This document shows positions 1-64,000 of a stretch of DNA of 64,000 nucleotides, one piece after another (position 1 is the first letter of the stretch; each line of letters begins with the position of its first letter). The DNA lies in the NCBI GenBank assembly GCA_963843385.1, contig CAWJJY010000007.1, positions 1,974,028 through 2,038,027 on the forward strand, written 5' to 3'. The DNA comes from an uncultured Acidobacteriota bacterium (GTDB taxonomy: Bacteria > Acidobacteriota > Vicinamibacteria > Vicinamibacterales > JAKQTR01). The notes below the pieces were generated by a model. It saw only the letters and a list, made by a program, of their open reading frames with translations. It was not told the origin of the DNA and made no database searches. The translations under genes were made by a program, and so were the position numbers.

Positions 1-2354
1 ACGTCGGGAACGTCAACGAATTCGCGTTCGACAAAACCGGCAAGTTCCTGGCCTGGACCGTCGACGCTGCCGACAAACTGGGCAACGGCCTCGAACTGCG
101 CACGATGGAGTCCGGAACGGTCGTGGCGCTCGACAGCGGGAAGGCGTCGTTCGAGCGCCTGGCCTGGACCGAATCCGGCGACGCGCTCGCCGTCCTCAAG
201 GGCACCGAGGACAAGCGCTACAAGGACAAGGTCTACGCGGTCGTCGGCTTCACCGGCTTCGGCGCGTCCCGGCCCGCAAAGGTCGTCTACGACCCGGCCA
301 CCGACAAGACGTTCCCCGAGGGAATGGCGATCAGCCCGAACCGGACTCCGACCTGGACCGAAAGCCTCGACGCGATCCTCTTCGGCCTCCGGGAGCCGAA
401 GAAGGCCGATCCGAAACCGGGTGCGAAGCCCGGCGACAAGCCGGACGAGAGTGCAGGGGCCAAGCCCGCGCCGGCCACGCCGCCCGCCGCGGCGGCAGAG
501 GACGCCGAGGACAAGCCCGACCTGGTGATCTGGCACTACAAGGATCCGCGCCTCCAGTCGCAGCAGATCGTGCAGGAGGCGATGGACAAGAACTTCAGTT
601 ACCTGTCGATCTTCCGCGTCAAGGAGAAGAAGTTCATCCGCCTCGCCGACGACACCGTCCGGACCGTCGTGCCGGCACCAAAAGAACGGTTTGCGATCGG
701 CCAGGACCTGCGCGACTACGAGCTGCAGGGCAATCTCGACGGCCTCCGTTATTCGGACGTCTACCTCATCAACCTGCAGACCGGCGAACGGAAACTCGCG
801 CTGAAGAAGGCACGGAACATGGGACAGCCGTCGCCCGACGGCTCGAAGTTCTACTACTACGCAGATGGCCACTACTTCGCGTATGACATGGTCTCGGGAC
901 AGTCATCGAACCTGACGAAGACCGTTCCGATGTCGTTTGTCGACACCGAGGACGACCACAACATGATCAAGCCGCCCCGGCCGGCACTGGGCTGGACCAA
1001 GGACGGCGACGCGGTGCTGCTCTCGGACGGTTGGGACATCTGGAAAGTGCCGGTCAACCTCAGCGCGGCTGTGAACCTGACGGCCAACGGCACGAAGGAT
1101 GGCGTCCGGTACCGACGCGTGCTCCGCCTGGATCCCGACGAAAAGGGCATCGACCTGTCGGTTCCGCGCTATGTCGACATGTTCGGCGAATACACCAAGA
1201 AGGGCGGCATCGGGCGGATCGCCCCGGGCAAGCCGGGCGTGCAGCCGCTGCTCTGGGACGACGCCGCGTTCAGCGTGCTGAAGGCCAGGAAGTCGGATGT
1301 CTACCTCTATACCAGGTCGACACCCAGCAGTCCGGCCGACTACTACGCGACCGACTCTGGGCTGAAGCCCGGAAGGAAGATTACCGCGCTCGACGGACAG
1401 GTGAAGAGCTTCCTGTGGTCCGGCGGCGCGCAGATCATCAGCTACACGGCCACACTCGGCAAGGGCGGGCCCACCCGGAAGCTGCAGGGGTCGCTCTACC
1501 TCCCGGCCAACTACGAGAAGGGGAAGACCTATCCGACGCTCGTCTACATCTACGAGAAGCTGACGCAGGGCCACAACCAGTTCAGCGGCCCGAGCGCCAA
1601 CGGCTTCAACAAGACGGTCTACACGAGCAACGGCTACGCGGTCCTCATGCCGGACATCGTCTACAAGGTGAACGACCCGGGGATGTCGGCGGTGTGGTGC
1701 CTGACCGCGGCGGTGAAGGCGGCCATCGCGACCGGCGTGGTCGATCCGAAGCACATCGGCCTGCAGGGGCATTCGTGGGGCGGCTATCAGACCGCGTTCA
1801 CGGTGACGCAAACCGATCTGTTCGCGGCGGCGATCGCCGGGGCGCCGTTGACGAACATGGTCAGCATGTACAGCCTGATCTACAAGAACACGGGCGGCAC
1901 CAACCAGGCGATCTTCGAGAGCAGCCAGGGACGCTTCTACGGTGGCTACTGGGACAACTGGGAGGCGTATGTCCGCAATTCACCGGTGAACTTCGCGAAG
2001 AACGTGAAGACGCCGCTCGTCATTCTCCACAACGACAAGGATGGCGCCGTCGATTTCACACAGGGCGTGGAGTACTTCAATACGCTCCGGCGCCTCGGCA
2101 AACCGGTGGTCATGCTGGAGTACCCGGGTGAGAACCACGGGCTGGCCAAGCCTGCGAACCAGCAGGACTACACCGTCCGGATGAAGGAGTTCTTCGATTA
2201 CCACCTGATGGGCAAGCCCGCGCCCGACTGGTGGACAAGCGGCGTGCCTCGCCTGCAGATGGACGACTACATCAAGGCGCGGCTCGACGCGCAGAAGAAG
2301 AAGGCAGCACCGGAGGCACCGGCCAAGCCGGCGAAGGCGGAAGACAAGAAGTAG
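1..2354 (+). CDS. S9-family serine peptidase (prolyl oligopeptidase / dipeptidyl-peptidase-like); 5' end cut by the window edge
   Basis: The frame is open from nt 3 (VGNVNEFAFDKTGKFLAWTVD...), so the ORF-track Met at 105 is internal. C-terminal alpha/beta-hydrolase signatures are GLQGHSWGGYQ (GxSxGG nucleophile elbow), HNDKDGAVD and PGENHGL. Stop TAG at 2352-2354. Confidence 0.85.
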   Translation, partial: VGNVNEFAFDKTGKFLAWTVDAADKLGNGLELRTMESGTVVALDSGKASFERLAWTESGDALAVLKGTEDKRYKDKVYAVVGFTGFGASRPAKVVYDPATDKTFPEGMAISPNRTPTWTESLDAILFGLREPKKADPKPGAKPGDKPDESAGAKPAPATPPAAAAEDAEDKPDLVIWHYKDPRLQSQQIVQEAMDKNFSYLSIFRVKEKKFIRLADDTVRTVVPAPKERFAIGQDLRDYELQGNLDGLRYSDVYLINLQTGERKLALKKARNMGQPSPDGSKFYYYADGHYFAYDMVSGQSSNLTKTVPMSFVDTEDDHNMIKPPRPALGWTKDGDAVLLSDGWDIWKVPVNLSAAVNLTANGTKDGVRYRRVLRLDPDEKGIDLSVPRYVDMFGEYTKKGGIGRIAPGKPGVQPLLWDDAAFSVLKARKSDVYLYTRSTPSSPADYYATDSGLKPGRKITALDGQVKSFLWSGGAQIISYTATLGKGGPTRKLQGSLYLPANYEKGKTYPTLVYIYEKLTQGHNQFSGPSANGFNKTVYTSNGYAVLMPDIVYKVNDPGMSAVWCLTAAVKAAIATGVVDPKHIGLQGHSWGGYQTAFTVTQTDLFAAAIAGAPLTNMVSMYSLIYKNTGGTNQAIFESSQGRFYGGYWDNWEAYVRNSPVNFAKNVKTPLVILHNDKDGAVDFTQGVEYFNTLRRLGKPVVMLEYPGENHGLAKPANQQDYTVRMKEFFDYHLMGKPAPDWWTSGVPRLQMDDYIKARLDAQKKKAAPEAPAKPAKAEDKK

Positions 2355-2415
2355 GTTACAGGTTACAGGTTACAGGTTACAGGCGACAGGCGACAGGTGC
2401 AGGTGACAGGCGACT
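2354..2415. repeat. Imperfect tandem heptanucleotide repeat of about 9 units: (GGTTACA)x4 (GGCGACA)x2 GGTGCA GGTGACA GGCGACT
   Basis: Read directly. The units start at the G of the peptidase stop codon (2354) and run head-to-tail to 2415, in the gap between two convergent genes. Confidence 0.95.
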
Positions 2416-2464
2416 GGCTTCAGGACCGGAGCCTGACGGCTGAACACTCACCGTCGGTCGCGTC

Positions 2465-2528
2465 CTACGCCCCTGGGGGCACGATCTCGATCCGGATCGC
2501 GGGTAGCGTGAGGAGTTGCACGGGCCGG
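2465..2528 (-). repeat. Degenerate duplicate of the last ~64 nt (including the stop) of the 2604..4931 gene
   Basis: 2465-2528 aligns to 2604-2667 with about 5 mismatches (CTACGCCCCTGGGGGCACGATCTCGATCCGGATCGCGGGTAGCGTGAGGAGTTGCACGGGCCGG versus CTACGCCCCCGGCGGCACAATCTCGATCGGGATCGCGGGTAGCGTGAGGAGTTGCACGCGCCGG). Both copies translate to ...QLLTLPAI(R/P)IEIVPPGA*. Confidence 0.85.
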
Positions 2529-2544
2529 GTCTGAAGACCCGGCC
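2523..2544 (-). terminator. GC-rich hairpin GGCCGGGTC-TGAA-GACCCGGCC, a possible U-tract-less terminator of the 2604..4931 gene
   Basis: Perfect 9-bp stem with a 4-nt loop, 60 nt downstream of the stop at 2604. It abuts the duplicated 3'-end copy. No T/U run follows on either strand. Confidence 0.3.
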
Positions 2545-2603
2545 TCCGCGCGACGTCGACACCGCCGAGCGCCGATAGCCGCAGGCCACGAGCCGACAGG
2601 GAT

Positions 2604-4931
2604 CTACGCCCCCGGCGGCACAATCTCGATCGGGATCGCGGGTAGCGTGAGGAGTTGCACGCGCCGGCGAACCGCACCGGCCGGAGCGGTTGGCGGCGGC
2701 ACGCGCTCGCCAGACACGGTCACAATCAGATTTCCGCGGAAGCCGGGCTTGGTCTTGCCGGCCTCCGCCTGGAGGACGAACTCCGCTCCGGGCCCGGTGA
2801 GCGCGAGAGCCGTGAGCGCGATCCCATCGGGCGGTTCGCTCAGCTCGAACTGAATCTTCTCGAACGTCCGGATCCCGGGCGGGATGGTGACTCGAACACG
2901 CACCGAACCGCCGGCGGGCACTTTCAAAGGCTGCGGTCCAATGAGCCGGGCCGGGATCCGCGTCGCGCCGCGCGCCACCACCGACACCCTCAGGTCGTCG
3001 GTCGACGGCACGAGGTGCCAGTACGCGAACGCCTGCATCATGTTCTCGGAGGCGGCGGCTCGCCGCACGACAGGCTTCCCCTGAACCATTGCGCGCCCTT
3101 CGACGGCCACAGCCTGCGGTTCCTTCTGAGGTCTGACGGGCACGCTCAGGGTGAGCCGCACGGAATCCTGTCCGCCCGGGATGACGCCTCCGCTCAATTC
3201 GTACCCCTCCGGCGCGTCCTTCAGGCCAAGGACGATGTCGCCGGACCATCCATCCTTCCTGATCGCGAAGACCGTGACGGGGACCGAAGCGCCCGCGCCG
3301 GCGTTGATCGCGGACGGCGCGATGCGCAGGTCGAAATCAGGCTGCGGAGCGCTGACCCGGAGCCGGTACGCATACTCGGGACCGCCCTTGCGCTGCGTGT
3401 CCCACAGGCGCAGCACATACGTGCCGCTCGAGGGCAGCTTCGCCTTCAGGTACGAGTCCGCCTGGTGCGTGACGAGCCCTGCACCCTTGTCTTCGAAGTC
3501 GTCGTTGAAGGCCACTCGCGTTCCCGCGGGATCGATCAGTTCGACCGAAGAGTCGAGGGGCGATCCCAGGCGCCGCGCCGAAACTTCCGCGACGATCTGT
3601 TCGCCGGCACGCCCGTCGAATCGAAAGAGATCCACGTCGCCGGGCTGCTGGATGCGTCCGTTGGCGATGACCGGCAGTGACAGCTTCTGCGCATCCTTCG
3701 GAGCGTCGTTCGATTCTCTCTCGAACACCTCTGGCAGCGAGTCGAGCGCGAACGGCACGCGGTTGGACACGGCGATGCCTCGATGCATCGACAGCAACGC
3801 CGTCGACGGCCCGGCGCCCGACGCGTCCATCGTCAGCCTGTTGCTCGGGAGATTCCAGCCGATGACCTCCACCGGGGTGTTCGACCTGGATGGCCCGCCG
3901 AGAGGATAGATGGAGGTCACAAACGGCAGCTCGCCGATCGAGATGCGATACACGAAGTCTTCCCGTCCCCGGTACAGCGCGTCCCTGATCTCGAGGACAT
4001 ACTCGCCGTCGCTCGGAACATGAAAGTGAACGACCGGATCGACCTGGAACCGGAAGTCGTCGTCGTACGCCACTTCCCTGCCGCGAACATCGAAGAGGGC
4101 GAGCGTCGCCTGGAACCAGCCCGGCACCGCGTCGGCGAGATAGGGCATCAGCTCGCGGGCGCTGGCTGCAATGACGAGGTCCTGTCCTTTCCGCGCAGTG
4201 AAGCGGTATCGATCCACGTCACCCGGGGCGTACTGCTGGCCCTGGCGCAACGGGGCCTGCACGCGATCCGAATCGCCGGGAATCATCCGTCCGTTGACCG
4301 TGGCGGGCAGCGCGATGGTCAACTCGGTGTCGGCCCTGGTGGCCTTGAGTTCCTTCTCGCTGAACTCCGGCAACTGGCCGACGGCGAACACGAGCGGCTC
4401 GGTCAGCCCGAGCGGCGTCGCGAGCCTGAGATGGCGCATGCCGGGTTCTGTGTCCGCCGCGACGGTCACCTCGAGCGTGACGTACTCCGCGATCATGGGG
4501 TTCGCGTTGCGCCTCAGGGACTCGCCCATGCGCAGCCGCAGATCCTGCGCTTCCTTCCGGCTCGCGGGATCGGCCGGCGCTTTCTTGACGAGCGCCTGGA
4601 GTTTCTCCCGGAGGTCGTTGATCTGCATCATGGTCATCGGCTTGTTGTGCTCGATGACCTTGGCCGAGACACCGCGACCGGAGATCATGGCGCCTGCCAC
4701 CCCGTCGAGGAAGCGGCCGCCAACCTTCACCTGGCACGTCGTTCCCACCTGGGCTCCAGCCGGGTAGACATAGCCGACGTGCGGCATGTTCTGCTGCTGT
4801 TGCTGGGCGATGAGCGCGGGCGAGATCAGGAGCGCCGCGATCAGGCAGGCGCCGGCCCGTTCACCGGCCAGGACGGCCGGCCCGGCTCGACGTCCTTTCG
4901 CTCGCGTCAGGCACGATCGGAATGTCTTCAT
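2604..4931 (-). CDS. Secreted protein with two pre-peptidase C-terminal (PPC)-like domains; third gene of a DUF1549/DUF1553-DUF1501 cassette
   Basis: 775-aa ORF with a signal-like N-terminus (ACLIAALLISPALIAQQ). PPC-type modules include ESNDAPKDAQKLSLPVIANGRIQQPGDVDLFRFDGRAGE...NDDFED and PGDVDRYRFTARKGQDL...YDDDFRF. The ATG at 4931 lies 10 nt after the stop of the upstream gene. Confidence 0.7.
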   Translation of the reverse strand: MKTFRSCLTRAKGRRAGPAVLAGERAGACLIAALLISPALIAQQQQQNMPHVGYVYPAGAQVGTTCQVKVGGRFLDGVAGAMISGRGVSAKVIEHNKPMTMMQINDLREKLQALVKKAPADPASRKEAQDLRLRMGESLRRNANPMIAEYVTLEVTVAADTEPGMRHLRLATPLGLTEPLVFAVGQLPEFSEKELKATRADTELTIALPATVNGRMIPGDSDRVQAPLRQGQQYAPGDVDRYRFTARKGQDLVIAASARELMPYLADAVPGWFQATLALFDVRGREVAYDDDFRFQVDPVVHFHVPSDGEYVLEIRDALYRGREDFVYRISIGELPFVTSIYPLGGPSRSNTPVEVIGWNLPSNRLTMDASGAGPSTALLSMHRGIAVSNRVPFALDSLPEVFERESNDAPKDAQKLSLPVIANGRIQQPGDVDLFRFDGRAGEQIVAEVSARRLGSPLDSSVELIDPAGTRVAFNDDFEDKGAGLVTHQADSYLKAKLPSSGTYVLRLWDTQRKGGPEYAYRLRVSAPQPDFDLRIAPSAINAGAGASVPVTVFAIRKDGWSGDIVLGLKDAPEGYELSGGVIPGGQDSVRLTLSVPVRPQKEPQAVAVEGRAMVQGKPVVRRAAASENMMQAFAYWHLVPSTDDLRVSVVARGATRIPARLIGPQPLKVPAGGSVRVRVTIPPGIRTFEKIQFELSEPPDGIALTALALTGPGAEFVLQAEAGKTKPGFRGNLIVTVSGERVPPPTAPAGAVRRRVQLLTLPAIPIEIVPPGA

Positions 4932-4941
4932 GCGTCTTCGC

Positions 4942-6252
4942 CTACATGATCTCCATCAGCCGTCCATCGGACCGGCCTGATTCAGCACGTGTCGGCGCCA
5001 GGTGGACGTCCAACCCCTCCGGGTTGGGCAGCGTGGCTTCGGGATCGAGGCCCAGCAGTTCGTACAGGCTGGTGATGACGTCTTCCGGGTAGACGGGGCG
5101 GTCGGTCACCTGCTCGCCCCTGGCGTCGGTCGCCCCGATCACCCGCCCGCCCTTGAAGCCTCCCCCGGCCAGCACGGCCGAGAAGGCGGAGCCCCAGTGC
5201 CCGCGCCCGCCATTCCACGGGGCTTCCCACATGATCTTCGGTGTCCGGCCGAACTCACCGCTCCACCACACGATGGTGTTGTCGAGGAGGCCGCGCTCGG
5301 CGAGGTCCAGCAGCAGCGTCGCCATGCCACGGTCCATCTGGGGCAGGCGCTGGCGCATGGTCTGGAAATGCTGCTTGTGGGTGTCCCAGCCCTTGTAGTT
5401 GATCGTGACATACGGCACGCCGCGCTCGACCAGGCGTCGTGCGGCCAGGCACGACTGTCCGAACGTGTTGCGCCCGTAGCGCTCGCGCATCTCGTTGGTT
5501 TCCTGGGTGAGATCGAAGACCTTGCCCGCGTCGCCGAGGATGAGCTCGTAGGCCTGGTCTTCGGCCTGCGTGAACGCCTGGATCTGCGGGCTCGCCTTGA
5601 GGGCGTTGCCAAAGATGTTGAGCTGGTGGAGCAGGTCGCGCCGATCCCGCTGACGCTGTTCCGTGATGCCGGGGGTCACGACACCCTGCACCGCGAACGG
5701 TGTCTGTTGCGGGTCCCCGCCGGTCGCAAAGGGCGCGTAGCGAGGCCCCAGGAAACCGGACTCCGAGAAGCGCCCCTGCAGATCCTCCAGCACGACGTAA
5801 GGGGGAATCAGCCCGTTGTATCCAGCGTTGTAGCCCTTGAAAAGTGACACGACGGCGCCAACGCCCGGGTAGACCAGCCGGTCGCCGGGCTTGCGGCCGG
5901 TTTGAACCCAATAGGCGGCCGTCTCATGCGCATTGATGCCGTGGGTCATGCTGCGGATGATCGAGTACTTGTCCGCCTGCTTCGCCAGCATCGGCAGCAG
6001 CTCACCCACACGGACCCCGTCCACGTTGGTGGGAATCGGCGGACCGAGCGGACCGTGATAGTCGGATCCCGCATCAGGCTTGGGGTCAAACGTGTCGATG
6101 TGACACGGTCCTCCCCACATCCAGATCTGGATCACGGCCTTCGCCCGAGCCGGCTTCGCCGTCATGGCGCGGAGGCGAAGACGGTCGGCCAGCAGCATCG
6201 AGGCCGCGCCCACCACTCCCCCGCAGATTGCTTCCCGCCTCGTGACGATCAT
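4942..6252 (-). CDS. DUF1501 domain-containing protein (sulfatase-fold, Tat-type N-terminus)
   Basis: Motifs IWMWGGPCHIDTFDPKPDAG, VTINYKGWDTH and NGGRGHWGSAFSAVLAGGG. The N-terminus MIVTRREAICGGVVGAASML resembles a twin-arginine signal. Start placed at ATG 6250-6252 rather than the ORF-track 6285. Confidence 0.85.
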   Translation of the reverse strand: MIVTRREAICGGVVGAASMLLADRLRLRAMTAKPARAKAVIQIWMWGGPCHIDTFDPKPDAGSDYHGPLGPPIPTNVDGVRVGELLPMLAKQADKYSIIRSMTHGINAHETAAYWVQTGRKPGDRLVYPGVGAVVSLFKGYNAGYNGLIPPYVVLEDLQGRFSESGFLGPRYAPFATGGDPQQTPFAVQGVVTPGITEQRQRDRRDLLHQLNIFGNALKASPQIQAFTQAEDQAYELILGDAGKVFDLTQETNEMRERYGRNTFGQSCLAARRLVERGVPYVTINYKGWDTHKQHFQTMRQRLPQMDRGMATLLLDLAERGLLDNTIVWWSGEFGRTPKIMWEAPWNGGRGHWGSAFSAVLAGGGFKGGRVIGATDARGEQVTDRPVYPEDVITSLYELLGLDPEATLPNPEGLDVHLAPTRAESGRSDGRLMEIM

Positions 6253-6330
6253 CTCGCTCTCCAGACCTCCGCGCCACTCGCCCAACTGATCCGTCTCGCC
6301 CGCGCGGCGACGGCCACGCTCGCCGGTGTG

Positions 6331-7914
6331 TCAGTGCCGGTACCGGAACTCCGCCGTGTTGAGCAGGGCCCACGCGAGATCCACGGCGGCCTGACGCCTG
6401 TTCCCGCCGGTTGCCGACATGCGGCCAGCCACGGTCTTCAATTCCTCGTCGGTCGGAAGCCGCGAGAGGATCGTCAGGTAGAGCCGCGTGACGACCTGCC
6501 GAGGGTCTGGCCCGCCCTGGAGGAGCGCGGTCAACTTCGGGCCCTGCTGGATCTTGCGCTGAATTTCGCCGCCGTTCAGAAGGTAGAGCCGCTGGGCCGA
6601 GGTCGGCCGGCTGCTGCGCTCGGAGGCGAGACCCGAATCCCGAGGCGCCTTGCCGAACGCCTCCAGGAACGCGCTCGTAATGCTGCCGTCACCGATCGCG
6701 ATGGATCGCGTTTCGGGTGGAACGAACGTGTAGGGCTCGGGAATCGCGCTCTGATACTGTTCCGACATCCCGGTGATCTGGTTGATCGCGTCGATCAGCA
6801 CCTCCGCGTCGAGCGGGCGCAGGATGGCGAATGCGAAGTTGGCCTCGGCCGCCGGGTTGGTACTCCGCGAGAGAGTCGACAGTTGATAGGTGGTCGAGTT
6901 CGCGATCAGCCGATAGACGTGCTTCAGGTCATAACGCGAGCTGACGAGTTCGCGCTCGAGGTACGCCAGGAGGTCGGGATTGACCGGCGGGTTGTCCGGA
7001 CGGATGTCGTCGGGCTCGTGCACGATGCCGCGCCCCATCAGCCAGCACCAGACTCGATTGACCGCCGTGCGGGCGAACCACGGGTTGGTCGGGGTGAGAA
7101 GCCACGCCGTGAACGCCTCGCGCGGATCCTGGCCCGGCTGAATCCGCCCCGAGGTGCCGTCCGGAAAGACGGCAGCACGCGGCCCTCCGGCTCCCGGCCC
7201 GGTCATGCTCCTGCTCTGATCGAAGAAGACGATCTCCTCTTTCCACTCTCTGGTCGCCTTGTAGCCGATCTGCGAGAAGAACACGGACATGTCCGCCAGG
7301 CGCTCCTTCGGCCACTTCTCGGCTCGCGTCCCCATGAAGGTCAGCGCCACGGTCGAGGCCATGGAGGCCGAATCCTTGCTCTGCACCGCGCGGTAGAAGT
7401 TGACCGGAGGAACCCGGAAGTTGCTCCCGCTTTGCGTGAGCAGTTCGCGCGCGAACCGGTCGTAGGGCATGTTGTCGCTGACGGCAGCCCGGATCCAGTG
7501 GTGGTAAGCCTGGACCGCATTGGGCCACAGGTTGATCGGGAACTCGGACTTGACGCGAAGCACGTCGCCCCACTTCATGGCCCAGTAGTCGGCAAATTCC
7601 TCGCGCTCCAGCAGCCGGTCGACCAGGACCCCGCGCTTGTTCGCCGCCTGATCTTCGATGAACGCCGTGGCCTCGTCCAAGGTGGGAAGCGTGCCGATGA
7701 GGTCGAGGTACGCCCGGCGTACGAACACCGCATCGGAGCACACATTGGCGGGCTGGATGTTCAGCTGTTTGAGTTTCGCGAACACGAGCTCGTCGATCTT
7801 GTTCCTGGGCGACGGGCTGCCCGGGTTTTCGAACGGCTCCTGGGCCGACGCCGGAGACAAGAGCCCGCAGACGGCGCTGAGCAGGACGACGGCAGCTGTC
7901 GGCAGCGTCCTCAT
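6331..7914 (-). CDS. DUF1549 + DUF1553 domain-containing protein (planctomycete PSD1-type, no cytochrome c module seen)
   Basis: From ATG 7912-7914 the protein starts with a signal peptide, MRTLPTAAVVLLSAVCGLLSPASAQE. DUF1549-like block: YLDLIGTLPTLDEATAFIEDQ...EEFADYWAMKWGDVLRV. DUF1553-like block: NPWFARTAVNRVWCWLMGRGIV. It sits upstream of the DUF1501 gene, as in the classical pair. Confidence 0.85.
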   Translation of the reverse strand: MRTLPTAAVVLLSAVCGLLSPASAQEPFENPGSPSPRNKIDELVFAKLKQLNIQPANVCSDAVFVRRAYLDLIGTLPTLDEATAFIEDQAANKRGVLVDRLLEREEFADYWAMKWGDVLRVKSEFPINLWPNAVQAYHHWIRAAVSDNMPYDRFARELLTQSGSNFRVPPVNFYRAVQSKDSASMASTVALTFMGTRAEKWPKERLADMSVFFSQIGYKATREWKEEIVFFDQSRSMTGPGAGGPRAAVFPDGTSGRIQPGQDPREAFTAWLLTPTNPWFARTAVNRVWCWLMGRGIVHEPDDIRPDNPPVNPDLLAYLERELVSSRYDLKHVYRLIANSTTYQLSTLSRSTNPAAEANFAFAILRPLDAEVLIDAINQITGMSEQYQSAIPEPYTFVPPETRSIAIGDGSITSAFLEAFGKAPRDSGLASERSSRPTSAQRLYLLNGGEIQRKIQQGPKLTALLQGGPDPRQVVTRLYLTILSRLPTDEELKTVAGRMSATGGNRRQAAVDLAWALLNTAEFRYRH

Positions 7915-8060
7915 GAGGCAGCCCGCGCAAGGACATCGCCGTCTCCCGGCGACGTGTCGAACAACTGTTCGAGACTCCCTACCGCGCACGGGCCGGCGAT
8001 GGCGACGACCTCCCTGCCCCCGGTATCGCCCCCGCGCACGCGGACAACCGTGTTGACAGG
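7911..8060 (-). pseudogene. Remnant of the 5' end of a type I-beta DAHP synthase (or KDO8P synthase)-like gene, about 45 codons
   Basis: ORF 7911..8309(-) ends ...PVNTVVRVRGGDTGGREVVAIAGPCAVGSLEQLFDTSPG.... This matches the N-terminal signature of 3-deoxy-7-phosphoheptulonate synthases (..V.V....G.....VIAGPCSVES.EQ). The frame stops about 15 codons later in an ATGA overlap with the DUF1549 start. No further DAHPS-like sequence is present. Confidence 0.35.
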
Positions 8061-8311
8061 CCGTGCCTCGCGCGGGTAGTGGGTCAGTTTGCTCCGCGGC
8101 CCCTCGAACCGAGCCGCCGAGGCGTCAGTTCGCAAATCGAGCCGTGAGGGCCGAGTCACGCTGCCGGGGCTGGGGGCCCCCGGGATCGTCAGGTCAGCTA
8201 CGAGTCCCGGAAGGCTCGATTTGCCGGCGAGTGTGAGCGGGGACGCGGAGCAAACTGATCCACTACCCGCGCGCGATGCCAACCGAAGTGCCTGGGTGAT
8301 GAGAATCAACG

Positions 8312-8926
8312 TCAGGATCGTCCAAGGCCGCGGCCGCGCGGGATGATGGCGATGGCCTCGATCTCGATCAGCAGGTCCTCCCGGCAGAGCCGGGCCTGGA
8401 TGCCCGTGCTGGCCGGAAGGGGATCAAGACCGAGCCAACCGAAGAACGCCGTGCGCACCTCGTTGAAGTCCTTGTAGTCCCGCTCGATGTCGCGAAGGTA
8501 GCAGGTCGTCCGGACGATGTCGTGCCAGGTGGCCTGTTCCGATTCGAGCAGCGCCGTGATGTTCCGGTAGGTCCGCCACAGCTGGGCGCGGAAATCGCCG
8601 ACGTGCCTGGTCAAGCCCGCGTCGTCGATGCTCGCCGTCCCGGAAATCATGAGCATCGTCTTGTCGCCGATGTCGAAGCGCAGGCCGCGAGAGAACGAGG
8701 ACGGCCGCGCGTAGTCGTAAGCCTCGTTGAGAACGGACTCCGCCCGGATGGCCCGCTTTTCAATCGGGCGATCGGCCACCTCGCCAGCCGGGACGGGCGG
8801 AGCCTCGAGAACACCGCCTTCCCTGGTGAGGATTCCAAGTGCCGCCATTTCTTCACCTTCCGCCTCGGAATGCACCCGCAGCACGCGGGCAGGCGCTTTG
8901 GTGCTCTCCATGGTCGTCGATGGCAT
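8312..8926 (-). CDS. RidA/YjgF-superfamily protein with a ~70-aa N-terminal extension (possibly FkbO/Hyg5/XanB2 chorismatase-like)
   Basis: LMISGTASIDDAGLTRHVGDFRAQLWRTYRNITALLESEQATWHDIVRTTCYLRDIERDYKDFNEV...PASTGIQARL...LIEIEAIAI is the YjgF/RidA-fold core. The SGTASI..G....GD...Q....NI..LL pattern is also what I recall for chorismatases. Confidence 0.7.
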   Translation of the reverse strand: MPSTTMESTKAPARVLRVHSEAEGEEMAALGILTREGGVLEAPPVPAGEVADRPIEKRAIRAESVLNEAYDYARPSSFSRGLRFDIGDKTMLMISGTASIDDAGLTRHVGDFRAQLWRTYRNITALLESEQATWHDIVRTTCYLRDIERDYKDFNEVRTAFFGWLGLDPLPASTGIQARLCREDLLIEIEAIAIIPRGRGLGRS

Positions 8927-9099
8927 CGAGTGTCCCTTCTCGCGCTACACAGAACTGGTCACGTTGCTGGGTTTAGACCCTCGGCCGGCGGCGGATGTTA
9001 CATCGAGAACCCTCGCAATTTGCATGATCGTTGCCCAGGTGTGTGACCTTCTGATATCTGAGTGGTCTAATAGGAATAAGCGAACGTGAAAGGTCATTC

Positions 9100-10806
9100 A
9101 TGCCATCAGCGGACCGGCTGATCCGTCACGGATGCTCTGTCGCCCGGCTTGCGATTCTGGCGGCGGTAACCGGGTGCGCCTCCCACGCGGGTCCCGTGAC
9201 CCGTGTCGATCTTCCCGTCCAGCCAGCTTCGGGCCTGGAACCGGACGAGCGGGCGGTCGTCCACGTCTTGAACCGGGCGACCTTCGGACCTCGCCCGGGC
9301 GATGCGATGGCGGTCGCTTCTCTCGGCATCGCACACTATCTGGATCTGCAGCTCCACCCGGATCGAGTGGACGACTCCGTCCTGGAAGCGCGTCTGGCGG
9401 CCATGCCCACCCTCTCGGCCACGCCTCGCGCCATCGCGGATGAATACGTGAAGCCGGCAGACATGGAACGGCGGCGCCGGCAGGCCGAGGTGGCGGCGGC
9501 GAACGCGGCTTCGATGGCGTCAGGCGGAGGCGCGGCCTCGACGGCTGCTGCCGCGCGGCCGCCCGAACCCGACGTGTTCAAGCGCGAGCGAGAGGTGCTC
9601 TCTGAGCTCAACGCGCAGAAGATTCTTCGTGCCGTCTACAGCGAACGGCAGCTGCAGGAGGTGCTGGTCGACTTCTGGTTCAACCACTTCAACGTCTTTG
9701 TGGGCAAGGGCGCGGACCGGCTCTACGTGGCGGAGTATGAAAACTCCGTTCTCCGGCCGCGCGTGTTCGGCACGTTCAGAAGCCTGCTGGGCGCCGTCGC
9801 AGAAAGTCCGGCCATGCTGTTCTATCTCGACAATTGGCTCAGCACCGACCCGAACGGACTGCACCCCGCGCCGGCTGCGCGGCTCACGGCGGGGCGGCGG
9901 GCCGGCCGGCCCCTGCCCGTGTCGCGGCCGCCGGTCAAGCCGGCCCAGGCACGCTCGGGCCTGAACGAGAACTACGCGCGCGAGCTGATGGAATTGCACA
10001 CGCTCGGCGTGGACGGCGGATACACCCAGCGCGACGTCACGGAGGTGGCCCGCTGCTTCACCGGCTGGACCATCGCCGGACCGAACAACGGCGGAGGGTT
10101 CTCGTTCGATCCGCGCCGGCACGACGAAGGGGAGAAGGTCGTGCTCGGTCACGTCATCAGGGCGGGCGGCGGGAAAAGCGACGGCGACAGGGTGCTCGAC
10201 ATCCTCGCGAGTCATCCATCGACGGCACGATTCGTTGCGACCAAGCTGGTGCGCCGCTTCGTCGCCGATGATCCGCCCGGGTCTCTGGTCGAACGGGCCG
10301 CGGCCCGGTTTCGAGAGACGCACGGAGATCTTCGAGAAGTCGTCCGCACGATTTTGATGTCCGGCGAGTTCGCCTCGCCGGGCACCTACGCATCCAAGGT
10401 GAAGACGCCTCTCGAGTTCGTTGTCAGCGCCCTGCGGGCGACCAGCGCGCGGGTCGACAATCCCGCGCCGGCCGTCAACGCGTTACGCGTGCTCGGCATG
10501 CCGGTCTACGGATGTCAGCCTCCAACCGGTTACGCGGACCGCGCCGACGCGTGGGCCGCTGCCGGGACGCTGCTCGAACGCATGAGCTTCGCCGCGGCCT
10601 TGTCGGCAAACCGGCTGCCAGGCATCTTCGTCGACCTGCCGAGCCTCGCGGGATCCGCCGAATCGGCGGTCGATCGCGCGCGGCTCGCTCACGTGTTGAT
10701 CGGACCCGATCAGACACCGGCCACCATCGCCGTTCTCGCCCGGCAGTCGAGCATTCGGGACGAGGTCGCGCTGGCGCTCGGATCACCTGACTTTCAGCGG
10801 CGTTGA
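9100..10806 (+). CDS. DUF1800 domain-containing lipoprotein
   Basis: Lipobox-like LAILAAVTGCAS. DUF1800 blocks: LVDFWFNHFNVFVGKG, NENYARELMELHTLGVDGGYTQRDV and CFTGWT. Its stop lies 9 nt before the ATG of its DUF1501 partner. Confidence 0.85.
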   Translation: MPSADRLIRHGCSVARLAILAAVTGCASHAGPVTRVDLPVQPASGLEPDERAVVHVLNRATFGPRPGDAMAVASLGIAHYLDLQLHPDRVDDSVLEARLAAMPTLSATPRAIADEYVKPADMERRRRQAEVAAANAASMASGGGAASTAAAARPPEPDVFKREREVLSELNAQKILRAVYSERQLQEVLVDFWFNHFNVFVGKGADRLYVAEYENSVLRPRVFGTFRSLLGAVAESPAMLFYLDNWLSTDPNGLHPAPAARLTAGRRAGRPLPVSRPPVKPAQARSGLNENYARELMELHTLGVDGGYTQRDVTEVARCFTGWTIAGPNNGGGFSFDPRRHDEGEKVVLGHVIRAGGGKSDGDRVLDILASHPSTARFVATKLVRRFVADDPPGSLVERAAARFRETHGDLREVVRTILMSGEFASPGTYASKVKTPLEFVVSALRATSARVDNPAPAVNALRVLGMPVYGCQPPTGYADRADAWAAAGTLLERMSFAAALSANRLPGIFVDLPSLAGSAESAVDRARLAHVLIGPDQTPATIAVLARQSSIRDEVALALGSPDFQRR

Positions 10807-10814
10807 GAGGTCCC

Positions 10815-12053
10815 ATGCTGACTCGTCGAGTGTTCCTGAAGAATGGTGCCCTGGCGTTCGTCACGCTGGGGCTCGGGCCACGGTTCCTCACCCGGACCGT
10901 CGAAGCGGCCGGCGCGCCCGGTCGCAGAAAGGTCCTGATCGCGATCTTCCAGCGCGGCGCCGTGGACGGTCTCAACGTGGTCGTCCCCTACGGCGAGGCA
11001 CCGTACTACCAGGGACGTCCAGGCATCGGCGTACCGCGGCCTCGGCTCATCGACGATGCCGCAATTGACCTGGACGGCTTCTTCGCGTTCCATCCTCGCC
11101 TCGCTCCGCTCAAGCCGATCTTCGATCGCCGGCACCTCGCCGTCATTCACGCGTGCGGCTCACCCGACCCGACGCGCTCGCACTTCGACGCGCAGGACTA
11201 CATGGAGAGCGCCACGCCAGGCAACAAGAGCACGAACGACGGCTGGCTCAATCGGACGCTGTTGGTTTCGCCCGACGCCGCGCCAACGCCGTTCAGGGCC
11301 GTCGCCCTGTCGCCGCAGCTCCCGCGGGCGCTGCTTGGACGAGCGCCTGCGCTCGCGCTCGGGCAACTGGCGCAGTTTGGCGTGCGAGGCGGATCCCCGT
11401 CGCTTTCCGATGCGTTCGCGGAGGAATACCGCTCCTCCACCGATCCGAGGCTCCGGGCGCAGGGCCGCGAGGCTTTTGAAGCCGTCAGGATGTTGAGGTC
11501 CGCCGCCCCGGCGACGTATCAGCCAGCAAGCGGCGCAGATTATCCGCGGTCGCCATTCGGAAACGCGCTCAAGGAAATTGCCCAGCTGGTGAAAGCGGAC
11601 GTCGGCGTCCAGGTCGCCTTCGCGGAGCTGGGCGGCTGGGATACCCACGTCAACCAGGGCGCATCGCTCGGACAGCTCGCCAACCGCCTCGACGACTTCG
11701 CCAGGAGCCTCGGCGCGTTGACACTGGACCTCGACGATCGGCTGGACGACGTGGTGATCATGACGATGTCGGAGTTCGGACGCACCGTGAAGCAGAACGG
11801 AAACGGCGGGACCGACCACGGTCACGGCAACGCGATGTTCGTGATTGGCGGGAACGTCCACGGCGGGCGCGTGCTCGGGCGATGGCCCGGACTGCGGCCC
11901 GAACAGCTCTACGAGGGCCGAGACCTCTCGGTGACCACCGACTTCCGTGATGTGTTCGGGGAAGTCCTCGAGCGCCACCTCGGCATCCAGGATCCCGGAC
12001 CCGTCTTCCCGGGCTACCGGCTCGAGCCGGCGCGATTCATCGGGCTGCTCTGA
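10815..12053 (+). CDS. DUF1501 domain-containing protein (partner of DUF1800), Tat-type signal
   Basis: MLTRRVFLKNGALAFVTLGL from ATG 10815. Motifs ELGGWDTHVNQG, MSEFGRTVKQNGNGGTDHGHGNAMFVIGGNVHGGRV. Confidence 0.85.
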   Translation: MLTRRVFLKNGALAFVTLGLGPRFLTRTVEAAGAPGRRKVLIAIFQRGAVDGLNVVVPYGEAPYYQGRPGIGVPRPRLIDDAAIDLDGFFAFHPRLAPLKPIFDRRHLAVIHACGSPDPTRSHFDAQDYMESATPGNKSTNDGWLNRTLLVSPDAAPTPFRAVALSPQLPRALLGRAPALALGQLAQFGVRGGSPSLSDAFAEEYRSSTDPRLRAQGREAFEAVRMLRSAAPATYQPASGADYPRSPFGNALKEIAQLVKADVGVQVAFAELGGWDTHVNQGASLGQLANRLDDFARSLGALTLDLDDRLDDVVIMTMSEFGRTVKQNGNGGTDHGHGNAMFVIGGNVHGGRVLGRWPGLRPEQLYEGRDLSVTTDFRDVFGEVLERHLGIQDPGPVFPGYRLEPARFIGLL

Positions 12054-12143
12054 TCCGCGCACTCAGCTGAGTTGACCACGCCCCTGGAAGGGAGCACGTG
12101 GGCTCTTGGCCCGCGTGCCCGGGGCGAAGGGGCTCTACACCAG

Positions 12144-12167
12144 TGGGCCACCGGGATTGGCGGCCCA
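12144..12167 (-). terminator. Hairpin 13 nt after the metzincin gene stop (minus-strand RNA UGGGCCGCC-AAUCCC-GGUGGCCCA)
   Basis: 9-bp stem including one G-U pair that forms only on the minus-strand transcript, with a 6-nt loop. No U tract follows, so the call is tentative. Confidence 0.4.
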
Positions 12168-12179
12168 AGCGCCTGACCC

Positions 12180-13115
12180 TTACGACTCGTCGCTTCGGCT
12201 GCCGGGGTCACCGACGAGCCGTCGCCAGCCGAACTGCACGTGCGGCAGTCGGCGCTCGATCCATCTCACCTCGTCTTCGTATCCCGTATCGTGCCAGTAA
12301 CGCTGCAGCCTGCGGTAGCGCTCGACGATGTCGAAGCCGATCGCCCAGTGGAGTTTCCGGAGATCCACCGGGCAGAGGTGCAGCGGGCGCCGATCGCTCT
12401 CCGCCATGTCGGCCGATCCGTTCATCAGGCACCGGTAGTAGATGCAGTGCGCCATGCCGATGATGTGACCGACCTCGTGCGCCACGACGCGACAGCAGCG
12501 CCGCTTCAGGACACGGCGGGCCGCGTGATCGGAATCGTCGCAGTAGGGCGGGCCGAAGCGGGCCATGCTGAACACGCCGACGCGGTTCTGCTCGGATGCC
12601 TCACCGAACACGAAGTTCACGATGGCGTGCGGGAACAGGTCGCGCGCGGTCATGCCGATCACGCACAGGGCGTCGGAGGGCCGCGCGGCCGCCGCAATCG
12701 CCGCGAGCAGATCGCCGGCGAGCACCTGCCGTGCACCCGACTCCCGGTCGATTCGCGTCGCGGTGGATCGGATGTCGAATCGCAGCGGCGGCAGCACCGA
12801 CGCCTCCAGGCCGAAGAACGCCCGGCAGAAGGCCGCGATTGAGTCGAGGCACGGGGCGGCATCGGGCGGAAGGTCATCGAACGGCTGCAGGCAGACCCGG
12901 CGGCGAGCCGGGTCGAGCCGGGCGGCGGTGCGGCAGTAGTCCTCGAAGGTCTGGCCCGATTCCTCATGGATGGCCAGCCAGTCGTGCGGCGCGGGAGGCT
13001 GAATCGGCTCGAAGCCAGGGTCGGGCTCGCACGCACGCCGCAACTCGGGCGGGAGATCGCTGGTCGAACCGAGCGCCTTCCGCCGCTCTCGGCGCGTCAG
13101 CGCTGCAGGCTGCAT
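12180..13115 (-). CDS. Archaemetzincin (peptidase M54, AMZ-like) zinc metalloprotease
   Basis: HEVGHIIGMAHCIYYRCLMNGSADMAESDRRPLHLCPVDLRKL fits the HExxHxxGxxHCxxxxCxM...CxxC archaemetzincin signature. Upstream blocks (PHDWLAIHEESGQTFEDY, DALCVIGMTARDLFPHAIVNFVFGEAS...VGVFSMARFG) resemble the long eukaryote-type AMZ proteins. Start uncertain: ATG 13115 (GAGG upstream; GC3 drops above it), or alternatively 13187 or 13346. Confidence 0.8.
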   Translation of the reverse strand: MQPAALTRRERRKALGSTSDLPPELRRACEPDPGFEPIQPPAPHDWLAIHEESGQTFEDYCRTAARLDPARRRVCLQPFDDLPPDAAPCLDSIAAFCRAFFGLEASVLPPLRFDIRSTATRIDRESGARQVLAGDLLAAIAAAARPSDALCVIGMTARDLFPHAIVNFVFGEASEQNRVGVFSMARFGPPYCDDSDHAARRVLKRRCCRVVAHEVGHIIGMAHCIYYRCLMNGSADMAESDRRPLHLCPVDLRKLHWAIGFDIVERYRRLQRYWHDTGYEDEVRWIERRLPHVQFGWRRLVGDPGSRSDES

Positions 13116-13506
13116 CGTCGCCTCGACGGGGCATCCGACATGGACGCAAACGACGGCCGATCGTTGCGGTCGAACAGATCGGACCATCAGTCTCCCATGC
13201 ACGACACGGGCCAGTATCCGAGGCGAGGCGGGCGCCGGTAGTGGCGTCGCTGGTTGAAGTTGCACGCCACGGAACCCGGGTCGCCCGATCGCCGGCGTTT
13301 CATTCTGCGACGATGCGCGGCACTTTGAGCCTCGACTCTGCGACACCTGACGCCGGTAGGTGTATGCTGGTCGCGATCATCGGTCGTGCAACAGGTGATC
13401 GCTCCTCAGGTACGCGGCCGACGGTCCACTGGCCGCACGAACGACGGAGCTCCCGACGCGTCGCTCCCCGCCCCTTCGATCATCCAGACCCCCGTGACTG
13501 GCGGTC

Positions 13507-15192
13507 ATGACACTCCATCGAGATCTGCAGCTCACGGAACTGCTGGAATTCCGACGGGAAGAGGGTCAGATCTGGATGCACGAGCAGCGGGTCCTGATCC
13601 TCAGCGCGGCGGCCATGGGTCTGCTGCGCAAGGAACTGATCGACACGCTGGGGCAGGACAACGCCCGGCATGTCCTGATGCGCTTCGGCTTCGCCGACGG
13701 TTATCACGACGCCATGGCGCTGCGTGAGCACTTCAACTGGCATGATCCGCTGGAGGGCCTCGCGCTCGGGCCGGCGCTCCACTCCCTCGAGGGGTTCGTG
13801 TTGGCGGATCTGATTCATCTCGACTTCGAGGCTCGCGAGGGCAGATTCGATGCGCGCGGGATGTGCCGCCATTCGTACGAGGCCGAGCAGCACCTCATTC
13901 AGCGTGGCGCGAGCGATGACCCCGTCTGCTGGACGCTCGTCGGGTACGCGAGCGGATATACGAGCGCGTGCACCGGGTTGGAGATCTATTTCAAGGAATT
14001 GGCGTGCGCGGCCGCGCACGCCCCCGAATGCACGCTCATCGGCAAGGACGCCGGCAGCTGGGAGGGTGAGGCCGAGCGCCTGCGGAGGGACTACCGCGGC
14101 CCCGTCCTTGCCGAGGAAGTCGCACGGATTACGGGCGCGGTGCACGCCGAGCGCCAGGCCACGGCCAAGCTGGAGCGAGGCATCGCACGGCAGTCGGTCG
14201 ACGTGGACCTGCTGCACCGGCGCGTGACCGACTACGCCCTCACCCACCACCTGGTGCTGGTCAGCCAGGCCCTTCGCGCCGCGCTCGAACTCGCCGCCCG
14301 GGTCGCTCCGCTCGATACGACCGTGCTCGTGAGCGGTGAGAGCGGCACGGGCAAGGAGGCCGTGGTCCGGATGATTCACGAGCAGAGTTCGCGCGCGCGC
14401 GGTCCGCTGGTGTGCATCAACTGCGCGGCCATGCCCGAGATGCTCCTGGAATCCGAGCTCTTCGGCCACGTAAGGGGCGCGTTCACCGACGCCGTGCGCG
14501 ACAAGGCAGGCCTCTTCGAGGTCGCGAGCAACGGCACGCTGTTCCTGGACGAGGTCGGCGAGATCCCGCTCTCGCTGCAGGCAAAGCTCCTCCGAGCCCT
14601 GCAGGACGGTGAGATCCGGCGCGTCGGCGGTGAGAAGACCATTCGCGTCAACACGCGCATCGTCGCGGCCACCAATCGCGACCTGCGGGGCGAGGTCCAG
14701 GCGGGGAGGTTCAGAGAAGATCTCTACTACCGGCTCGCGGCCTTCATGCTGACGGTGCCGCCGCTGCGCGAACGGCGAGAGGCCATCCCGGCGCTCGCGC
14801 AGGCGCTGCTGCAGCGCGTGTCGGCGCGGTGCGGAAAGCACGTGCTGACCATCGCGCCGGACGCGATGACCAGGCTGATGGACTATGAATGGCCCGGCAA
14901 CGTGCGGGAGTTGCAGCACGTGATCGAGAGCGCGGTCATCATGGCCACGGGCCCCCGGATCACCGCCGCGGAACTGCCTACCGATCTGCACGCGCCCGCC
15001 GGGGCACCCGCGGGGGGCTCCTCCTTCGATCTCACGCTGCACGAGCGTGAGGTCATCACCCAGGCGCTCGCGCGGTTCAAGGGCAACCGCCGCCGCGCGG
15101 CCGAAGCGCTGAACATCAGCCGGGCCACGCTCTGGAGGAAGATCAAGCGGTACGGGGTAACGCAGGCTGGCGACACCGACTCCGAGGCCTGA
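13507..15192 (+). CDS. Sigma-54-dependent transcriptional activator of the XylR/DmpR type (XylR_N + V4R sensor, AAA+ domain, Fis-type HTH)
   Basis: N-terminus: EGQIWMHEQRVLILSAAAMGLLRKELIDTLG..ARHVLMRFGFADGYHDA. V4R-like block: CWTLVGYASGYTSACTG...CAAAHAPECTLIGK. AAA+ motifs: SGESGTGKE, ESELFGHVRGAFTDA (a GAFTGA variant), LFLDEVGEI. C-terminal HTH: NRRRAAEALNISRATLWRKIKRYG. Confidence 0.9.
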   Translation: MTLHRDLQLTELLEFRREEGQIWMHEQRVLILSAAAMGLLRKELIDTLGQDNARHVLMRFGFADGYHDAMALREHFNWHDPLEGLALGPALHSLEGFVLADLIHLDFEAREGRFDARGMCRHSYEAEQHLIQRGASDDPVCWTLVGYASGYTSACTGLEIYFKELACAAAHAPECTLIGKDAGSWEGEAERLRRDYRGPVLAEEVARITGAVHAERQATAKLERGIARQSVDVDLLHRRVTDYALTHHLVLVSQALRAALELAARVAPLDTTVLVSGESGTGKEAVVRMIHEQSSRARGPLVCINCAAMPEMLLESELFGHVRGAFTDAVRDKAGLFEVASNGTLFLDEVGEIPLSLQAKLLRALQDGEIRRVGGEKTIRVNTRIVAATNRDLRGEVQAGRFREDLYYRLAAFMLTVPPLRERREAIPALAQALLQRVSARCGKHVLTIAPDAMTRLMDYEWPGNVRELQHVIESAVIMATGPRITAAELPTDLHAPAGAPAGGSSFDLTLHEREVITQALARFKGNRRRAAEALNISRATLWRKIKRYGVTQAGDTDSEA

Positions 15193-15305
15193 CGACGGGG
15201 AGTAGACAGGACGCCATCTCGGGGCCAACCTGCGCTGCACCCGACCCGCTTGCTCACGCCCAGAGGTGTGCGATCAGGACAAGGCGAGACGGCAATCCCG
15301 TCGCG

Positions 15306-17510
15306 TCAGCGGACGACGTACATCGGGAACCGCGGGAACGCGAAGGTCCCCGCCTGATCGTCGATGACGTTGACCTGGCACGTATAGAGGCCGGGTGCGA
15401 GCGAGCCGGGAGCGACCGTCAGCTGGAAGCCGACAGCCTTCCGGTCCGGGACGGTGAGCGCGTCGGCGGCGGTGACCTCGGTCTGATAGACCGGCCGCGA
15501 TCCCTTGAAGAAGGTCAGATTCGACAGCACGTGAACCGGCGCGCCCGGCGCTGGTCGGGAACTCCTGGCCGAGGCCGGCGGCGCGGCCTGTGCCCCAGAC
15601 GTCGTTGCCGGCTCCTTCTCAGCCGGTCTACCCGGATCGTACAACTCGTAGAAGACGGCGAACGGCTGACTGCCGGACACGACTCGCGCGACGCTCGGAA
15701 CGAGTTCATCGGTCCCGCGCACCAGCGGATCCACGGCCTTGCTCTTCTTCGACGCAGCCGGACGCATCGTCCCGAGAACAACCGAGCTGAGCTTCACGTC
15801 GGTCCGATCCAGGTTCGGCACGATCAGCGTGCTGTCGAGCGATCCGACCGTGCCGACCTGGTTCTCTCGCACGACGACCTTCAGCTTGTAGACTCCGGGC
15901 GGCAGCTCGAAGCTCGTGTCGTACTGAACATTCCGGCGCCGGACATCCTGCGTCGCGTTCACCGACAGCCGGACCGTGTCGCGAATCCATGCCACGGGAG
16001 TGTTCCGGCCGTCGCGCACCACGCCAAGCACGTCGAGCGACGCCCGCTCGGTATCGCTCGCCTTCGAGAACGGGATGTAGGACCCGGGTACGATCAGCCA
16101 GAGCGGCACGCGGTACCGGTTCTCCTGCAGCCGGAAATAGCCCGCTTCGCCATGCATGGGCAGGTCGGTCACTGCCAGGTCGGACAGCAGGTACTCCTGG
16201 AGCTGCTGCTCGCGGTCGTCGCGGCCGGAGTGTGAGAAATCACGCGGACCGTAGTAGCCGGAGCGGTACTCGAGCTTCAAGCCCTGACGCTTCGTTGCGA
16301 CCCTGATGCGGCGGTAGCGCCCGTCCCGGGCCGAGTTGGTGCTCGAGTACCCGAGGAGATAGTAGGCGGTCGTATCCTTGACGACCTGGTCGAAGACCAC
16401 GCCGAGATCGTTGGTGTCGAAGAAGGCGTGGCCGCCGGTATCCTCGGCGATCTTCGACAGGGTGTCCTGCGATGCGCTCATCTGGTTCCGCGCGTTCTCG
16501 ACGGTCCGGCCGGAAAATGCGCCCTGGCCTCTCACGCTGGCCTGGCTGGCATCACCGCCGGGCACCGAGGCCTGCAGGCCCCGTGCGTCGGCCGCGTAAA
16601 TCGACATGTTGGCGCGCACCGCGCGGTCGGTCAGCGTGCGGAGCGCGGCCTCGTTCTCCAGCCCCTGCTGGGTCATGCCCGAGCTGAAGTAGATGATGGA
16701 CTTCTTCTGCTCGATGCCTGCCAGCACGTCGGCCAGCGAGCGCAGGGCATCGATCCGGCGATCGGTATTGAAGATGTTGAACTCGGAGTCGTCTGCCGCG
16801 AACGCGTTGCCGGTGTCAGGCGTCTCGTCGGCCGCGCCGGTAGTACCTTCGGCGAAGCCGGCCGCCAAGGTCGGATCCAGGCTGTTCAGGGCGGTCAGCA
16901 GCGCCTGGCGATCCGTCGTGAAATCCTGGGGCACGCCGAGCGAGGTGCCGAGCGACACCACCGCCACGGTGTCGGCCGGAGACAGCTTCGTGTTGACGTA
17001 GTCGCGCGCCGACTGGATGGCGCGTGCGACATCTTCCGGCTGCATCGAGCTGACATCGAAGAAGAACACGAGCACCCGCCGGTCCCGGAGGTCCATGGCC
17101 GGGCGCGACGAGAGCGGGGCGGCCGGAGAAGCGGGTGCAACGGGCGCGGCCGGCGCCGGATTGACCGGCGCCTTGTTGAGGTTTGCCAGCAGCGGCGCGG
17201 CCGGTTCTACGGCGGCCGGCATCGGCGCGGTGTCGAGCTCCTCGAAATCGAACGTGCTGATCGACTGGGGCCGGTTGTCCTCGGTCACCACGAAGTCGTC
17301 AGCGGTCAGCCCACGCACGACCTGTCCGTTCTTGTCGCGAACCACCACGTTCACGATGACCATGTCGCGCGCGGCGCGGAAGGTCACCGTTGGCTGGGCG
17401 CCTTGCGGTACCCGCGACTGCTGCGACTGTGAGGCGTGCAGCGGCAGGCAGAACACGCCCGCCATCATGACGGCAACAAGGCGAGGACGGACGAGCAGGT
17501 GGCGTCGCAT
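15306..17510 (-). CDS. VWA domain-containing secreted protein (VWFA-related acidobacterial type)
   Basis: Signal peptide MRRHLLVRPRLVAVMMAGVFCLPLHASQ. N-terminal block: TFRAARDMVIVNVVVRDKNGQVVRGLTADDFVVTEDNRPQSISTFDF. MIDAS-like VLVFFFDVSSM. The start lies 3 nt after the stop of the upstream barrel gene. Confidence 0.8.
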   Translation of the reverse strand: MRRHLLVRPRLVAVMMAGVFCLPLHASQSQQSRVPQGAQPTVTFRAARDMVIVNVVVRDKNGQVVRGLTADDFVVTEDNRPQSISTFDFEELDTAPMPAAVEPAAPLLANLNKAPVNPAPAAPVAPASPAAPLSSRPAMDLRDRRVLVFFFDVSSMQPEDVARAIQSARDYVNTKLSPADTVAVVSLGTSLGVPQDFTTDRQALLTALNSLDPTLAAGFAEGTTGAADETPDTGNAFAADDSEFNIFNTDRRIDALRSLADVLAGIEQKKSIIYFSSGMTQQGLENEAALRTLTDRAVRANMSIYAADARGLQASVPGGDASQASVRGQGAFSGRTVENARNQMSASQDTLSKIAEDTGGHAFFDTNDLGVVFDQVVKDTTAYYLLGYSSTNSARDGRYRRIRVATKRQGLKLEYRSGYYGPRDFSHSGRDDREQQLQEYLLSDLAVTDLPMHGEAGYFRLQENRYRVPLWLIVPGSYIPFSKASDTERASLDVLGVVRDGRNTPVAWIRDTVRLSVNATQDVRRRNVQYDTSFELPPGVYKLKVVVRENQVGTVGSLDSTLIVPNLDRTDVKLSSVVLGTMRPAASKKSKAVDPLVRGTDELVPSVARVVSGSQPFAVFYELYDPGRPAEKEPATTSGAQAAPPASARSSRPAPGAPVHVLSNLTFFKGSRPVYQTEVTAADALTVPDRKAVGFQLTVAPGSLAPGLYTCQVNVIDDQAGTFAFPRFPMYVVR

Positions 17511-17513
17511 GGC

Positions 17514-20500
17514 TTAGAAGGAAGCCCGCAGGAACAGCTGGACACTGCGCATCGGGCGCATGGAGGTGACCTGACCGAAGGTCGGCGAGTTCACGATCGC
17601 ATCGATCGATCCGTACTGCGCCGTGTTGAACACGTTGCTGGCCTGGATGCGAATGTTGAGGTTCCGCGTGCTGCCAATCATGATGGTCTTGTTCAGGTTC
17701 ATGGAGACGTTCAGCGACGAGGGCCCGGTGATCATGTTGCGGCCGGCATTCCCGAACTGGCCGGGCGCTGGCACCGAGAACGCCGCCGTGTTGAAGAAGC
17801 GCAGCACGGTCGGATCGTCCACGGTGATCGTCTGGCCCGTGTAGTTCGCCCTGAGGCTCCCGTTGACGCCGGATCCAAGATCGACCGAGCTGCCCAGCAC
17901 GCGCGCCGTCAGCGGCGTGCCCGTCGCCCACGTGACGCTGGTCGCCCAGGTCCAGCCGCCGACGATCTTCGCGGCCACCCCGTCGTTGTTGAGCCAGGGC
18001 CGGTTGGGGCCAAACGGCAGCGCGAAGGTGACGTCTCCATTGAGCCGGTGACGCTGATCAAAACTCGAAGGCCCCCACTCGGCCGCCAGGTTCGTGTCGT
18101 CCTGCGCCACGATGCCCGACCCTCCCCCGAGCGTGGAGGCATCGTCCATCGACTTCGACCAGGTGTAGGACACGCCGCCGCCGATGCCCCCGGTCGGCCG
18201 TTTCCGGATCCGGAACGAGAAGGCGGTCATCTTCGAGTGCCCGGTCGAGGTCTCCCAGATGAACGGCTGCACACCGGGAATCCGGAGGCCGGACGGACCG
18301 CGGTTCGGCGCGCGCAGCACGTCCAGATTGCCGCCCCGCGTGCCGGTGTAAGCCGCCCCGACGCTGATGGTCCGCGTGAGCTCCCGCTGGACGTCGAGAT
18401 TCCAGATCTGGAGGTGACCGAGGCGGTAGTTGGGATCGATGCCGAAGTTGTTCGTCGTCGTCACCGCGGCCGGCGTGCCGAAGACAGAGGCCACCAGCAG
18501 TGGCGAGGTCGACGTGCCAGCCAGCGAATTGGTGACCGCGTAGGGCGGCTGCGCCGCAAGCCTCTGGGCGATGCCCGCGTATGTCGGCGAACTGTAGCTG
18601 AGGCCGTAGCCGCCGCGCACGGTCATCCTGGTTTGCGGCCGCCACGCGAATCCCAGCCGCGGGGCGAAGTTGTTCCGATCAGCATTGAACCCCGCCGTCG
18701 AGTACGCGCCCGAAAAAGGGCCCGTCTGGCCCGCCAGCACGGGAACGGCCGCTGTGAAGCCGGGCGTGACGTCCAGGTTGACGAGCCGGTCATTCGCTTC
18801 GAAGTACGGTGAGAGGAATTCATAGCGCAGGCCGAGATTGAACGTGAGATTGGCCCTCGCGCGCCAGTCATCCTGGACGAACAGGCTCCAGGCGTGGGAG
18901 CGATACCGCGTCATGCCTGGCCCGTATTGCAGCGTCGCCTGCTGGGCCTCGCCGAGCAGGAAATCGGCGAAGTCCAGGCCGCTGCGGGTACCGAGGGCAA
19001 CGCCGCGCGTCGCATAGATGCCGGTGAACACGAACTGGCCGCCCGGATTCGTATCCGAGCGGGAGTCGGTCAGCATGGCGCGGAAGTCGCCGCCCCATCG
19101 CAGCGTGTGCCGCCCGCGGAGCTTGGTCTGCGTCAGCCCGATGGTCACCGTACGGTCGGCCCGGTCCGAGGGGTTCGTGTCGCGCAATGAGGTAAACGAG
19201 GAGAACGACAGGCTCGGGACGCCCCATGAGAAGGGGTCCTGCGACACGCCGAGGATCCCGGCGTCGCCGGTCACGTTGGTCTGGAACGCGTGTTGATTGA
19301 ACGTCGACGCGTGGCGGCTGTTGTACTGGATGTGAAACGCGCTGAAGATGCCGCCCAGGGCGAAGTTGAAATTGACGGGCACGTCCCAACCGGTCGTCTT
19401 GTTGGAACCCGCCGTGGTGGGGAAGATGCCTGGCTGGTTGCCGGTCGACCGGGAGTAGTGGATGCCGACACTGAGGTTCATGCCCCGTCCGCCGCCACCG
19501 CCGCGCCCGCCGCCGCCCCGGCCACCGCCGCCGCCGCCGCGCCCGACCTGCGGCGTCGTGAACGAGCGGGTCAGCCGGAAATTGATGTCGTCCTGTTGCC
19601 GACTCGTGGTCGTCGCGTAATGGAAGTTCTTCGCGGTCCCGTCGAGGTTCGGCTCGGGGAAGTACTTGAGCAAGACCTTCGCAGCGGGGCTGATCCGGTC
19701 ATCCGGGATCCGGTTGCCCGGGAAGCCCTGCCCCGTGACCGGGTCGTAGACCGTCACGGGGTACGAGGAGAAATCACCTGCCCGCACCGCGTCGGTCGGA
19801 ACCGTGGCGTAGCTGTCCTGCAGCGTCGACCCATGAGTGCCGGTGTAGTTGAGGAAGAAGTTGGTGCGCGGCCCTGCGTCGAACAGGCCGGGGATCTTCA
19901 ACTGGCCGCCGACGTTCAAGCCGAAACGGTGCTGCAGGTAGTCGGGTTTGGCCGGCGCAGCCGATCCGAACGGATACGGGGCGGCGTCGAGCATCGAGCC
20001 GGAGAGGCTGTAGGTGAACTGGCCTCGCGGGCGGTTGTTCTGGCCTCGGGCGGCCATGCCGAGACGGCCCGCCAGTTGCGGGCCGCCGCCGCGCCCGCCC
20101 CCGGCTCCGCGGCCTCCGCCCATGTCGCCGCGTCCGCCTCCGCCAGCCGGCCCCATCCCGCCGCGGCCCTGACCACCGCGCCCGCCCTGGCCCCCGCCGT
20201 CGCCGCCGAAATTGGCGGCACCAGGAAGTCCTTCGAACCCGCCGAATCCATCCGGCCGCCCGCCGCCTGCCCCGTCGCCCATCATGCCCATTCCCGGAGG
20301 CCCGCCCTCCCCCATCGGAGCGAACACGAGGAACGGGTTGACCTGGCCAGCCGATCCCGTCGCGACGACGCTGTTGGCCGAGCTGTCAATCGAGAACCCG
20401 GGAGGCAGACTCAACTGCGCGGCAGCAATCTCCGCCTCGCGGGCAGGATCCGCCGACGCAGCCTGCAGCGCCGGGTCATCTCCCGTCCCGGGCGAACCGC

Positions 20501-21053
20501 CGGCCGGGGCCCGGGCCAGCCCCGCGCGCGGTGCCGTGGCGGTTCGCGGTGCCGGAACGCGGGCAGCGCCGAGGTCAGCGGCGTTGCGGACCGGCGCAGA
20601 CGGGGCCGTAGCAGGCGCGGCAGGCGCGGCAGGCGCTGAGGAGGGAGACGTCGGGGTCTGTACCGAAGCTTGACCTGTAGGGGTCTGCGAGGACTCGGGC
20701 GACTTTGCGCGCGAGGCCAGCACCATGGTCACGTCCAGGCGCGCACGGCACGTTGAATCCACGATGACTTCGCCGGCGAACGGCTGGAAGCCTGTGAGCG
20801 CGGTTCGTATCTGGTAGCGACCCGGTCCAGGAACCGGCAGGGCGTAGGTCCCCTCGACACCGGTCGAACTGGTGAGGTTCCCGCCGGCTTCGGTGCTGGT
20901 CGCCGTAATCGCCACGCCGGGAAGCAGGTACGAACCCGACCCGACAGTACCCGACACGGTGCACGCCCTCGGGGCGCTCGCACTCTGGGACCGTTCCTGC
21001 GCCCAGCCTGTGCCCGGCAGAAGCAGAACCAGGAGAACCGCCATCTCTCGCAT
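17514..21053 (-). CDS. TonB-dependent-receptor-like outer-membrane beta-barrel with an N-terminal carboxypeptidase-regulatory-like domain
   Basis: Signal MREMAVLLVLLLPGTGWAQE. CarboxypepD_reg-like block: CTVSGTVGSGSYLLPGVAITATSTEAGGNLTSSTGVEGTYALPVPGPGRYQIRTALTGFQP. Long beta-strand-rich C-terminal part ending ...VQLFLRASF, with the terminal aromatic typical of OMPs. Confidence 0.8.
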   Translation of the reverse strand: MREMAVLLVLLLPGTGWAQERSQSASAPRACTVSGTVGSGSYLLPGVAITATSTEAGGNLTSSTGVEGTYALPVPGPGRYQIRTALTGFQPFAGEVIVDSTCRARLDVTMVLASRAKSPESSQTPTGQASVQTPTSPSSAPAAPAAPATAPSAPVRNAADLGAARVPAPRTATAPRAGLARAPAGGSPGTGDDPALQAASADPAREAEIAAAQLSLPPGFSIDSSANSVVATGSAGQVNPFLVFAPMGEGGPPGMGMMGDGAGGGRPDGFGGFEGLPGAANFGGDGGGQGGRGGQGRGGMGPAGGGGRGDMGGGRGAGGGRGGGPQLAGRLGMAARGQNNRPRGQFTYSLSGSMLDAAPYPFGSAAPAKPDYLQHRFGLNVGGQLKIPGLFDAGPRTNFFLNYTGTHGSTLQDSYATVPTDAVRAGDFSSYPVTVYDPVTGQGFPGNRIPDDRISPAAKVLLKYFPEPNLDGTAKNFHYATTTSRQQDDINFRLTRSFTTPQVGRGGGGGGRGGGGRGGGGGRGMNLSVGIHYSRSTGNQPGIFPTTAGSNKTTGWDVPVNFNFALGGIFSAFHIQYNSRHASTFNQHAFQTNVTGDAGILGVSQDPFSWGVPSLSFSSFTSLRDTNPSDRADRTVTIGLTQTKLRGRHTLRWGGDFRAMLTDSRSDTNPGGQFVFTGIYATRGVALGTRSGLDFADFLLGEAQQATLQYGPGMTRYRSHAWSLFVQDDWRARANLTFNLGLRYEFLSPYFEANDRLVNLDVTPGFTAAVPVLAGQTGPFSGAYSTAGFNADRNNFAPRLGFAWRPQTRMTVRGGYGLSYSSPTYAGIAQRLAAQPPYAVTNSLAGTSTSPLLVASVFGTPAAVTTTNNFGIDPNYRLGHLQIWNLDVQRELTRTISVGAAYTGTRGGNLDVLRAPNRGPSGLRIPGVQPFIWETSTGHSKMTAFSFRIRKRPTGGIGGGVSYTWSKSMDDASTLGGGSGIVAQDDTNLAAEWGPSSFDQRHRLNGDVTFALPFGPNRPWLNNDGVAAKIVGGWTWATSVTWATGTPLTARVLGSSVDLGSGVNGSLRANYTGQTITVDDPTVLRFFNTAAFSVPAPGQFGNAGRNMITGPSSLNVSMNLNKTIMIGSTRNLNIRIQASNVFNTAQYGSIDAIVNSPTFGQVTSMRPMRSVQLFLRASF
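20019..20315 (-). repeat. Gly/Arg/Met-rich low-complexity insert inside the barrel gene (aa ~247-345); a second RGG tract lies at 19482..19544
   Basis: MGEGGPPGMGMMGDGAGGGRPDGFGGFEGLPGAANFGGDGGGQGGRGGQGRGGMGPAGGGGRGDMGGGRGAGGGRGGGPQ and, further on, VGRGGGGGGRGGGGRGGGGGRG. Confidence 0.8.
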
Positions 21054-21394
21054 ATGTGAACCCTGCAGGTGACGACCTCAGCCGTCATGGCACGAGCCGT
21101 CCGCACCCAGGCCACGCGCCCGTACGGGAACCGACATGACGCACAACCCGCCGGTCCTGCCGGAATGACGCGTCACCTCGGCCCGGACCCGCTCAACTGA
21201 TTCCGTGACCCCGGCGCCGGCGACGAAGACCCGCTGCCCTCGAATACCCATCCATACGACGCGCCCGCCCCTGGCGTTTGCAGCAGAGGCGGGATTCGCC
21301 ACCCCTTCAGTGCGAACCTCGCCTCTTATTACGCTGGAGCCATGGCGTGCTGATGGCAAGTCTGTGAAAACATTGTGACAGCGTCCGCCGAAGT

Positions 21395-22243
21395 TCACCA
21401 CTCCCGCTTGATGTCAGGACAGAAACCGGGTTCGAAGCCTCGTGCCCGCTCGCGGCGCGCGAGTGGATCGTCATCGGCCCGGTCGAGAGGCAGGATTCCC
21501 AGCCGGACGAGCTGAGGGCGGTATTCGTAGCGGATGGTGAGGGTGGCTGCAGGCGTGGATTCCAGGTCGAGGTAGACCTGCCGCACCGCGTGATCGGTGG
21601 TCCGCCCGATCCCGGTTGCGGCGTATTCGGTTGTCTGGGACGCCAGCTTCGAAGCCGTTTCCGCCGACCCGCCGCTGCCAGCCTCCGCGGCGCTTTGCGA
21701 GGGCCGAGCGGCTTCGTCACGTCGCCTGGCATCCTGCCCGGCGGTCTCACCCCGCGGCGAGGCGGCCGGCAGAGCCAGGTTGTTGATCCTCGGCACGCGC
21801 TCGCGGAAGAACACGGCCATGATCAGTCCAAGGTCGTCAGTCCTGCCGAGCATCTGCCCGTACGATTTCGCTTCCGTCGTGAACTCGAACCGCCGTGCGT
21901 GGCTCATGCTGGTCTGCCAGCCGCTGATCGTGATGGTCTGGTAGGGTTCCAGCACCCATTTCCGGGCTTCCGATGCGGTCGTGTGCCTGGCGTCGATCGT
22001 GTTGAGGCCATCCACCGATAATGCGACCGCCACCCGCACGGGATAGGGATTGTGGATCCGGATCGCGTACTCCTTGTTCCTGACGGCCTCGATGTAGGTG
22101 GTCCCCTGGGCGGGGTACCGCGGGCGCGGACTGTTGTCCACGAGCACGTCGATTCGGGGCCCGGGGGAATAGCTGCTGGACGTGGCTGCTGATGCAACAG
22201 CCAGCAGGAACAGCGCAACGGCAACGGTCACTCGGTGATGCAT
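21395..22243 (-). CDS. Secreted hypothetical protein (no family recognised)
   Basis: ATG 22243 is preceded by a strong AAGGAGG. Signal MHHRVTVAVALFLLAVASAATSSS. A conserved-looking N-domain (YIEAVRNKEYAIRIHNPYPVRVAVALSVDGLNTIDARH...ITISGWQTS...RFEFTTE) is followed by a low-complexity linker and a C-terminal module. Confidence 0.6.
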   Translation of the reverse strand: MHHRVTVAVALFLLAVASAATSSSYSPGPRIDVLVDNSPRPRYPAQGTTYIEAVRNKEYAIRIHNPYPVRVAVALSVDGLNTIDARHTTASEARKWVLEPYQTITISGWQTSMSHARRFEFTTEAKSYGQMLGRTDDLGLIMAVFFRERVPRINNLALPAASPRGETAGQDARRRDEAARPSQSAAEAGSGGSAETASKLASQTTEYAATGIGRTTDHAVRQVYLDLESTPAATLTIRYEYRPQLVRLGILPLDRADDDPLARRERARGFEPGFCPDIKREW

Positions 22244-22448
22244 GTCGTCCTCCTTGGTATGAGAACGACGGCGGTCCGGATTCTTGCAGGTGGGCGCAGG
22301 GCGTGGCGGCGCGCGTCGGCCGTTCAGCAGATTCATCTTTGGCTGGAGCGAGTGTGGCCGGCTGAAATTCGCGGTTGGCGGCGCCCGGTCCGTCTCGATG
22401 CTGCTCGAGATCGGATCGGGCGCCGAGCGTCGGACTGCCGCGTTCAGG

Positions 22449-23318
22449 CTAGTGCAGGCCCGTCAGGCTGACGTTGAGGGCCGTGATTTCGCGCGGCTTC
22501 ACCGTGACGTCCTTGGTGAACGGCGCGAACCCCTCTTTTCTTATCTCCACCCGGTGGACCCCGGCCGGCAGGTCGACGATGAGCCGGGGCTGGCCTGGGA
22601 GTCCCTGCCAGCGTTCGCCGTCGATGGTGATCTCGGCATCTGCCGGCTGCACGCGAATGGCCAGCTGGCCGAAGTTGGTGGCCTCCGCACCGGCGGGTTC
22701 AGCCATCTCCTGCCGGATTTCGCCTGGCCGCGCCGGGGGAGCACCAGACGGCGGTGGCTGTCCGGGCATCATCCGTCGTGGCGGCTGCATTTCACCTGGC
22801 GGCGGCTCCAGGTCCGCCGGAGGCGCTGCCGGCGTCGGCTTTGGCCCGCTGGATTCGCCTGGCGCAAGCCGCTGCATCCGCCCCTGGATCTTGTAGCCTT
22901 TTCCGGGGCTGAAGTAGCGGCGCTCCGTTATTGTCCGGTAACCGTCGAGGTACACCTCGATTTGGTGTCCGCCGGGCATCACGTGCAATCTCTGAAAGAG
23001 ACCGTCGAAGTCGTCAACGATGCCGGCGAAGCGGCCGTCGACATAGACTTCGGCGTTATTCGGTTCGACCTGGATCCGGACATCCGACGATGCGTTGTAC
23101 CTACCGTAGTAGGGGTACGGGTAGGGCGGATAGATCCCGAACGGACTCCAGAACGGATAGCCCCAGCCCCAGCTCGGGCCCCAGAACACACCAACGCGGA
23201 CTCCGGTCCTGCCCCGCATGCCGGGTCCGCGTCGCCACTGCGCCTCGGTCGATGTCGCCGAGGCCACAACGACCAGGCAAGCCAGGGCCAGCAATCCAAT
23301 TGGCGTCTTCCACCGCAT
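22449..23318 (-). CDS. PEGA domain-containing secreted protein (two PEGA modules)
   Basis: ATG 23318 lies 8 nt after a GGAGG. Signal MRWKTPIGLLALACLVVVASATS. PEGA modules: VRIQVEPNNAEVYVDGRFAGIVDDF...HQIEVYLDGYRTI and LAIRVQPADAEITIDGERW...VHRVEIRKEGFAPFTKDVTVKPREITALNVSL. Confidence 0.8.
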   Translation of the reverse strand: MRWKTPIGLLALACLVVVASATSTEAQWRRGPGMRGRTGVRVGVFWGPSWGWGYPFWSPFGIYPPYPYPYYGRYNASSDVRIQVEPNNAEVYVDGRFAGIVDDFDGLFQRLHVMPGGHQIEVYLDGYRTITERRYFSPGKGYKIQGRMQRLAPGESSGPKPTPAAPPADLEPPPGEMQPPRRMMPGQPPPSGAPPARPGEIRQEMAEPAGAEATNFGQLAIRVQPADAEITIDGERWQGLPGQPRLIVDLPAGVHRVEIRKEGFAPFTKDVTVKPREITALNVSLTGLH

Positions 23319-23675
23319 GACACACACCTCCCTAGCCCGCGTTCTTCCCGAACGCTGCGCGTTCGCTCATAACGCGCCGGCGGCGTGAGCGTTGGGCAGG
23401 CCGCCGGTTTCGACACCGCGCGGCGCGCGGTGCTCAAGACGTCGCCCGGGCTAGCCCTGAGCGAGGGCCTGACACTCGGGCCCGCGTCGAAGCCCGGAGG
23501 GCGGCATGTCCCTCGCCTTCACGGACAGGCCGGGCTAGCAGGCACGGATGATTACTGCAATGATGGTGCCGAAAGGCCCGACGCTGTTTTCGGCTGTCCT
23601 GCCCCGGTTGCCCGACGCTTGGCGCGCTCGCTGTCCTCCCTGGATATCTGGTTGTCGTCCCCGGTGGACCGGGAA

Positions 23676-24452
23676 TCAGTCGGGTGTAGCCCGTTCCGAC
23701 GGCCCGAAGGGGCCCATCCAATCGATGAAGCTCGCCCGGCTCAGCGGATTCGCCATCCAGCTCGTGTCCGGTGTCGGGATCTGTAGACATTCGAGCACGG
23801 TCGGCCACCGCGGGCCGACCGGCACGACCGAGGGCGCGCCTCTCCGGCTAATCCATCGCAACTTCTGCTGTCGGACGCATTCGAGCGCCAGCTCGAGGGT
23901 TCGGCGCACATCGCCGCCGCAGTAGCTCAACACGGCCTCGAACTCGCCGGCACGCCACAGCCGCGGAGCGTCCTTCCCGCTGATAGCCGTCATCTCGCCG
24001 CCCGAGGTCCTCACGTCGTGAAGCTTGGAGGCCAGGCCCATGCCGGTGAGTGCCGTGTCGAGCGCGAGCGGGTGGCCTCGCTGGCAGACCAGCCAGAACA
24101 TCATGTCCACGCTCCCGAGCGCGAGTCGCGCGCAGTGCTCGGTCCGGCCGGTCTCGCCCGCAAGGACCTGGAAATCGAAGCTCGTGCCATTCCAGGTGAC
24201 GAGCGTGTCCCCGCCGCCAACGATCTTCATCAGCTCGTCGATGACCAGGTCAACCGCCTGGCGGTTCATGGCGCCGGTCTCCGAAACGTAGTAGTCGGGA
24301 TGTTCCCGTGGGTTGAAGCGGAGCCAGGGTTCCTTCTCGCCTTCGCGCATCAGCGCGACGCAGGCAACTCCCAGTGGCGCCAGGGCCATCCAATCGCGGG
24401 CCTCGTCGGGAAGCTCCTTGGCAATCTCGATGTCGAACGCCACCAGCGCCAT
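23676..24452 (-). CDS. Stand-alone DEDD-type 3'-5' exonuclease related to the PolB exonuclease domain (DNA_pol_B_exo2-like)
   Basis: ExoI is VAFDIEIA, ExoII is LVTWNGTSFDFQVL, ExoIII is ISGKDAPRLWRAGEFEAVLSYCGGDVRRTLEL. A ~70-aa C-terminal extension has no recognisable motif. AGGAAGGA RBS lies before ATG 24452. Confidence 0.7.
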   Translation of the reverse strand: MALVAFDIEIAKELPDEARDWMALAPLGVACVALMREGEKEPWLRFNPREHPDYYVSETGAMNRQAVDLVIDELMKIVGGGDTLVTWNGTSFDFQVLAGETGRTEHCARLALGSVDMMFWLVCQRGHPLALDTALTGMGLASKLHDVRTSGGEMTAISGKDAPRLWRAGEFEAVLSYCGGDVRRTLELALECVRQQKLRWISRRGAPSVVPVGPRWPTVLECLQIPTPDTSWMANPLSRASFIDWMGPFGPSERATPD

Positions 24453-24593
24453 GACGGTGTCCTTCCTGGATCGACCCGCTTCGCCCCCGGCCCGCCGCTC
24501 TCGACGCCGGCGATCCGTCCGTCAGCGCTCGATCCGGTCCGGCATCCTGCGCGCCACGCCCTGGCGATCTGGCTGGCCCGGCCGCCTGCCGGG

Positions 24594-25235
24594 CTACCGG
24601 CGCGCGATAACCTCGAACGTGACGTCCACCTCGTCACGCACGTGGATGGTGCCGCCGGCGGCGGTGACCGGCGTGATGCCAAACTCGGTTTGTTTGATGG
24701 TCAACGAGCCCTTCGCGGTCAAGGTCCGGGACTGTCCTGCCATCGCATAGGTCACCGCGCAGATGACCGGACGGGTGACCCCGCGCAAGGTGAGTTCGCC
24801 TTCGAATCCGGCCAGCCGCCCCCCGGAGTCGCCACCGGCGATTGGCCCCGTGCTGCGCCGCGACTTGTAGGCCATCGTCGGGAACTTCAGGACATCCAGC
24901 ACCTTAGGACTGAGCATCACGCGCTGGACCTCGGCACGTGCGCTCGGGGATTCACTCTCGTCAACGACGCGCAGTGCGCGTGCGTCGAAGCTGATCGCGA
25001 CGTCGGTGGGCTGGCTGCCGTCCGGATACACCGTGACCGCTCCGCTCAGGGCTGGTGCGACGACCTCGTGGATGTGGCCGGCGAATCCCAGAATCCCGGA
25101 TTTCCCGACGTGAATTCTCACCGAGCTGGCTGGGGCGTCGACCGTAAACGTCCAGACATCGACCGACGCGTGGCCGGCGGAGGTGGCGAGCGCCACGGCG
25201 ATCGCCGCGAAGGTGAAGCGCGTGGGCTGTTTCAT
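24594..25235 (-). CDS. YceI family periplasmic protein
   Basis: Signal MKQPTRFTFAAIAVALATSAGHA. YceI-like blocks: SSVRIHVGKSGILGFAGHIHEV and GELTLRGVTRPV...SLTIKQTEFGITP. Confidence 0.8.
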   Translation of the reverse strand: MKQPTRFTFAAIAVALATSAGHASVDVWTFTVDAPASSVRIHVGKSGILGFAGHIHEVVAPALSGAVTVYPDGSQPTDVAISFDARALRVVDESESPSARAEVQRVMLSPKVLDVLKFPTMAYKSRRSTGPIAGGDSGGRLAGFEGELTLRGVTRPVICAVTYAMAGQSRTLTAKGSLTIKQTEFGITPVTAAGGTIHVRDEVDVTFEVIARR

Positions 25236-25259
25236 CGGGACCTTTCGAGGGTCGATCGC

Positions 25260-26252
25260 CTAGTGGCAGACACCGCGACCGTTGTCGTGGAACGTTCCGC
25301 CGGCTGCCGCCACGAATTCCCAGGTGTAGCCCGCCGCTTCCAGGCCCAGCTTCAATACGCCGTAGGTGACGCCACGAACCAGGCTGTTCGGTTTCGGTGT
25401 GCCGAAGTTGTACAAGTCAGCGCCGCCGGTTCCGACGACGATCTGGACGATGCCGCGCGCCGCGTCAGGACGGCCATCGGGATCCTGCGGTGCGAATCGC
25501 TCGTAGGAATGGTCGTGGCCGTTCAGCACGATCTCGACGTTGTGGTCGTAGAGCACACGCCAGAGGTCACGCATGACGGTGGTCGGCGAGTTCCGGCTCG
25601 ACGACGAGAAGAGCGGATGGTGCCAGTACGCAATCGTACACCTGGCGCTGCTCGCAGACAGATCCGCCTGGAGCCAGTCTAATTGCTGGGAACCCACGGT
25701 CGCCCTTTCCACGCTGTTCAAGGCGACCATGTGCCATCCCGCGTAGTCGTAGCTGTAGTAGCCGTTGCCCTCGGGCCCTGCCGCGCCCTGGAAGTACTGG
25801 AAGTACCCCATCAGCGAGCCGCCTTCATAGTCGTGGTTGCCGGGCGTCGGGCGCGTTCGGGAGAGGAAACGCCCCCAGGTCGGTCCGTAGCAGCGCTGAT
25901 ACTGGGCCAGCGTCGCGCCGCCGTAGACATCGTCGCCGGTAGTGAACACCAACCCTGGAGTCGCATCGATCAGCGCCGCCGTGGATTCGGCCGCGCCCGG
26001 GCACTGGCCGATGTCTCCGGCGCCGACGAAGGTCGGGGCCGTTGGCGGCGGGTCTGGCGGGATGGGGGTGGGCCCGGAGGAGGACGCCTTGCCGCACTGC
26101 GAGATCAGGATCAGCGACGCGCCGATTCCGGCCGCCTGCAGGAAGACCCAAGCCGTCCGAACGACGCGCACCCGGGCGGATCGAGTCGCGTGCAGCCGAC
26201 GCGCAGCGGATTGCCACCCGGAAGGCACCTGTGTTAGGTTCTGGCGGTCCAT
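25260..26252 (-). CDS. Calcineurin-like metallophosphoesterase (secreted or membrane-anchored)
   Basis: Motifs VGAGDIGQC, FTTGDDVYGG, PTPGNHDYE, AYWHHPLFSS and LNGHDHSYERF. An N-terminal hydrophobic segment is present. Confidence 0.85.
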   Translation of the reverse strand: MDRQNLTQVPSGWQSAARRLHATRSARVRVVRTAWVFLQAAGIGASLILISQCGKASSSGPTPIPPDPPPTAPTFVGAGDIGQCPGAAESTAALIDATPGLVFTTGDDVYGGATLAQYQRCYGPTWGRFLSRTRPTPGNHDYEGGSLMGYFQYFQGAAGPEGNGYYSYDYAGWHMVALNSVERATVGSQQLDWLQADLSASSARCTIAYWHHPLFSSSSRNSPTTVMRDLWRVLYDHNVEIVLNGHDHSYERFAPQDPDGRPDAARGIVQIVVGTGGADLYNFGTPKPNSLVRGVTYGVLKLGLEAAGYTWEFVAAAGGTFHDNGRGVCH

Positions 26253-26330
26253 AGTGTGCCGTTCAGAGTGGTCGTCCGTTCTGTCTCTCGACTGAGGTTA
26301 TCAAATCCGAACAGGGAATGGGAGTCCTGG

Positions 26331-27458
26331 ATGCCAGTCCCGACCAAGGCCAGCGGCGACGGATTGATCCTGTCGCCCCGCGAGGCGCTCGTCGCCGGCG
26401 GCGCCGCCGAGGAATTCGAGAAGCGCGTCCAGGAACTCTTCAAGGCGGGCTACCGGAACCTGGTCACCGATCTGCGCGGCGTCACCCAGATCGACAGCGC
26501 CGGCATCCGGTCGCTGGTGCGAGGGCTCACGACCTCGCAGCGGCTCGGCGGCAGCTTCAGGCTCGTGGCTCCGTCCCCGCAGGTGAAGGAAGTCCTCGCG
26601 CTGTCACGCATGGATTCGATCTTCCCGGTCTTCGATTCGATCGATCCCGCGATGACCAAGAAGCGGCCCTGGAAGAGCATCCTGCTCTTCATCGGCGGCG
26701 CCCTGTTGATTGCGGCGTTGGGGCTGAGCGGGTTCTGGCACGGACTTCCGATTCCGGGTGAGACAGGTCAGCTCGATCAGCTCACCGGCCGGGCGCCGAT
26801 CGGGATCGGCACCCCTTCCGCGTCGCCGTGGCAGCCGTTTGTCGAACTGAGCAAGCTGGTCCTGGCCGCCACCATCGGGATCATCGTGACGGCCGTCCAT
26901 CGCCGGTACCGAAGTGAGCGGCCGCAAACCCAGTCGATGGAACAGGCCCAGGTGCTGCTGTGCATCTCGGGCGCGATGATGATGATCATCATCGGCAACT
27001 CGCTCGCGCGGGCCTTCGGCATTGCCGGCGCCGCAAGCATCATCCGCTTCAGGACACCGGTCGAAGATCCCAAGGACATCACGATCCTGTTCCTGCTGAT
27101 GGGGCTGGGGATGTCGGCGGGCTTGGGAGCCTTCGGGGTGGCCGGGCTCGGCACCTTGTTCCTCTGCGCGCTGCTCGTCGTGCTCGATCGCGTCGGATCG
27201 CGGCGGCCGCGAACCATGATGGTGGACATCGCCGCCGAAGGCCGCGATTTCCCGACCTCCCACGTGCAGAGCGTCTTCGCCCGCAACAAGGTCATCTTCG
27301 AGCCGCGCGAGGTGTCGCAGGGCAAGGAGATGTCGGTCCGGTATCACGCGCTGCTCGACGCGGACCAGTCGCTCGAAGATCTGAGCGAGCAGCTGATGGC
27401 CGGCGGCAAGGCGGGCGTCAAGGCGGTATCCTGGGAACTGCCCAAGAAGAGCGAATGA
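26331..27458 (+). CDS. Fusion protein: N-terminal STAS (anti-sigma-factor-antagonist-like) domain + DUF4956 membrane domain
   Basis: ATG 26331 follows GGGAATGGGAG. STAS block: LVTDLRGVTQIDSAGIRSLVRGLTTSQRLGGSFRLVAPSPQVKEVLALSRMDSIFPVFDS. TM helices and the DUF4956 core follow: NSLARAFGIAGAASIIRFRTPVEDPKDITILFLLMGLGMSAGLG. Confidence 0.75.
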   Translation: MPVPTKASGDGLILSPREALVAGGAAEEFEKRVQELFKAGYRNLVTDLRGVTQIDSAGIRSLVRGLTTSQRLGGSFRLVAPSPQVKEVLALSRMDSIFPVFDSIDPAMTKKRPWKSILLFIGGALLIAALGLSGFWHGLPIPGETGQLDQLTGRAPIGIGTPSASPWQPFVELSKLVLAATIGIIVTAVHRRYRSERPQTQSMEQAQVLLCISGAMMMIIIGNSLARAFGIAGAASIIRFRTPVEDPKDITILFLLMGLGMSAGLGAFGVAGLGTLFLCALLVVLDRVGSRRPRTMMVDIAAEGRDFPTSHVQSVFARNKVIFEPREVSQGKEMSVRYHALLDADQSLEDLSEQLMAGGKAGVKAVSWELPKKSE

Positions 27459-27462
27459 CCTG

Positions 27463-28350
27463 ATGCCAGCCAAACGAGGCTCACGGCCGCGCGCGACGCG
27501 GCGCCGATCCGCCGACCGCGTGGTGGTCGCCCCGAAGGGCCGGCGGGATGCCGTGCTGGAAGTCATCGGCGCGGCGCGCAAGCGGCTGATCCTCTCCGTC
27601 TTCCGCTGCGATGACTTCGCGATCCTCGATGGCCTCGCCGACGCGCTCCGGCGCAAGGTGCGGGTCGAGGTGCTGCTGACGCCGCGTGCCAAGGGCTGGG
27701 AGAAGCGCCTCAAGGATCTGTGGGACGTGCTCGAAGGCATGGGCGCCACGCTTCACCGGTACGCGGATCCGGTGGTCAAGTATCACGCCAAGTACATCGT
27801 CGCCGACAAGGGGCCGGCGCTCGTCGCGTCGCTGAACCTGACGCGCAAGTGCCTGACGGGCACGGTGGACTTCGTCGTCACGACCTACAACCGGGGCGTC
27901 GTGTCGGGGCTGACGCGGCTGTTCGATGCGGACCGCACCTCCTCGGGCGGGCCGCTGCCTCGTGGCCTCAGCCCCCGCCTCATCATCGGCCCGGAACGGG
28001 CCCGCCAGCAGTTCACCACGCTCATCCAGCAGGCCAGGCGCAGCATCCGGCTCATCGACCCGAAGGTGACCGATCCCTCCATGGTGTCGCTGCTCAAGGC
28101 CCGCAAGGCCGCAGGCATCAAGGTGACCGTGCTCGGACGCGGGTCGATCCGCGGCCTGGCCACACATGGCAAGCTGCTCGTCATCGACGGGAAGATCGCC
28201 GTCATCGGCAGCGTGTCGTTATCGGCGCTGAGTCTCGACTTCCGCCGCGAGGTCGCCATCGTCGTCACCGACCCGGACGCCGTGAAGACGCTGAACACCT
28301 TCTTTCAACAGAATGCGACCGGCGGCCGCCGCCGTGGCCGGTCCTCGTGA
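27463..28350 (+). CDS. Small cytoplasmic phospholipase D-superfamily protein with two HKD motifs
   Basis: HKD motifs are KYHAKYIVADKGPALVASLNLT and ATHGKLLVIDGKIAVIGSVSLS. No TM segment. ATG lies 4 nt after the upstream stop. Confidence 0.8.
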   Translation: MPAKRGSRPRATRRRSADRVVVAPKGRRDAVLEVIGAARKRLILSVFRCDDFAILDGLADALRRKVRVEVLLTPRAKGWEKRLKDLWDVLEGMGATLHRYADPVVKYHAKYIVADKGPALVASLNLTRKCLTGTVDFVVTTYNRGVVSGLTRLFDADRTSSGGPLPRGLSPRLIIGPERARQQFTTLIQQARRSIRLIDPKVTDPSMVSLLKARKAAGIKVTVLGRGSIRGLATHGKLLVIDGKIAVIGSVSLSALSLDFRREVAIVVTDPDAVKTLNTFFQQNATGGRRRGRSS

Positions 28351-28363
28351 AGGAGCTGGCGAG

Positions 28364-29908
28364 ATGACGGCACCGAGGGGCATTTTCGCGGCCGCATGGG
28401 CGACGATCGTGCTCTCAGCGCCGGTTGCCGCACAACACGACGCCGCGCTGACCGGGGCCGGACTTCGGGCTGCGATCATCCGGTCGGACTCCGCCGGCGT
28501 TTCGGACGCGCGCGCGGCACAGGCGGACGCGCGCGAGGCACAGGCGGCCGCGGCCGAGAAGGCACAGAAGCCCGCGGATCAGGCCGAGGCTGCGAAGAAG
28601 AAGAAGACCCCGGACCAGGCCGCCCCAGAGGAGAAGGCCAAGAAGGCTGGAAAGAAGGAGAAGGAGGCTGCCGCGTCAGCGCCCGAGGACGGGCTGGTCT
28701 GGAAAGACAGGCCGTCGCTGCGATTCGGGAAGAACTTCCAGATGGACCTGCGGGTGAAGCTGCAGGAAGAAGCAATCCAATCGCCGATTGATCTCGCACC
28801 GTTCGGACACGCCAAGACTTTCGAGGGGCACCGGCAGCGCCTGGGGGTCAAGGGCGAGGTCCTTCAGCACTTCGAGTTCGAGGTCGAACGCGACTTCGTG
28901 AACGGCGGCGACTGGAAGAACGTCTACGTCAACTTCAAGTACCTGCCGTTCGCACAGCTCCAGGCCGGGAAGTTCAAGATCCCGTTCGGGTACGAGCTGC
29001 TGACCAGCGCGGTCGATCTGGATTTCGTCTACCGCACGCGCGCCAGCGACTCGATCGCCGCGGGACGCGACGTCGGGGTCATGCTCCACGGGCGCTTGCA
29101 CAAGAAGGTCATTCAGTACCAACTCGGCTGGTTCAAGCACGACGGCGACAACTCCCCTTCACTTGCGCCCCCGGTTCTCCTCCCCGGCGAGCAGGCCGGG
29201 GAACAGAAGGGCGCGATCGCCGGCCGGGTGACCATCGAGCCGCTGAAACTCGGTTCCACGCCGGCGCACCTGAACAGCCTGTCGATCGGTGGGTCGGTGG
29301 TCGTCAGCACGATCCCGGAAGGCCAGAACAACCTGCACGGTCACATGGTGCTCTCCGACAATTTCTTCCATCGTGATTTCTACACCAAGGGCCGCCGCCT
29401 GAGGATCGGGGCCGAAGCGGCGTGGGCGCCAGGACCCTATTCCTTCAGCGCCGAGTACATCCGATCGAGCGAGCAGCGGATCGGCCTCGGCGTCGGGAAC
29501 GATGCCGGCCTGAACACCGATCTGCCGGACCTCACGGGCCGCGGTTGGTATCTCGCCGGGACGTGGGCGCTGACCGGCGAGAAGAAGGAAGGCGGCATCA
29601 AGCCCAAGCGCCCGCTGTTCCAGGGCGGGTTCGGCGCGATCGAACTCGCCGCGCGCTACGAGTCGCTGGGATTCGGGAGCGACGGGCCCGCTGGCGACCC
29701 GGAGTCCAAGAGCCCGCGGGCCGCCAACGTCCGGCGCAATACCGAGCGGGCCGTGACCTTCGGCGTGAACTGGTACATGAACAAGTGGCTCAAGCTGCAG
29801 ATCAACGGCATCAACGAGTCGATCGACGATCCGCTTCGGGGGCCGACGCCCGACTCGCCCAAGACGTCGTGGATGAGCGTTGTCACGCAGTTGCAGTTCG
29901 TGCTGTAA
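28364..29908 (+). CDS. Phosphate-selective porin O/P (OprO/OprP)-like outer-membrane porin with a Lys/Ala/Glu-rich N-terminal extension
   Basis: AGGAG lies before ATG 28364. Signal MTAPRGIFAAAWATIVLSAPVAAQ. Porin_O_P-like blocks: RPSLRFGKNFQMDLRVKLQ, FEFEVERDF, QLQAGKFKIPFGYE, GRGWYLAGTWALTGE, FGVNWYMNKWLKLQ. Confidence 0.7.
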   Translation: MTAPRGIFAAAWATIVLSAPVAAQHDAALTGAGLRAAIIRSDSAGVSDARAAQADAREAQAAAAEKAQKPADQAEAAKKKKTPDQAAPEEKAKKAGKKEKEAAASAPEDGLVWKDRPSLRFGKNFQMDLRVKLQEEAIQSPIDLAPFGHAKTFEGHRQRLGVKGEVLQHFEFEVERDFVNGGDWKNVYVNFKYLPFAQLQAGKFKIPFGYELLTSAVDLDFVYRTRASDSIAAGRDVGVMLHGRLHKKVIQYQLGWFKHDGDNSPSLAPPVLLPGEQAGEQKGAIAGRVTIEPLKLGSTPAHLNSLSIGGSVVVSTIPEGQNNLHGHMVLSDNFFHRDFYTKGRRLRIGAEAAWAPGPYSFSAEYIRSSEQRIGLGVGNDAGLNTDLPDLTGRGWYLAGTWALTGEKKEGGIKPKRPLFQGGFGAIELAARYESLGFGSDGPAGDPESKSPRAANVRRNTERAVTFGVNWYMNKWLKLQINGINESIDDPLRGPTPDSPKTSWMSVVTQLQFVL

Positions 29909-29959
29909 CGCGCGGGTGCGCCTCGTGGCGACGTGGGTTCCTGGCAGGTGAGGTGACGC

Positions 29960-31279
29960 ATGACCACCGGTCGATTGTTCGCGGGCGCGGCGCTGGCCGC
30001 CATCGTGCTGGCCCTGCCGGGCCAGGCGGCCGCGCAAACCGCCGACGACCTCTTCAACGACCAGGTCCTGCACCGGATCGACCTGTGGGTCAACTCGCGG
30101 GACTGGGCCGTGCTGAAGTACGAGTTCGAGACCAACAACTACTATCCGGCAAATCTCAAGTGGAACGGCCAGACCGTCACCAACGTCGCCATCAGATCGC
30201 GCGGCCTGGGATCCCGCTCGGGCGTCAAGCCGGGGCTCAGGGTGGACTTCAACCGCTATGTCACGGGCCGGACGTTCCTGGGCTTGACCGCGGTCAACCT
30301 GAACAACATGACCCAGGATCCGACGGCGGTCCGCGAAGTGATGGCGATGAAGTTCTATCGCATGATGGGCCTGCCGGCGCCCCGCATCTCGCTTGCGGCG
30401 GTCTACATCAACAACGAGTACGCCGGCGCGTACGCGATCGTCGAGGAGATCAACGAGGTCTCGGTCTCACGCCTGTTCGGCGAGAACACCGGCTACCTGT
30501 TCGAATACAAGTGGCAGTTCGCCTGGGGTTTCGAGTACCTCGGATCGGACCTGGCCGCCTACGCTCCGCTGTACGAACCGAAGACGCATACGACCGAGTC
30601 GCAGGGCGCGCTCTACGGGCCGGTCGAGGCGATGATCCGGACCATCAACTCCGCCTCCGACGAGGAGTTCGTCCCGGCGGTCTCACAGTATCTGGACTTG
30701 TCGATCTTCATGCGCATGGCGGCGGTGCAGGCCTACCTCGCCGAACCGGACGGCCTGCTGGGGAACTGGGGCCTCAACAACAATTTCCTGTACCGGTTCA
30801 ACGGCCGGACGCTCAGCCAGTTCATCGCGTGGGACGCGTCGAGTGCGTTCTACGTCAGTACCTATCCGTTCGACGTGGGCCTGACCGATCGCGTGCTGAT
30901 GCAGCGGGCGATGGCGGTGCCCGACCTCCGGGCCATCTTCTTCAGCACGATCCTGGAAGCGGCCGCCTGGGCTGACCACGCGGACGAGCCGGGACAGCCG
31001 GGGTGGCTCGAGTCGGAGCTGACGCGATTCCAGAACCTGAACCGGTCGGCTGTCCTGGCGGACACTCAGAAGCCCTGGTCCAACGACGAGTACGACGTGG
31101 CGTCGGCCGACATCCTGTCCTTCGCCCGGACTCGCAGTCCGCTGGCCCGTCAGGTCGTCGCGCGGATGACGGCGCCCGACGGCCCGTACCCGACGCCGCT
31201 GTCGGCGATCGCCAAGGCCGGAGCTGCGCGAAAGACTGCTGCCAGGGCGCCGGAGGTCAGGAGAGCGCCCCGTCGATAG
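29960..31279 (+). CDS. Secreted CotH family protein (atypical protein-kinase fold)
   Basis: Signal MTTGRLFAGAALAAIVLALPGQAAAQ. CotH-like blocks: IDLWVNSRDWAVLKYEFETNNYYPANLKWNGQTVTNVAIRSRGLGSR, LNNMTQDPTAVREVMAMKFYRMMGLPAPR, NNFLYRF. Confidence 0.8.
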   Translation: MTTGRLFAGAALAAIVLALPGQAAAQTADDLFNDQVLHRIDLWVNSRDWAVLKYEFETNNYYPANLKWNGQTVTNVAIRSRGLGSRSGVKPGLRVDFNRYVTGRTFLGLTAVNLNNMTQDPTAVREVMAMKFYRMMGLPAPRISLAAVYINNEYAGAYAIVEEINEVSVSRLFGENTGYLFEYKWQFAWGFEYLGSDLAAYAPLYEPKTHTTESQGALYGPVEAMIRTINSASDEEFVPAVSQYLDLSIFMRMAAVQAYLAEPDGLLGNWGLNNNFLYRFNGRTLSQFIAWDASSAFYVSTYPFDVGLTDRVLMQRAMAVPDLRAIFFSTILEAAAWADHADEPGQPGWLESELTRFQNLNRSAVLADTQKPWSNDEYDVASADILSFARTRSPLARQVVARMTAPDGPYPTPLSAIAKAGAARKTAARAPEVRRAPRR

Positions 31280-31862
31280 CGCGCTTGGTGAGGCGCTGGC
31301 AGCGGCCGGCCTTCTCGCGGGTATCGAGAAACGCGATCATCTTGCGGCGCAGATCGGCCGGGTCGACCGGCGTCACCGCGGTGGAGAGGACGCCTCCGCA
31401 GAACTCGCCAAAACCTTCCAGCAGTTTTCCCTTCCAGCCTGCTGACTTCCCGCGCTCTTTGGCGCGGTAACAGGTGTCCGGCCGGGGCGCGAACCCCAGG
31501 ATCTGCGTGAGCCAGGCCTCGGGCAGTCCGGCCGCAACCCCCGCCGCGATGGCCGTGTCCACATAGGGCGCAGCGATCACGATGTGCCCCTGTTCGAGGG
31601 CGGGCCGGATCTCCCACCGCACGCGGAACGCGAGATCGGCGGCGTAGAGGAGAATCAGTGTCCTCGGCGAGAGCGTCAGGTATCGTCGCTTTCCAAGGCG
31701 CAGCTCGTAGAAGAGGCCCGACGCATCCCAGCGGCACACGCCGCCCGAAACCTTGCGCCCTCGGATGTGATGCCACAGATTCCTCGTGGCGTCCTCGAGA
31801 TCGGTGCCGCGGGTGCCCTCGACGGCAATCAACCGTGACCTAGCGGCGGATCGGCGCGCCAT
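31257..31862 (-). CDS. Thymidylate-kinase-fold protein with a degenerate P-loop (predicted pseudokinase partner)
   Basis: LIAVEGTRGTDLED replaces the EGxDGxGKS/T P-loop. LLYAADLAFRVRWEIRPALEQGHIVIAAPYVDTAIA parallels the Tmk LFAADR...I.PAL..G..V..DRY core but lacks the DR(Y/F) motif. It overlaps the upstream Tmk-like gene by 23 nt and the convergent CotH 3' end by 23 nt. Confidence 0.6.
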   Translation of the reverse strand: MARRSAARSRLIAVEGTRGTDLEDATRNLWHHIRGRKVSGGVCRWDASGLFYELRLGKRRYLTLSPRTLILLYAADLAFRVRWEIRPALEQGHIVIAAPYVDTAIAAGVAAGLPEAWLTQILGFAPRPDTCYRAKERGKSAGWKGKLLEGFGEFCGGVLSTAVTPVDPADLRRKMIAFLDTREKAGRCQRLTKRAIDGALS

Positions 31863-32652
31863 TGCGGACCTCCGCAGCTGAAGGGCTCCACGCCAGCCAG
31901 TCGGCGATTGCCTCCTGGTTCCACTGTCCCCAGGGGCGGCGCTGACTGTCCTGGAACAGGCGACGAATGTGCCGGTGCTGCTCGTAGATGGGTTGCTCTC
32001 CGTCGATGGTCACGAACTGGAAGATCAGGGCGAGGGACTCGTACTCGCGGATCATGCGCCCGATGAAGCGGCGATAGCTGCCGATCGGATCTGCCACTTT
32101 CGTGATGTCCTGGCCGGCGTCGTAGTACTTGGGCGCGCGCGTGGCGGCCACCCGCGTGGTGGACGTCTCGGCGGACACGGCAAAGTAGTAAACCAGATCC
32201 GGCCAGAAGAGCGGCGCGTGCGCCGCGAGCAGCCAGTCGAGATCGAGGCCGCGCGCCGACGCCCTTGCCAGCGACGTGAACAGGAAGCGGTCGGCCACGA
32301 CCACCTTGCCCTGCCAGAGCGCCGGGAGGATTTCGTTCTCGAGCCGGTGGCGGAAATCGGCCGCGTGCAGCAGGCACAGTTCCTCGGCGCTCAGGGCCCG
32401 CAGCCGGGTGCGCGCCTTCAGCAGCGGCTTGATCGCCCGCGACGAGGTGGATTTGGCCACGACGACCTGGTGGCCTTCATGCTCCAGCCATGTCTTGAAC
32501 AGACGGCGCTGCGTGGTCTTTCCTGCGCCGTCCGGTCCCTCGAAGGCGATCAGCAGGCCCCGCGTCTTCTCGCGGGAACGGACCAGGTCGGAGAGGCGGC
32601 GGGGCAATCCGGGCGTCGCCTGCCGCGGGCGCGATGTCTTGACGGCCATCAA
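31840..32652 (-). CDS. Thymidylate kinase (dTMP kinase) family protein with intact P-loop and a ~70-aa C-terminal extension
   Basis: LIAFEGPDGAGKTTQ (P-loop), LLHAADFRHRLENEILPALWQGKVVVADRFLFTSLA (DRF motif) and the LID-like region TTRVAATRAPKYYD. Confidence 0.75.
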   Translation of the reverse strand: MMAVKTSRPRQATPGLPRRLSDLVRSREKTRGLLIAFEGPDGAGKTTQRRLFKTWLEHEGHQVVVAKSTSSRAIKPLLKARTRLRALSAEELCLLHAADFRHRLENEILPALWQGKVVVADRFLFTSLARASARGLDLDWLLAAHAPLFWPDLVYYFAVSAETSTTRVAATRAPKYYDAGQDITKVADPIGSYRRFIGRMIREYESLALIFQFVTIDGEQPIYEQHRHIRRLFQDSQRRPWGQWNQEAIADWLAWSPSAAEVRNGAPIRR

Positions 32653-32814
32653 GTTCGAACCGGCCTCGCCGGTATGGCTCCTTCCTCGTCTTCGAAAGCT
32701 GGCGCTCTGCCGTGCGCGTATTCTAGCCGAAACCTCATCGAACGCGAGCGATCGTTTCGCGCGCGCCCCTCCGGCAGGTCATGGCGCCACCGATTCGCCC
32801 CGGGTGCGCGGAGG

Positions 32815-32843
32815 TGGCCACCGATGATCAGCCCAGGTAGAAT
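32815..32843 (+). promoter_or_regulatory. Candidate sigma-70-type promoter TGGCCA-N17-TAGAAT upstream of the flavoprotein gene
   Basis: The hexamers were read directly. The -10 ends 3 nt before GTG 32846, which argues that the true start codon may be the next in-frame GTG at 32861 with a very short leader. Confidence 0.35.
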
Positions 32844-32845
32844 CC

Positions 32846-34084
32846 GTGAGGCGATCGCCTGTGTCCACCTCCTTCGACCTCATCGTGATTGGTGCCGGCG
32901 CGGCAGGAATGATGTGTGCCGCCGAGGCGGGGCGCCGTGGCCGTCGCGTGCTGCTCATCGACCACTGGACCAGGATCGGCGAGCGCATCCGGATCTCGGG
33001 CGGCGGGCGCTGCAACTTCACCAACCTGCAGGTCGGGGCCGATCGTTTCCTGTCGCAGAACCCGCACTTCTGCCGCTCGGCGCTCGCACGCTACACGCCG
33101 CGCGACTTCATTTCCCTGCTCGACCGCCATCACGTCGGCTACGAGGAACGCGAACACGGGCAACTCTTCTGCACGCGATCCGCCCAGGACGTGATCGGAC
33201 TTCTCAGAACTGAATGTGAACAGGCGGGCGTGCAGGTTGCGCACCCATGCGAGGTCGGCCGCGTGGAGCCGCTCGTGGACGGCGGCGATCCGGTGAATGC
33301 ACGATTCCTCGTCGCGACCGGTCAGGGGTCCTTTCGCAGCCGGTCCGTGGTTGTCGCCACCGGCGGGCTCGCCGCGCCGAAACTCGGCGCCAGTCCGCTC
33401 GGATACACGATCGCGGAGCGGTTCGGACTGCCCGTCGTGGCGCCCCGCCCGGCACTGGTCCCGCTGGCGCTTGCCCCCGAGGCTCTGTCATCGTTCCAGC
33501 CGCTGGCGGGTGTGTCGATCGAGACGGCGACCAGGTGCGCATCGCCGGCCGCGGTCGAATTTCGCGGGAAAACCCTGGTCACTCACCGTGGCCTTTCGGG
33601 GCCAGCCATCCTCCAGATCTCGAGCTACTGGCAGCAAGCGGCGTCCCGCGGCAGCAGCGCGCCGATCGAAGTCGACCTCCTGCCTGGACTGAGCGCGTCG
33701 GCGTGGCTGTCGGAGCATCGCCGAAGCCGGGCGCTGCTGGCCAATCTGCTGTCCGAGATGATGCCTCGCCGGTTCGCCCACGAATGGTGCGCGTTGTTCG
33801 GCTGGCACAAACCTATTGCCGACATGACCAACCGCGAAGTCGAGGCGGCTGGGCAGAGCCTGAACGGGTGGAGCCTGCTGCCGTCGGGAACCCTTGGCTA
33901 CGAGAAGGCCGAGGTCACGCTCGGAGGAGTGGATACCTCCGCGCTCTCGTCGAAGACCATGGAAGCCACGACGGTACCCGGGTTGTATTTCGTGGGTGAG
34001 GTAGTCGACGTCACCGGATGGCTCGGCGGCTACAACTTCCAGTGGGCATGGTCATCGGGTTGGGTCGCCGGACAATTCGCTTGA
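32846..34084 (+). CDS. HI0933/YhiN (BaiN)-family NAD(P)/FAD-dependent oxidoreductase
   Basis: FDLIVIGAGAAGMMCAAEAGRRGRRVLLIDH (Rossmann GxGxxG), RISGGGRCNFTN, VVATGGLAAPKLGASPLGY and a C-terminal GGYNFQWAWSSGWVAG. The start may be GTG 32861. Confidence 0.85.
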   Translation: MRRSPVSTSFDLIVIGAGAAGMMCAAEAGRRGRRVLLIDHWTRIGERIRISGGGRCNFTNLQVGADRFLSQNPHFCRSALARYTPRDFISLLDRHHVGYEEREHGQLFCTRSAQDVIGLLRTECEQAGVQVAHPCEVGRVEPLVDGGDPVNARFLVATGQGSFRSRSVVVATGGLAAPKLGASPLGYTIAERFGLPVVAPRPALVPLALAPEALSSFQPLAGVSIETATRCASPAAVEFRGKTLVTHRGLSGPAILQISSYWQQAASRGSSAPIEVDLLPGLSASAWLSEHRRSRALLANLLSEMMPRRFAHEWCALFGWHKPIADMTNREVEAAGQSLNGWSLLPSGTLGYEKAEVTLGGVDTSALSSKTMEATTVPGLYFVGEVVDVTGWLGGYNFQWAWSSGWVAGQFA

Positions 34085-34249
34085 GTGGGACACGCCCGCT
34101 GCCTTCGATCTGCCCGCCACCGATCGATCGTCTCTTCAGAGCACGTCGAGGTCGAAGCGGCTCGCTGGACCCCTGGCGGCTGCGACGCCGGGCAACCCGG
34201 GCGGGCACCACAGGAGGTCCCCGCTCGGGCGCCGGCCTGGCGCAGTGCG

Positions 34250-35734
34250 CTATTGTGAGACCTTCTTGCCGTCGGTGTCGTAGGTTTCGACGGTCCCGAA
34301 CGTCTTCATCGCGTTGCCGATCTTGGAGGCGTCCCCCACCACGACGATTTGAAGCTTCGACGGGTCGAAGTACTTCCTGGCGGCGGCCTGGAGTTCCGCC
34401 GCGGTCACGGCCATGATGCGATCGGGATACCTGTCCCAATAGTCGGCTGGCAGTTTGTAGAGCCAGCGTGTCACGTAGTTGCCCAGGATCGTATCGGGCG
34501 ACTCCAGCGACAACGCGAAGTTCGCCACGAGCAGCCGCTTCTTGTCTCCCAACGCCTCGTCGGTCATCGGCGTGTCCCGCAGGTTGGCGATCTCCTGCAG
34601 CGTTTCGCGGACCGCACCCTCGGTCACCTCCGTCCGGACCTCGGCCCGTGCCACCCAGTCACCGCGGTGAAGCAACGCCGTGACCGAGCTGTACGCCCCG
34701 TAGGTCCACCCCTTGTCCTCGCGAAGGTTCAGGAACAGGCGCCCGGTAGGGCCACCGCCGATGATTTCGTTCAGCACCCGGAACGTATCGTAATCGGCGC
34801 TGGTCCGCGAAAGCCCGGACGCCGCGACCGCGACGTTCGACTGCACCGACCCGGGCCGGTTCACGAGGTACACCATGGCCGGCCCGACCGGCGCAGGCTC
34901 CTGCACGGTCGGCTTCGCGGCGCCCGCTTTCTTCCAGGGCCCGAAGACGGCGGTCAGTTTCTGCTTCGCGGCGGGGACCGAGATGTCGCCGACGATCGCA
35001 ATCAACGCATTGTCGGGCACGTAGTGGGTTCGATGGAACTCGGCGAGCATGGCGCGCGTCGCCCTGCCCAGCGCGTCGGGCGTCGGGGCCGTTCGGCTCG
35101 CGGGATGGCTGCCGTAGAGCACCCGGTTCACCATCTCGACCGACAGGAAGTTCGGCATGCTCCGGTTCTGCATCAGCGCCGCGTTGGTCCGCGTCTTGTA
35201 GCGTCCGAGTTCCTCCTCCGAGAACGACGGATTGAGGAGGATGTCGCCGGCGAGCCCGAGCACCGCGTCCACGTTCTCCGTGAGCGTGCTGCCGCTGATG
35301 GTCGCGGTCACGCTCGACATGCCGACGCTGACGTTGAGACTGGCGGCAATGGTCTCGAGCTGCTGAGAGATCTCCGCGGACGTCTTGGTCGTCGTGCCCT
35401 CGCGCATCATGGCGCCGGCAAACGACGCCAGTCCCGGAAGGTCCGGCGGATCGAAATACCCGCCCGCGCCGGGAACGATGACCTGGAACGAGATGAGCGG
35501 CAGCCGATGGTCCTCGAGCACGAGGACGTGGACGAGGTTGGCGAGGTCGAATTCCTGCGGCTTCGGCAGCGAGACTTTCAGAATTTCCTTCGAGACAGGG
35601 GCCTTCCCTTTCAGGACGACGCCCTTCAGGGACTGGCCCGGCGCCGCCGTGGTCCCCTGGGGGGCCTGCGCGGTGACCAGGGCAACCGACAGACCGATCA
35701 GTGCGGTCAAGGCGAGTGCATGCCTGATGCGCAT
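34250..35734 (-). CDS. M16-family (pitrilysin-like) peptidase subunit lacking the HxxEH zinc motif (probably non-catalytic)
   Basis: Signal MRIRHALALTALIGLSVALVTAQ from ATG 35734. M16 fold blocks are present but no HxxEH (GLASFAGAMMREGTT occupies the equivalent position). Its start overlaps the stop of the upstream M16 gene by 1 nt (TGATG). Confidence 0.8.
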   Translation of the reverse strand: MRIRHALALTALIGLSVALVTAQAPQGTTAAPGQSLKGVVLKGKAPVSKEILKVSLPKPQEFDLANLVHVLVLEDHRLPLISFQVIVPGAGGYFDPPDLPGLASFAGAMMREGTTTKTSAEISQQLETIAASLNVSVGMSSVTATISGSTLTENVDAVLGLAGDILLNPSFSEEELGRYKTRTNAALMQNRSMPNFLSVEMVNRVLYGSHPASRTAPTPDALGRATRAMLAEFHRTHYVPDNALIAIVGDISVPAAKQKLTAVFGPWKKAGAAKPTVQEPAPVGPAMVYLVNRPGSVQSNVAVAASGLSRTSADYDTFRVLNEIIGGGPTGRLFLNLREDKGWTYGAYSSVTALLHRGDWVARAEVRTEVTEGAVRETLQEIANLRDTPMTDEALGDKKRLLVANFALSLESPDTILGNYVTRWLYKLPADYWDRYPDRIMAVTAAELQAAARKYFDPSKLQIVVVGDASKIGNAMKTFGTVETYDTDGKKVSQ

Positions 35735-37095
35735 CACACGCCTCCCTTCTGCGCGCCGGCCGGCTTGGGCGCCGTGATGACGACGGTCCGGTTCTGCGTG
35801 GTCAGGTACCGGCTCGCGACCCGCTGGATATCGGCCGCCGTCAGATTGGCAATTCGATCCGGGCGCGTGTTGATCAGCCCGGGATCGCCGAAGTAGACCG
35901 CGAGTTGCGAGATGAGCACCGCCCTGCCGACCGTCGTCCCGAGGTTGCGGACGTAGCTGGCCCGCATGCTGTTGCGAGCCTTGTCCAGCTCCCACGCCTC
36001 GATCGTCCCCGTCTTCACCTTCTCGAGCTCGGCCGTCAGCGCCTTCTCGACGTCGGCGACCGCCTTGCCGGGCGCGACCAGGGCGATCACCCGGAACAGG
36101 CTGGGCCCGCGGCTCTCGTCTGCCATCGCCGACACGTTGGTCGCGAGCTGCTGTTGCCGCACGACGTTCTCGTAGAGCCGCGAGCTTCGGCCCCCGGACA
36201 GGATATTCGCCAGCACGGTCAGGGCGTCGTGGTCAGGGGTCAGGCTTTGCGGGATGTGGTAGACCATGTCGATCCGCGGCAGGCGCGCGAGGCCGTCTTC
36301 GACGGTGAGGCGTTTCTCAGCCGTCTGCACGGGCTCGTCGACGACCACCGGCGATGGCGGCGCCTGCGACGGAATCGACTCGAAGAACTTCTGGACCCGT
36401 GCCAGGCAGTCCGGCGTCTTGACGTCGCCGACAATCGCAATGACGGCGTTGTTCGGCGCGTAGTAGGTCCTGAAGAACCCCTTCACGTCATCGACCGTCG
36501 CCGCGCTCAGATCGGTCATCGAACCGATGACCGAATGTTTGTAGGGGAAACTCTCGTACGCCAGTTCGTCGACCGCCTCGAACGTCTTGCCGTAGGGCTG
36601 GTTGTCCACCCCCTGGCGGCGTTCCTCCTGCACCGTGTTGATCTGGTTCTGCAGGTTCTCGGGCGTGATGGCCGAGGCCAGCGTGCGCATCCGATCCGCC
36701 TCGAGGAAGAGGGCCAGGTCGAGCTGATTGGCGGGCAGCTGCTCGAAGTAGTTGGTCCGTTCCTTGTTGGTGGACCCGTTCATGTTGCCGCCGCTGCCGA
36801 ATACCAGAGCAAAATGCTCGCCGCTGCCCACGTTCTCGGACCCCTTGAACATCATGTGTTCGAACAGATGCGCAAAGCCCGTGCGACCCTGGCGCTCGTT
36901 GCGGGACCCGACGTTGTAGGTCACCGCCACCGAGAAGACCGGGGCGGTATGATCCTCTGCGATGATGACCCGAAGGCCGTTCTTGAGCTTGGTGTCCAGG
37001 AACTGGACCTTCGGTGCGGCAGCAGCCCCTACCGTGGCGGCCAGGCCGACCGCCACGACCAGAGCCAGGGCCGCACCTCCGATGACGCGTCTCAT
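35734..37095 (-). CDS. M16-family zinc peptidase, catalytic subunit
   Basis: GGAGGTG lies before ATG 37095. Signal MRRVIGGAALALVVAVGLAATVGA. Inverted zincin motif GFAHLFEHMMFKGS (HxxEH), followed by NGSTNKERTNYFE. Confidence 0.85.
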   Translation of the reverse strand: MRRVIGGAALALVVAVGLAATVGAAAAPKVQFLDTKLKNGLRVIIAEDHTAPVFSVAVTYNVGSRNERQGRTGFAHLFEHMMFKGSENVGSGEHFALVFGSGGNMNGSTNKERTNYFEQLPANQLDLALFLEADRMRTLASAITPENLQNQINTVQEERRQGVDNQPYGKTFEAVDELAYESFPYKHSVIGSMTDLSAATVDDVKGFFRTYYAPNNAVIAIVGDVKTPDCLARVQKFFESIPSQAPPSPVVVDEPVQTAEKRLTVEDGLARLPRIDMVYHIPQSLTPDHDALTVLANILSGGRSSRLYENVVRQQQLATNVSAMADESRGPSLFRVIALVAPGKAVADVEKALTAELEKVKTGTIEAWELDKARNSMRASYVRNLGTTVGRAVLISQLAVYFGDPGLINTRPDRIANLTAADIQRVASRYLTTQNRTVVITAPKPAGAQKGGV

Positions 37096-37397
37096 GCACA
37101 CCTCCATGAAGTGTTGTCGCGGGGCACATTGTCGCACGGTTTCCGGGCCGCCGCCGGCCGGTCGCCGGGCGCGCGGGAGCCTGGAGCCGCCACCCCGGTG
37201 AAGGGGAGGGACCAACCTCCCGCATCCAGGTGCATTTCGCTCGGGTTTCGGGGTAAACGCCGGAAGCACCAAGTCGTATATATTTCGTGTACCGGGACCG
37301 GGTGGGCGTGTGCCCAGCGTGTCCCTTCAGCCGTCAACGGCCCTCGGCAGGCCCGGGGAGTCCTCTGGCACGTTTTCCTTCCGCTCTCGATACAACC

Positions 37398-38777
37398 ATG
37401 CGACGTTTTACACGCACTCGTCTGAACAGCATCGGTTCCGTCATCGGCGTCATGTCGTTGGTGGCGCTCGCCGGGGCCGCCGCCGGCTGCAACAAGGCCG
37501 CCGCGCCGGGTGGTCGTGGCAGCGGGCCTCGCCAGGATCGGGTCCAGATTCGTTCCGTGAAGATTCAGCGGATCGCGATCCAGCGCCAGGTGGAGATCTC
37601 GGGGACTCTGCTCTCGCCGGACCAGGCCAAGGTCAGCAGCGAGGTCGCGGGCGTGGTCCGTGAAGTGCCGATGCAGATCGGGACCGTCGTCCGGGCCGGC
37701 GATCCGCTCGTCATCCTCGACAAGCGGGAACTGACCATGGCCTTCGAGCGGGCCGAAAGCGCGTTGCGCCAGGTCGAAGCGCAACTCGAGATCAACGGCA
37801 CGGTGTCGGTCCTCCCTCCCGCCGACGACCAGATTGCGTCGGTTCGCCAGGCCGCGGCCACCCGAGACGATGCGGCGGCCAACCTGGCACGAGTCGAACG
37901 GCTGATCGCGCGAGGGATTCTGGCGCAGGTCGATCTGGACGCGGCGCGCACCAAGTCCAAGGTGGCCGAAGCCACGTATCAGTCCACGCTGGCCTCGGCG
38001 CGGAGCCTGAAAGCCAGCTTGCAGGACCGGAAAGCGTCGTATGACCTCGCGCGGAAGAAGCTCGAAGACGCGGTCATCAAGGCGCCGGTCGACGGGGCGG
38101 TCGCCGAGCGGCTGGTGCAGCCTGGCGAGTACATTCGCGAGAACGTCCAGGTCGCGACCATCGTGTCGATCAACCCGCTGAAGCTGAGGACCGCGGTCCA
38201 GGAGCGGTATGCCGGCCTGATCGCGCCCAAGCTCCCGGTGGAGTTCCAGGTGACCTCGTTCCCGGATCAGACCTTCAAGGGTGAGATGGCGTATGTGAGC
38301 CCCGCGGTCGATCAGGCGACGCGCACCTTCGTCGTCGAGGCCCTGATTCACAACGACGATCGAAGACTCAAACCCGGGTTCTTTGCCAAGGGCGTCGTCA
38401 CCACCAAGCTCGATCAGAACGTGCCGGCGGTGACCGAGAACGCGATCTCGACCCTCGCCGGCGTATCGGCCGTCTACGTGATCGAAGCAGGGAAGATCCG
38501 CCAGCAGGGGGTCGTCCTGGGCGTCAAGCAAGGGGAACTCTACGAGATCGTCGACGGCCTGACCGGGGCCGAGGAGCTCGCCGCGAGCAACCTGAACCAG
38601 CTGGCCACCGGCACGCTGGTGCAGACCGGACAGGGCGGCCAGGCGCCGGCCGAGGGGGCGCAGCCCGGTGTCGGTGAACGCTCCGGCAGGCGCGGTGACG
38701 GAACCGGGGCCGGAGGCGGGGGCGGGCGGCGCGGTCGACGCGGCCAGGGCGCCGCCGAGCAGGGAGGACAGCGGTGA
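37398..38777 (+). CDS. RND efflux periplasmic adaptor (membrane fusion protein), lipoprotein, with a Gly/Arg-rich C-terminal tail
   Basis: Lipobox LAGAAAGC. HlyD/MFP blocks: VSSEVAGVVREVPMQIGTVVRAGDPLVILD, a coiled-coil hairpin, VIKAPVDGAVAERLVQPGEYI and VYVIEAGKIRQQGVVLG. Confidence 0.85.
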   Translation: MRRFTRTRLNSIGSVIGVMSLVALAGAAAGCNKAAAPGGRGSGPRQDRVQIRSVKIQRIAIQRQVEISGTLLSPDQAKVSSEVAGVVREVPMQIGTVVRAGDPLVILDKRELTMAFERAESALRQVEAQLEINGTVSVLPPADDQIASVRQAAATRDDAAANLARVERLIARGILAQVDLDAARTKSKVAEATYQSTLASARSLKASLQDRKASYDLARKKLEDAVIKAPVDGAVAERLVQPGEYIRENVQVATIVSINPLKLRTAVQERYAGLIAPKLPVEFQVTSFPDQTFKGEMAYVSPAVDQATRTFVVEALIHNDDRRLKPGFFAKGVVTTKLDQNVPAVTENAISTLAGVSAVYVIEAGKIRQQGVVLGVKQGELYEIVDGLTGAEELAASNLNQLATGTLVQTGQGGQAPAEGAQPGVGERSGRRGDGTGAGGGGGRRGRRGQGAAEQGGQR

Positions 38778-41700
38778 AACTAGCCGATGTCAGCGTGCGG
38801 CGGCCGGTCTTCGCGGTCATGATGACCGCCGCCTTGATCGTCATGGGATGGTTCTCGTACCGGCAGCTCGGCCTGGACCTGATGCCGAAGACCGACTACC
38901 CGGTCGTCTCCGTCGGGACGTCGCTGTCGGGCGCGAGCTCGGAGGAGATCGAGACCTCGATCACCAAGCCGGTCGAAGAAGCGGTCAACAGCATCGCGGG
39001 CGTCGACGAGCTCAGCGCCAGCTCGAGCCAGGGCAACTCCCGCGTGTCGATCACCTTCGTCCTCGAGCGCGAAATCGAATCGGCGACGCAGGACGTGCGC
39101 GACAAGGTCGCCGGGATCATGCGCCAGTTCCCGCGGGACACGCTGCCGCCGACGGTCAACAAGATGGACCCCGACTCCTCCCCGATCCTGACGATCCTCG
39201 TCTCGGGTCAGCGATCGCCGAAGGAGATCTCCCAGATCGCGGACAAGAACATCAAGCAGGTGATCGAGACGATCGAGGGCGTCGGGGGCGTGTCCCTCCA
39301 GGGCGATCGGCGCCGCGAGATCCAGCTGCTGCTCAACGCGGACCGGCTGAACGCCTACAACCTCAGCGTCGACCAGGTTCGGAGCGCCGTCCAGCGGCAG
39401 AACGTCGAAATCCCCGGCGGCTCGTTCACGGCGGGTGCGTCGGACATCGCGATGCGCACGATGGGGCGCCTCACCAACGTCCGCGACTTCAACGACATCC
39501 TGATTTCCTATCGCGACGGCATGGCGATCCGCTTCGGCGACGTGGGCCGGGTCACCGACGCGATCGAGGAGGTCCGCAGCTCCACGCGGCTGGACGGCCG
39601 GCCGGCCATCTCCCTGATGATCCGGAAGCAGACGGGTACCAACACCGTCGACATCGTCGACCGGGTCCTGGCCCGCCTCAAGCGCATCGAAGGCACGCTC
39701 CCGCCGGATATCACGATGCAGCCGATCCGCGATCAGTCGCGGTTCATCCGGAAATCGTTCGAAGAGATCAGGATGCACCTGCTCTTCGGCGGGCTGCTGG
39801 CCAGCTTCGTCGTCTTCCTCTTCATGCGGAACATCCGGCTGACCGTGATCGCGGCGCTCGCGATTCCGACGTCGATCATCGGCACGTTCTCCGTGATGAA
39901 GGCGCTCGACTTCACGTTGAACAACATGACGATGCTGGCCTTATCACTGGCCACGGGCATCGTCATCGACGATGCCATCGTCGTGCTGGAGAATATTTTC
40001 CGATACATCGAGGAGAAGAAAGTCTCGCCCAAGGAGGCGGCGATGAAAGCCACGGCCGAAATCGGCCTGGCTGTCATGGCCACGACGCTGTCGCTGGTGG
40101 TCATCTTCCTGCCGGTGGCCTTCATGACCGGTCAGGTCGGCCGCTACTTCTACAGCTTCGGCATCACCTCGGCAGCGGCGATGCTGATTTCGATGTTCGT
40201 CTCCTTCACGCTGACCCCTGCGCTCTGCTCCTGGTGGTTGCGCTCGGTCGACGAGCGCGTCGGCGCCCACCGTGCGACGAAGTCCCAGGGCGCGTACGCC
40301 TTCGTCGATCGTTCCTACGGCCGGATGCTGGAGTGGTCGCTCCATCATCGCGGCTGGATGCTGGGGATCGCGGGCGTCGTGGTGGCGTCGGTCGTCGTGC
40401 TGTTCCCGTATGTCGGCAAGGAACTGGTACCCGACGACGATCAGAGCGAGTTCAGCATCAACGTCAGGCTGCCGCAAGGGACGAGCTACGCGCGCACTGA
40501 GGAATACATCAGGACCATCGAGGCCGACCTGCGCGACCCGCAGAAGCTCCCCGAGGTCGCCATGATCCTGGCCAGCGTCAACCCGGGCAGCGCAAATTTC
40601 TACATCGGGCTGAAGCCGCTGGAAGAGCGAACGCTGTCGCAGCAGGAGCTGATGCGGCGTGCCCGCGTGATGATGCGCAAGTACCCGGGCGCCCGTATCG
40701 GCGTCTCGGGGGGCACCGACCTCTCGGGCGCGTCGAGCGGCGGAGGCCGGGGCGGCGGAGGCGGGGGCTCGAACCGGCTCAGCGTCCTCATTCAAGGGCC
40801 CGAGATTGAGCAGCTGCAGATTTACGTGACCAAGCTGATGGCGCTCGTGCGGACCATCCCCGGCGTGGTCGACGTCGACTCCAACTTCGAGCCGACGCAG
40901 CCGGAAGTCCGCATCATGACCGACCGCGCGCGCGCGGCGGACCTGGGCGTGTCGATTGATTCGCTGGCGTCGAGCATGCGGTCGCTCGTCGGCGGCGAGG
41001 AGGTCGGCAAGTTCAAGGACGGCGACGACCAGTTCTCGGTGAAGCTGCGGCTGGACCAGCAGTTCCGGGACGACCCGGCGGGGCTCGGCTCGCTGCTGAT
41101 TCCGGCTGCGAGCGGCAAGACCGTCCGGGTCAGCGACGTCGCGCAGCTGGTGATGGACCGCGGGCCGGCCACCATCCAGCGCTACAACAGGCAGCGGCAG
41201 ATTTCCGTCAGCGCGAATCTCGACAAGGTACCGCTCGGCGACGCGGTTGCCGCGGCGCGTGTGAAGGTGACCGAGCTGAACATGAAGCCCGGCTACCAGG
41301 CCGTGTTCGGCGGAAGCGCCAGGACCCTCGACGAAGCGTCCAGCGACTTCGTCATCGCGATCTTCCTGGCCGTCGCGTTCATCTACATGGTGCTCGCGTC
41401 GCAGTTCAACAGCTTCATCCACCCGCTCACCATCATGACGGCGCTGCCCCTCAGCCTTCCGGCCGGCATCCTGTCGCTGATGGCCTTCGGGATGACGATC
41501 AACGTCTACAGCGCGATCGGGCTGATGATGCTGTTCGGCATCGTCAAGAAGAACTCGATCCTGCAGGTCGACTACACCAACACGCTGCGGGCCGAGGGCC
41601 TGGAACGCCACGAGGCGCTGATGGCCGCCAATCACGTGCGATTGCGGCCCATCCTCATGACGACGATGTCGATTGTCGCCGGCATGCTGCCGATCGCGTT

Positions 41701-41941
41701 CGGCAAGGGCGCGGGATCGGGCTCGCGCGCGTCGATGGCCGTCACGATCATCGGAGGCCAGATTCTCTGTCTGTTGCTCACGCTGCTGGTCACGCCGGTC
41801 GTGTATTCGTATTTCGACGACCTCCGCGAGCTCAAGATCACCGACCTCGTCAGGGCGCTCGCTAACCGGATCCGCGGCCGTAAGGCGGTCAAGGCGGCGC
41901 TGCCGGGCGCCCAGCCGACGCCGGCAACGCCGATCGAGTAG
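38774..41941 (+). CDS. RND efflux transporter permease (AcrB/HAE-type, 12 TM)
   Basis: VRRPVFAVMMTAALIVMGWFSYRQLGLDLMPKTDYPVVSV, LSLATGIVIDDAIVVLENI, FGIVKKNSILQVDY. GTG 38774 overlaps the adaptor gene stop (GTGA). Confidence 0.9.
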   Translation: MKLADVSVRRPVFAVMMTAALIVMGWFSYRQLGLDLMPKTDYPVVSVGTSLSGASSEEIETSITKPVEEAVNSIAGVDELSASSSQGNSRVSITFVLEREIESATQDVRDKVAGIMRQFPRDTLPPTVNKMDPDSSPILTILVSGQRSPKEISQIADKNIKQVIETIEGVGGVSLQGDRRREIQLLLNADRLNAYNLSVDQVRSAVQRQNVEIPGGSFTAGASDIAMRTMGRLTNVRDFNDILISYRDGMAIRFGDVGRVTDAIEEVRSSTRLDGRPAISLMIRKQTGTNTVDIVDRVLARLKRIEGTLPPDITMQPIRDQSRFIRKSFEEIRMHLLFGGLLASFVVFLFMRNIRLTVIAALAIPTSIIGTFSVMKALDFTLNNMTMLALSLATGIVIDDAIVVLENIFRYIEEKKVSPKEAAMKATAEIGLAVMATTLSLVVIFLPVAFMTGQVGRYFYSFGITSAAAMLISMFVSFTLTPALCSWWLRSVDERVGAHRATKSQGAYAFVDRSYGRMLEWSLHHRGWMLGIAGVVVASVVVLFPYVGKELVPDDDQSEFSINVRLPQGTSYARTEEYIRTIEADLRDPQKLPEVAMILASVNPGSANFYIGLKPLEERTLSQQELMRRARVMMRKYPGARIGVSGGTDLSGASSGGGRGGGGGGSNRLSVLIQGPEIEQLQIYVTKLMALVRTIPGVVDVDSNFEPTQPEVRIMTDRARAADLGVSIDSLASSMRSLVGGEEVGKFKDGDDQFSVKLRLDQQFRDDPAGLGSLLIPAASGKTVRVSDVAQLVMDRGPATIQRYNRQRQISVSANLDKVPLGDAVAAARVKVTELNMKPGYQAVFGGSARTLDEASSDFVIAIFLAVAFIYMVLASQFNSFIHPLTIMTALPLSLPAGILSLMAFGMTINVYSAIGLMMLFGIVKKNSILQVDYTNTLRAEGLERHEALMAANHVRLRPILMTTMSIVAGMLPIAFGKGAGSGSRASMAVTIIGGQILCLLLTLLVTPVVYSYFDDLRELKITDLVRALANRIRGRKAVKAALPGAQPTPATPIE

Positions 41942-41967
41942 CGGCTGGATTGTCCGGGAATGATTTC

Positions 41968-41997
41968 GGGGCCGGAGGACCTACGTCTTCCGGCCCC
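41968..41997 (+). terminator. Hairpin GGGGCCGGA-(12 nt loop)-TCCGGCCCC after the RND gene, between convergent genes
   Basis: Perfect 9-bp GC stem, 27 nt after the TAG at 41939-41941. No T tract follows. Confidence 0.4.
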
Positions 41998-42134
41998 ACT
42001 GCATGTACGGGCGGGTTCCGTGAACCTGCCAGCGTGTCCGATGGAGGGCGGCTCATTCGAGCCGCCATGCGCGCCGGGGCTGCCTTCGACTTCGCGCGGG
42101 CCGGGGAAGACCACGCCTCCATCCGCCACGCCGC

Positions 42135-43334
42135 CTACTGCCTGAAGATGCCGAGGCGCTGGAGACCGCTGACCGCGTTGAAGGTCACCAGCAGTTCCAG
42201 CCGACGGGCGTTCGGAATCGCGATCGTGTTGTGCGACGCCTGCGTGCCGAAGAACTGGAGGCCGAACTCGGGCGTGAGCTTGAACGTGGCTGTCTCGAAG
42301 AAGCGCTTGCCGCGAAAATATCGGTCCCCGTTCGTCGTGGGTGCGAGGTTGTCGATATCGGCATATCCGAGCCCCGCCGCAAACCGCCTGGTGATGGCCT
42401 TCTCGCCGTAGATCGCGTACCCGGAACCGCCCTGCGGGTCACGACGAAAGTACTGCTCGAACCTGACCATGTCCACGATGACGAGCGGCAGTGTCCTGGC
42501 CACGACCGCGTACCGGAACGTGGGCACCCCGGTCAGCCTCGAATACTCGGCTGACGCAGTCAGCTGCCTGGTGACGTTCTTGGTCGCGAAGAACTGGACG
42601 TAGTTCGGTTCATCGCTCAGCCGCCTGTAGCGGTTCGTGATGCTCGGGCTCGTCAGGTCGCCGAGGTACGCCGAGGTCACGCCAAACTCGTCGAGGAAGA
42701 AACCCTTCGGGCGTTTCACGCTCACACGTTCGCCGACCAGATACCCGTCATTGTCGTAGGTGGTGATCTCGGTGGACTCGCCGCGCATCACGCCGAAACC
42801 GCCGATGCTGATCTCGACGCCCGGCACCGGAACGGCCGCGACGTAGAACTGCTTGAGATACCAGTGATTGAAGCTGTCGCCGGTGCCGATGCCGGTGTTG
42901 TTCCAGCCGCCCGTGAACGTATTGCCAGTGGCGTAGACCGCATTGACCGTATAGCGCCCCTTCGGATCGAACTTGAACCGGCCCTTGAACTGGCCGGAAT
43001 CCTGGATCTGGCTGGTCGTCCGGACATCGCGGCTGTTCACGATCGTACGCTGGCGGAGAGAGACGGTTCCGATCTGCAGTTCGAACCAGCGGCTCAGCCT
43101 CGACGGCTTGGGCTTGGCCTCAGCATCCTTCCCTTTCTTCTGGGCCTTCTTGTCATCCGCGTTTCCGGTCACCGACGACGGGTTGGCGGCGACGCTGCTC
43201 TGAACCTCCGCCTGCGTGGTCTGACTCGAACGCTGCCGCGCCAGGAGACTCGAGGGAACCAGGACCAACGCCACGATCGAGATGGTGGCGATCTGGACGC
43301 GGGTAGCAATTGCCGGGCGGGCGGTTGACGTCAT
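42135..43334 (-). CDS. Putative outer-membrane beta-barrel / porin-like protein (family not recognised)
   Basis: GGAGG lies before ATG 43334. The hydrophobic N-terminus (RVQIATISIVALVLVPSSLLA) is followed by a Lys-rich linker. The rest alternates amphipathic strand-like segments rich in G/Y/F/T (RYTVNAVYATGNTFTGGWNNTG, GYAIYGEKAITRRFAAGLGYADI). Confidence 0.5.
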   Translation of the reverse strand: MTSTARPAIATRVQIATISIVALVLVPSSLLARQRSSQTTQAEVQSSVAANPSSVTGNADDKKAQKKGKDAEAKPKPSRLSRWFELQIGTVSLRQRTIVNSRDVRTTSQIQDSGQFKGRFKFDPKGRYTVNAVYATGNTFTGGWNNTGIGTGDSFNHWYLKQFYVAAVPVPGVEISIGGFGVMRGESTEITTYDNDGYLVGERVSVKRPKGFFLDEFGVTSAYLGDLTSPSITNRYRRLSDEPNYVQFFATKNVTRQLTASAEYSRLTGVPTFRYAVVARTLPLVIVDMVRFEQYFRRDPQGGSGYAIYGEKAITRRFAAGLGYADIDNLAPTTNGDRYFRGKRFFETATFKLTPEFGLQFFGTQASHNTIAIPNARRLELLVTFNAVSGLQRLGIFRQ

Positions 43335-43772
43335 CGGGGGCCTCCTTCGGCTGCTGGGGCTGACAGCGAACATCCACTGCAGTGGCCGGGTGCCGCCGAA
43401 GTTGAGCACGTGGCCACGCCCGTTCAAGCCGGTTCGACGAAACACCGATTGCACCGGCCTCGCCATCCTTGCGGCCGGTCCGGAACCCCGCGCCACGACC
43501 GCGCGACCGGGTCCCCCTCTTGGTCCCAGAGACCGATGAAGGCGTTTCCTGTGATGATAGCCCGAATCGTGTCCTGCTTCGCGCAGGTCCGGCCGGCATG
43601 CCCCGCGCGGCTGGATCCGGACGTGCCGTGAGCGGTCGTGCGGAGCCTGGATGCGGCGAGGTAGGTGCGGCCGCCTCGTCGAGTCACGGATATCGCGTCC
43701 CGAGTCAGAGCGGCGGCGAGCGGCGCATTCACGCCCGGGTGCGATCGAATCGGCGAGCGTGCGAGCAGGCGG

Positions 43773-46028
43773 TCATCCTGCCGCGCGCAGCCCGGCCGCC
43801 TGCACGCTGCCGAGCGTCGTCAGGTTCACGACGTCCTGCACGGAGTTGCCGTACTGCAGGAGCTGAACGGGCAATCGTGTTCCCGTCAGGATGGGGCCGA
43901 CCAGCACCGTGTCACCCACCGCCTGCAGCAGGTGCATGGCCATGTTGCCCGACTGCAGGTCGGGAAACACCAGGACATTGGCGTCCTTGTCGAGCGCGGA
44001 GAATCCGAAGTATCGGCTCCGAATCTCGCGGTTGACGGCCGTGGCGATCTGCATCTCGCCGTCCACGGCCAGGCCCGGAGAGCGTTCCTTGACGATTTCG
44101 GTCGCCCGCCGCACCTTTCGCGCAAACGGGTGGTCGACCGAGCCGAAGTTCGAGAACGACAACATCGCCACGCGGGGCTCGATGCCCAGCAGCCGGACCA
44201 TGCGCGAGGTCAACAGTGCCGTCTCCGCCAGGCCGTTCTCGTCGGGTTCGATGGCGACGGCGCAGTCGGCAAGGAAGAACACGTCCTTCGGCAGCAGCAC
44301 CATGTAGTAGCTCGACACGCGGCTGATCCCGGGCGCGGTCCCGATCGTCTCGAGCATCACACGCAGCGAGTCCGCGTAGTGGTGCTCGATGCCGCCGACG
44401 AGCAGGTCGGCGTCGCCGCTGTGGAGCATCATGGCGCCGAAATACTCCGGCCGACGGAGGCGCTGCTCCGCCGTGGGGCGCATCACCCCGCGCCGGCGCC
44501 GCTGGCGCACGTGCTCGTCGACATATGCATCGCGTTTCGGACTGCGGGAGGGATCCACGATGAGCAGGCCGGACGGGTCCAGCCCGGCGCGAACGAGGCC
44601 GGCGCGAATCTCGGCCTCGTCGCCGAGCAGGACGGGCCGCGCCACGCCTTCGTCAGCGAGGATGGCGGCGGCGCGCTGGATGATCTCGGAGGTGCCGTCG
44701 GCAAAGACGGTCCGAAGGGGTTCCTGCCTCGCCCTCACCATGAGCCGCCGCATCATGCCCGTGCCCGTTCCAATCCTCACGGTCAGGCTCTCCTGGTACG
44801 CCACGTCTTCGACCGGCCGGCCGGCCACGCCGTCCTTCACCGCCTGGCGTGCAACCGCCGCGGACTGGCGAACGAGGATCCGGGGATCGATGGGTTTCGG
44901 CAGCAGGTACTCCGGCCCGAAGCTGAGTCGTTCGTAACCGTACGCCCGGCTGACTTCGTCGGCCACTTCGTCGCGGGCCAGATCGGCGAGCGCCCTCGCG
45001 GCAGCCATCAGCATCCCGTCGGTGATCCGGGCCGCCTGGACGTCGAGGGCTCCGCGGAAGATGTACGGAAAGCTCAGGTGATCGACAATCGCGTTGGGAA
45101 AGCGCGTGAGGCTGGTCGCCACGATCACGTCGCGGCGGCTTTCTCGCGCGGACTCGTAGCCGATCTCAGGTTCGGGCGTCGCCATCGCCAGCACGATGGG
45201 GAACCGCGCCATCGAGCGGATCATCTGCTGTGAGAGCACGCCGCCGGCGGACGCCCCGATGAACACGTCGGCGCCCCGCAGCCCGTCCTCGAGCGCGCGC
45301 GGCGCATCCGCGCGTGAGAAGGCCCGCTGATGAGGTCCGATGTCCTGCCGGTCGGGATGCACGAGGCCGTTGAGGTCGTAGAGCCGGAGCTGTTCGGCCT
45401 TCGCGCCCATGCCGATCAGGAATCGCGCGCAGCCGATGCCGACCGTGCCCGCGCCGCAGATCACGATGGCCGCGTCGGCAATCGTCTTCTCCGCGAGATC
45501 GAGCGCGTTGAGGAGCGCGGCCGCCATCACGACCGCCGTGCTCTGGAGGTTCTCGTGCACGACGGGGATGCGAAGGCCCTCGCACAGGCGCGCGTAGATC
45601 TCGAGGCCTTCAGGGGCCTTGATGTCCTTGAGGTCGATTCCGCCGAAGGTCGGCTCGAGCATCTGGACCGTGTCGACGAAGCGGCCCGGGTCCCCGGTGT
45701 CGAGCTCGAGATCGAACACGTCGATGTCGGCCAGCCGCTTGAAGAGCACGGCCGTCCCTTCCTGCATGGGCTTCGCGGCGAGCGGCCCGACGTCCCCGAG
45801 CCCGGGCACCGCCGAACCGTTGGTGATGACGCCGACCAGGTTGCCACGGGCGGTGTACCGGAACGCCGCGTCGGGATCGGCGTGGATGGCGGCGCCCGGG
45901 AAACACGCACCGGGCAGGTAGGCCAGCCGCATTTCGCGGGCGGTGAGGCACGACTTCGTGGTCCGCAGCTCGATCTTCCCGGGCCGATCCGCTTCGTGGT
46001 ACGCGAGGGATTCATCGGGACGAATCAT
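43773..46028 (-). CDS. MaeB-type malic enzyme + phosphotransacetylase-like domain protein, with a divergent active site
   Basis: Overall collinear with NADP-malic enzyme MaeB (YTARGNLVGVITNGSAVPGLGDVG, EPTFGGIDLKDIKAPE, CGAGTVGIGC, ATPEPEI, FPYIFRGALDV) plus a C-terminal PTA-like half. Its ATG overlaps the stop of the giant upstream gene (ATGA). See the findings for the substitutions. Confidence 0.8.
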   Translation of the reverse strand: MIRPDESLAYHEADRPGKIELRTTKSCLTAREMRLAYLPGACFPGAAIHADPDAAFRYTARGNLVGVITNGSAVPGLGDVGPLAAKPMQEGTAVLFKRLADIDVFDLELDTGDPGRFVDTVQMLEPTFGGIDLKDIKAPEGLEIYARLCEGLRIPVVHENLQSTAVVMAAALLNALDLAEKTIADAAIVICGAGTVGIGCARFLIGMGAKAEQLRLYDLNGLVHPDRQDIGPHQRAFSRADAPRALEDGLRGADVFIGASAGGVLSQQMIRSMARFPIVLAMATPEPEIGYESARESRRDVIVATSLTRFPNAIVDHLSFPYIFRGALDVQAARITDGMLMAAARALADLARDEVADEVSRAYGYERLSFGPEYLLPKPIDPRILVRQSAAVARQAVKDGVAGRPVEDVAYQESLTVRIGTGTGMMRRLMVRARQEPLRTVFADGTSEIIQRAAAILADEGVARPVLLGDEAEIRAGLVRAGLDPSGLLIVDPSRSPKRDAYVDEHVRQRRRRGVMRPTAEQRLRRPEYFGAMMLHSGDADLLVGGIEHHYADSLRVMLETIGTAPGISRVSSYYMVLLPKDVFFLADCAVAIEPDENGLAETALLTSRMVRLLGIEPRVAMLSFSNFGSVDHPFARKVRRATEIVKERSPGLAVDGEMQIATAVNREIRSRYFGFSALDKDANVLVFPDLQSGNMAMHLLQAVGDTVLVGPILTGTRLPVQLLQYGNSVQDVVNLTTLGSVQAAGLRAAG

Positions 46029-49000
46029 GACGGCACCTCCACCGACGGGCGCACCCGCAAGGGATGGCGGTCGGTCGCCTCACGCCAGACGGCAAACGCG
46101 GACGGAACCGGGCGAACCTGGAGCAGGCTCACGTGCGGACCCTCGAACCCGAACTCGATGTCGAGCGGCGTTCCGTACGCGTGTTCGAGCCGCAAAGCCG
46201 TCTCCACGACCTCGAGCAGTTCCGGATACTCGAGGGCCGGCCGGAGCCGCTGGTGGGCGAGCGTGTCGACCTTGACGGTGCCCTGCCCGAACCGTTCGTC
46301 GTAGACGACGCGCGAGCGTTTGTCGCTCGTCAGGTAGCGGAAGCGCGGCGGGGCGGCGCGGTCGCCGGACTTCGCCACCAGCACGTGGTCGGCCGCCACG
46401 GTCCCCGACACGATGCCTTCGCCGAGCCCGAGCCCGACGTTGATCACCAGCTCGCACGGGTTCGACTGCGCCGCATTGATCGTCTGGACCACGCCTGAGA
46501 CGCGCGACTGCACCATGCGCTGCACGATGACACCGCCGTGCGGGCACCGGCGGTCGTGGCGCTGCAGGCGGTCGCGAATCGCGCGCTCCGTCCAGAGCCC
46601 CGCCCATGCCCGTGTCAGCACCTCCAGCACCCGCGTCTCGCCGCGGATGAACAGAAAGGTCTCGAACTGGCCGGCCCGCGTCTCGCGCTCAGTGTCCTCC
46701 TCGAGCCCGGACGATCGGATGGCGACCGAGTCGGCGCCGAGATCGCGCCACGCGTGGCTCACCTCGACAGCCACGCTGGCCGGGAGGGTCATCCGCCGCC
46801 AGATGTCCTGGATTTCCGACGCCATCCACGTCGGTGTGCGGTCGGACCGATCGAGCACGGCTTCGATGGCCCGCCGCACGGTGCCGCCGGCACCGGCCGG
46901 CACCGCTTGCCGCGCCTCGAGGTCAAACCCGCTGTCCAAGGCCTCCTGAAACGCGCGGTCGGCGATGGCGAACCATCCCGGGATCGCCGCGCCGCCGAGA
47001 ACGCGCGCGGCCTCCGCGAGGTTGGCTGCCTTGCCCCCGACCAGCTGCTCGAGATCGATCCCGCCGTCGCGCGGGACGATGATGAGTCGGTTCGAGAGGG
47101 GCCCCCCTCCAGCCTCCGCGCGGACTCGAGCCGCGGTGGCCACGCGCTCCTCGGCGCCATCGCCAATTCCCTCGATGCCAAGCACCGCGTTCAGGCGGTT
47201 CAGCACAACCCCCAGCCGGCGCGCCGAGCCGAGGCCGGTGTCCGCGAGGATGTCTGCCCGCATTGCGTCCCGGAGTCGCAACAGCCGCTCGGCGGCCAGC
47301 GCGTCGAAGTCGTTCGAATCGCCGATGCCCAGCAGCGCGGGCTTCAGCCCGCATCCTTCGACGGTGGCCTGGACCTGCCGGCAGGACTGCTGTAAGTCGA
47401 ACACCGCCTGGCGCAGCGCCAGCACATCGTGCGCGGTTGTCGCGCGTGGAATCTGCGCGATGGCCCGTTGCCGGGCGTCGGCGAGTTTGCGGGAGAGTGC
47501 GGTTCCCACCTGCGTGACGGACTCGTGCGCGAAGCGTCCGACCTTCGAGTTGCCGATCAGCAGCGACAGCAGCGGCACGAGGTCTCCGCCGCTGCCGCCA
47601 GCGACTGACGCCGCCTCGCCGATCAACAGTTCCTCGACCCCATAGCGGGCCAGGCCCGGATCGGCGATGCGCGGAACGAGCCGTTCGAGCTGGTGCCGGC
47701 TGTGAAGCCGCCGGCCACGCTCTCCAAGCACTTCTTCGGGGCGTGCGCGAGAGAGGCTCTGGCACGCATCGGCGTAGAGGTGGAGCGCCGCGTGAAACGT
47801 GCACGCCAGCGGATCGTGGCCGAGCAGCCGGAGCAGTCCCTGGCCCGCGTCGAGCACCACGAGATCGCCGTCGCGGACGACGTCGTCGACCTCCCGGATG
47901 TCGACGAACTTCACGACCTGGTAGCCGGCGGTCTCGGACGCCTGTTCGCGATACCTGGAGCGTCGACAGGTCAGGCTCGTGTCTCCGCCGGCGGACCGGG
48001 CCCAAGTCCCTTGCACGATGACGGCCGGCCGGCCCGACTCGACCGCCACCAGACCGAGGTGGCTGAGGATTCCTCCGCCGGTAGACACAATCCCCGTCGC
48101 CGCGTGCAGGAATGGTGCATCGGCGGGCTCGAGCCGCTCGGTGACGAGCACACTCCCGGCGCAATCCTCCGGCCGGCGCCCGGCGGTGCCGATTCGAACC
48201 AGGCCCGTGGCGCGTCCGGGCGAGGCGGCCGTCGCGCGAACCAGTCGCTCGCCCGGAAACGCCGCGGCAGGCGGCCGCGGGTGCGGCGTGCGGAACCGGC
48301 GCCGGATCTCCTCTACGGCCGTCCCGTCATCGTCGGCATGCGGCGCCACGGCATCGCCCAGGTAGTTGGCTCGACGGAGCCTGGCAAACAGATCGGCCCC
48401 GTCGCACAACGGGCTGTCCTGCCACTCCCCTCCCGGCTCGGCGCGACGCCGGTAGAGCGCGCCATCCAATGCCGCGCACGCAATCCGTGCCACGCCCTCG
48501 TGGTCCCGCAGCAGAAAGACGCCCAGCGAGGCCCTTCCGAGCGAGAGTGAGGCGTGCTGCACGTCGTACGCGTTGATGCTGCCAATCGTCCGGAAGCGGA
48601 CGCTGCGATCGACGAGCGAGATCAGCCTGGCCACCTGCGCGGCCTGCGCCAGCACCGGCGAGGGCGAGTCCAGGATCTCCACCAGTCGGTCGACCGCGTG
48701 GACGGGTTCGAACACGTCCGGGCTCGATCCGACGGGCCCGTCGGATGTCTCGACCAGCTCGCCCTGGGCGACCGCGGAGCGTAAGGGTTCGAGAATGAGG
48801 GCCTCGAACGGCACCTGCCGCAACAAGCTGGGCACGGCGGCCGGATCGGCCCGCGCGATATTCAGTTGCTCGAGCACGGTCGTCACGTATTCACCGCAGG
48901 CCGCAGGAAACTCGACGGTGAACCGGTCCCGGTATGCACCCTCGCCTGTCCAGCGGACTTCCCGGACTCCCTCCGCTCCTTCTTCGATCGAAACCAGAAT

Positions 49001-51181
49001 GCCGGCCCGGTCCTTCGTCAGGAACTGTTGAACCGGCAGCGCACCCCAGTTCTGGTAGAAATCGGCCCAGGCCGACGCGACCTCCCGCCGGGCCTCGGCC
49101 GGGAGCGCCAGCGACGCAACGGTCCAGTCAACGTCCATCAAGTACGGCACCAGGCCGAACAGCCTTTTCGCCTGGGACACGAGATCGTCCATGCAGACGG
49201 CGCGCTCCTTGTCGTAGCGCGCATGAATGCGCGTCGAGTCGATCTCGACGATGAAGTCGAGCCGTTCGAACATGAGGCGAATGGCGTCGAGCGACGGGCA
49301 GGGGTGCCAGGCCAGTTCGTTGTTGCTGACGCCGAGGTACTGGAGGTCGATCATCCCGCCGCGCAGCGGCGGAGAGTAGTCGACCCTGATGAACGCCGGG
49401 TGATTTCGGAATCGCGCGAAATAGTGGACCTCGTTGCCGTAGCAGAAGACGCTGACCGTCGGAAACGTGCGATGCCCGTGCAGCAGCTGCCGGGCGAACG
49501 CGTCAACGATGAGCGCGACGGAGTCCGGCAGCGCCGGAGCCGTGTCGCCTCCGCCGGTCTCGTCCAGGTCGACGAATTCGAGAGGACGCGCGATCTCGAG
49601 TGGCCGCGACGGAGTCACGACGGCGAAATCGATCGTGCGCGTCGCTCGCGGCCCGGACGGCACCAATCCAAACGCCAGCTTCAGCCCCCGCTGGTGGAGA
49701 TAGCGCTTCAGGCCGTGGAGCGTGTGAATGTCGCGCGGCCCCGCGGGGTCCTCGAAGGCCTGCGCCATTCGACAGGCCTCGATCGGAACCTCGTCTCCAT
49801 CGCACCCGGCGAGCTCCCGCTCGATTCGCGACGTGATGTCGTCGAACACGCCGGCGAGGACCTCGGCTTCATCCCGGTGCGAGCTGAACATGGCGCCGAA
49901 GTCGGACACCAGTCGATCGAGCGTGTCGAAGACCTTCCGAAGGCGGAGACGAGTCAGCGGCGCGAGGTCCAGCAAGTCCGACAGCAGGTCGGCGTGGACG
50001 ACGTTGTAGGCCCTGAACCGGGCGACCGCGTCGCGCGCCGCGAAGGTTTCCGATGGGTCGGCCGCCTGGCCGCCGACCGCGACGACGATGGTCCGCTCGA
50101 ACACGCGGCGCACGCCGGGCCCGCGTTCGAGGATCGACGCTTCGGAAGGGGCGAGCACCAGCGGAAACGATCCCGCCACGCTGAGGCCCACGAAGGTCCG
50201 GGCCTCGAGCCCCATGTTGATACGGCCCCAGCCGAGCGCCGCCACCAGTTCCCTGAACCGCGACGCCCCACACTCGCGCTCGACACGCTGGAACGAGGCG
50301 AGCCCGTCCTTCGTGTCAACCAGGATGCGAGCCCGAATCAGGTCCTCGTGCGTGGCACGCGTGAAGGCCAGCGAGGGCCCGAGCACGGCGAAGCCCTCGT
50401 CGCCGAGCACGCGCCTGGCGAGGTCGTCTGAGGGTGGCCGCCCGTCAAGGTCGAGCAGGCGGGCCGCGAGGCGCTGAATGCCCGGCGTCTGACCCCGCTC
50501 GATCAGATTGGCTTCCGCGGCCGCCGTTACGCCCTCGACACCAGCGCCGCCATCCGTCCCGGCCCGGGCCCTGACGATCTGCCGGATCACCCGAAGGTCG
50601 GCGTCGCCAGAGAGTCCGCTGCCCTGCTGGTCGAGGCGATCGGCGAGAGCCTGGAGGACGGGATCCGACACGATGAGGGTCCCGGCATCGGCCGCCCGTG
50701 CGATGGCCTCGAGTGCGCGCCTGGCCAGCCCGGAGTCGTCGAGCGACAGCAGGGGCGCGAGGATCGGCCACGGATCGGACACGCTCTCGGCGAACTCTTC
50801 GAGCAGCCCAAACACGGAGGCAGCCACGGGGCCGGCGCGCCGGCCAAGCAGTGGCAGCAGTCGAGCGAATGACTCGCGGCTGGCGGGAAGGGCCCACGAC
50901 GCGCGCTGCCCTCTCACCTCGGCACAGGCGGCGTCGACCGTTTCCTGTCGAGGGAGATAGGACGAGCACGCCGCCGCAAGGGCACGAAGGGCGTCGTCGA
51001 GCAGATCACAGGAGAGGGATTCGCCAGCCGGCCGAGCGGCAGGCGGATGATCCGCCGGGCCCGATTCAACCTCTGGCACCGCCCGAAACCCCCGGGGGCC
51101 ACGCTGTCGTTGATGAACCGGTCCGATATGCGGGGGACGGGGGCCGTAGACACGAGCAGTATAGACCAGCCGCGAATCCAC
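46025..51181 (-). CDS. Giant (1,718 aa) PEP-utilising-enzyme-type phosphotransferase/dikinase-like protein: unknown N-terminal ~975 aa, phosphohistidine swivel domain, helical linker, C-terminal PPDK_N ATP-grasp domain
   Basis: Swivel domain, aa ~980-1060: GRATGLVRIG...VLVTERLEPADAPFLHAATGIVSTGGGILSHLGLVAVESGRPAVIV, with His1041. ATP-grasp, aa ~1366-1695: LVGGKAANLAEAARVLG..IPGWF, VAIRSSGLEEDTERETRAGQFETFL, VIVQRMVQSRVSGVVQT, NVGLGLGEGIVSG, PLDIEFGFEGPHVSLLQVRP. No PEP/pyruvate TIM-barrel motifs seen. Start is GTG 51181 and is uncertain. Confidence 0.8.
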   Translation of the reverse strand: MDSRLVYTARVYGPRPPHIGPVHQRQRGPRGFRAVPEVESGPADHPPAARPAGESLSCDLLDDALRALAAACSSYLPRQETVDAACAEVRGQRASWALPASRESFARLLPLLGRRAGPVAASVFGLLEEFAESVSDPWPILAPLLSLDDSGLARRALEAIARAADAGTLIVSDPVLQALADRLDQQGSGLSGDADLRVIRQIVRARAGTDGGAGVEGVTAAAEANLIERGQTPGIQRLAARLLDLDGRPPSDDLARRVLGDEGFAVLGPSLAFTRATHEDLIRARILVDTKDGLASFQRVERECGASRFRELVAALGWGRINMGLEARTFVGLSVAGSFPLVLAPSEASILERGPGVRRVFERTIVVAVGGQAADPSETFAARDAVARFRAYNVVHADLLSDLLDLAPLTRLRLRKVFDTLDRLVSDFGAMFSSHRDEAEVLAGVFDDITSRIERELAGCDGDEVPIEACRMAQAFEDPAGPRDIHTLHGLKRYLHQRGLKLAFGLVPSGPRATRTIDFAVVTPSRPLEIARPLEFVDLDETGGGDTAPALPDSVALIVDAFARQLLHGHRTFPTVSVFCYGNEVHYFARFRNHPAFIRVDYSPPLRGGMIDLQYLGVSNNELAWHPCPSLDAIRLMFERLDFIVEIDSTRIHARYDKERAVCMDDLVSQAKRLFGLVPYLMDVDWTVASLALPAEARREVASAWADFYQNWGALPVQQFLTKDRAGILVSIEEGAEGVREVRWTGEGAYRDRFTVEFPAACGEYVTTVLEQLNIARADPAAVPSLLRQVPFEALILEPLRSAVAQGELVETSDGPVGSSPDVFEPVHAVDRLVEILDSPSPVLAQAAQVARLISLVDRSVRFRTIGSINAYDVQHASLSLGRASLGVFLLRDHEGVARIACAALDGALYRRRAEPGGEWQDSPLCDGADLFARLRRANYLGDAVAPHADDDGTAVEEIRRRFRTPHPRPPAAAFPGERLVRATAASPGRATGLVRIGTAGRRPEDCAGSVLVTERLEPADAPFLHAATGIVSTGGGILSHLGLVAVESGRPAVIVQGTWARSAGGDTSLTCRRSRYREQASETAGYQVVKFVDIREVDDVVRDGDLVVLDAGQGLLRLLGHDPLACTFHAALHLYADACQSLSRARPEEVLGERGRRLHSRHQLERLVPRIADPGLARYGVEELLIGEAASVAGGSGGDLVPLLSLLIGNSKVGRFAHESVTQVGTALSRKLADARQRAIAQIPRATTAHDVLALRQAVFDLQQSCRQVQATVEGCGLKPALLGIGDSNDFDALAAERLLRLRDAMRADILADTGLGSARRLGVVLNRLNAVLGIEGIGDGAEERVATAARVRAEAGGGPLSNRLIIVPRDGGIDLEQLVGGKAANLAEAARVLGGAAIPGWFAIADRAFQEALDSGFDLEARQAVPAGAGGTVRRAIEAVLDRSDRTPTWMASEIQDIWRRMTLPASVAVEVSHAWRDLGADSVAIRSSGLEEDTERETRAGQFETFLFIRGETRVLEVLTRAWAGLWTERAIRDRLQRHDRRCPHGGVIVQRMVQSRVSGVVQTINAAQSNPCELVINVGLGLGEGIVSGTVAADHVLVAKSGDRAAPPRFRYLTSDKRSRVVYDERFGQGTVKVDTLAHQRLRPALEYPELLEVVETALRLEHAYGTPLDIEFGFEGPHVSLLQVRPVPSAFAVWREATDRHPLRVRPSVEVPS

Positions 51182-51228
51182 GGGGGATTACCTGAACCGA
51201 GCCCTCACCGCGTCACCGGCCGCGGCGA

Positions 51229-51251
51229 GCCGCTCGACTTCGACGAGCGGC
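51229..51251 (-). other. Hairpin (GCCGCTCG-7 nt-CGAGCGGC) in the 85-nt gap between the HlyD-family gene and the giant gene
   Basis: 8-bp perfect stem with no U tract. It could be a partial terminator, an attenuator or an mRNA-stability element. Confidence 0.3.
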
Positions 51252-51266
51252 GTGTGCTTCGCAGAG

Positions 51267-52493
51267 CTATCGCGCCGCCTGGATTTCGCGCAGCGTCACT
51301 CGAGTCCCGTCGGCGATCTGGTCGCCCGGATGGACGATGACCTGGTCGCCGGATTTCAGGCCGCCGAGCAGCTCGGCGGTCACGCCATTGCGCTGGCCAA
51401 TGGTCACGGGGCGAAGCCGCGCGCGACCGCTCTCGACCGAGAAGGCCGCCCATCGATCACCCTGTCGGAAAAGCGCGCTCGTGGGGATCTGCAGGGCGTC
51501 GGTGCGCTCCCACGTGATGATGCGAGCTTCGACGCGGTAGGCGTCGCCGAGCGTCCGCCACGCCTCGTACGGATCCTCAAGTTCGACCACCACCCAGACG
51601 CGCTGTTCCTCGACACCAAGGGCCGAGACCTTCAGGAACGCCGAGGGTTCGACACGCCGGACGCGCCCCTTGAGCGGGCTGGCTCCCCCCCACCGGTCGA
51701 TGAGCGCCGGCATGCCCGGTCGCATGCGCACCGCATCGGTTGACAGGAAGTCGGCGATGACCTCGAGCGCGGCGGGATCGGCCACCTCGATGAGCGGCTC
51801 TCCCTGCGCGACGACCGATTCGCTCTGCCGAATGCGTTTGAGAACCACGCCGTCAATCGGGGACCTCACCCCGACCGATTTCGGTGCACTGGCTGCGGTC
51901 ACGCCGCTGCCAGGCTCGACCAGCGTCGCGCGAGCAGTCTCCAGGTCGTGAGCTGCGGCTGCCACGGCCGCCTCGGCTGCCTGCAGCGAGCGCCCCCGCA
52001 CATCGGCCTCGGATGCGGCGGCGGCGCCGGCCTGGCGCGTGGCCAGTCCCTGCTCGACGAGCGACTGCATCCGATGGGCCTCTGACGAGGCAAAGTCGCT
52101 CGAAGCTTTGGCCTGCTCACGCTCGGCCCGCACGCGATCGAGCGTCGCAGAAGCCGCCTGGACCCGAGAGATGGACTCGGCGCGGGTCCTCGCGTCGAGC
52201 AGCGGCGGCGCAGCCGGCATCAGAGTCGCCAGGACCGTCTTGCCGCGCGCGACCGGATCGCCGGGCTCGAGTTCGATGCGCAACACCCGTCCGGCTACCG
52301 GCGCAGACACCACGAACCGTTCCCGGACGCGCGTGACCCCTTCATGGTCCAGGGTCACCCGCATCGGTCCCGACGTGATCGTCGCCTGATCGACCGCACT
52401 CGCACGCGGCAGCAGGGCTACGACGAGCGCTGCGAGCCCAACCAGCCCGATGACGGTCCAGATGATGACTCGTCGTCTGGTCGCGGTGGTCAT
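51267..52493 (-). CDS. HlyD/MacA-family periplasmic adaptor of an ABC exporter
   Basis: N-terminal TM anchor VIIWTVIGLVGLAALVVALL. Lipoyl-like block: VSAPVAGRVLRIELEPGDPVARGKTVLATL. A coiled-coil follows, then SPIDGVVLKRIRQSESVVAQGEPLIEVAD. Its start lies 3 nt after the permease stop. Confidence 0.85.
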   Translation of the reverse strand: MTTATRRRVIIWTVIGLVGLAALVVALLPRASAVDQATITSGPMRVTLDHEGVTRVRERFVVSAPVAGRVLRIELEPGDPVARGKTVLATLMPAAPPLLDARTRAESISRVQAASATLDRVRAEREQAKASSDFASSEAHRMQSLVEQGLATRQAGAAAASEADVRGRSLQAAEAAVAAAAHDLETARATLVEPGSGVTAASAPKSVGVRSPIDGVVLKRIRQSESVVAQGEPLIEVADPAALEVIADFLSTDAVRMRPGMPALIDRWGGASPLKGRVRRVEPSAFLKVSALGVEEQRVWVVVELEDPYEAWRTLGDAYRVEARIITWERTDALQIPTSALFRQGDRWAAFSVESGRARLRPVTIGQRNGVTAELLGGLKSGDQVIVHPGDQIADGTRVTLREIQAAR

Positions 52494-52496
52494 GTC

Positions 52497-54869
52497 TTAC
52501 TCCCTCGTCTTCAGGACTTCCACCAGGTCGAGCCGGTCGAGCCGGCCGCGGACGGCAATGGCCGAGATCGCCGTCGCGGCGGCGACGGTCAGGGCGGAGA
52601 ATGCGTAGGCGCCCGGGCGAACCACCAGCGGGAGCCTCCACAGCTCGGTGTCCATCGCGCCCCGCATCGATTCGACCATCCCGAGGCCGATCAGCAGGCC
52701 GGCCGGGATGGCGACGATCGTGAGAAGCGCGAGCTCACCGAGCAGGATGTAGGAAATCTCGCCTCGGCTGAAGCCGATGACCCGAAGCGTGGCCAGCTCG
52801 CGGCTTCGCTCCGACAGCGAGATGCGGGCGTTGTTGTAGACCACGCCGAAAGCGATGATCGCGGCAAACAGCACGAAGATGGCCAGCATCTGGTTCATGA
52901 GCGCCCCCATCGACTCTTGAAGGCTTTCGCGGGCCGCGCGTTTGAGCAACACGCTTCCGACTCGCGGGGTGGCCTTCAGACGCCGATACAGCTCATCTGT
53001 CTGCATCGCATCAACCTGCAGGTACGCTCCGGAGACGGTGTCTCCCTCCTCCATGAGTCGGTGGAGCGCGGCGAGGTTCATATAGACGTTCAGGCCCATG
53101 TATTCGTCGACCAGGTCGGCAACCGGGAGCGTCCTGGACGCACGTCCGCCTTCGAGAATGTCCACGGTCACGGCGTCTCCGCGCGACACGCCGAGCACGC
53201 GCCCGAGTTTCTCGGAGAGCACGAGGCCGTCGGGCGGAAGCGTGATCACCCGCATCGAGGCGTCGACGACCCGATTCAGGCGCGGGCTGGCGGGAGCGCC
53301 CAGGATCGCCGTGATTCGAGACCGCGCCCCGCTTCGAATTCGGACCGGCACGGCGCGGAACGGCTCGGCGTCGATCACCCCTGGCAGGCGGCGCAGTTCC
53401 TCGGTCGCAGACGACGACGAGGGTTCGACCAGGCTGACCATCACGTCGAATCGCTGGGCAACATCGAATTGCGTGTCCATCAGCATGTCGATTGAGCCGG
53501 TCGCGAAGCTGCCCACGACGAGCAGCGACCCCGCGAGTCCGACGCCGACGACCGACGCCACCGCCCGCCCAGGGTGGCGTTCCAGCGTGCGCACGATCAT
53601 CCGCTCGGGCTCGGGCAGGAATCGTTTCAGTCCGATGCGCTCTGCGAAGCTGACCCGGTACCGCGCAGGGAGCTCCGGGCGCATCGCTTCCGCGGGCGGG
53701 AGCTTCACCGCGCGTCCCACGGCGCCGACTGCCGCGAGAACGGCCGACGCGACGCCCACCGCCAGCGCACCGATCAACAAACGCGGCTGCAGACTGTAGA
53801 GCAGAATCGGGAAGTCGAAGAAATCCGTGTAGAGCTTCGTGTAGGCCTTCCCGAGCCACGCGCCAACGCCAATTCCGAGCACGGAGCCGGCCACGGCGAT
53901 GGCGAGACTCCATTTCACGTAGTGCCACGCGACCTCGAAGTTTCCGTAGCCCAGCGCTTTGATCGCGGCTATCTGCGGCCGCTGCACCGTCACGATGCGC
54001 TGCAGCACGACGTTGAGCAGGAACGCCGCCACGCCAAGGAAGATGACCGGGATGATCGCGCCGAAACCCTCGAGCTGCGCCAGTTCGTTCGCCAGGTACC
54101 AGTGAGAGGGCTGCAGGGCTCGCGGCATGGCTCCGATCCCGCCGTAGCCGCTCTCGAGGAGTCGATCGAGCCTGGCCACGACCTCGGCTTCCGACGCGCC
54201 TCGGGTCAACCGCAGCAGGACGCTGTTGAACGCGCCATCCAGGCTGAAGGCGGTCGAGAGCGCCCGGCGTTCCATCCAGAAGACGCCAAAGCGCTTCTCG
54301 TCGGGAATCAGCTCGCCGGGTCGAATCGGATAGACGTATTCGGGCGACAGCGCGAGGCCGACAATCCGCAGCGCGCGGCGACGGCCGTTGATGATCGCGA
54401 CCACTGAATCGCCGGGGCCCAGGCCGTGCGAGCGGGCGAACTTCTCGCTGGCGAGGACCTCGTCGGGCCGCCCGGCCTCGAGATAGCGCCCTTCGCGCAG
54501 GAAGATGTCGCAGAGCACCGGCCGCTCGGGCGCAGGCACCGAGATCAGGCGGCCGACGGCCGGCTCCGACAACCCGGGCACGTCCAGCGTCACGTCGACG
54601 ACGACCCGGGTGTCGACCTGGGCTACGCCGGGAATCTCGGCAATGGTCCCGGCGACCGAGTTCGGGGCACGCTTGAGCGAGGCGAACACGTCGGCGAATC
54701 GATACCGGTCGTAGTAGGTGCGCAGCGTGAGGTCGAGCGCGTCGAAGGTGGAAAACATCGACACGAATATCGAGATGCCAGCCGCCACCACGAGCGCGAT
54801 GGCGACAGCCTGGCCCTTGATACCCCAGAGGTCCCTCACGAGCTTGCGATCGAGCGCCGAGAGCTTCAT
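52497..54869 (-). CDS. ABC transporter permease with two FtsX-like (MacB/YbbP-type) modules
   Basis: From ATG 54869: MKLSALDRKLVRDLWGIKGQAVAIALVVAAG. Two repeats of a large periplasmic loop plus the 4-TM FtsX pattern (IAAIKALGYGNFEV..., LATLRVIGFSRGEISYILLGE...). Confidence 0.85.
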   Translation of the reverse strand: MKLSALDRKLVRDLWGIKGQAVAIALVVAAGISIFVSMFSTFDALDLTLRTYYDRYRFADVFASLKRAPNSVAGTIAEIPGVAQVDTRVVVDVTLDVPGLSEPAVGRLISVPAPERPVLCDIFLREGRYLEAGRPDEVLASEKFARSHGLGPGDSVVAIINGRRRALRIVGLALSPEYVYPIRPGELIPDEKRFGVFWMERRALSTAFSLDGAFNSVLLRLTRGASEAEVVARLDRLLESGYGGIGAMPRALQPSHWYLANELAQLEGFGAIIPVIFLGVAAFLLNVVLQRIVTVQRPQIAAIKALGYGNFEVAWHYVKWSLAIAVAGSVLGIGVGAWLGKAYTKLYTDFFDFPILLYSLQPRLLIGALAVGVASAVLAAVGAVGRAVKLPPAEAMRPELPARYRVSFAERIGLKRFLPEPERMIVRTLERHPGRAVASVVGVGLAGSLLVVGSFATGSIDMLMDTQFDVAQRFDVMVSLVEPSSSSATEELRRLPGVIDAEPFRAVPVRIRSGARSRITAILGAPASPRLNRVVDASMRVITLPPDGLVLSEKLGRVLGVSRGDAVTVDILEGGRASRTLPVADLVDEYMGLNVYMNLAALHRLMEEGDTVSGAYLQVDAMQTDELYRRLKATPRVGSVLLKRAARESLQESMGALMNQMLAIFVLFAAIIAFGVVYNNARISLSERSRELATLRVIGFSRGEISYILLGELALLTIVAIPAGLLIGLGMVESMRGAMDTELWRLPLVVRPGAYAFSALTVAAATAISAIAVRGRLDRLDLVEVLKTRE

Positions 54870-54897
54870 GGCCGCGTTCCGTCCGGGGGGCGGCTGG

Positions 54898-55638
54898 TCA
54901 CCACTTGATCTCGCGCGGAGACAGCCGTGTCGCGTTCCGCCTGTCGTCGACGATGCGTCCGTCGGCGAGCGTGACGACACGGTGAGCCATCGCCGCAATG
55001 GCGGCGTTGTGCGTGATGACACAGACCGTGGTGCCCGTCTCGCGATTGACCCGTTCGAGCGCCTCGAGCACGACCACCCCGGTCGTGATGTCGAGCGCGC
55101 CGGTCGGTTCGTCGCACAGCAGCACGTCCGGCCGCTTGGCGATGGCGCGCGCGATGGCGACCCGCTGCTGCTCGCCCCCCGACATCTGCGCCGGGAAGTG
55201 TTCCGCCCTGTCGTCGAGGCCCATCAGCGCGAGCGCGTCGCCCGGCTGGAGCGGGTCGTCGCAGATCTCGGTGACCAGGTCCACGTTTTCGCGGGCGGTC
55301 AGGCTCGGGATCAGGTTGTAGAACTGGAACACGAAGCCGACGCTGCGGCGCCGGTAGGCGGTCAGCCGCGACTCGTCGGCAGCGGTGAGGTCTTCCCCGC
55401 GAAAGAACACCTCGCCGCTGGTCGGCTGGTCGAGGCCGCCCAGGATGTTCAGCAGCGTGGATTTTCCGCTCCCCGAGTGGCCGAGCAGGACGAGGATCTG
55501 GCCCCGGTCCACGTCGAGATAGACACCCCGCAGTGCGTGCACCAGCACCTCGCCCATCGTGTAGATCTTCGTCACGTCGTGGACGTGGAAGATCGCCGAC
55601 TGATCCGCCTGCGGGTGATCAAGAGATGAAGGAAGCAT
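54898..55638 (-). CDS. ABC transporter ATP-binding protein (MacB/LolD-like)
   Basis: Walker A is [10 protein letters not shown]-loop is VFQFYNL, signature is [14 protein letters not shown], Walker B is [13 protein letters not shown]-loop is VITHN. Confidence 0.9.
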
Positions 55639-55651
55639 CGTGCTGTCGCTC

Positions 55652-56386
55652 TCAGTCCTGCTTCGTGATCCCGGGCTCGGCGATCCGGCGCCACAGGTCG
55701 AACACTCTCCGAAAGAGCCGGTCCTGCTCCACAGGACTCAGGTGATCGAGATGGTCGACCATCCAGTGATCGGCCGCCTGGTCGGCCGCCGTCAGGACGT
55801 CCAGCAACATGGCCGATGGGAGGTCAGCACGGACGGCCCCTGCCTGCTGGCCGCGTTCGATCAGGGCCGAGAGCCAGGCACGGCCCTGCTGGATCCGCGC
55901 CTTGAGCAGATCGTCCAGTTCGCTCGCCGGAAGCGGGTGATACAACAGGCGTCCGACACCGGCCAGCCAGGGCAGCTCACGGATCCGCTGCCGCGTGGCG
56001 AACGAGAGCGCCTCGAGACGAGGCCAGAAGGTGTCGGCCCGCAGCGCACCGATGTCGACCGATCGATCCGGGAAGAGCGTCTCCCACACCAGTTCCACGA
56101 CCGCCCCGAACAGGTCCGCCTTGCTGTCGAAGTAGTAGTAGAAGACGCCCTTGCTCAGTCCGAGCGCCTCGATGATGTGGTTGAGCGAGGCCCGCTCGAA
56201 CCCATGGGCGGCAAATTCCGAAGCCGCTGCCTCGAGAATGACCTGTCGCCTGGCAGGGTCCAGCCGGGCGAAGCGTGGACGTGGCACGGCCGCACCTCCA
56301 GTCGTTTCGGGGACTACTGAGCAGGACCGACGACACGCTTGCGGCGATCCAGTGGGGGCGGGAGGAACTCGATCGGACCAGAGCAC
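55652..56386 (-). CDS. TetR/AcrR-family transcriptional regulator, first gene of the ABC exporter operon
   Basis: HTH region: [48 protein letters not shown]. Its stop lies 13 nt before the ABC ATPase start. The true start (GTG 56386 or an internal GTG) is uncertain. Confidence 0.85.
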
Positions 56387-56420
56387 CCATGGCGAGCGCT
56401 CATCGTAGACTCAGTGATAG

Positions 56421-56432
56421 AACCGTACGGTT
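56421..56432. promoter_or_regulatory. Perfect 12-bp palindrome AACCGTACGGTT, a candidate TetR operator
   Basis: It lies 35 nt upstream of the tetR GTG in the divergent intergenic region. It is flanked by further partial inverted and direct repeats (GTAGAC...GTCTAC, GTGATA...TATCAC, TAGACT x2). Confidence 0.45.
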
Positions 56433-56503
56433 AGACTGCGTGGTCTACATTATCACGATTCCTGGCCGCTGACCAGAAGTCCTTGTTCCCCTGAGGACTC
56501 GGT

Positions 56504-56533
56504 GTGACTTCCGGGTCGGTCAGGGTGTAGAAT
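56504..56533 (+). promoter_or_regulatory. Candidate promoter GTGACT-N18-TAGAAT for the 56639 gene
   Basis: The hexamers were read directly in a locally AT-richer stretch. The predicted ~100-nt leader contains a T8 run (56617-56624) just before the GGAG RBS. Confidence 0.35.
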
Positions 56534-56638
56534 CTTTGGTGGTTTTATTGTGTCCCCTCGGAGAGGGTCCGCCGAAACCAGAGCAGTGGCTCCGTGCGCC
56601 CGGCCGGCGTGGTCCCTTTTTTTTGGAGACGAATACCG

Positions 56639-57835
56639 ATGACGCTCAACACATGTAAGCAAACCGCCGTCCTCGCCATCCTGGCCATGGTGCTCCTGGT
56701 CGCCGGAGCGACCGGCCTCGCCGCTCAGCCTGCGCCGAGCGACGGCTTCAAGAATCTTCAACGCCTTGGAGGTCCCTACCAGTTCAGCGCACAACTGAAG
56801 GACCTGGCCGCGGTCAAGCGGATGGCGGCGCGGAAGCCGATTCAGAAGGACCTCGGCACCGTGATGGAGAAAGCGGGACTGACTTCCCTGACGCAGAATG
56901 TCATCGACATCCTGTCCAAAGGCGATCCAGAGCAGCTCAAGGAGACCGAGTTCCAGCCGGGCGACACGATGGTCTGGATGGCGTTCCGTCGCGGCTCGAA
57001 GCCCGATATCGTCCGGAACCTGAAGTGGGCCGGCAAGAAGCCCTTCCCCGCATACATGTTCGTCATCGACGACATGGACAAGACCTACACGTTCATCCTG
57101 CCGAAGGCGTGCGCCAACCTGGCGCTTCAGTCCAGCGAGCCGAGCCGGGAGAAGGCCAAGCTGGACGCCGCGCAGCGAGAGAAGGAGCGTCTCGAACTCG
57201 AGCGCGTCAACCGAGAGAAGGCCGCGGCTGATGCGGCGCGGCTGGAGGCCGAACGCAAAGAGCAGGAACGCCTCGCCGCGGAGCGTGCCGCCGCTGCGGC
57301 TGCTGCAGCCGCCAAGGCCGAGGCCGACCGTCAGGAAGCCGCGCGCGTCGAGGCGCAGCGGGTGGAACAGGAGCGCATCGCCGCCGAGAAGGCGAAGGCA
57401 ATCGGCCTGTTCGCCGATTTCCTGTTCGGCAAAGAGCGCCGGGTGCGCGTCGACAACGTGGGCGGGCTCTGTGCGCCGCTGTTTGGCGCCAAGGTCGGCT
57501 ACATGTTCCAGGCGGGCCCGAATTTCTACATTGCGCCGGCCATCGGGGAAGCGCTGAACTTCGACCGCAATGCGAACTCGAGCTTCTTCGGCGAGGTCGA
57601 GGCCAACTACTTCGCGAACAAGAACCTGTTCGGAGCCGGTATCGCGGTGTGGGACATCACGCACAGCGACTGGGTGTCGCCGACCTTCATGGTCCACTAC
57701 GGCCGGCAGCTCAACCAGGATTCGCACGGCAACAAGGTGTTCTTCCTGGGTGAAGGCCGTCTATTCCTGAACCGGCTTGGTGACATCCAGAACAACTACC
57801 AGGCCTGGGCGGGCGTCCGGTTCATCCTGCGCTAG
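56639..57835 (+). CDS. Secreted protein: N-terminal domain, Glu/Ala/Arg/Lys coiled-coil (TolA-like) linker, C-terminal small beta-barrel-like domain
   Basis: Signal MTLNTCKQTAVLAILAMVLLVAGATGLAAQ. Coiled-coil: EKAKLDAAQREKERLELERVNREKAAADAARLEAERKEQERLAAERAAAAAAAAAKAEADRQEAARVEAQRVEQERIAAEKAK. The C-terminus is rich in G/F/Y/N strand-like segments and ends AWAGVRFILR. Confidence 0.6.
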   Translation: MTLNTCKQTAVLAILAMVLLVAGATGLAAQPAPSDGFKNLQRLGGPYQFSAQLKDLAAVKRMAARKPIQKDLGTVMEKAGLTSLTQNVIDILSKGDPEQLKETEFQPGDTMVWMAFRRGSKPDIVRNLKWAGKKPFPAYMFVIDDMDKTYTFILPKACANLALQSSEPSREKAKLDAAQREKERLELERVNREKAAADAARLEAERKEQERLAAERAAAAAAAAAKAEADRQEAARVEAQRVEQERIAAEKAKAIGLFADFLFGKERRVRVDNVGGLCAPLFGAKVGYMFQAGPNFYIAPAIGEALNFDRNANSSFFGEVEANYFANKNLFGAGIAVWDITHSDWVSPTFMVHYGRQLNQDSHGNKVFFLGEGRLFLNRLGDIQNNYQAWAGVRFILR

Positions 57836-57872
57836 GCGGGCGACACGGTCAGCCGCGCGAACGAAACACAGC

Positions 57873-57921
57873 ACGGGCGGTCCCGAGGTGCCGAGACACC
57901 GCGGGATCGCCCGTTTGTTTT
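57873..57921 (+). terminator. Rho-independent terminator of the 56639..57835 gene
   Basis: 13-bp stem ACGGGCGGTCCCG / CGGGATCGCCCGT (one G-U pair), with extra GGTG/CACC pairing inside the loop, followed directly by TTGTTTT. It lies 38 nt after the TAG. Confidence 0.7.
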
Positions 57922-57929
57922 GATGGCGG

Positions 57930-57971
57930 CCTGTCGGGCCGAATGACTCGGCCGTTCGGCTCGCCGACAGG
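57930..57971 (-). terminator. Compound hairpin (CCTGTCGG+GCCGAA ... TTCGGC+CCGACAGG) 44 nt after the DUF72 gene stop
   Basis: Two nested perfect stems of 8 and 6 bp. No U tract on the minus-strand transcript. Confidence 0.3.
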
Positions 57972-58014
57972 TCGGGCCCGTCAGTCCCTGGCAGAGGCGC
58001 CCGCCCGGCCGGGG

Positions 58015-59022
58015 CTAGACCGTTTCCGCGACGTAGCGTTCGGCGAGCGCTTCGATAGTCAGGGGCGCTGAACCTTCCGACTTGTTGTTCACCAACAGGA
58101 ACACCTGCCGGCCCGCCTTCGCCGATCGCCTGATGATCGAGATGGCGTCGCGGCGCATGGTGTCGTCGGGCTCGACCAGCCGGTCGAACGGCGCGAAGAC
58201 GTGGCGCTGTTCCTCGAACCACGAGCCGGGCCTCAACAGGAGGCGCACGACGACGAAGGGCAGATCCTCCGGAAGGATGGTCCGCACCTGGTCACCGGGC
58301 ATCGGCATCGCCGACCAGTAGTTGTAGACGTGAGCCGCGCCGTGGCGAAGCAGGACCCGGCGGTAGGCGTCGGTCAGCATGAACCGGTCGCGCAGTTCAA
58401 CGGCGTAGGTGAACGGCCGGGGCAGCTGCTCGAGAAACCTGTCGAGGGACTCGGTGAAGGCCGCGGCGTCGGCGGGCTGGCCCTGGGGCGGCGCGGAGAA
58501 CTGCAGGATGAATGGCCCGGCATGACCCGCGAACGCGCGGGCGAAGGGCTCGATCATTTCGGACTCGAAGCGCTGCGACGACAGGTAGTCCGGATTCGGC
58601 CCGGAACGGCGACGGGGTCCCGGCTCTCGAACGGAGGTCACCGCCGAAGGCGCCTTCGTGCAGCAGACGAACCCGTCCGGCAATTCTCCGGCGTACCGGT
58701 GCAGATCCTCTTCGGGAATCGGCGCGTAGTAGCCCCGATCGATTCCGACCGTGCGGAGAAGCGGGTGCCTGACGTATTCGCGCAGCCCCTCCCGGGCCAG
58801 CATCGACGCCGCACGCCGCCGCGAGTAGACAATCCCCTGCCATCCCGGGAAGCTCCACGAACTGGTCCCCATCCGCAGTTCCGGCGGCAGGGTGGCCGCC
58901 AGCACGCGGTAGCGCTCGTAGCGCTGCTCGAGGGGCGATCCCGGAGCCGGCCAGTCGCCTCCCCTTCCCTTGCGCGGGGGCTTCCCGGGTTCGAGTTCGA
59001 AGAGTCCCAGCTGGTCGGCCAT
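58015..59022 (-). CDS. DUF72 (UPF0759/YecE-like) domain-containing protein
   Basis: RMGTSSWSFPGWQGIVYS matches the DUF72 opening motif (GTSGWSY..W.G.FYP), and the rest is collinear with the TIM-barrel-like family. Its start lies 16 nt after the upstream Fe-S gene stop. Confidence 0.75.
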   Translation of the reverse strand: MADQLGLFELEPGKPPRKGRGGDWPAPGSPLEQRYERYRVLAATLPPELRMGTSSWSFPGWQGIVYSRRRAASMLAREGLREYVRHPLLRTVGIDRGYYAPIPEEDLHRYAGELPDGFVCCTKAPSAVTSVREPGPRRRSGPNPDYLSSQRFESEMIEPFARAFAGHAGPFILQFSAPPQGQPADAAAFTESLDRFLEQLPRPFTYAVELRDRFMLTDAYRRVLLRHGAAHVYNYWSAMPMPGDQVRTILPEDLPFVVVRLLLRPGSWFEEQRHVFAPFDRLVEPDDTMRRDAISIIRRSAKAGRQVFLLVNNKSEGSAPLTIEALAERYVAETV

Positions 59023-59038
59023 GGCGTGAGGTACGATT

Positions 59039-59839
59039 TTACATCCACCGCTCCGTCTGAACGTCTCCCCTGACGCCGATCTGGATGACCTTGATCGGAA
59101 CCTTCCGCGTGGCCTCGGCGACGGCCTGCTGCGCGAGTCTCACCAGGCCCCCGCAGCACGGCACCTCCATGACGGCGATGGTCAGCGTGTCGATTCCGGC
59201 CTGGTCGATCATCGCGGTCAGCTTCCGGACATACGCCTCCATGTGCTGATCGAGCTTCGGGCAGGCGATCGCCAGCGCCCGGCCGTCGAGGAAACGCTCG
59301 TGGAACTCGGCGACGGCGAATGCGACGCAGTCGGCCGCGAGCAGCACGTTCGCGCGCTGGAAGTACGGTGCGGTGGGCGCCACCAGGTGCAATTGGATCG
59401 GCCATTGTCGCAGCCGTGACGGACGCGGCGCACCTTCGGAAGCTGGCGCGGCGTTCGCCACGGGCCGGTCGAACATCTGGACTCGGCTTCCCGGACAGCC
59501 GCCCGCGTGTTCCTCGCGCACGACATGGAGCGACGCTCGTGCGGCCGGAACGCCCGCCGCCATGGGAACCACCGCCATCGGAACCGGAGCGGGAGCGGCT
59601 GCCCGGACCCGCCGCGCGACTTCGGCCTCGTCGAAGTCCGATGCCATGCGCTCGGTCACCTTCAGCGCACCGGTCGGGCACTCGCCCAGGCACGCACCGA
59701 GACCATCACAGAGCACCTCGGACACGAGACGGGCCTTGCCGTCGACGATCCGCAATGCGCCCTCGTGGCACGATGGCACGCAGACGCCGCAACCGTCGCA
59801 GAGTTCCTCATCGATTTGAATGATCTTCCTGAGCGCCAT
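59039..59839 (-). CDS. 4Fe-4S dicluster domain-containing protein with a Cys-rich C-terminal domain
   Basis: From ATG 59839 (GAGGA upstream): MALRKIIQIDEELCDGCGVCVPSCHEGALRIVDGKARLVSEVLCDGLGACLGECPTGAL (two CxxCxxCxxxC-type clusters). C-terminal region: LLAADCVAFA...IACPKLD...VMEVPCCGGL. Confidence 0.75.
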   Translation of the reverse strand: MALRKIIQIDEELCDGCGVCVPSCHEGALRIVDGKARLVSEVLCDGLGACLGECPTGALKVTERMASDFDEAEVARRVRAAAPAPVPMAVVPMAAGVPAARASLHVVREEHAGGCPGSRVQMFDRPVANAAPASEGAPRPSRLRQWPIQLHLVAPTAPYFQRANVLLAADCVAFAVAEFHERFLDGRALAIACPKLDQHMEAYVRKLTAMIDQAGIDTLTIAVMEVPCCGGLVRLAQQAVAEATRKVPIKVIQIGVRGDVQTERWM

Positions 59840-60073
59840 TGCTGTGTTTCCTCGAGTTGTGGCCGGCGTCATCTTGCCTGCGATCCCGCTCCGCCCGTCC
59901 GGTGCAGCGTGGCGGTACGGCACGATCGACCGCTCATCCATGACCTGTCAGTCTGCCGGTCACATCAACAATAGTCGACCGACCCCTTCCGCGCCTATGA
60001 CGGCGGTCAGGTCCGCGGGCTCGCGGCCACAGCCCGGGCGGCACGGGCGTCGGCAAGGCCGCCGGAGGGCCTG

Positions 60074-60082
60074 TGTTATGCT
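60074..60082 (+). promoter_or_regulatory. Extended -10 element TGTTATGCT 9 nt before the permease ATG (possible leaderless or very short-leader mRNA)
   Basis: TGn + TATGCT read directly at 60074-60082, with ATG at 60092. No purine-rich RBS lies in between (CACGCGGGA). Confidence 0.3.
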
Positions 60083-60091
60083 CACGCGGGA

Positions 60092-61429
60092 ATGGCCGAA
60101 TTCAAGCGCAGCTTGACGCTGTTCGACATGACCATGATCGCCATCGGCGGGACGATCGGGTCGGGCATCTTCCTGACGCCGTCGAGCATCGCCCAGGCGA
60201 TCTCGGCACCCTGGCTGATCATGGCCGTCTGGGTGGTCGGCGGCATGATCACGCTGGCTGGCGCGCTCACCTTCTCCGAGGCATCGGCCATGATGCCTCG
60301 CGCCGGCGGACAGTACGCGTTCCTCACGAGAGCCTACGGTGACCTGGTCGGATTCCTCTTCGGGTGGGCCTACTTCCTGGTGGTCAACGCGGGCGGACTC
60401 GGAGCGCTGAGCGTCGCCTTCGCGACCTATCTGGGCTTCTTCGTGCCGCTCGGGGTGGCCGGGACCAAGATCGCCGCGGTGACCGGCCTGCTGCTGCTCA
60501 CGCTGGTCAACATCCTGGGCGTCCGGGCCGGCGCGATCTTCTCTGACGTCTTCACGATCCTCAAGATTGCCGGCATCATGGGCCTGGTGGCGGTCGGGTT
60601 CGCCCTTGGCTCTCCGCACACGACCGACTTCTCGATGTCGATCGGGCAGACCGGCACCGGCGGCCTGTGGGGACCGCTCGCGCTCGCGATGGTTGGCGTG
60701 CTGTGGTCCTACGGCGGCTGGCAGCACGCCACCTACGCCACCGCCGAAGTCATCGATCCGCAACGCACGCTGCCGCGCGCCATGACGCTCGCGGCGCTGG
60801 CCGTCACCGCCATCTACGTCTCGTCGAACGTCGCGTACCTCTGGCTCCTGACGCCGGCTCAGATCGCCGCGTCACCGCGTGTCGCGGCCGACGCCATCGG
60901 GGGCGTGCTTGGCGGGGTCGGCGGGAGCCTGATTTCCATCGCGATTTTCATCTCCACCTTCGGCGTGGTCGGCATCTACACGCTCACCGCCCCGCGCATC
61001 TACTACGCCATGGCGGCCGACGGGCTCTTCTTCAGGAAGGTCGCCGAGATCCACCCGCGGTTTCACACACCAGCCTTCTCGATCGCCCTGCAATCGCTCT
61101 GGGCGGCTGTGCTCATCCTGTTCTGGGGCACCTTCGAGAACCTGATCTCGTATGTCGTGTTCACCGACTGGATCTTCTTCGCCCTCGGCGGCGCGAGCGT
61201 CATCGTGCTTCGGCGCAGGATGCCCGGCGCCGACCGGCCGTTTCGCGTTCCCGGGTATCCTCTGGTGCCGCTCTTCTTCGTGGCCACCTCGGTCTGGTTC
61301 GTGGCGATGACGCTGTGGCAGAAGCCGGAGGAGGCCTGGGCTGGAATCCTCTTTCTCGGGATGGGCGTTCCGGTTTACTACTACTGGAAGCGCAAGAATC
61401 GACGTGCCGTGCCCGGCGGCGAGTCGTAG
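60092..61429 (+). CDS. APC-superfamily amino acid permease
   Basis: 12-TM pattern. Opening motif: LTLFDMTMIAIGGTIGSGIFLTPSSIA. Further blocks: FSEASAMMPRAGGQYAF, VLWSYGGWQHATYATAEV. Confidence 0.85.
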   Translation: MAEFKRSLTLFDMTMIAIGGTIGSGIFLTPSSIAQAISAPWLIMAVWVVGGMITLAGALTFSEASAMMPRAGGQYAFLTRAYGDLVGFLFGWAYFLVVNAGGLGALSVAFATYLGFFVPLGVAGTKIAAVTGLLLLTLVNILGVRAGAIFSDVFTILKIAGIMGLVAVGFALGSPHTTDFSMSIGQTGTGGLWGPLALAMVGVLWSYGGWQHATYATAEVIDPQRTLPRAMTLAALAVTAIYVSSNVAYLWLLTPAQIAASPRVAADAIGGVLGGVGGSLISIAIFISTFGVVGIYTLTAPRIYYAMAADGLFFRKVAEIHPRFHTPAFSIALQSLWAAVLILFWGTFENLISYVVFTDWIFFALGGASVIVLRRRMPGADRPFRVPGYPLVPLFFVATSVWFVAMTLWQKPEEAWAGILFLGMGVPVYYYWKRKNRRAVPGGES

Positions 61430-61483
61430 GCGATCCTCGACACGCGCCTGCGCCAGACGAGGCACACCGAGCATCATCAGGCC

Positions 61484-63991
61484 ATGAGCCAATCCAACTC
61501 CATCGATGAGCGGCTGCGCACGGCGGCGACCCGCCCGGGCCCGCCCCGGCGAGGCAGGCGCTGGGTCCGGCGGATTGCACTCGGACTCGCGGTCGCCGTG
61601 GTCGTCCTGATTGCCCTGGGTTTCTGGCGCCTTCAGGCCGCCCTGCCCGATACCACCGGGACCATTCGGGTTGCCGGGTTGCGGGCGCGCGCGGAGATCC
61701 TGCGCGACACGGACGATATTCCGCACATCCGCGCGGCAAGCGAGACCGACGCGCTGTTTGCGCTCGGATATGTTCACGCGCAGGATCGCCTCTGGCAGAT
61801 GGACTTCCAGCGCCGTGTCGCCCAGGGCCGGCTGTCGGAGATCCTCGGCACCGGAACGCTGAAGACCGATCGGCTGCTCCGCACGATCGGCCTGGCTCGT
61901 GCCGGGCGGGATGCCTGGGCTCACCTCGACGGCAACGTCAGGGGCCTCATCGAAGCCTACGTCGCCGGCATCAACGCATTCCTGGCCGATCATCACGGCG
62001 GCAGCCTGCCGCTCGAATTCGCGCTGCTGAGGGTGTCGCCTGAACCCTGGAAGGGCGAGGACGTGCTCGCGTGGCAGAAGGCGATGGGCTGGCTCCTGAG
62101 CATGAACTGGGAAGAGGAGCTTCTGCGAGTGAAGCTGGCCGCACGGGTCGGCACGCAGGCTGCCGGCGAGTTGACGCCCGCCTACACGGCGAATGGGCCC
62201 ACGATTCTGTCCGCTGATTCAATACCTGGACCACAGGAGACTCCCGCGGCCGGACTCATCGTCCCGCCAAGGGCGCCCGATCCGGCCGCACGTCCCGGCC
62301 AGGCGCTCGTGCGTGAGCTCGCGCAGCTCACCGCGGAGATTCACGCGGTGCCCTTCATGCCCCAGGCCGGCGGCGGCAGCAACAACTGGGTGATCTCGGG
62401 CGGCCGAACGGTGACCGGCAAGCCGCTGCTCGCCAACGATCCACACCTGGGTGGGCAGTCGCCATCCATCTGGTACCTGGCTCACGTCTCGGGCGGCGAT
62501 CTCGACGCCATCGGCGCGACACTGCCCGGCGCACCCGGCATCATCATCGGACACAACAGGCGCATCGCGTGGGGGGTGACCGCACTGCTGACCGACGTGG
62601 AGGACCTGTACATCGAGCACGTCAATGCCGCCGATCAGGCCGAGTACAACGGCGCGTGGGAACCGATGGCGGTGCTTCGCGAGGTCATCAAGGTCCGCGG
62701 CGGTCAGGACGTGCCGGTCCGCATCCGCATCACCCGGCATGGCCCGCTGGTCTCGGACATCCTCGACGACCCCGGAGAGGCGTTCGCGCTCCGCTGGACG
62801 GGGCACGACCTCGAGGACGACACGGCCGAGAGCTTCATGAAGATCGATCTGGCCAGGAACTGGGACGAGTTCGTCGCCGGGTTCGCCCGATTCCGGCTTC
62901 CGATGCAGAACTTCGTGTACGCGGACATCGACGGCAACATCGGCTACTACGGCCCGGGCGCCATCCCCGTTCGCGGCGGCGGCAGCGACGGCCGGATGCC
63001 GGTGCCGGGCTGGACCGACGCCTACGAGTGGCGGGGATACGTGCACGAGAGCGCGTGGCCCAAGGCCTACAACCCCGCGCGCGGATACATTGCCTCGGCC
63101 AACAACCAGGTGGCGCCGGATTCCTACCCGTACCTGGTGGGCACCAGCTGGGAACCCGCCTATCGCATCGCGAGAATCACCGAGCTCATCGAGGCGGCGC
63201 CACGCCTGGCGGCCGACGACATGGCACGCATCCAGCGTGACGTGCGCTCGGCGCAGGTCAAGGTCGTCCTGCCGTTCCTGCTTCGAGCCCGCCCGAGGGA
63301 TTCGCGAAGCCGGGACGCGATGGCGCGCCTCGAGAAGTGGGACGGAAGCATCGCCGCCGAGAGCCCCGACGCAGCGCTCTACGAGGCCTGGTACACCGCG
63401 ACGGTCCATCGGCTCTTCTCCGATGAGCTTGGCGAGGATCTGTGGACCGAGTACGCACGGCACCCCAGCCTGGTCGCCAAGGCCCTCGATCGCGTGATCC
63501 AGTCCCGCGATGCCGCGTGGTGCGACGACGTGCGGACCAAGGAGCCGGAAAGCTGCGAGACGATTCTCGGCGACTCGCTGGCGACCGCCCTCGACGATGA
63601 GGAAGCGCGGCAGGGCACGTCGAACATCGCGAACTGGCGCTGGGACCGCGTGAACGCCGCGACGTTCCCCCATCTGCCCTTCGATCGGGTGGGTCTGCTC
63701 CGCCGCTTCTTCAGCCGTACGGTCCCGCGCGGCGGCGACTCCTTTACGGTGACGCCGACCATGCCGGTCCGCGAGGAGATCTTCATCTCATCCTACCGGC
63801 AGATCATCGATCTGTCGTCGCTCGATACCTCGCGCTTCGTGATCCCGATGGGACAGTCCGGGTACGTGTGGAGCAGGCACTACGCAGACCTGCTCGATCG
63901 CTGGAGCAAGGTCGAGTATGTCCCTATGCGATTCACAGCCGCCGCGGTCGACGCAGCCGTGTCCGCCAGGCTGACCCTCGAGCCGAAGTAG
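61484..63991 (+). CDS. Penicillin acylase / AHL-acylase family Ntn-hydrolase (peptidase S45)
   Basis: N-terminal anchor RIALGLAVAVVVLIALGFW. Alpha-subunit blocks: DTDDIPHIRAASETDALFALGYVHAQDRLWQMDF. Autoprocessing site ...QAGGG|SNNWVISG, with Ser as the beta-subunit N-terminal nucleophile. Further blocks: LLANDPHL, NFVYADIDGNIGY. Confidence 0.85.
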   Translation: MSQSNSIDERLRTAATRPGPPRRGRRWVRRIALGLAVAVVVLIALGFWRLQAALPDTTGTIRVAGLRARAEILRDTDDIPHIRAASETDALFALGYVHAQDRLWQMDFQRRVAQGRLSEILGTGTLKTDRLLRTIGLARAGRDAWAHLDGNVRGLIEAYVAGINAFLADHHGGSLPLEFALLRVSPEPWKGEDVLAWQKAMGWLLSMNWEEELLRVKLAARVGTQAAGELTPAYTANGPTILSADSIPGPQETPAAGLIVPPRAPDPAARPGQALVRELAQLTAEIHAVPFMPQAGGGSNNWVISGGRTVTGKPLLANDPHLGGQSPSIWYLAHVSGGDLDAIGATLPGAPGIIIGHNRRIAWGVTALLTDVEDLYIEHVNAADQAEYNGAWEPMAVLREVIKVRGGQDVPVRIRITRHGPLVSDILDDPGEAFALRWTGHDLEDDTAESFMKIDLARNWDEFVAGFARFRLPMQNFVYADIDGNIGYYGPGAIPVRGGGSDGRMPVPGWTDAYEWRGYVHESAWPKAYNPARGYIASANNQVAPDSYPYLVGTSWEPAYRIARITELIEAAPRLAADDMARIQRDVRSAQVKVVLPFLLRARPRDSRSRDAMARLEKWDGSIAAESPDAALYEAWYTATVHRLFSDELGEDLWTEYARHPSLVAKALDRVIQSRDAAWCDDVRTKEPESCETILGDSLATALDDEEARQGTSNIANWRWDRVNAATFPHLPFDRVGLLRRFFSRTVPRGGDSFTVTPTMPVREEIFISSYRQIIDLSSLDTSRFVIPMGQSGYVWSRHYADLLDRWSKVEYVPMRFTAAAVDAAVSARLTLEPK

Positions 63992-64000
63992 CGCCCGCCA

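Follow-up and report, generated by a model that had tools for sequence, protein, structure and literature searches.

The plant enzymes GWD and PWD consist of an N-terminal substrate-binding region, a catalytic histidine and a C-terminal nucleotide-binding domain, in that order, and split dikinases such as phenylphosphate synthase also exist. In potato GWD the catalytic histidine is His992 (PMC12892837). The superfamily that includes Rph, PigC/RedH/HapC, MarK and VadK is readily recruited to new acceptors (an antibiotic, a pyrrole aldehyde, an aromatic ketone) or to regulation, and rifampin phosphotransferase illustrates that it can serve resistance (PMC4844700). VadK, a PPDK-derived kinase of M. 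tuberculosis, phosphorylates itself and has metabolic enzymes as interaction partners (bioRxiv 10.1101/2025.10.30.685616). For Type VII ABC transporters the reference systems are MacAB-TolC and YbbAP-TesA (PMC12646458, PMC5985334), and for MaeB the residues that contact CoA have been defined (PMC7902834).

Genes that invite comparison with these systems stand side by side in the window analyzed here, a stretch of 64,000 nucleotides from an uncultured Acidobacteriota bacterium. In the ORF listing, six co-directional ORFs on the minus strand span positions 43773-56386. The tetR gene (maximal ORF 55652-56386, TetR_N domain) is followed after 13 nt by an ABC ATPase gene (54898-55638), after another 28 nt by a permease gene with two FtsX domains (52497-54869), and after 3 nt by an HlyD/MFP gene (51267-52493). 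Next comes a giant dikinase-like gene (maximal ORF 46025-51181), with a PEP-utilizers swivel at aa 1009-1112 and PPDK_N at aa 1379-1692, which overlaps by 4 nt a MaeB-like gene (43773-46028) encoding malic N, Malic_M and PTA_PTB domains. Pfam and NCBIfam gave the same six assignments as an earlier sequence-only reading of this DNA, and the coordinates reproduce the five junctions that it listed. Its HlyD-giant gap of 85 nt holds for the maximal ORF but not for the likely start of the giant gene at 51079, from which the gap is about 187 nt. That reading had headlined a single system, with two adjacent independent units as its fallback. We conclude that the best explanation as a whole, with a probability of roughly 0.8, is one of two unrelated units, an ABC exporter operon and a cassette of a dikinase-like protein and a pseudo-MaeB, that became neighbours in this lineage.

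One line of evidence for this conclusion is gene order. Eighty loci with giant homologues were surveyed, from more than 12 phyla and all from MAGs, in some of which the giant gene is fragmented through assembly frameshifts. The MaeB-like gene lies immediately 3' of the giant in 76 of these 80 loci, the remaining four being contig ends. The 4-nt overlap recurs in 42 of the 76, and the other gaps are mostly below 50 nt. In a reciprocal check, the giant was found upstream of both MaeB-like homologues that had been picked blind to context (2/2). Between the two proteins, identities in pairwise comparisons are correlated (r = 0.80), a value confounded by shared phylogeny. Unbiased ORF clustering returned no third conserved neighbour of the pair, and the 110 immediate neighbours of the cassette represent 140 Pfam families. 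The giant and MaeB-like genes thus form a tightly coupled cassette conserved across phyla, which the sequence-only reading had not foreseen and on which we found no paper in the literature.

The exporter genes behave differently. The earlier reading had suggested comparing the neighbourhoods of giant homologues, and in that comparison the linkage to ABC, HlyD and TetR genes is not conserved: HlyD and FtsX genes occur near the giant in only two of the 80 loci (L001 and L003, both close relatives), 6.7-8 kb away, and ABC and TetR genes show no linkage to it across the 80. Conversely, neither the giant nor the MaeB-like gene was present in any of 80 metagenomic permease loci (0/80 each), in which the ABC-permease-HlyD arrangement is conserved. 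One integrated system, in which a TetR-controlled exporter and the dikinase would phosphorylate and then export a metabolite, polymer or antibiotic, would agree with six co-directional genes separated by short gaps and no canonical terminator in the window, with the exporter lying within 10 kb of the giant in L001 and L003, and with the resistance precedent of rifampin phosphotransferase (PMC4844700). It is contradicted by the absence of exporter genes from 78/80 giant loci and of the giant from 80/80 permease loci, by the intervening genes between exporter and giant in L001 and L003, one of them on the opposite strand, by the conserved leader that the giant has of its own, and by the Pfam scan, which found no secretion-related or membrane domain in the giant. 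Synteny largely refutes the integrated system, and we regard it as highly improbable.

The junction itself points the same way. Compared with the nearest relative, HlyD and giant adjoin in the window through an indel of 6.7 kb. Blastn showed the window and this closest locus (L081) to be collinear apart from a 6.7-kb segment with genes for a gamma-glutamyltranspeptidase (GGT), a TonB-dependent receptor and an MCP, which in L081 takes the place of the window-specific breakpoint region at 51175-51296 (no strand) between HlyD and giant. A GGT gene also follows HlyD in L003. The 8-bp hairpin reported earlier at 51229-51251 is present and lies inside the breakpoint region; the intergenic RNA shows no stability beyond that of shuffled controls (z = 0.65). 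No U-tract terminator was found between HlyD and giant, so that in this organism transcription of the exporter operon may read through into the giant gene.

Directly downstream of the breakpoint region, a conserved non-coding leader (51080-51174, minus strand) aligns with L001, L002 and L003 though the upstream genes differ, and its indels are not multiples of three. At 51156-51163 it contains a -10-like box, TATACT(GC), 77-79 nt 5' of the giant start codon; the window and L001, L002 and L003 all have the TATACT box at -77 to -79, a sequence match limited to these four closest genomes. In the window TATACTGC is unique, with 0.07 occurrences expected. The leader had no Rfam match. The giant gene possesses its own conserved promoter-like leader. 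Its start is most likely the GTG at 51079, giving a product of 1684 aa, and the 34 codons at the 5' end of the maximal ORF are probably non-coding leader. The closest homologue (P0001) begins with MPEAESGP, corresponding to VPEVESGP from this GTG, and the stretch 5' of 51079 aligns with relatives as DNA but with indels that are not multiples of three. In the AF2 model, aa 1-54 of the maximal ORF have a pLDDT below 40. The single-system reading thus fails because synteny is lacking, the adjacency is an indel and the giant has its own leader, and the same lines of evidence bear out the fallback of two adjacent units. That these units are independent, with the pair as the entity truly conserved, is very likely.

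The first unit (51267-56386) is a Type VII (MacB/YbbAP-like) ABC exporter with a widely conserved three-gene core. The ATPase matched Pfam ABC_tran (E = 1.3e-35) and, as best NCBIfam match, YbbA (E = 3e-59), and is predicted to be YbbA/LolD/MacB-NBD-like. In the permease, Pfam FtsX was found in two stretches (E = 1.9e-29); its ATG start at 54869 was checked, and homologue alignments begin at residue 1-3. It is predicted to be a YbbP-like Type VII ABC permease. The HlyD/MFP protein matched Pfam HlyD_3 and exceeded the NCBIfam cut-off for RND_mfp with 101.8 bits, which suggests a periplasmic adaptor. ATPase, FtsX permease and HlyD adaptor are encoded together, the combination by which a Type VII ABC exporter is recognized, and the trio recurs: among metagenomic loci with room for the respective gene, an ABC homologue lies directly 5' of the permease in 63 of 65 and an HlyD homologue directly 3' in 58 of 59. 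The exporter had been described as lacking an adjoining outer-membrane factor gene, and indeed no outer-membrane-factor domain was found among the flanking ORFs scanned; the gene may lie elsewhere in the genome.

In the window, a lineage-specific TetR gene stands upstream of this core and has a palindrome as its candidate operator. The TetR protein matched Pfam TetR_N at aa 50-96 (E = 2.7e-15), and the true start of its gene may lie further downstream than 56386. A tblastn search detected no TetR homologue linked to permease homologues (0/49 loci), and no TetR family ranks with the commonest Pfam families in genes upstream of permease homologues. TetR has thus been added to the exporter trio in this lineage only, a point on which the earlier reading was silent. 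The palindrome that it had noted upstream of tetR is present: a repeat search located the perfect 12-bp palindrome AACCGTACGGTT at 56421-56432 (half-sites AACCGT and ACGGTT); concentric with it is a wider inverted repeat, GTAGAC/GTCTAC. These inverted repeats, at 56405-56448 (no strand), are a candidate TetR operator.

The second unit (43773-51174) is an autonomous cassette of two genes, equipped with a conserved leader and a -10-like box of its own. Its first gene (46025-51079, minus strand, from the GTG; 1684 aa) belongs to a family of uniform size, about 1600-1790 aa, in which every member has PF00391 and PF01326. Outside these two domains the giant has no Pfam or NCBIfam matches, and equivalog scores are far under their cut-offs (e.g., 214 vs 883). 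The swivel (aa 1009-1112 in the maximal ORF; 47846-48157, minus strand; PF00391, E = 2.4e-9) also matches PPDK swivel domains in the PDB. Its His1041 (codon checked at 48059-48061), within GGGILSH, is invariant in 25/25 sequences and is the predicted phospho-acceptor. The C-terminal ATP-grasp domain (PPDK_N, aa 1379-1692; 46106-47047, minus strand; PF01326, E = 5e-51) keeps the PEPS-type motifs GGKAANL, VAVRSSxxEED and LQVRP as invariant columns in the family, and in the PDB it matches PEPS and rifampin-phosphotransferase structures with E down to 6.5e-31. With the swivel histidine and the ATP-grasp domain in place, the label of His-relay dikinase-like protein given earlier was apt.

The N-terminal part of the giant is less familiar. 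Residues 55-316 (50234-51019, minus strand) are all-helical in the AF2 model (pLDDT 86), and Foldseek against the PDB gave ARM, importin and HEAT proteins as best, weak matches (E at least 0.0099), which suggests an ARM/HEAT-like repeat domain. It is followed by a family-specific central module of about 670 aa (aa 317-985; 48227-50233, minus strand), modeled by AF2 with a pLDDT of 87.4 and a pTM of 0.82. This module had no fold match in the PDB (best E 0.14) or BFVD (best E 0.016) and no PDB profile match. Searched exhaustively with phmmer, 1.84e9 representatives yielded 181 matches to it; the 150 matches listed comprise full-length proteins (about 1,400-1,940 aa) and shorter fragments, and six matches scanned with Pfam contained swivel and PPDK_N domains only. 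Its invariant polar residues are H489-GLKRYLHQ, E584, H594, R599, R655/D657/K658 and D685, and it is presumed to be the acceptor-binding or catalytic part.

The partner had been described as a degenerate MaeB, which is correct, and the degeneracy extends to the whole family. The protein aligns end-to-end with Bdellovibrio MaeB (E about 1e-180) and with 6zng/9kru, and PF00390, PF03949 and PF01515 all match. In the window protein, T92 replaces the catalytic Lys, K134 a metal Glu and N160 a metal Asp; further changes are T284 and Q725-Y726, the latter in place of the catalytic Pta Ser-Arg motif (Ser309-Arg310 in M. thermophila numbering). Among 71 family sequences, Lys is found at the catalytic Lys position in none, and the metal Glu is Lys in 62, the metal Asp is Asn in 68, the Asn of ANPEPE is Thr in 61 and the Pta Ser-Arg motif is Gln-Tyr in 61. 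The catalytic Tyr is retained in 69 of the 71, the CoA contacts R535, K538, R581, N616, Y576 and N718 in 60-68, and the Rossmann GxGxxG motif is also retained. The acyl-pocket residues are changed: T614 to A, Y721 to L/M and K722 to H/Q. Judged from these replacements, the pseudo-MaeB is predicted to be no longer able to act as a malic enzyme. Column identity in the remodelled malic-enzyme pocket is 0.75-0.84, a high conservation that could reflect a new catalytic activity instead of sensing.

These changes bear on a gluconeogenic role of the pair, which public annotations imply: an NADP-malic enzyme and a PEP synthase/PPDK would together convert malate via pyruvate to PEP. In JGI annotations the MaeB-like proteins appear as 'malate dehydrogenase (oxaloacetate-decarboxylating)(NADP+)' and the giants as 'pyruvate, water dikinase', and near the cassette OadB is found at 7 loci, OadA at 7 (8 loci in total) and carbonic anhydrase at 2. 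In this family, however, other residues stand in place of the general-base Lys, of two of the three metal ligands and of the substrate Asn residues; the NCBIfam score for NADP-ME, 648, stays below the cut-off of 1178; and the giant, whose domains come in reverse order, lacks the PEP/pyruvate TIM barrel (PF02896). We consider this role very unlikely.

A sensor-gated dikinase is the mechanism that we put forward, tentatively. The C-terminal ATP-grasp domain would load the phosphoryl group from ATP onto His1041, and the swivel would carry it to an acceptor bound at the central module, with the ARM-like repeats as docking surface. The pseudo-MaeB would be a translationally coupled partner that senses a ligand (acyl-CoA, NAD(P) or a dicarboxylate) and gates or scaffolds the giant. 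We infer the relay itself, a physical association of the two proteins, the role in sensing and any link to C3/C4 metabolism. Alternatively, the two proteins might be halves of a split dikinase, the MaeB-like pocket holding a C3/C4 acid or nucleotide-linked acceptor in trans that His1041~P would phosphorylate to a new phospho-metabolite, with Lys standing in for the metal. The concerted, conserved pocket changes (E to K, D to N, K to hydrophobic), a pocket net charge of about +2, translational coupling, the precedent of phenylphosphate synthase and, as a weak context link, the nearby oxaloacetate decarboxylase genes speak for this; nevertheless, the giant's own module of about 670 aa, with invariant His/Arg/Lys/Asp, could hold the acceptor, and a split enzyme seems rather doubtful.

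A regulatory protein kinase analogous to VadK, in which His1041~P would phosphorylate the pseudo-MaeB or an ARM-bound target, is unlikely. The ARM/HEAT-like repeat is a typical protein-binding scaffold and VadK offers a precedent (bioRxiv 10.1101/2025.10.30.685616), but the Foldseek ARM matches are weak (E at least 0.0099), the partner revealed no conserved Ser/Thr/His acceptor on its surface, and characterized members of the superfamily mostly phosphorylate hydroxyl or enol groups of small molecules or glucans. That the cassette is a mobile module for defence or toxicity, acting through depletion of ATP or NAD(P), is scarcely credible: it is self-contained and its neighbourhoods are highly variable, but the neighbours are housekeeping or signalling genes and not defence islands, identities broadly follow taxonomy, and no central-module homologue was found among 72,556 plasmids and 50,697 phage records. 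In PADLOC the giant had no match, the MaeB-like protein a marginal one to E1-E2 (E = 4e-4), and the exporter ATPase only generic ABC matches.

Compared with known systems, the first unit resembles MacAB-TolC and YbbAP-TesA of E. coli in its YbbA-like ATPase, YbbP-like double-FtsX permease and MacA/HlyD-type adaptor. Its partner is an MFP adaptor and not TesA as in YbbAP-TesA, no outer-membrane factor gene was found in the adjacent ORFs scanned, and a TetR gene stands co-directionally upstream in the window lineage only.

The giant shares with PEP synthase and PPDK (PpsA, PPDK) intact PPDK_N ATP-grasp motifs and a swivel with a conserved His, and the same ATP→His~P→acceptor relay would be expected. 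Unlike these enzymes, it is without the C-terminal PEP/pyruvate TIM barrel (PF02896) and is twice the size, with about 1000 extra N-terminal residues that have no relatives. Their order of ATP-grasp, swivel and substrate domain contrasts with that of the giant, uniformly uncharacterised region, swivel, linker and ATP-grasp in its family. In layout the giant resembles plant alpha-glucan, water dikinase (GWD/PWD), with a long N-terminal region, a His near position 1000 and a C-terminal nucleotide-binding domain. This likeness is one of layout; the libraries searched included no GWD, and no GWD chain was among the giant's PDB matches. In contrast to GWD, the giant is bacterial, is paired with a MaeB-like gene, has an ARM-like helical N-terminus and, by Pfam, lacks CBM45/CBM20 or another carbohydrate-binding domain. 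Rph, PigC/RedH/HapC, MarK and VadK (Rv1127c) belong to the same superfamily as the giant, but are roughly 500-900 aa long with an N-terminal ATP-grasp, and none combines an ARM repeat with a central module or has an obligatory MaeB-like partner. The pseudo-MaeB is collinear over its full length with MaeB of E. coli and Bdellovibrio (PDB 6zng, 9kru), with ME-N, Rossmann and PTA-like parts, and conserves the CoA-nucleotide contacts of the PTA hub (PMC7902834). It differs from Pta by the loss of the catalytic Ser-Arg, with Q725-Y726 in the window, and from MaeB by replacement of the general-base Lys, metal Glu/Asp and substrate Asn in every member examined, by an altered acyl pocket, and by the position of its gene 3' of the giant in 76/80 loci.

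The sequence-only reading had described a 12.6-kb array of six co-directional minus-strand genes and had considered both a single TetR-exporter-dikinase system and two adjacent independent units. All six open reading frames are present, and Pfam and NCBIfam assign 55652-56386 to a TetR regulator, 54898-55638 to an ABC ATPase nearest to YbbA/LolD/MacB-NBD, 52497-54869 (ATG verified) to a permease carrying two FtsX domains, 51267-52493 to an HlyD/MFP adaptor, 46025-51181 (a maximal ORF of 1718 codons to which residue numbers refer) to a giant dikinase-like protein with swivel and PPDK_N domains, and 43773-46028 to a MaeB-like protein of 751 aa with malic-N, Malic_M and PTA_PTB domains, here called pseudo-MaeB. 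The coordinates reproduce the reported junctions (13, 28, 3 and 85 nt, then an overlap of 4 nt), but the gap between the HlyD and giant genes is more likely 187 nt. The N-terminus MPEAESGP of the closest giant homologue (P0001, 77% identity) corresponds to VPEVESGP at GTG 51079 in the window (residue 35 of the maximal ORF), the 95 nt upstream of this codon align with relatives at the DNA level but with indels that are not multiples of three, and AF2 predicts disorder for aa 1-54. For these reasons, the giant gene most likely spans 46025-51079 and encodes 1684 aa.

The giant family was collected by protein search and comprises proteins of ~1,600-1,790 aa that all share these two Pfam domains; its members come from Acidobacteriota, Desulfobacterota, Eisenbacteria, Latescibacterota, Planctomycetota and other taxa. 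A 25-member alignment led to 80 genomic loci with 10-kb flanks, all from MAGs and covering more than 12 phyla, of which the neighbours were scored by tblastn with the six window proteins. The MaeB-like gene lies directly 3' of the giant gene in 76 of the 80 loci, the other four being at a contig edge, and the giant stop and maeB-like start overlap by 4 nt in 42 of these 76, other gaps being mostly below 50 nt. HlyD and FtsX were linked to the giant gene only in L001, the nearest relative of the window, and in L003, at 6.7-8 kb upstream; both were absent from L002 (58% giant identity) and all remaining loci, and neither TetR nor ABC was linked in any of the 80. An unbiased clustering of the ORFs in all flanks gave two conserved clusters only, giant and MaeB-like. 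No third conserved neighbour was found by this clustering or by a Pfam census of the 80 loci, in which the 110 immediate neighbours of the cassette represented 140 different families. From the MaeB-like side, two out of two homologues, chosen only for their long contigs, had a frameshift-fragmented giant gene directly upstream.

Among 80 metagenomic permease loci, the ATPase gene was upstream in 63 of the 65 with room and the adaptor gene downstream in 58 of 59, while giant and MaeB-like genes occurred in none (39 of the 80 extend 4 kb or more downstream). A TetR homologue was near the permease in 0 of 49 loci, and the commonest Pfam families of the upstream neighbours did not include TetR; outside the window, no examined locus links it to the trio. 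The exporter trio and the giant-pseudo-MaeB cassette are each conserved without the other, which supports two adjacent independent units. The proposed gene-neighbourhood comparison was run and linkage of ABC, HlyD and TetR to giant homologues was not kept; viewed from the giant, MaeB-like and permease sides, the single system dissolves into chance adjacency, which is a useful negative result. The 12.6-kb module is a lineage-specific juxtaposition, and that part is therefore ordinary. The trio itself is a widespread, ordinary Type VII ABC system, with MacAB-TolC and YbbAP-TesA as nearest characterised relatives (PMC5985334, PMC12646458). The 12-bp palindrome upstream of tetR is real (half-sites AACCGT and ACGGTT), and an outer GTAGAC/GTCTAC repeat is centred on the same point. 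TetR and palindrome are plausible as local regulator and candidate operator. Further upstream are two overlapping opposite-strand ORFs, 56453-57727 (minus, 424 aa) and 56594-57835 (plus, 413 aa), neither with a Pfam, NCBIfam or PADLOC match.

The window and its nearest relative (~80% nucleotide identity; long-contig locus L081) are collinear but for 6.7 kb that the relative carries between the HlyD and giant genes, with genes for gamma-glutamyltranspeptidase (GGT), a TonB-dependent receptor (opposite strand) and an MCP. Because this relative holds the 6.7 kb and L003 also has a GGT gene after HlyD, the separated state is probably ancestral and the window a deletion. Homology picks up again at a TATACT box, ~95 nt ahead of the giant start codon. 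This box has the position -77 to -79 in L001, L002, L003 and the window alike, despite differing upstream genes; TATACTGC has a single occurrence in the 64 kb of the window, where 0.07 would be expected. The conserved box and leader are the signature of a promoter and leader predicted to travel with the giant gene. The 8-bp hairpin noted in the HlyD-giant intergenic region was also confirmed. The intergenic RNA folds no more stably than shuffles (z = 0.65), an Rfam scan of this region and the leader gave no match at E <= 1, and sigma-70 and terminator consensus scans over the module were uninformative, their counts matching those of shuffles.

Downstream of the MaeB-like gene, a hypothetical protein without a Pfam match (42135-43496, minus) has 80% aa identity to its counterpart in the closest relative (L081:19867-21015). 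There, it is separated from the MaeB-like gene by two genes absent from the window, one for a further MCP and one of 183 aa, a second indel beside the cassette. An AcrB-type RND pump gene is in three pieces in the same relative (L081:21175-24342) and intact in the window (1055 aa, 38774-41941). In two further long-contig MAG loci the giant gene is split, into 1024 and 319 aa with an opposite-strand 383-aa call in between (L082:2807-8004) and into 1499 and 176 aa (L083:2867-7947). These split genes look like assembly frameshifts, not biology.

Pseudo-MaeB aligns end to end with the structures of Bdellovibrio and other MaeB enzymes (E~1e-180). The general-base lysine is found in 0 of 71 family members (Thr92 in the window), the metal-binding glutamate is lysine in 62 and the metal-binding aspartate is asparagine in 68 of the 71, the substrate asparagine of ANPEPE is threonine in 61, the NN pair is changed, and the Ser-Arg motif of Pta is replaced by Gln-Tyr in 61. 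The tyrosine and the GxGxxG Rossmann motif are kept, as are the CoA-nucleotide contacts R535, K538, R581, N616, Y576 and N718 defined in the Bdellovibrio MaeB structure (PMC7902834), while the residues surrounding the acyl group differ. Mean pairwise identity is higher for pseudo-MaeB (0.64) than for giant (0.44). Because of these catalytic-residue losses, the retained contacts and the high conservation, the alignment indicates a separate, strongly constrained paralogue of MaeB that can be neither a conventional malic enzyme nor a Pta. A split dikinase, in which the acceptor would be held in the remodelled malic-enzyme pocket of pseudo-MaeB, appears unlikely.

Public annotations imply an ordinary pair of malic enzyme and PEP synthase: the JGI/IMG names are 'malate dehydrogenase (oxaloacetate-decarboxylating)(NADP+)' for pseudo-MaeB proteins (P0258-P0371) and 'pyruvate, water dikinase' for giants (P0012-P0120). 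This is contradicted by the residue losses in pseudo-MaeB and by the giant protein, from which the PEP/pyruvate TIM barrel is absent. The labels are probably systematic mis-annotations that enter MAG metabolic reconstructions. Where such reconstructions use them, for Acidobacteriota, Ignavibacteria, Syntrophobacter and further MAGs, they probably credit the organisms with a malate-pyruvate-PEP route that the two genes cannot supply. The cassette is real and deeply conserved; it is uncharacterised, public records mis-annotate it, and literature searches on the pair found nothing. Pairwise identities of giant and pseudo-MaeB correlate with r = 0.80, a value confounded by shared phylogeny. Recurrent neighbours are limited to Na+-translocating oxaloacetate decarboxylase in 8 of the 80 loci (OadB in 7, OadA in 7; L022, L026, L029, L038, L040, L043, L065 and L079, from Acidobacteriota and Ignavibacteria, two phyla, in varying orientations) and a beta-carbonic anhydrase, an immediate cassette neighbour in two. 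Examples of the former are L038:10628-13616 and L043:16447-19434, with OAD_beta and an OadA-like protein carrying PYC_OADA, HMGL-like and biotinyl domains. These neighbours hint weakly at the C3/C4 (pyruvate/oxaloacetate/CO2) node.

The only recognised domains of the giant protein are the swivel (PEP-utilizers, aa 1009-1112) and, at the very C-terminal end, the ATP-grasp (PPDK_N, aa 1379-1692). The 25-sequence alignment shows no variation in H1041 (GGGILSH) or in the three ATP-grasp motifs, GGKAANL, VAVRSSxxEED and LQVRP. For the first ~1000 residues no models exist in Pfam, NCBIfam or the PDB; AF2 confidence is high (pLDDT 86.4 for aa 1-1000, 87.4 for aa 317-985), and aa 55-316 are modelled as ARM/HEAT-like helical repeats, with weak ARM-repeat matches at most when aa 1-1000 were searched against the PDB with Foldseek. 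The central module (aa 317-985) is modelled as alpha/beta domains and has many invariant polar residues, including H489-GLKRYLHQ, E584, H594, R599, R655/D657/K658 and D685. Foldseek gave no fold match for it in the PDB or BFVD, and its profile found only chance phycobiliprotein matches among PDB sequences (E >= 0.5). The top Foldseek matches of the central-module model (md9080e1214a3) were biotin protein ligases, not significant (E 0.14-0.6); these and AlaRS C-Ala matches were dropped as noise-level (E >= 0.14, probability <= 0.25). A BPL_LplA_LipB-family gene (weak Pfam match) lies just upstream of giant at L083:1772-2731, and its concurrence with the ligase matches is probably a coincidence.

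An exhaustive phmmer search with the central module against 1.84 billion representatives (50% identity clusters) gave 181 matches at E <= 0.001, and the matches listed (150 of 181) are full-length proteins of ~1,400-1,940 aa or shorter pieces. Six members scanned with Pfam had swivel and PPDK_N only, and unusually long or short members had no extra Pfam domains. Searches of plasmid and phage collections by tblastn with the central module gave no match, and PADLOC made no defence assignment for the cassette. The best giant match in the protein collection is 77% identical, whereas the MaeB-like protein has a 100% match (P0252); the giant of the window seems missing there or differently called.

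In the PEPS/PPDK/Rph superfamily, the ATP-grasp domain passes the beta-phosphate of ATP to the swivel histidine, and the swivel then delivers it to an acceptor site. The domain set, the conserved and lost residues and the genetic coupling of giant and pseudo-MaeB are observed features of the cassette, and a specific model would make the central module the acceptor site and the ARM repeats a docking surface. Pseudo-MaeB would be a ligand-binding partner and, like MaeB, probably a hexamer assembled through the PTA hub; an acyl-CoA-driven conformational switch in it would gate or scaffold the dikinase. We give this model a probability of about 0.35. Its main rivals both seem improbable: the split dikinase mentioned above and, less likely still, giant as a protein kinase resembling VadK (bioRxiv 10.1101/2025.10.30.685616). 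A broader and tentative reading, more doubtful than likely, regards giant and pseudo-MaeB as an unrecognised enzyme complex in which a rotary, CoA-ester-sensing MaeB hexamer with its malic-enzyme chemistry deleted would serve as regulatory or acceptor-holding subunit. The dikinase would form a new class with a ~670-aa acceptor module of new fold, and the product might be an unknown phospho-metabolite or a phosphorylated polymer or protein at the PEP-pyruvate-oxaloacetate node of Acidobacteriota, Bacteroidota/Ignavibacteria, Desulfobacterota and some ten further phyla, most of them uncultured.

In more than 12 phyla the rare giant family comes strictly together with a dead MaeB paralogue. No literature on it was found, which makes it a well-defined place to look for a new phosphotransfer reaction or mode of metabolic regulation. 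The central module offers a high-confidence predicted structure without a detectable relative, and pseudo-MaeB shows how, in nature, an allosteric hub can outlive the catalysis of its enzyme. The cassette is worth experimental follow-up. Compared to PEPS and PPDK, the order of swivel and ATP-grasp in giant is reversed, with the swivel first. The layout is similar to that of plant glucan, water dikinase, but giant lacks the carbohydrate-binding module. The catalytic logic of giant is that of a known superfamily, here with a family-specific module and an unusual pseudoenzyme partner.
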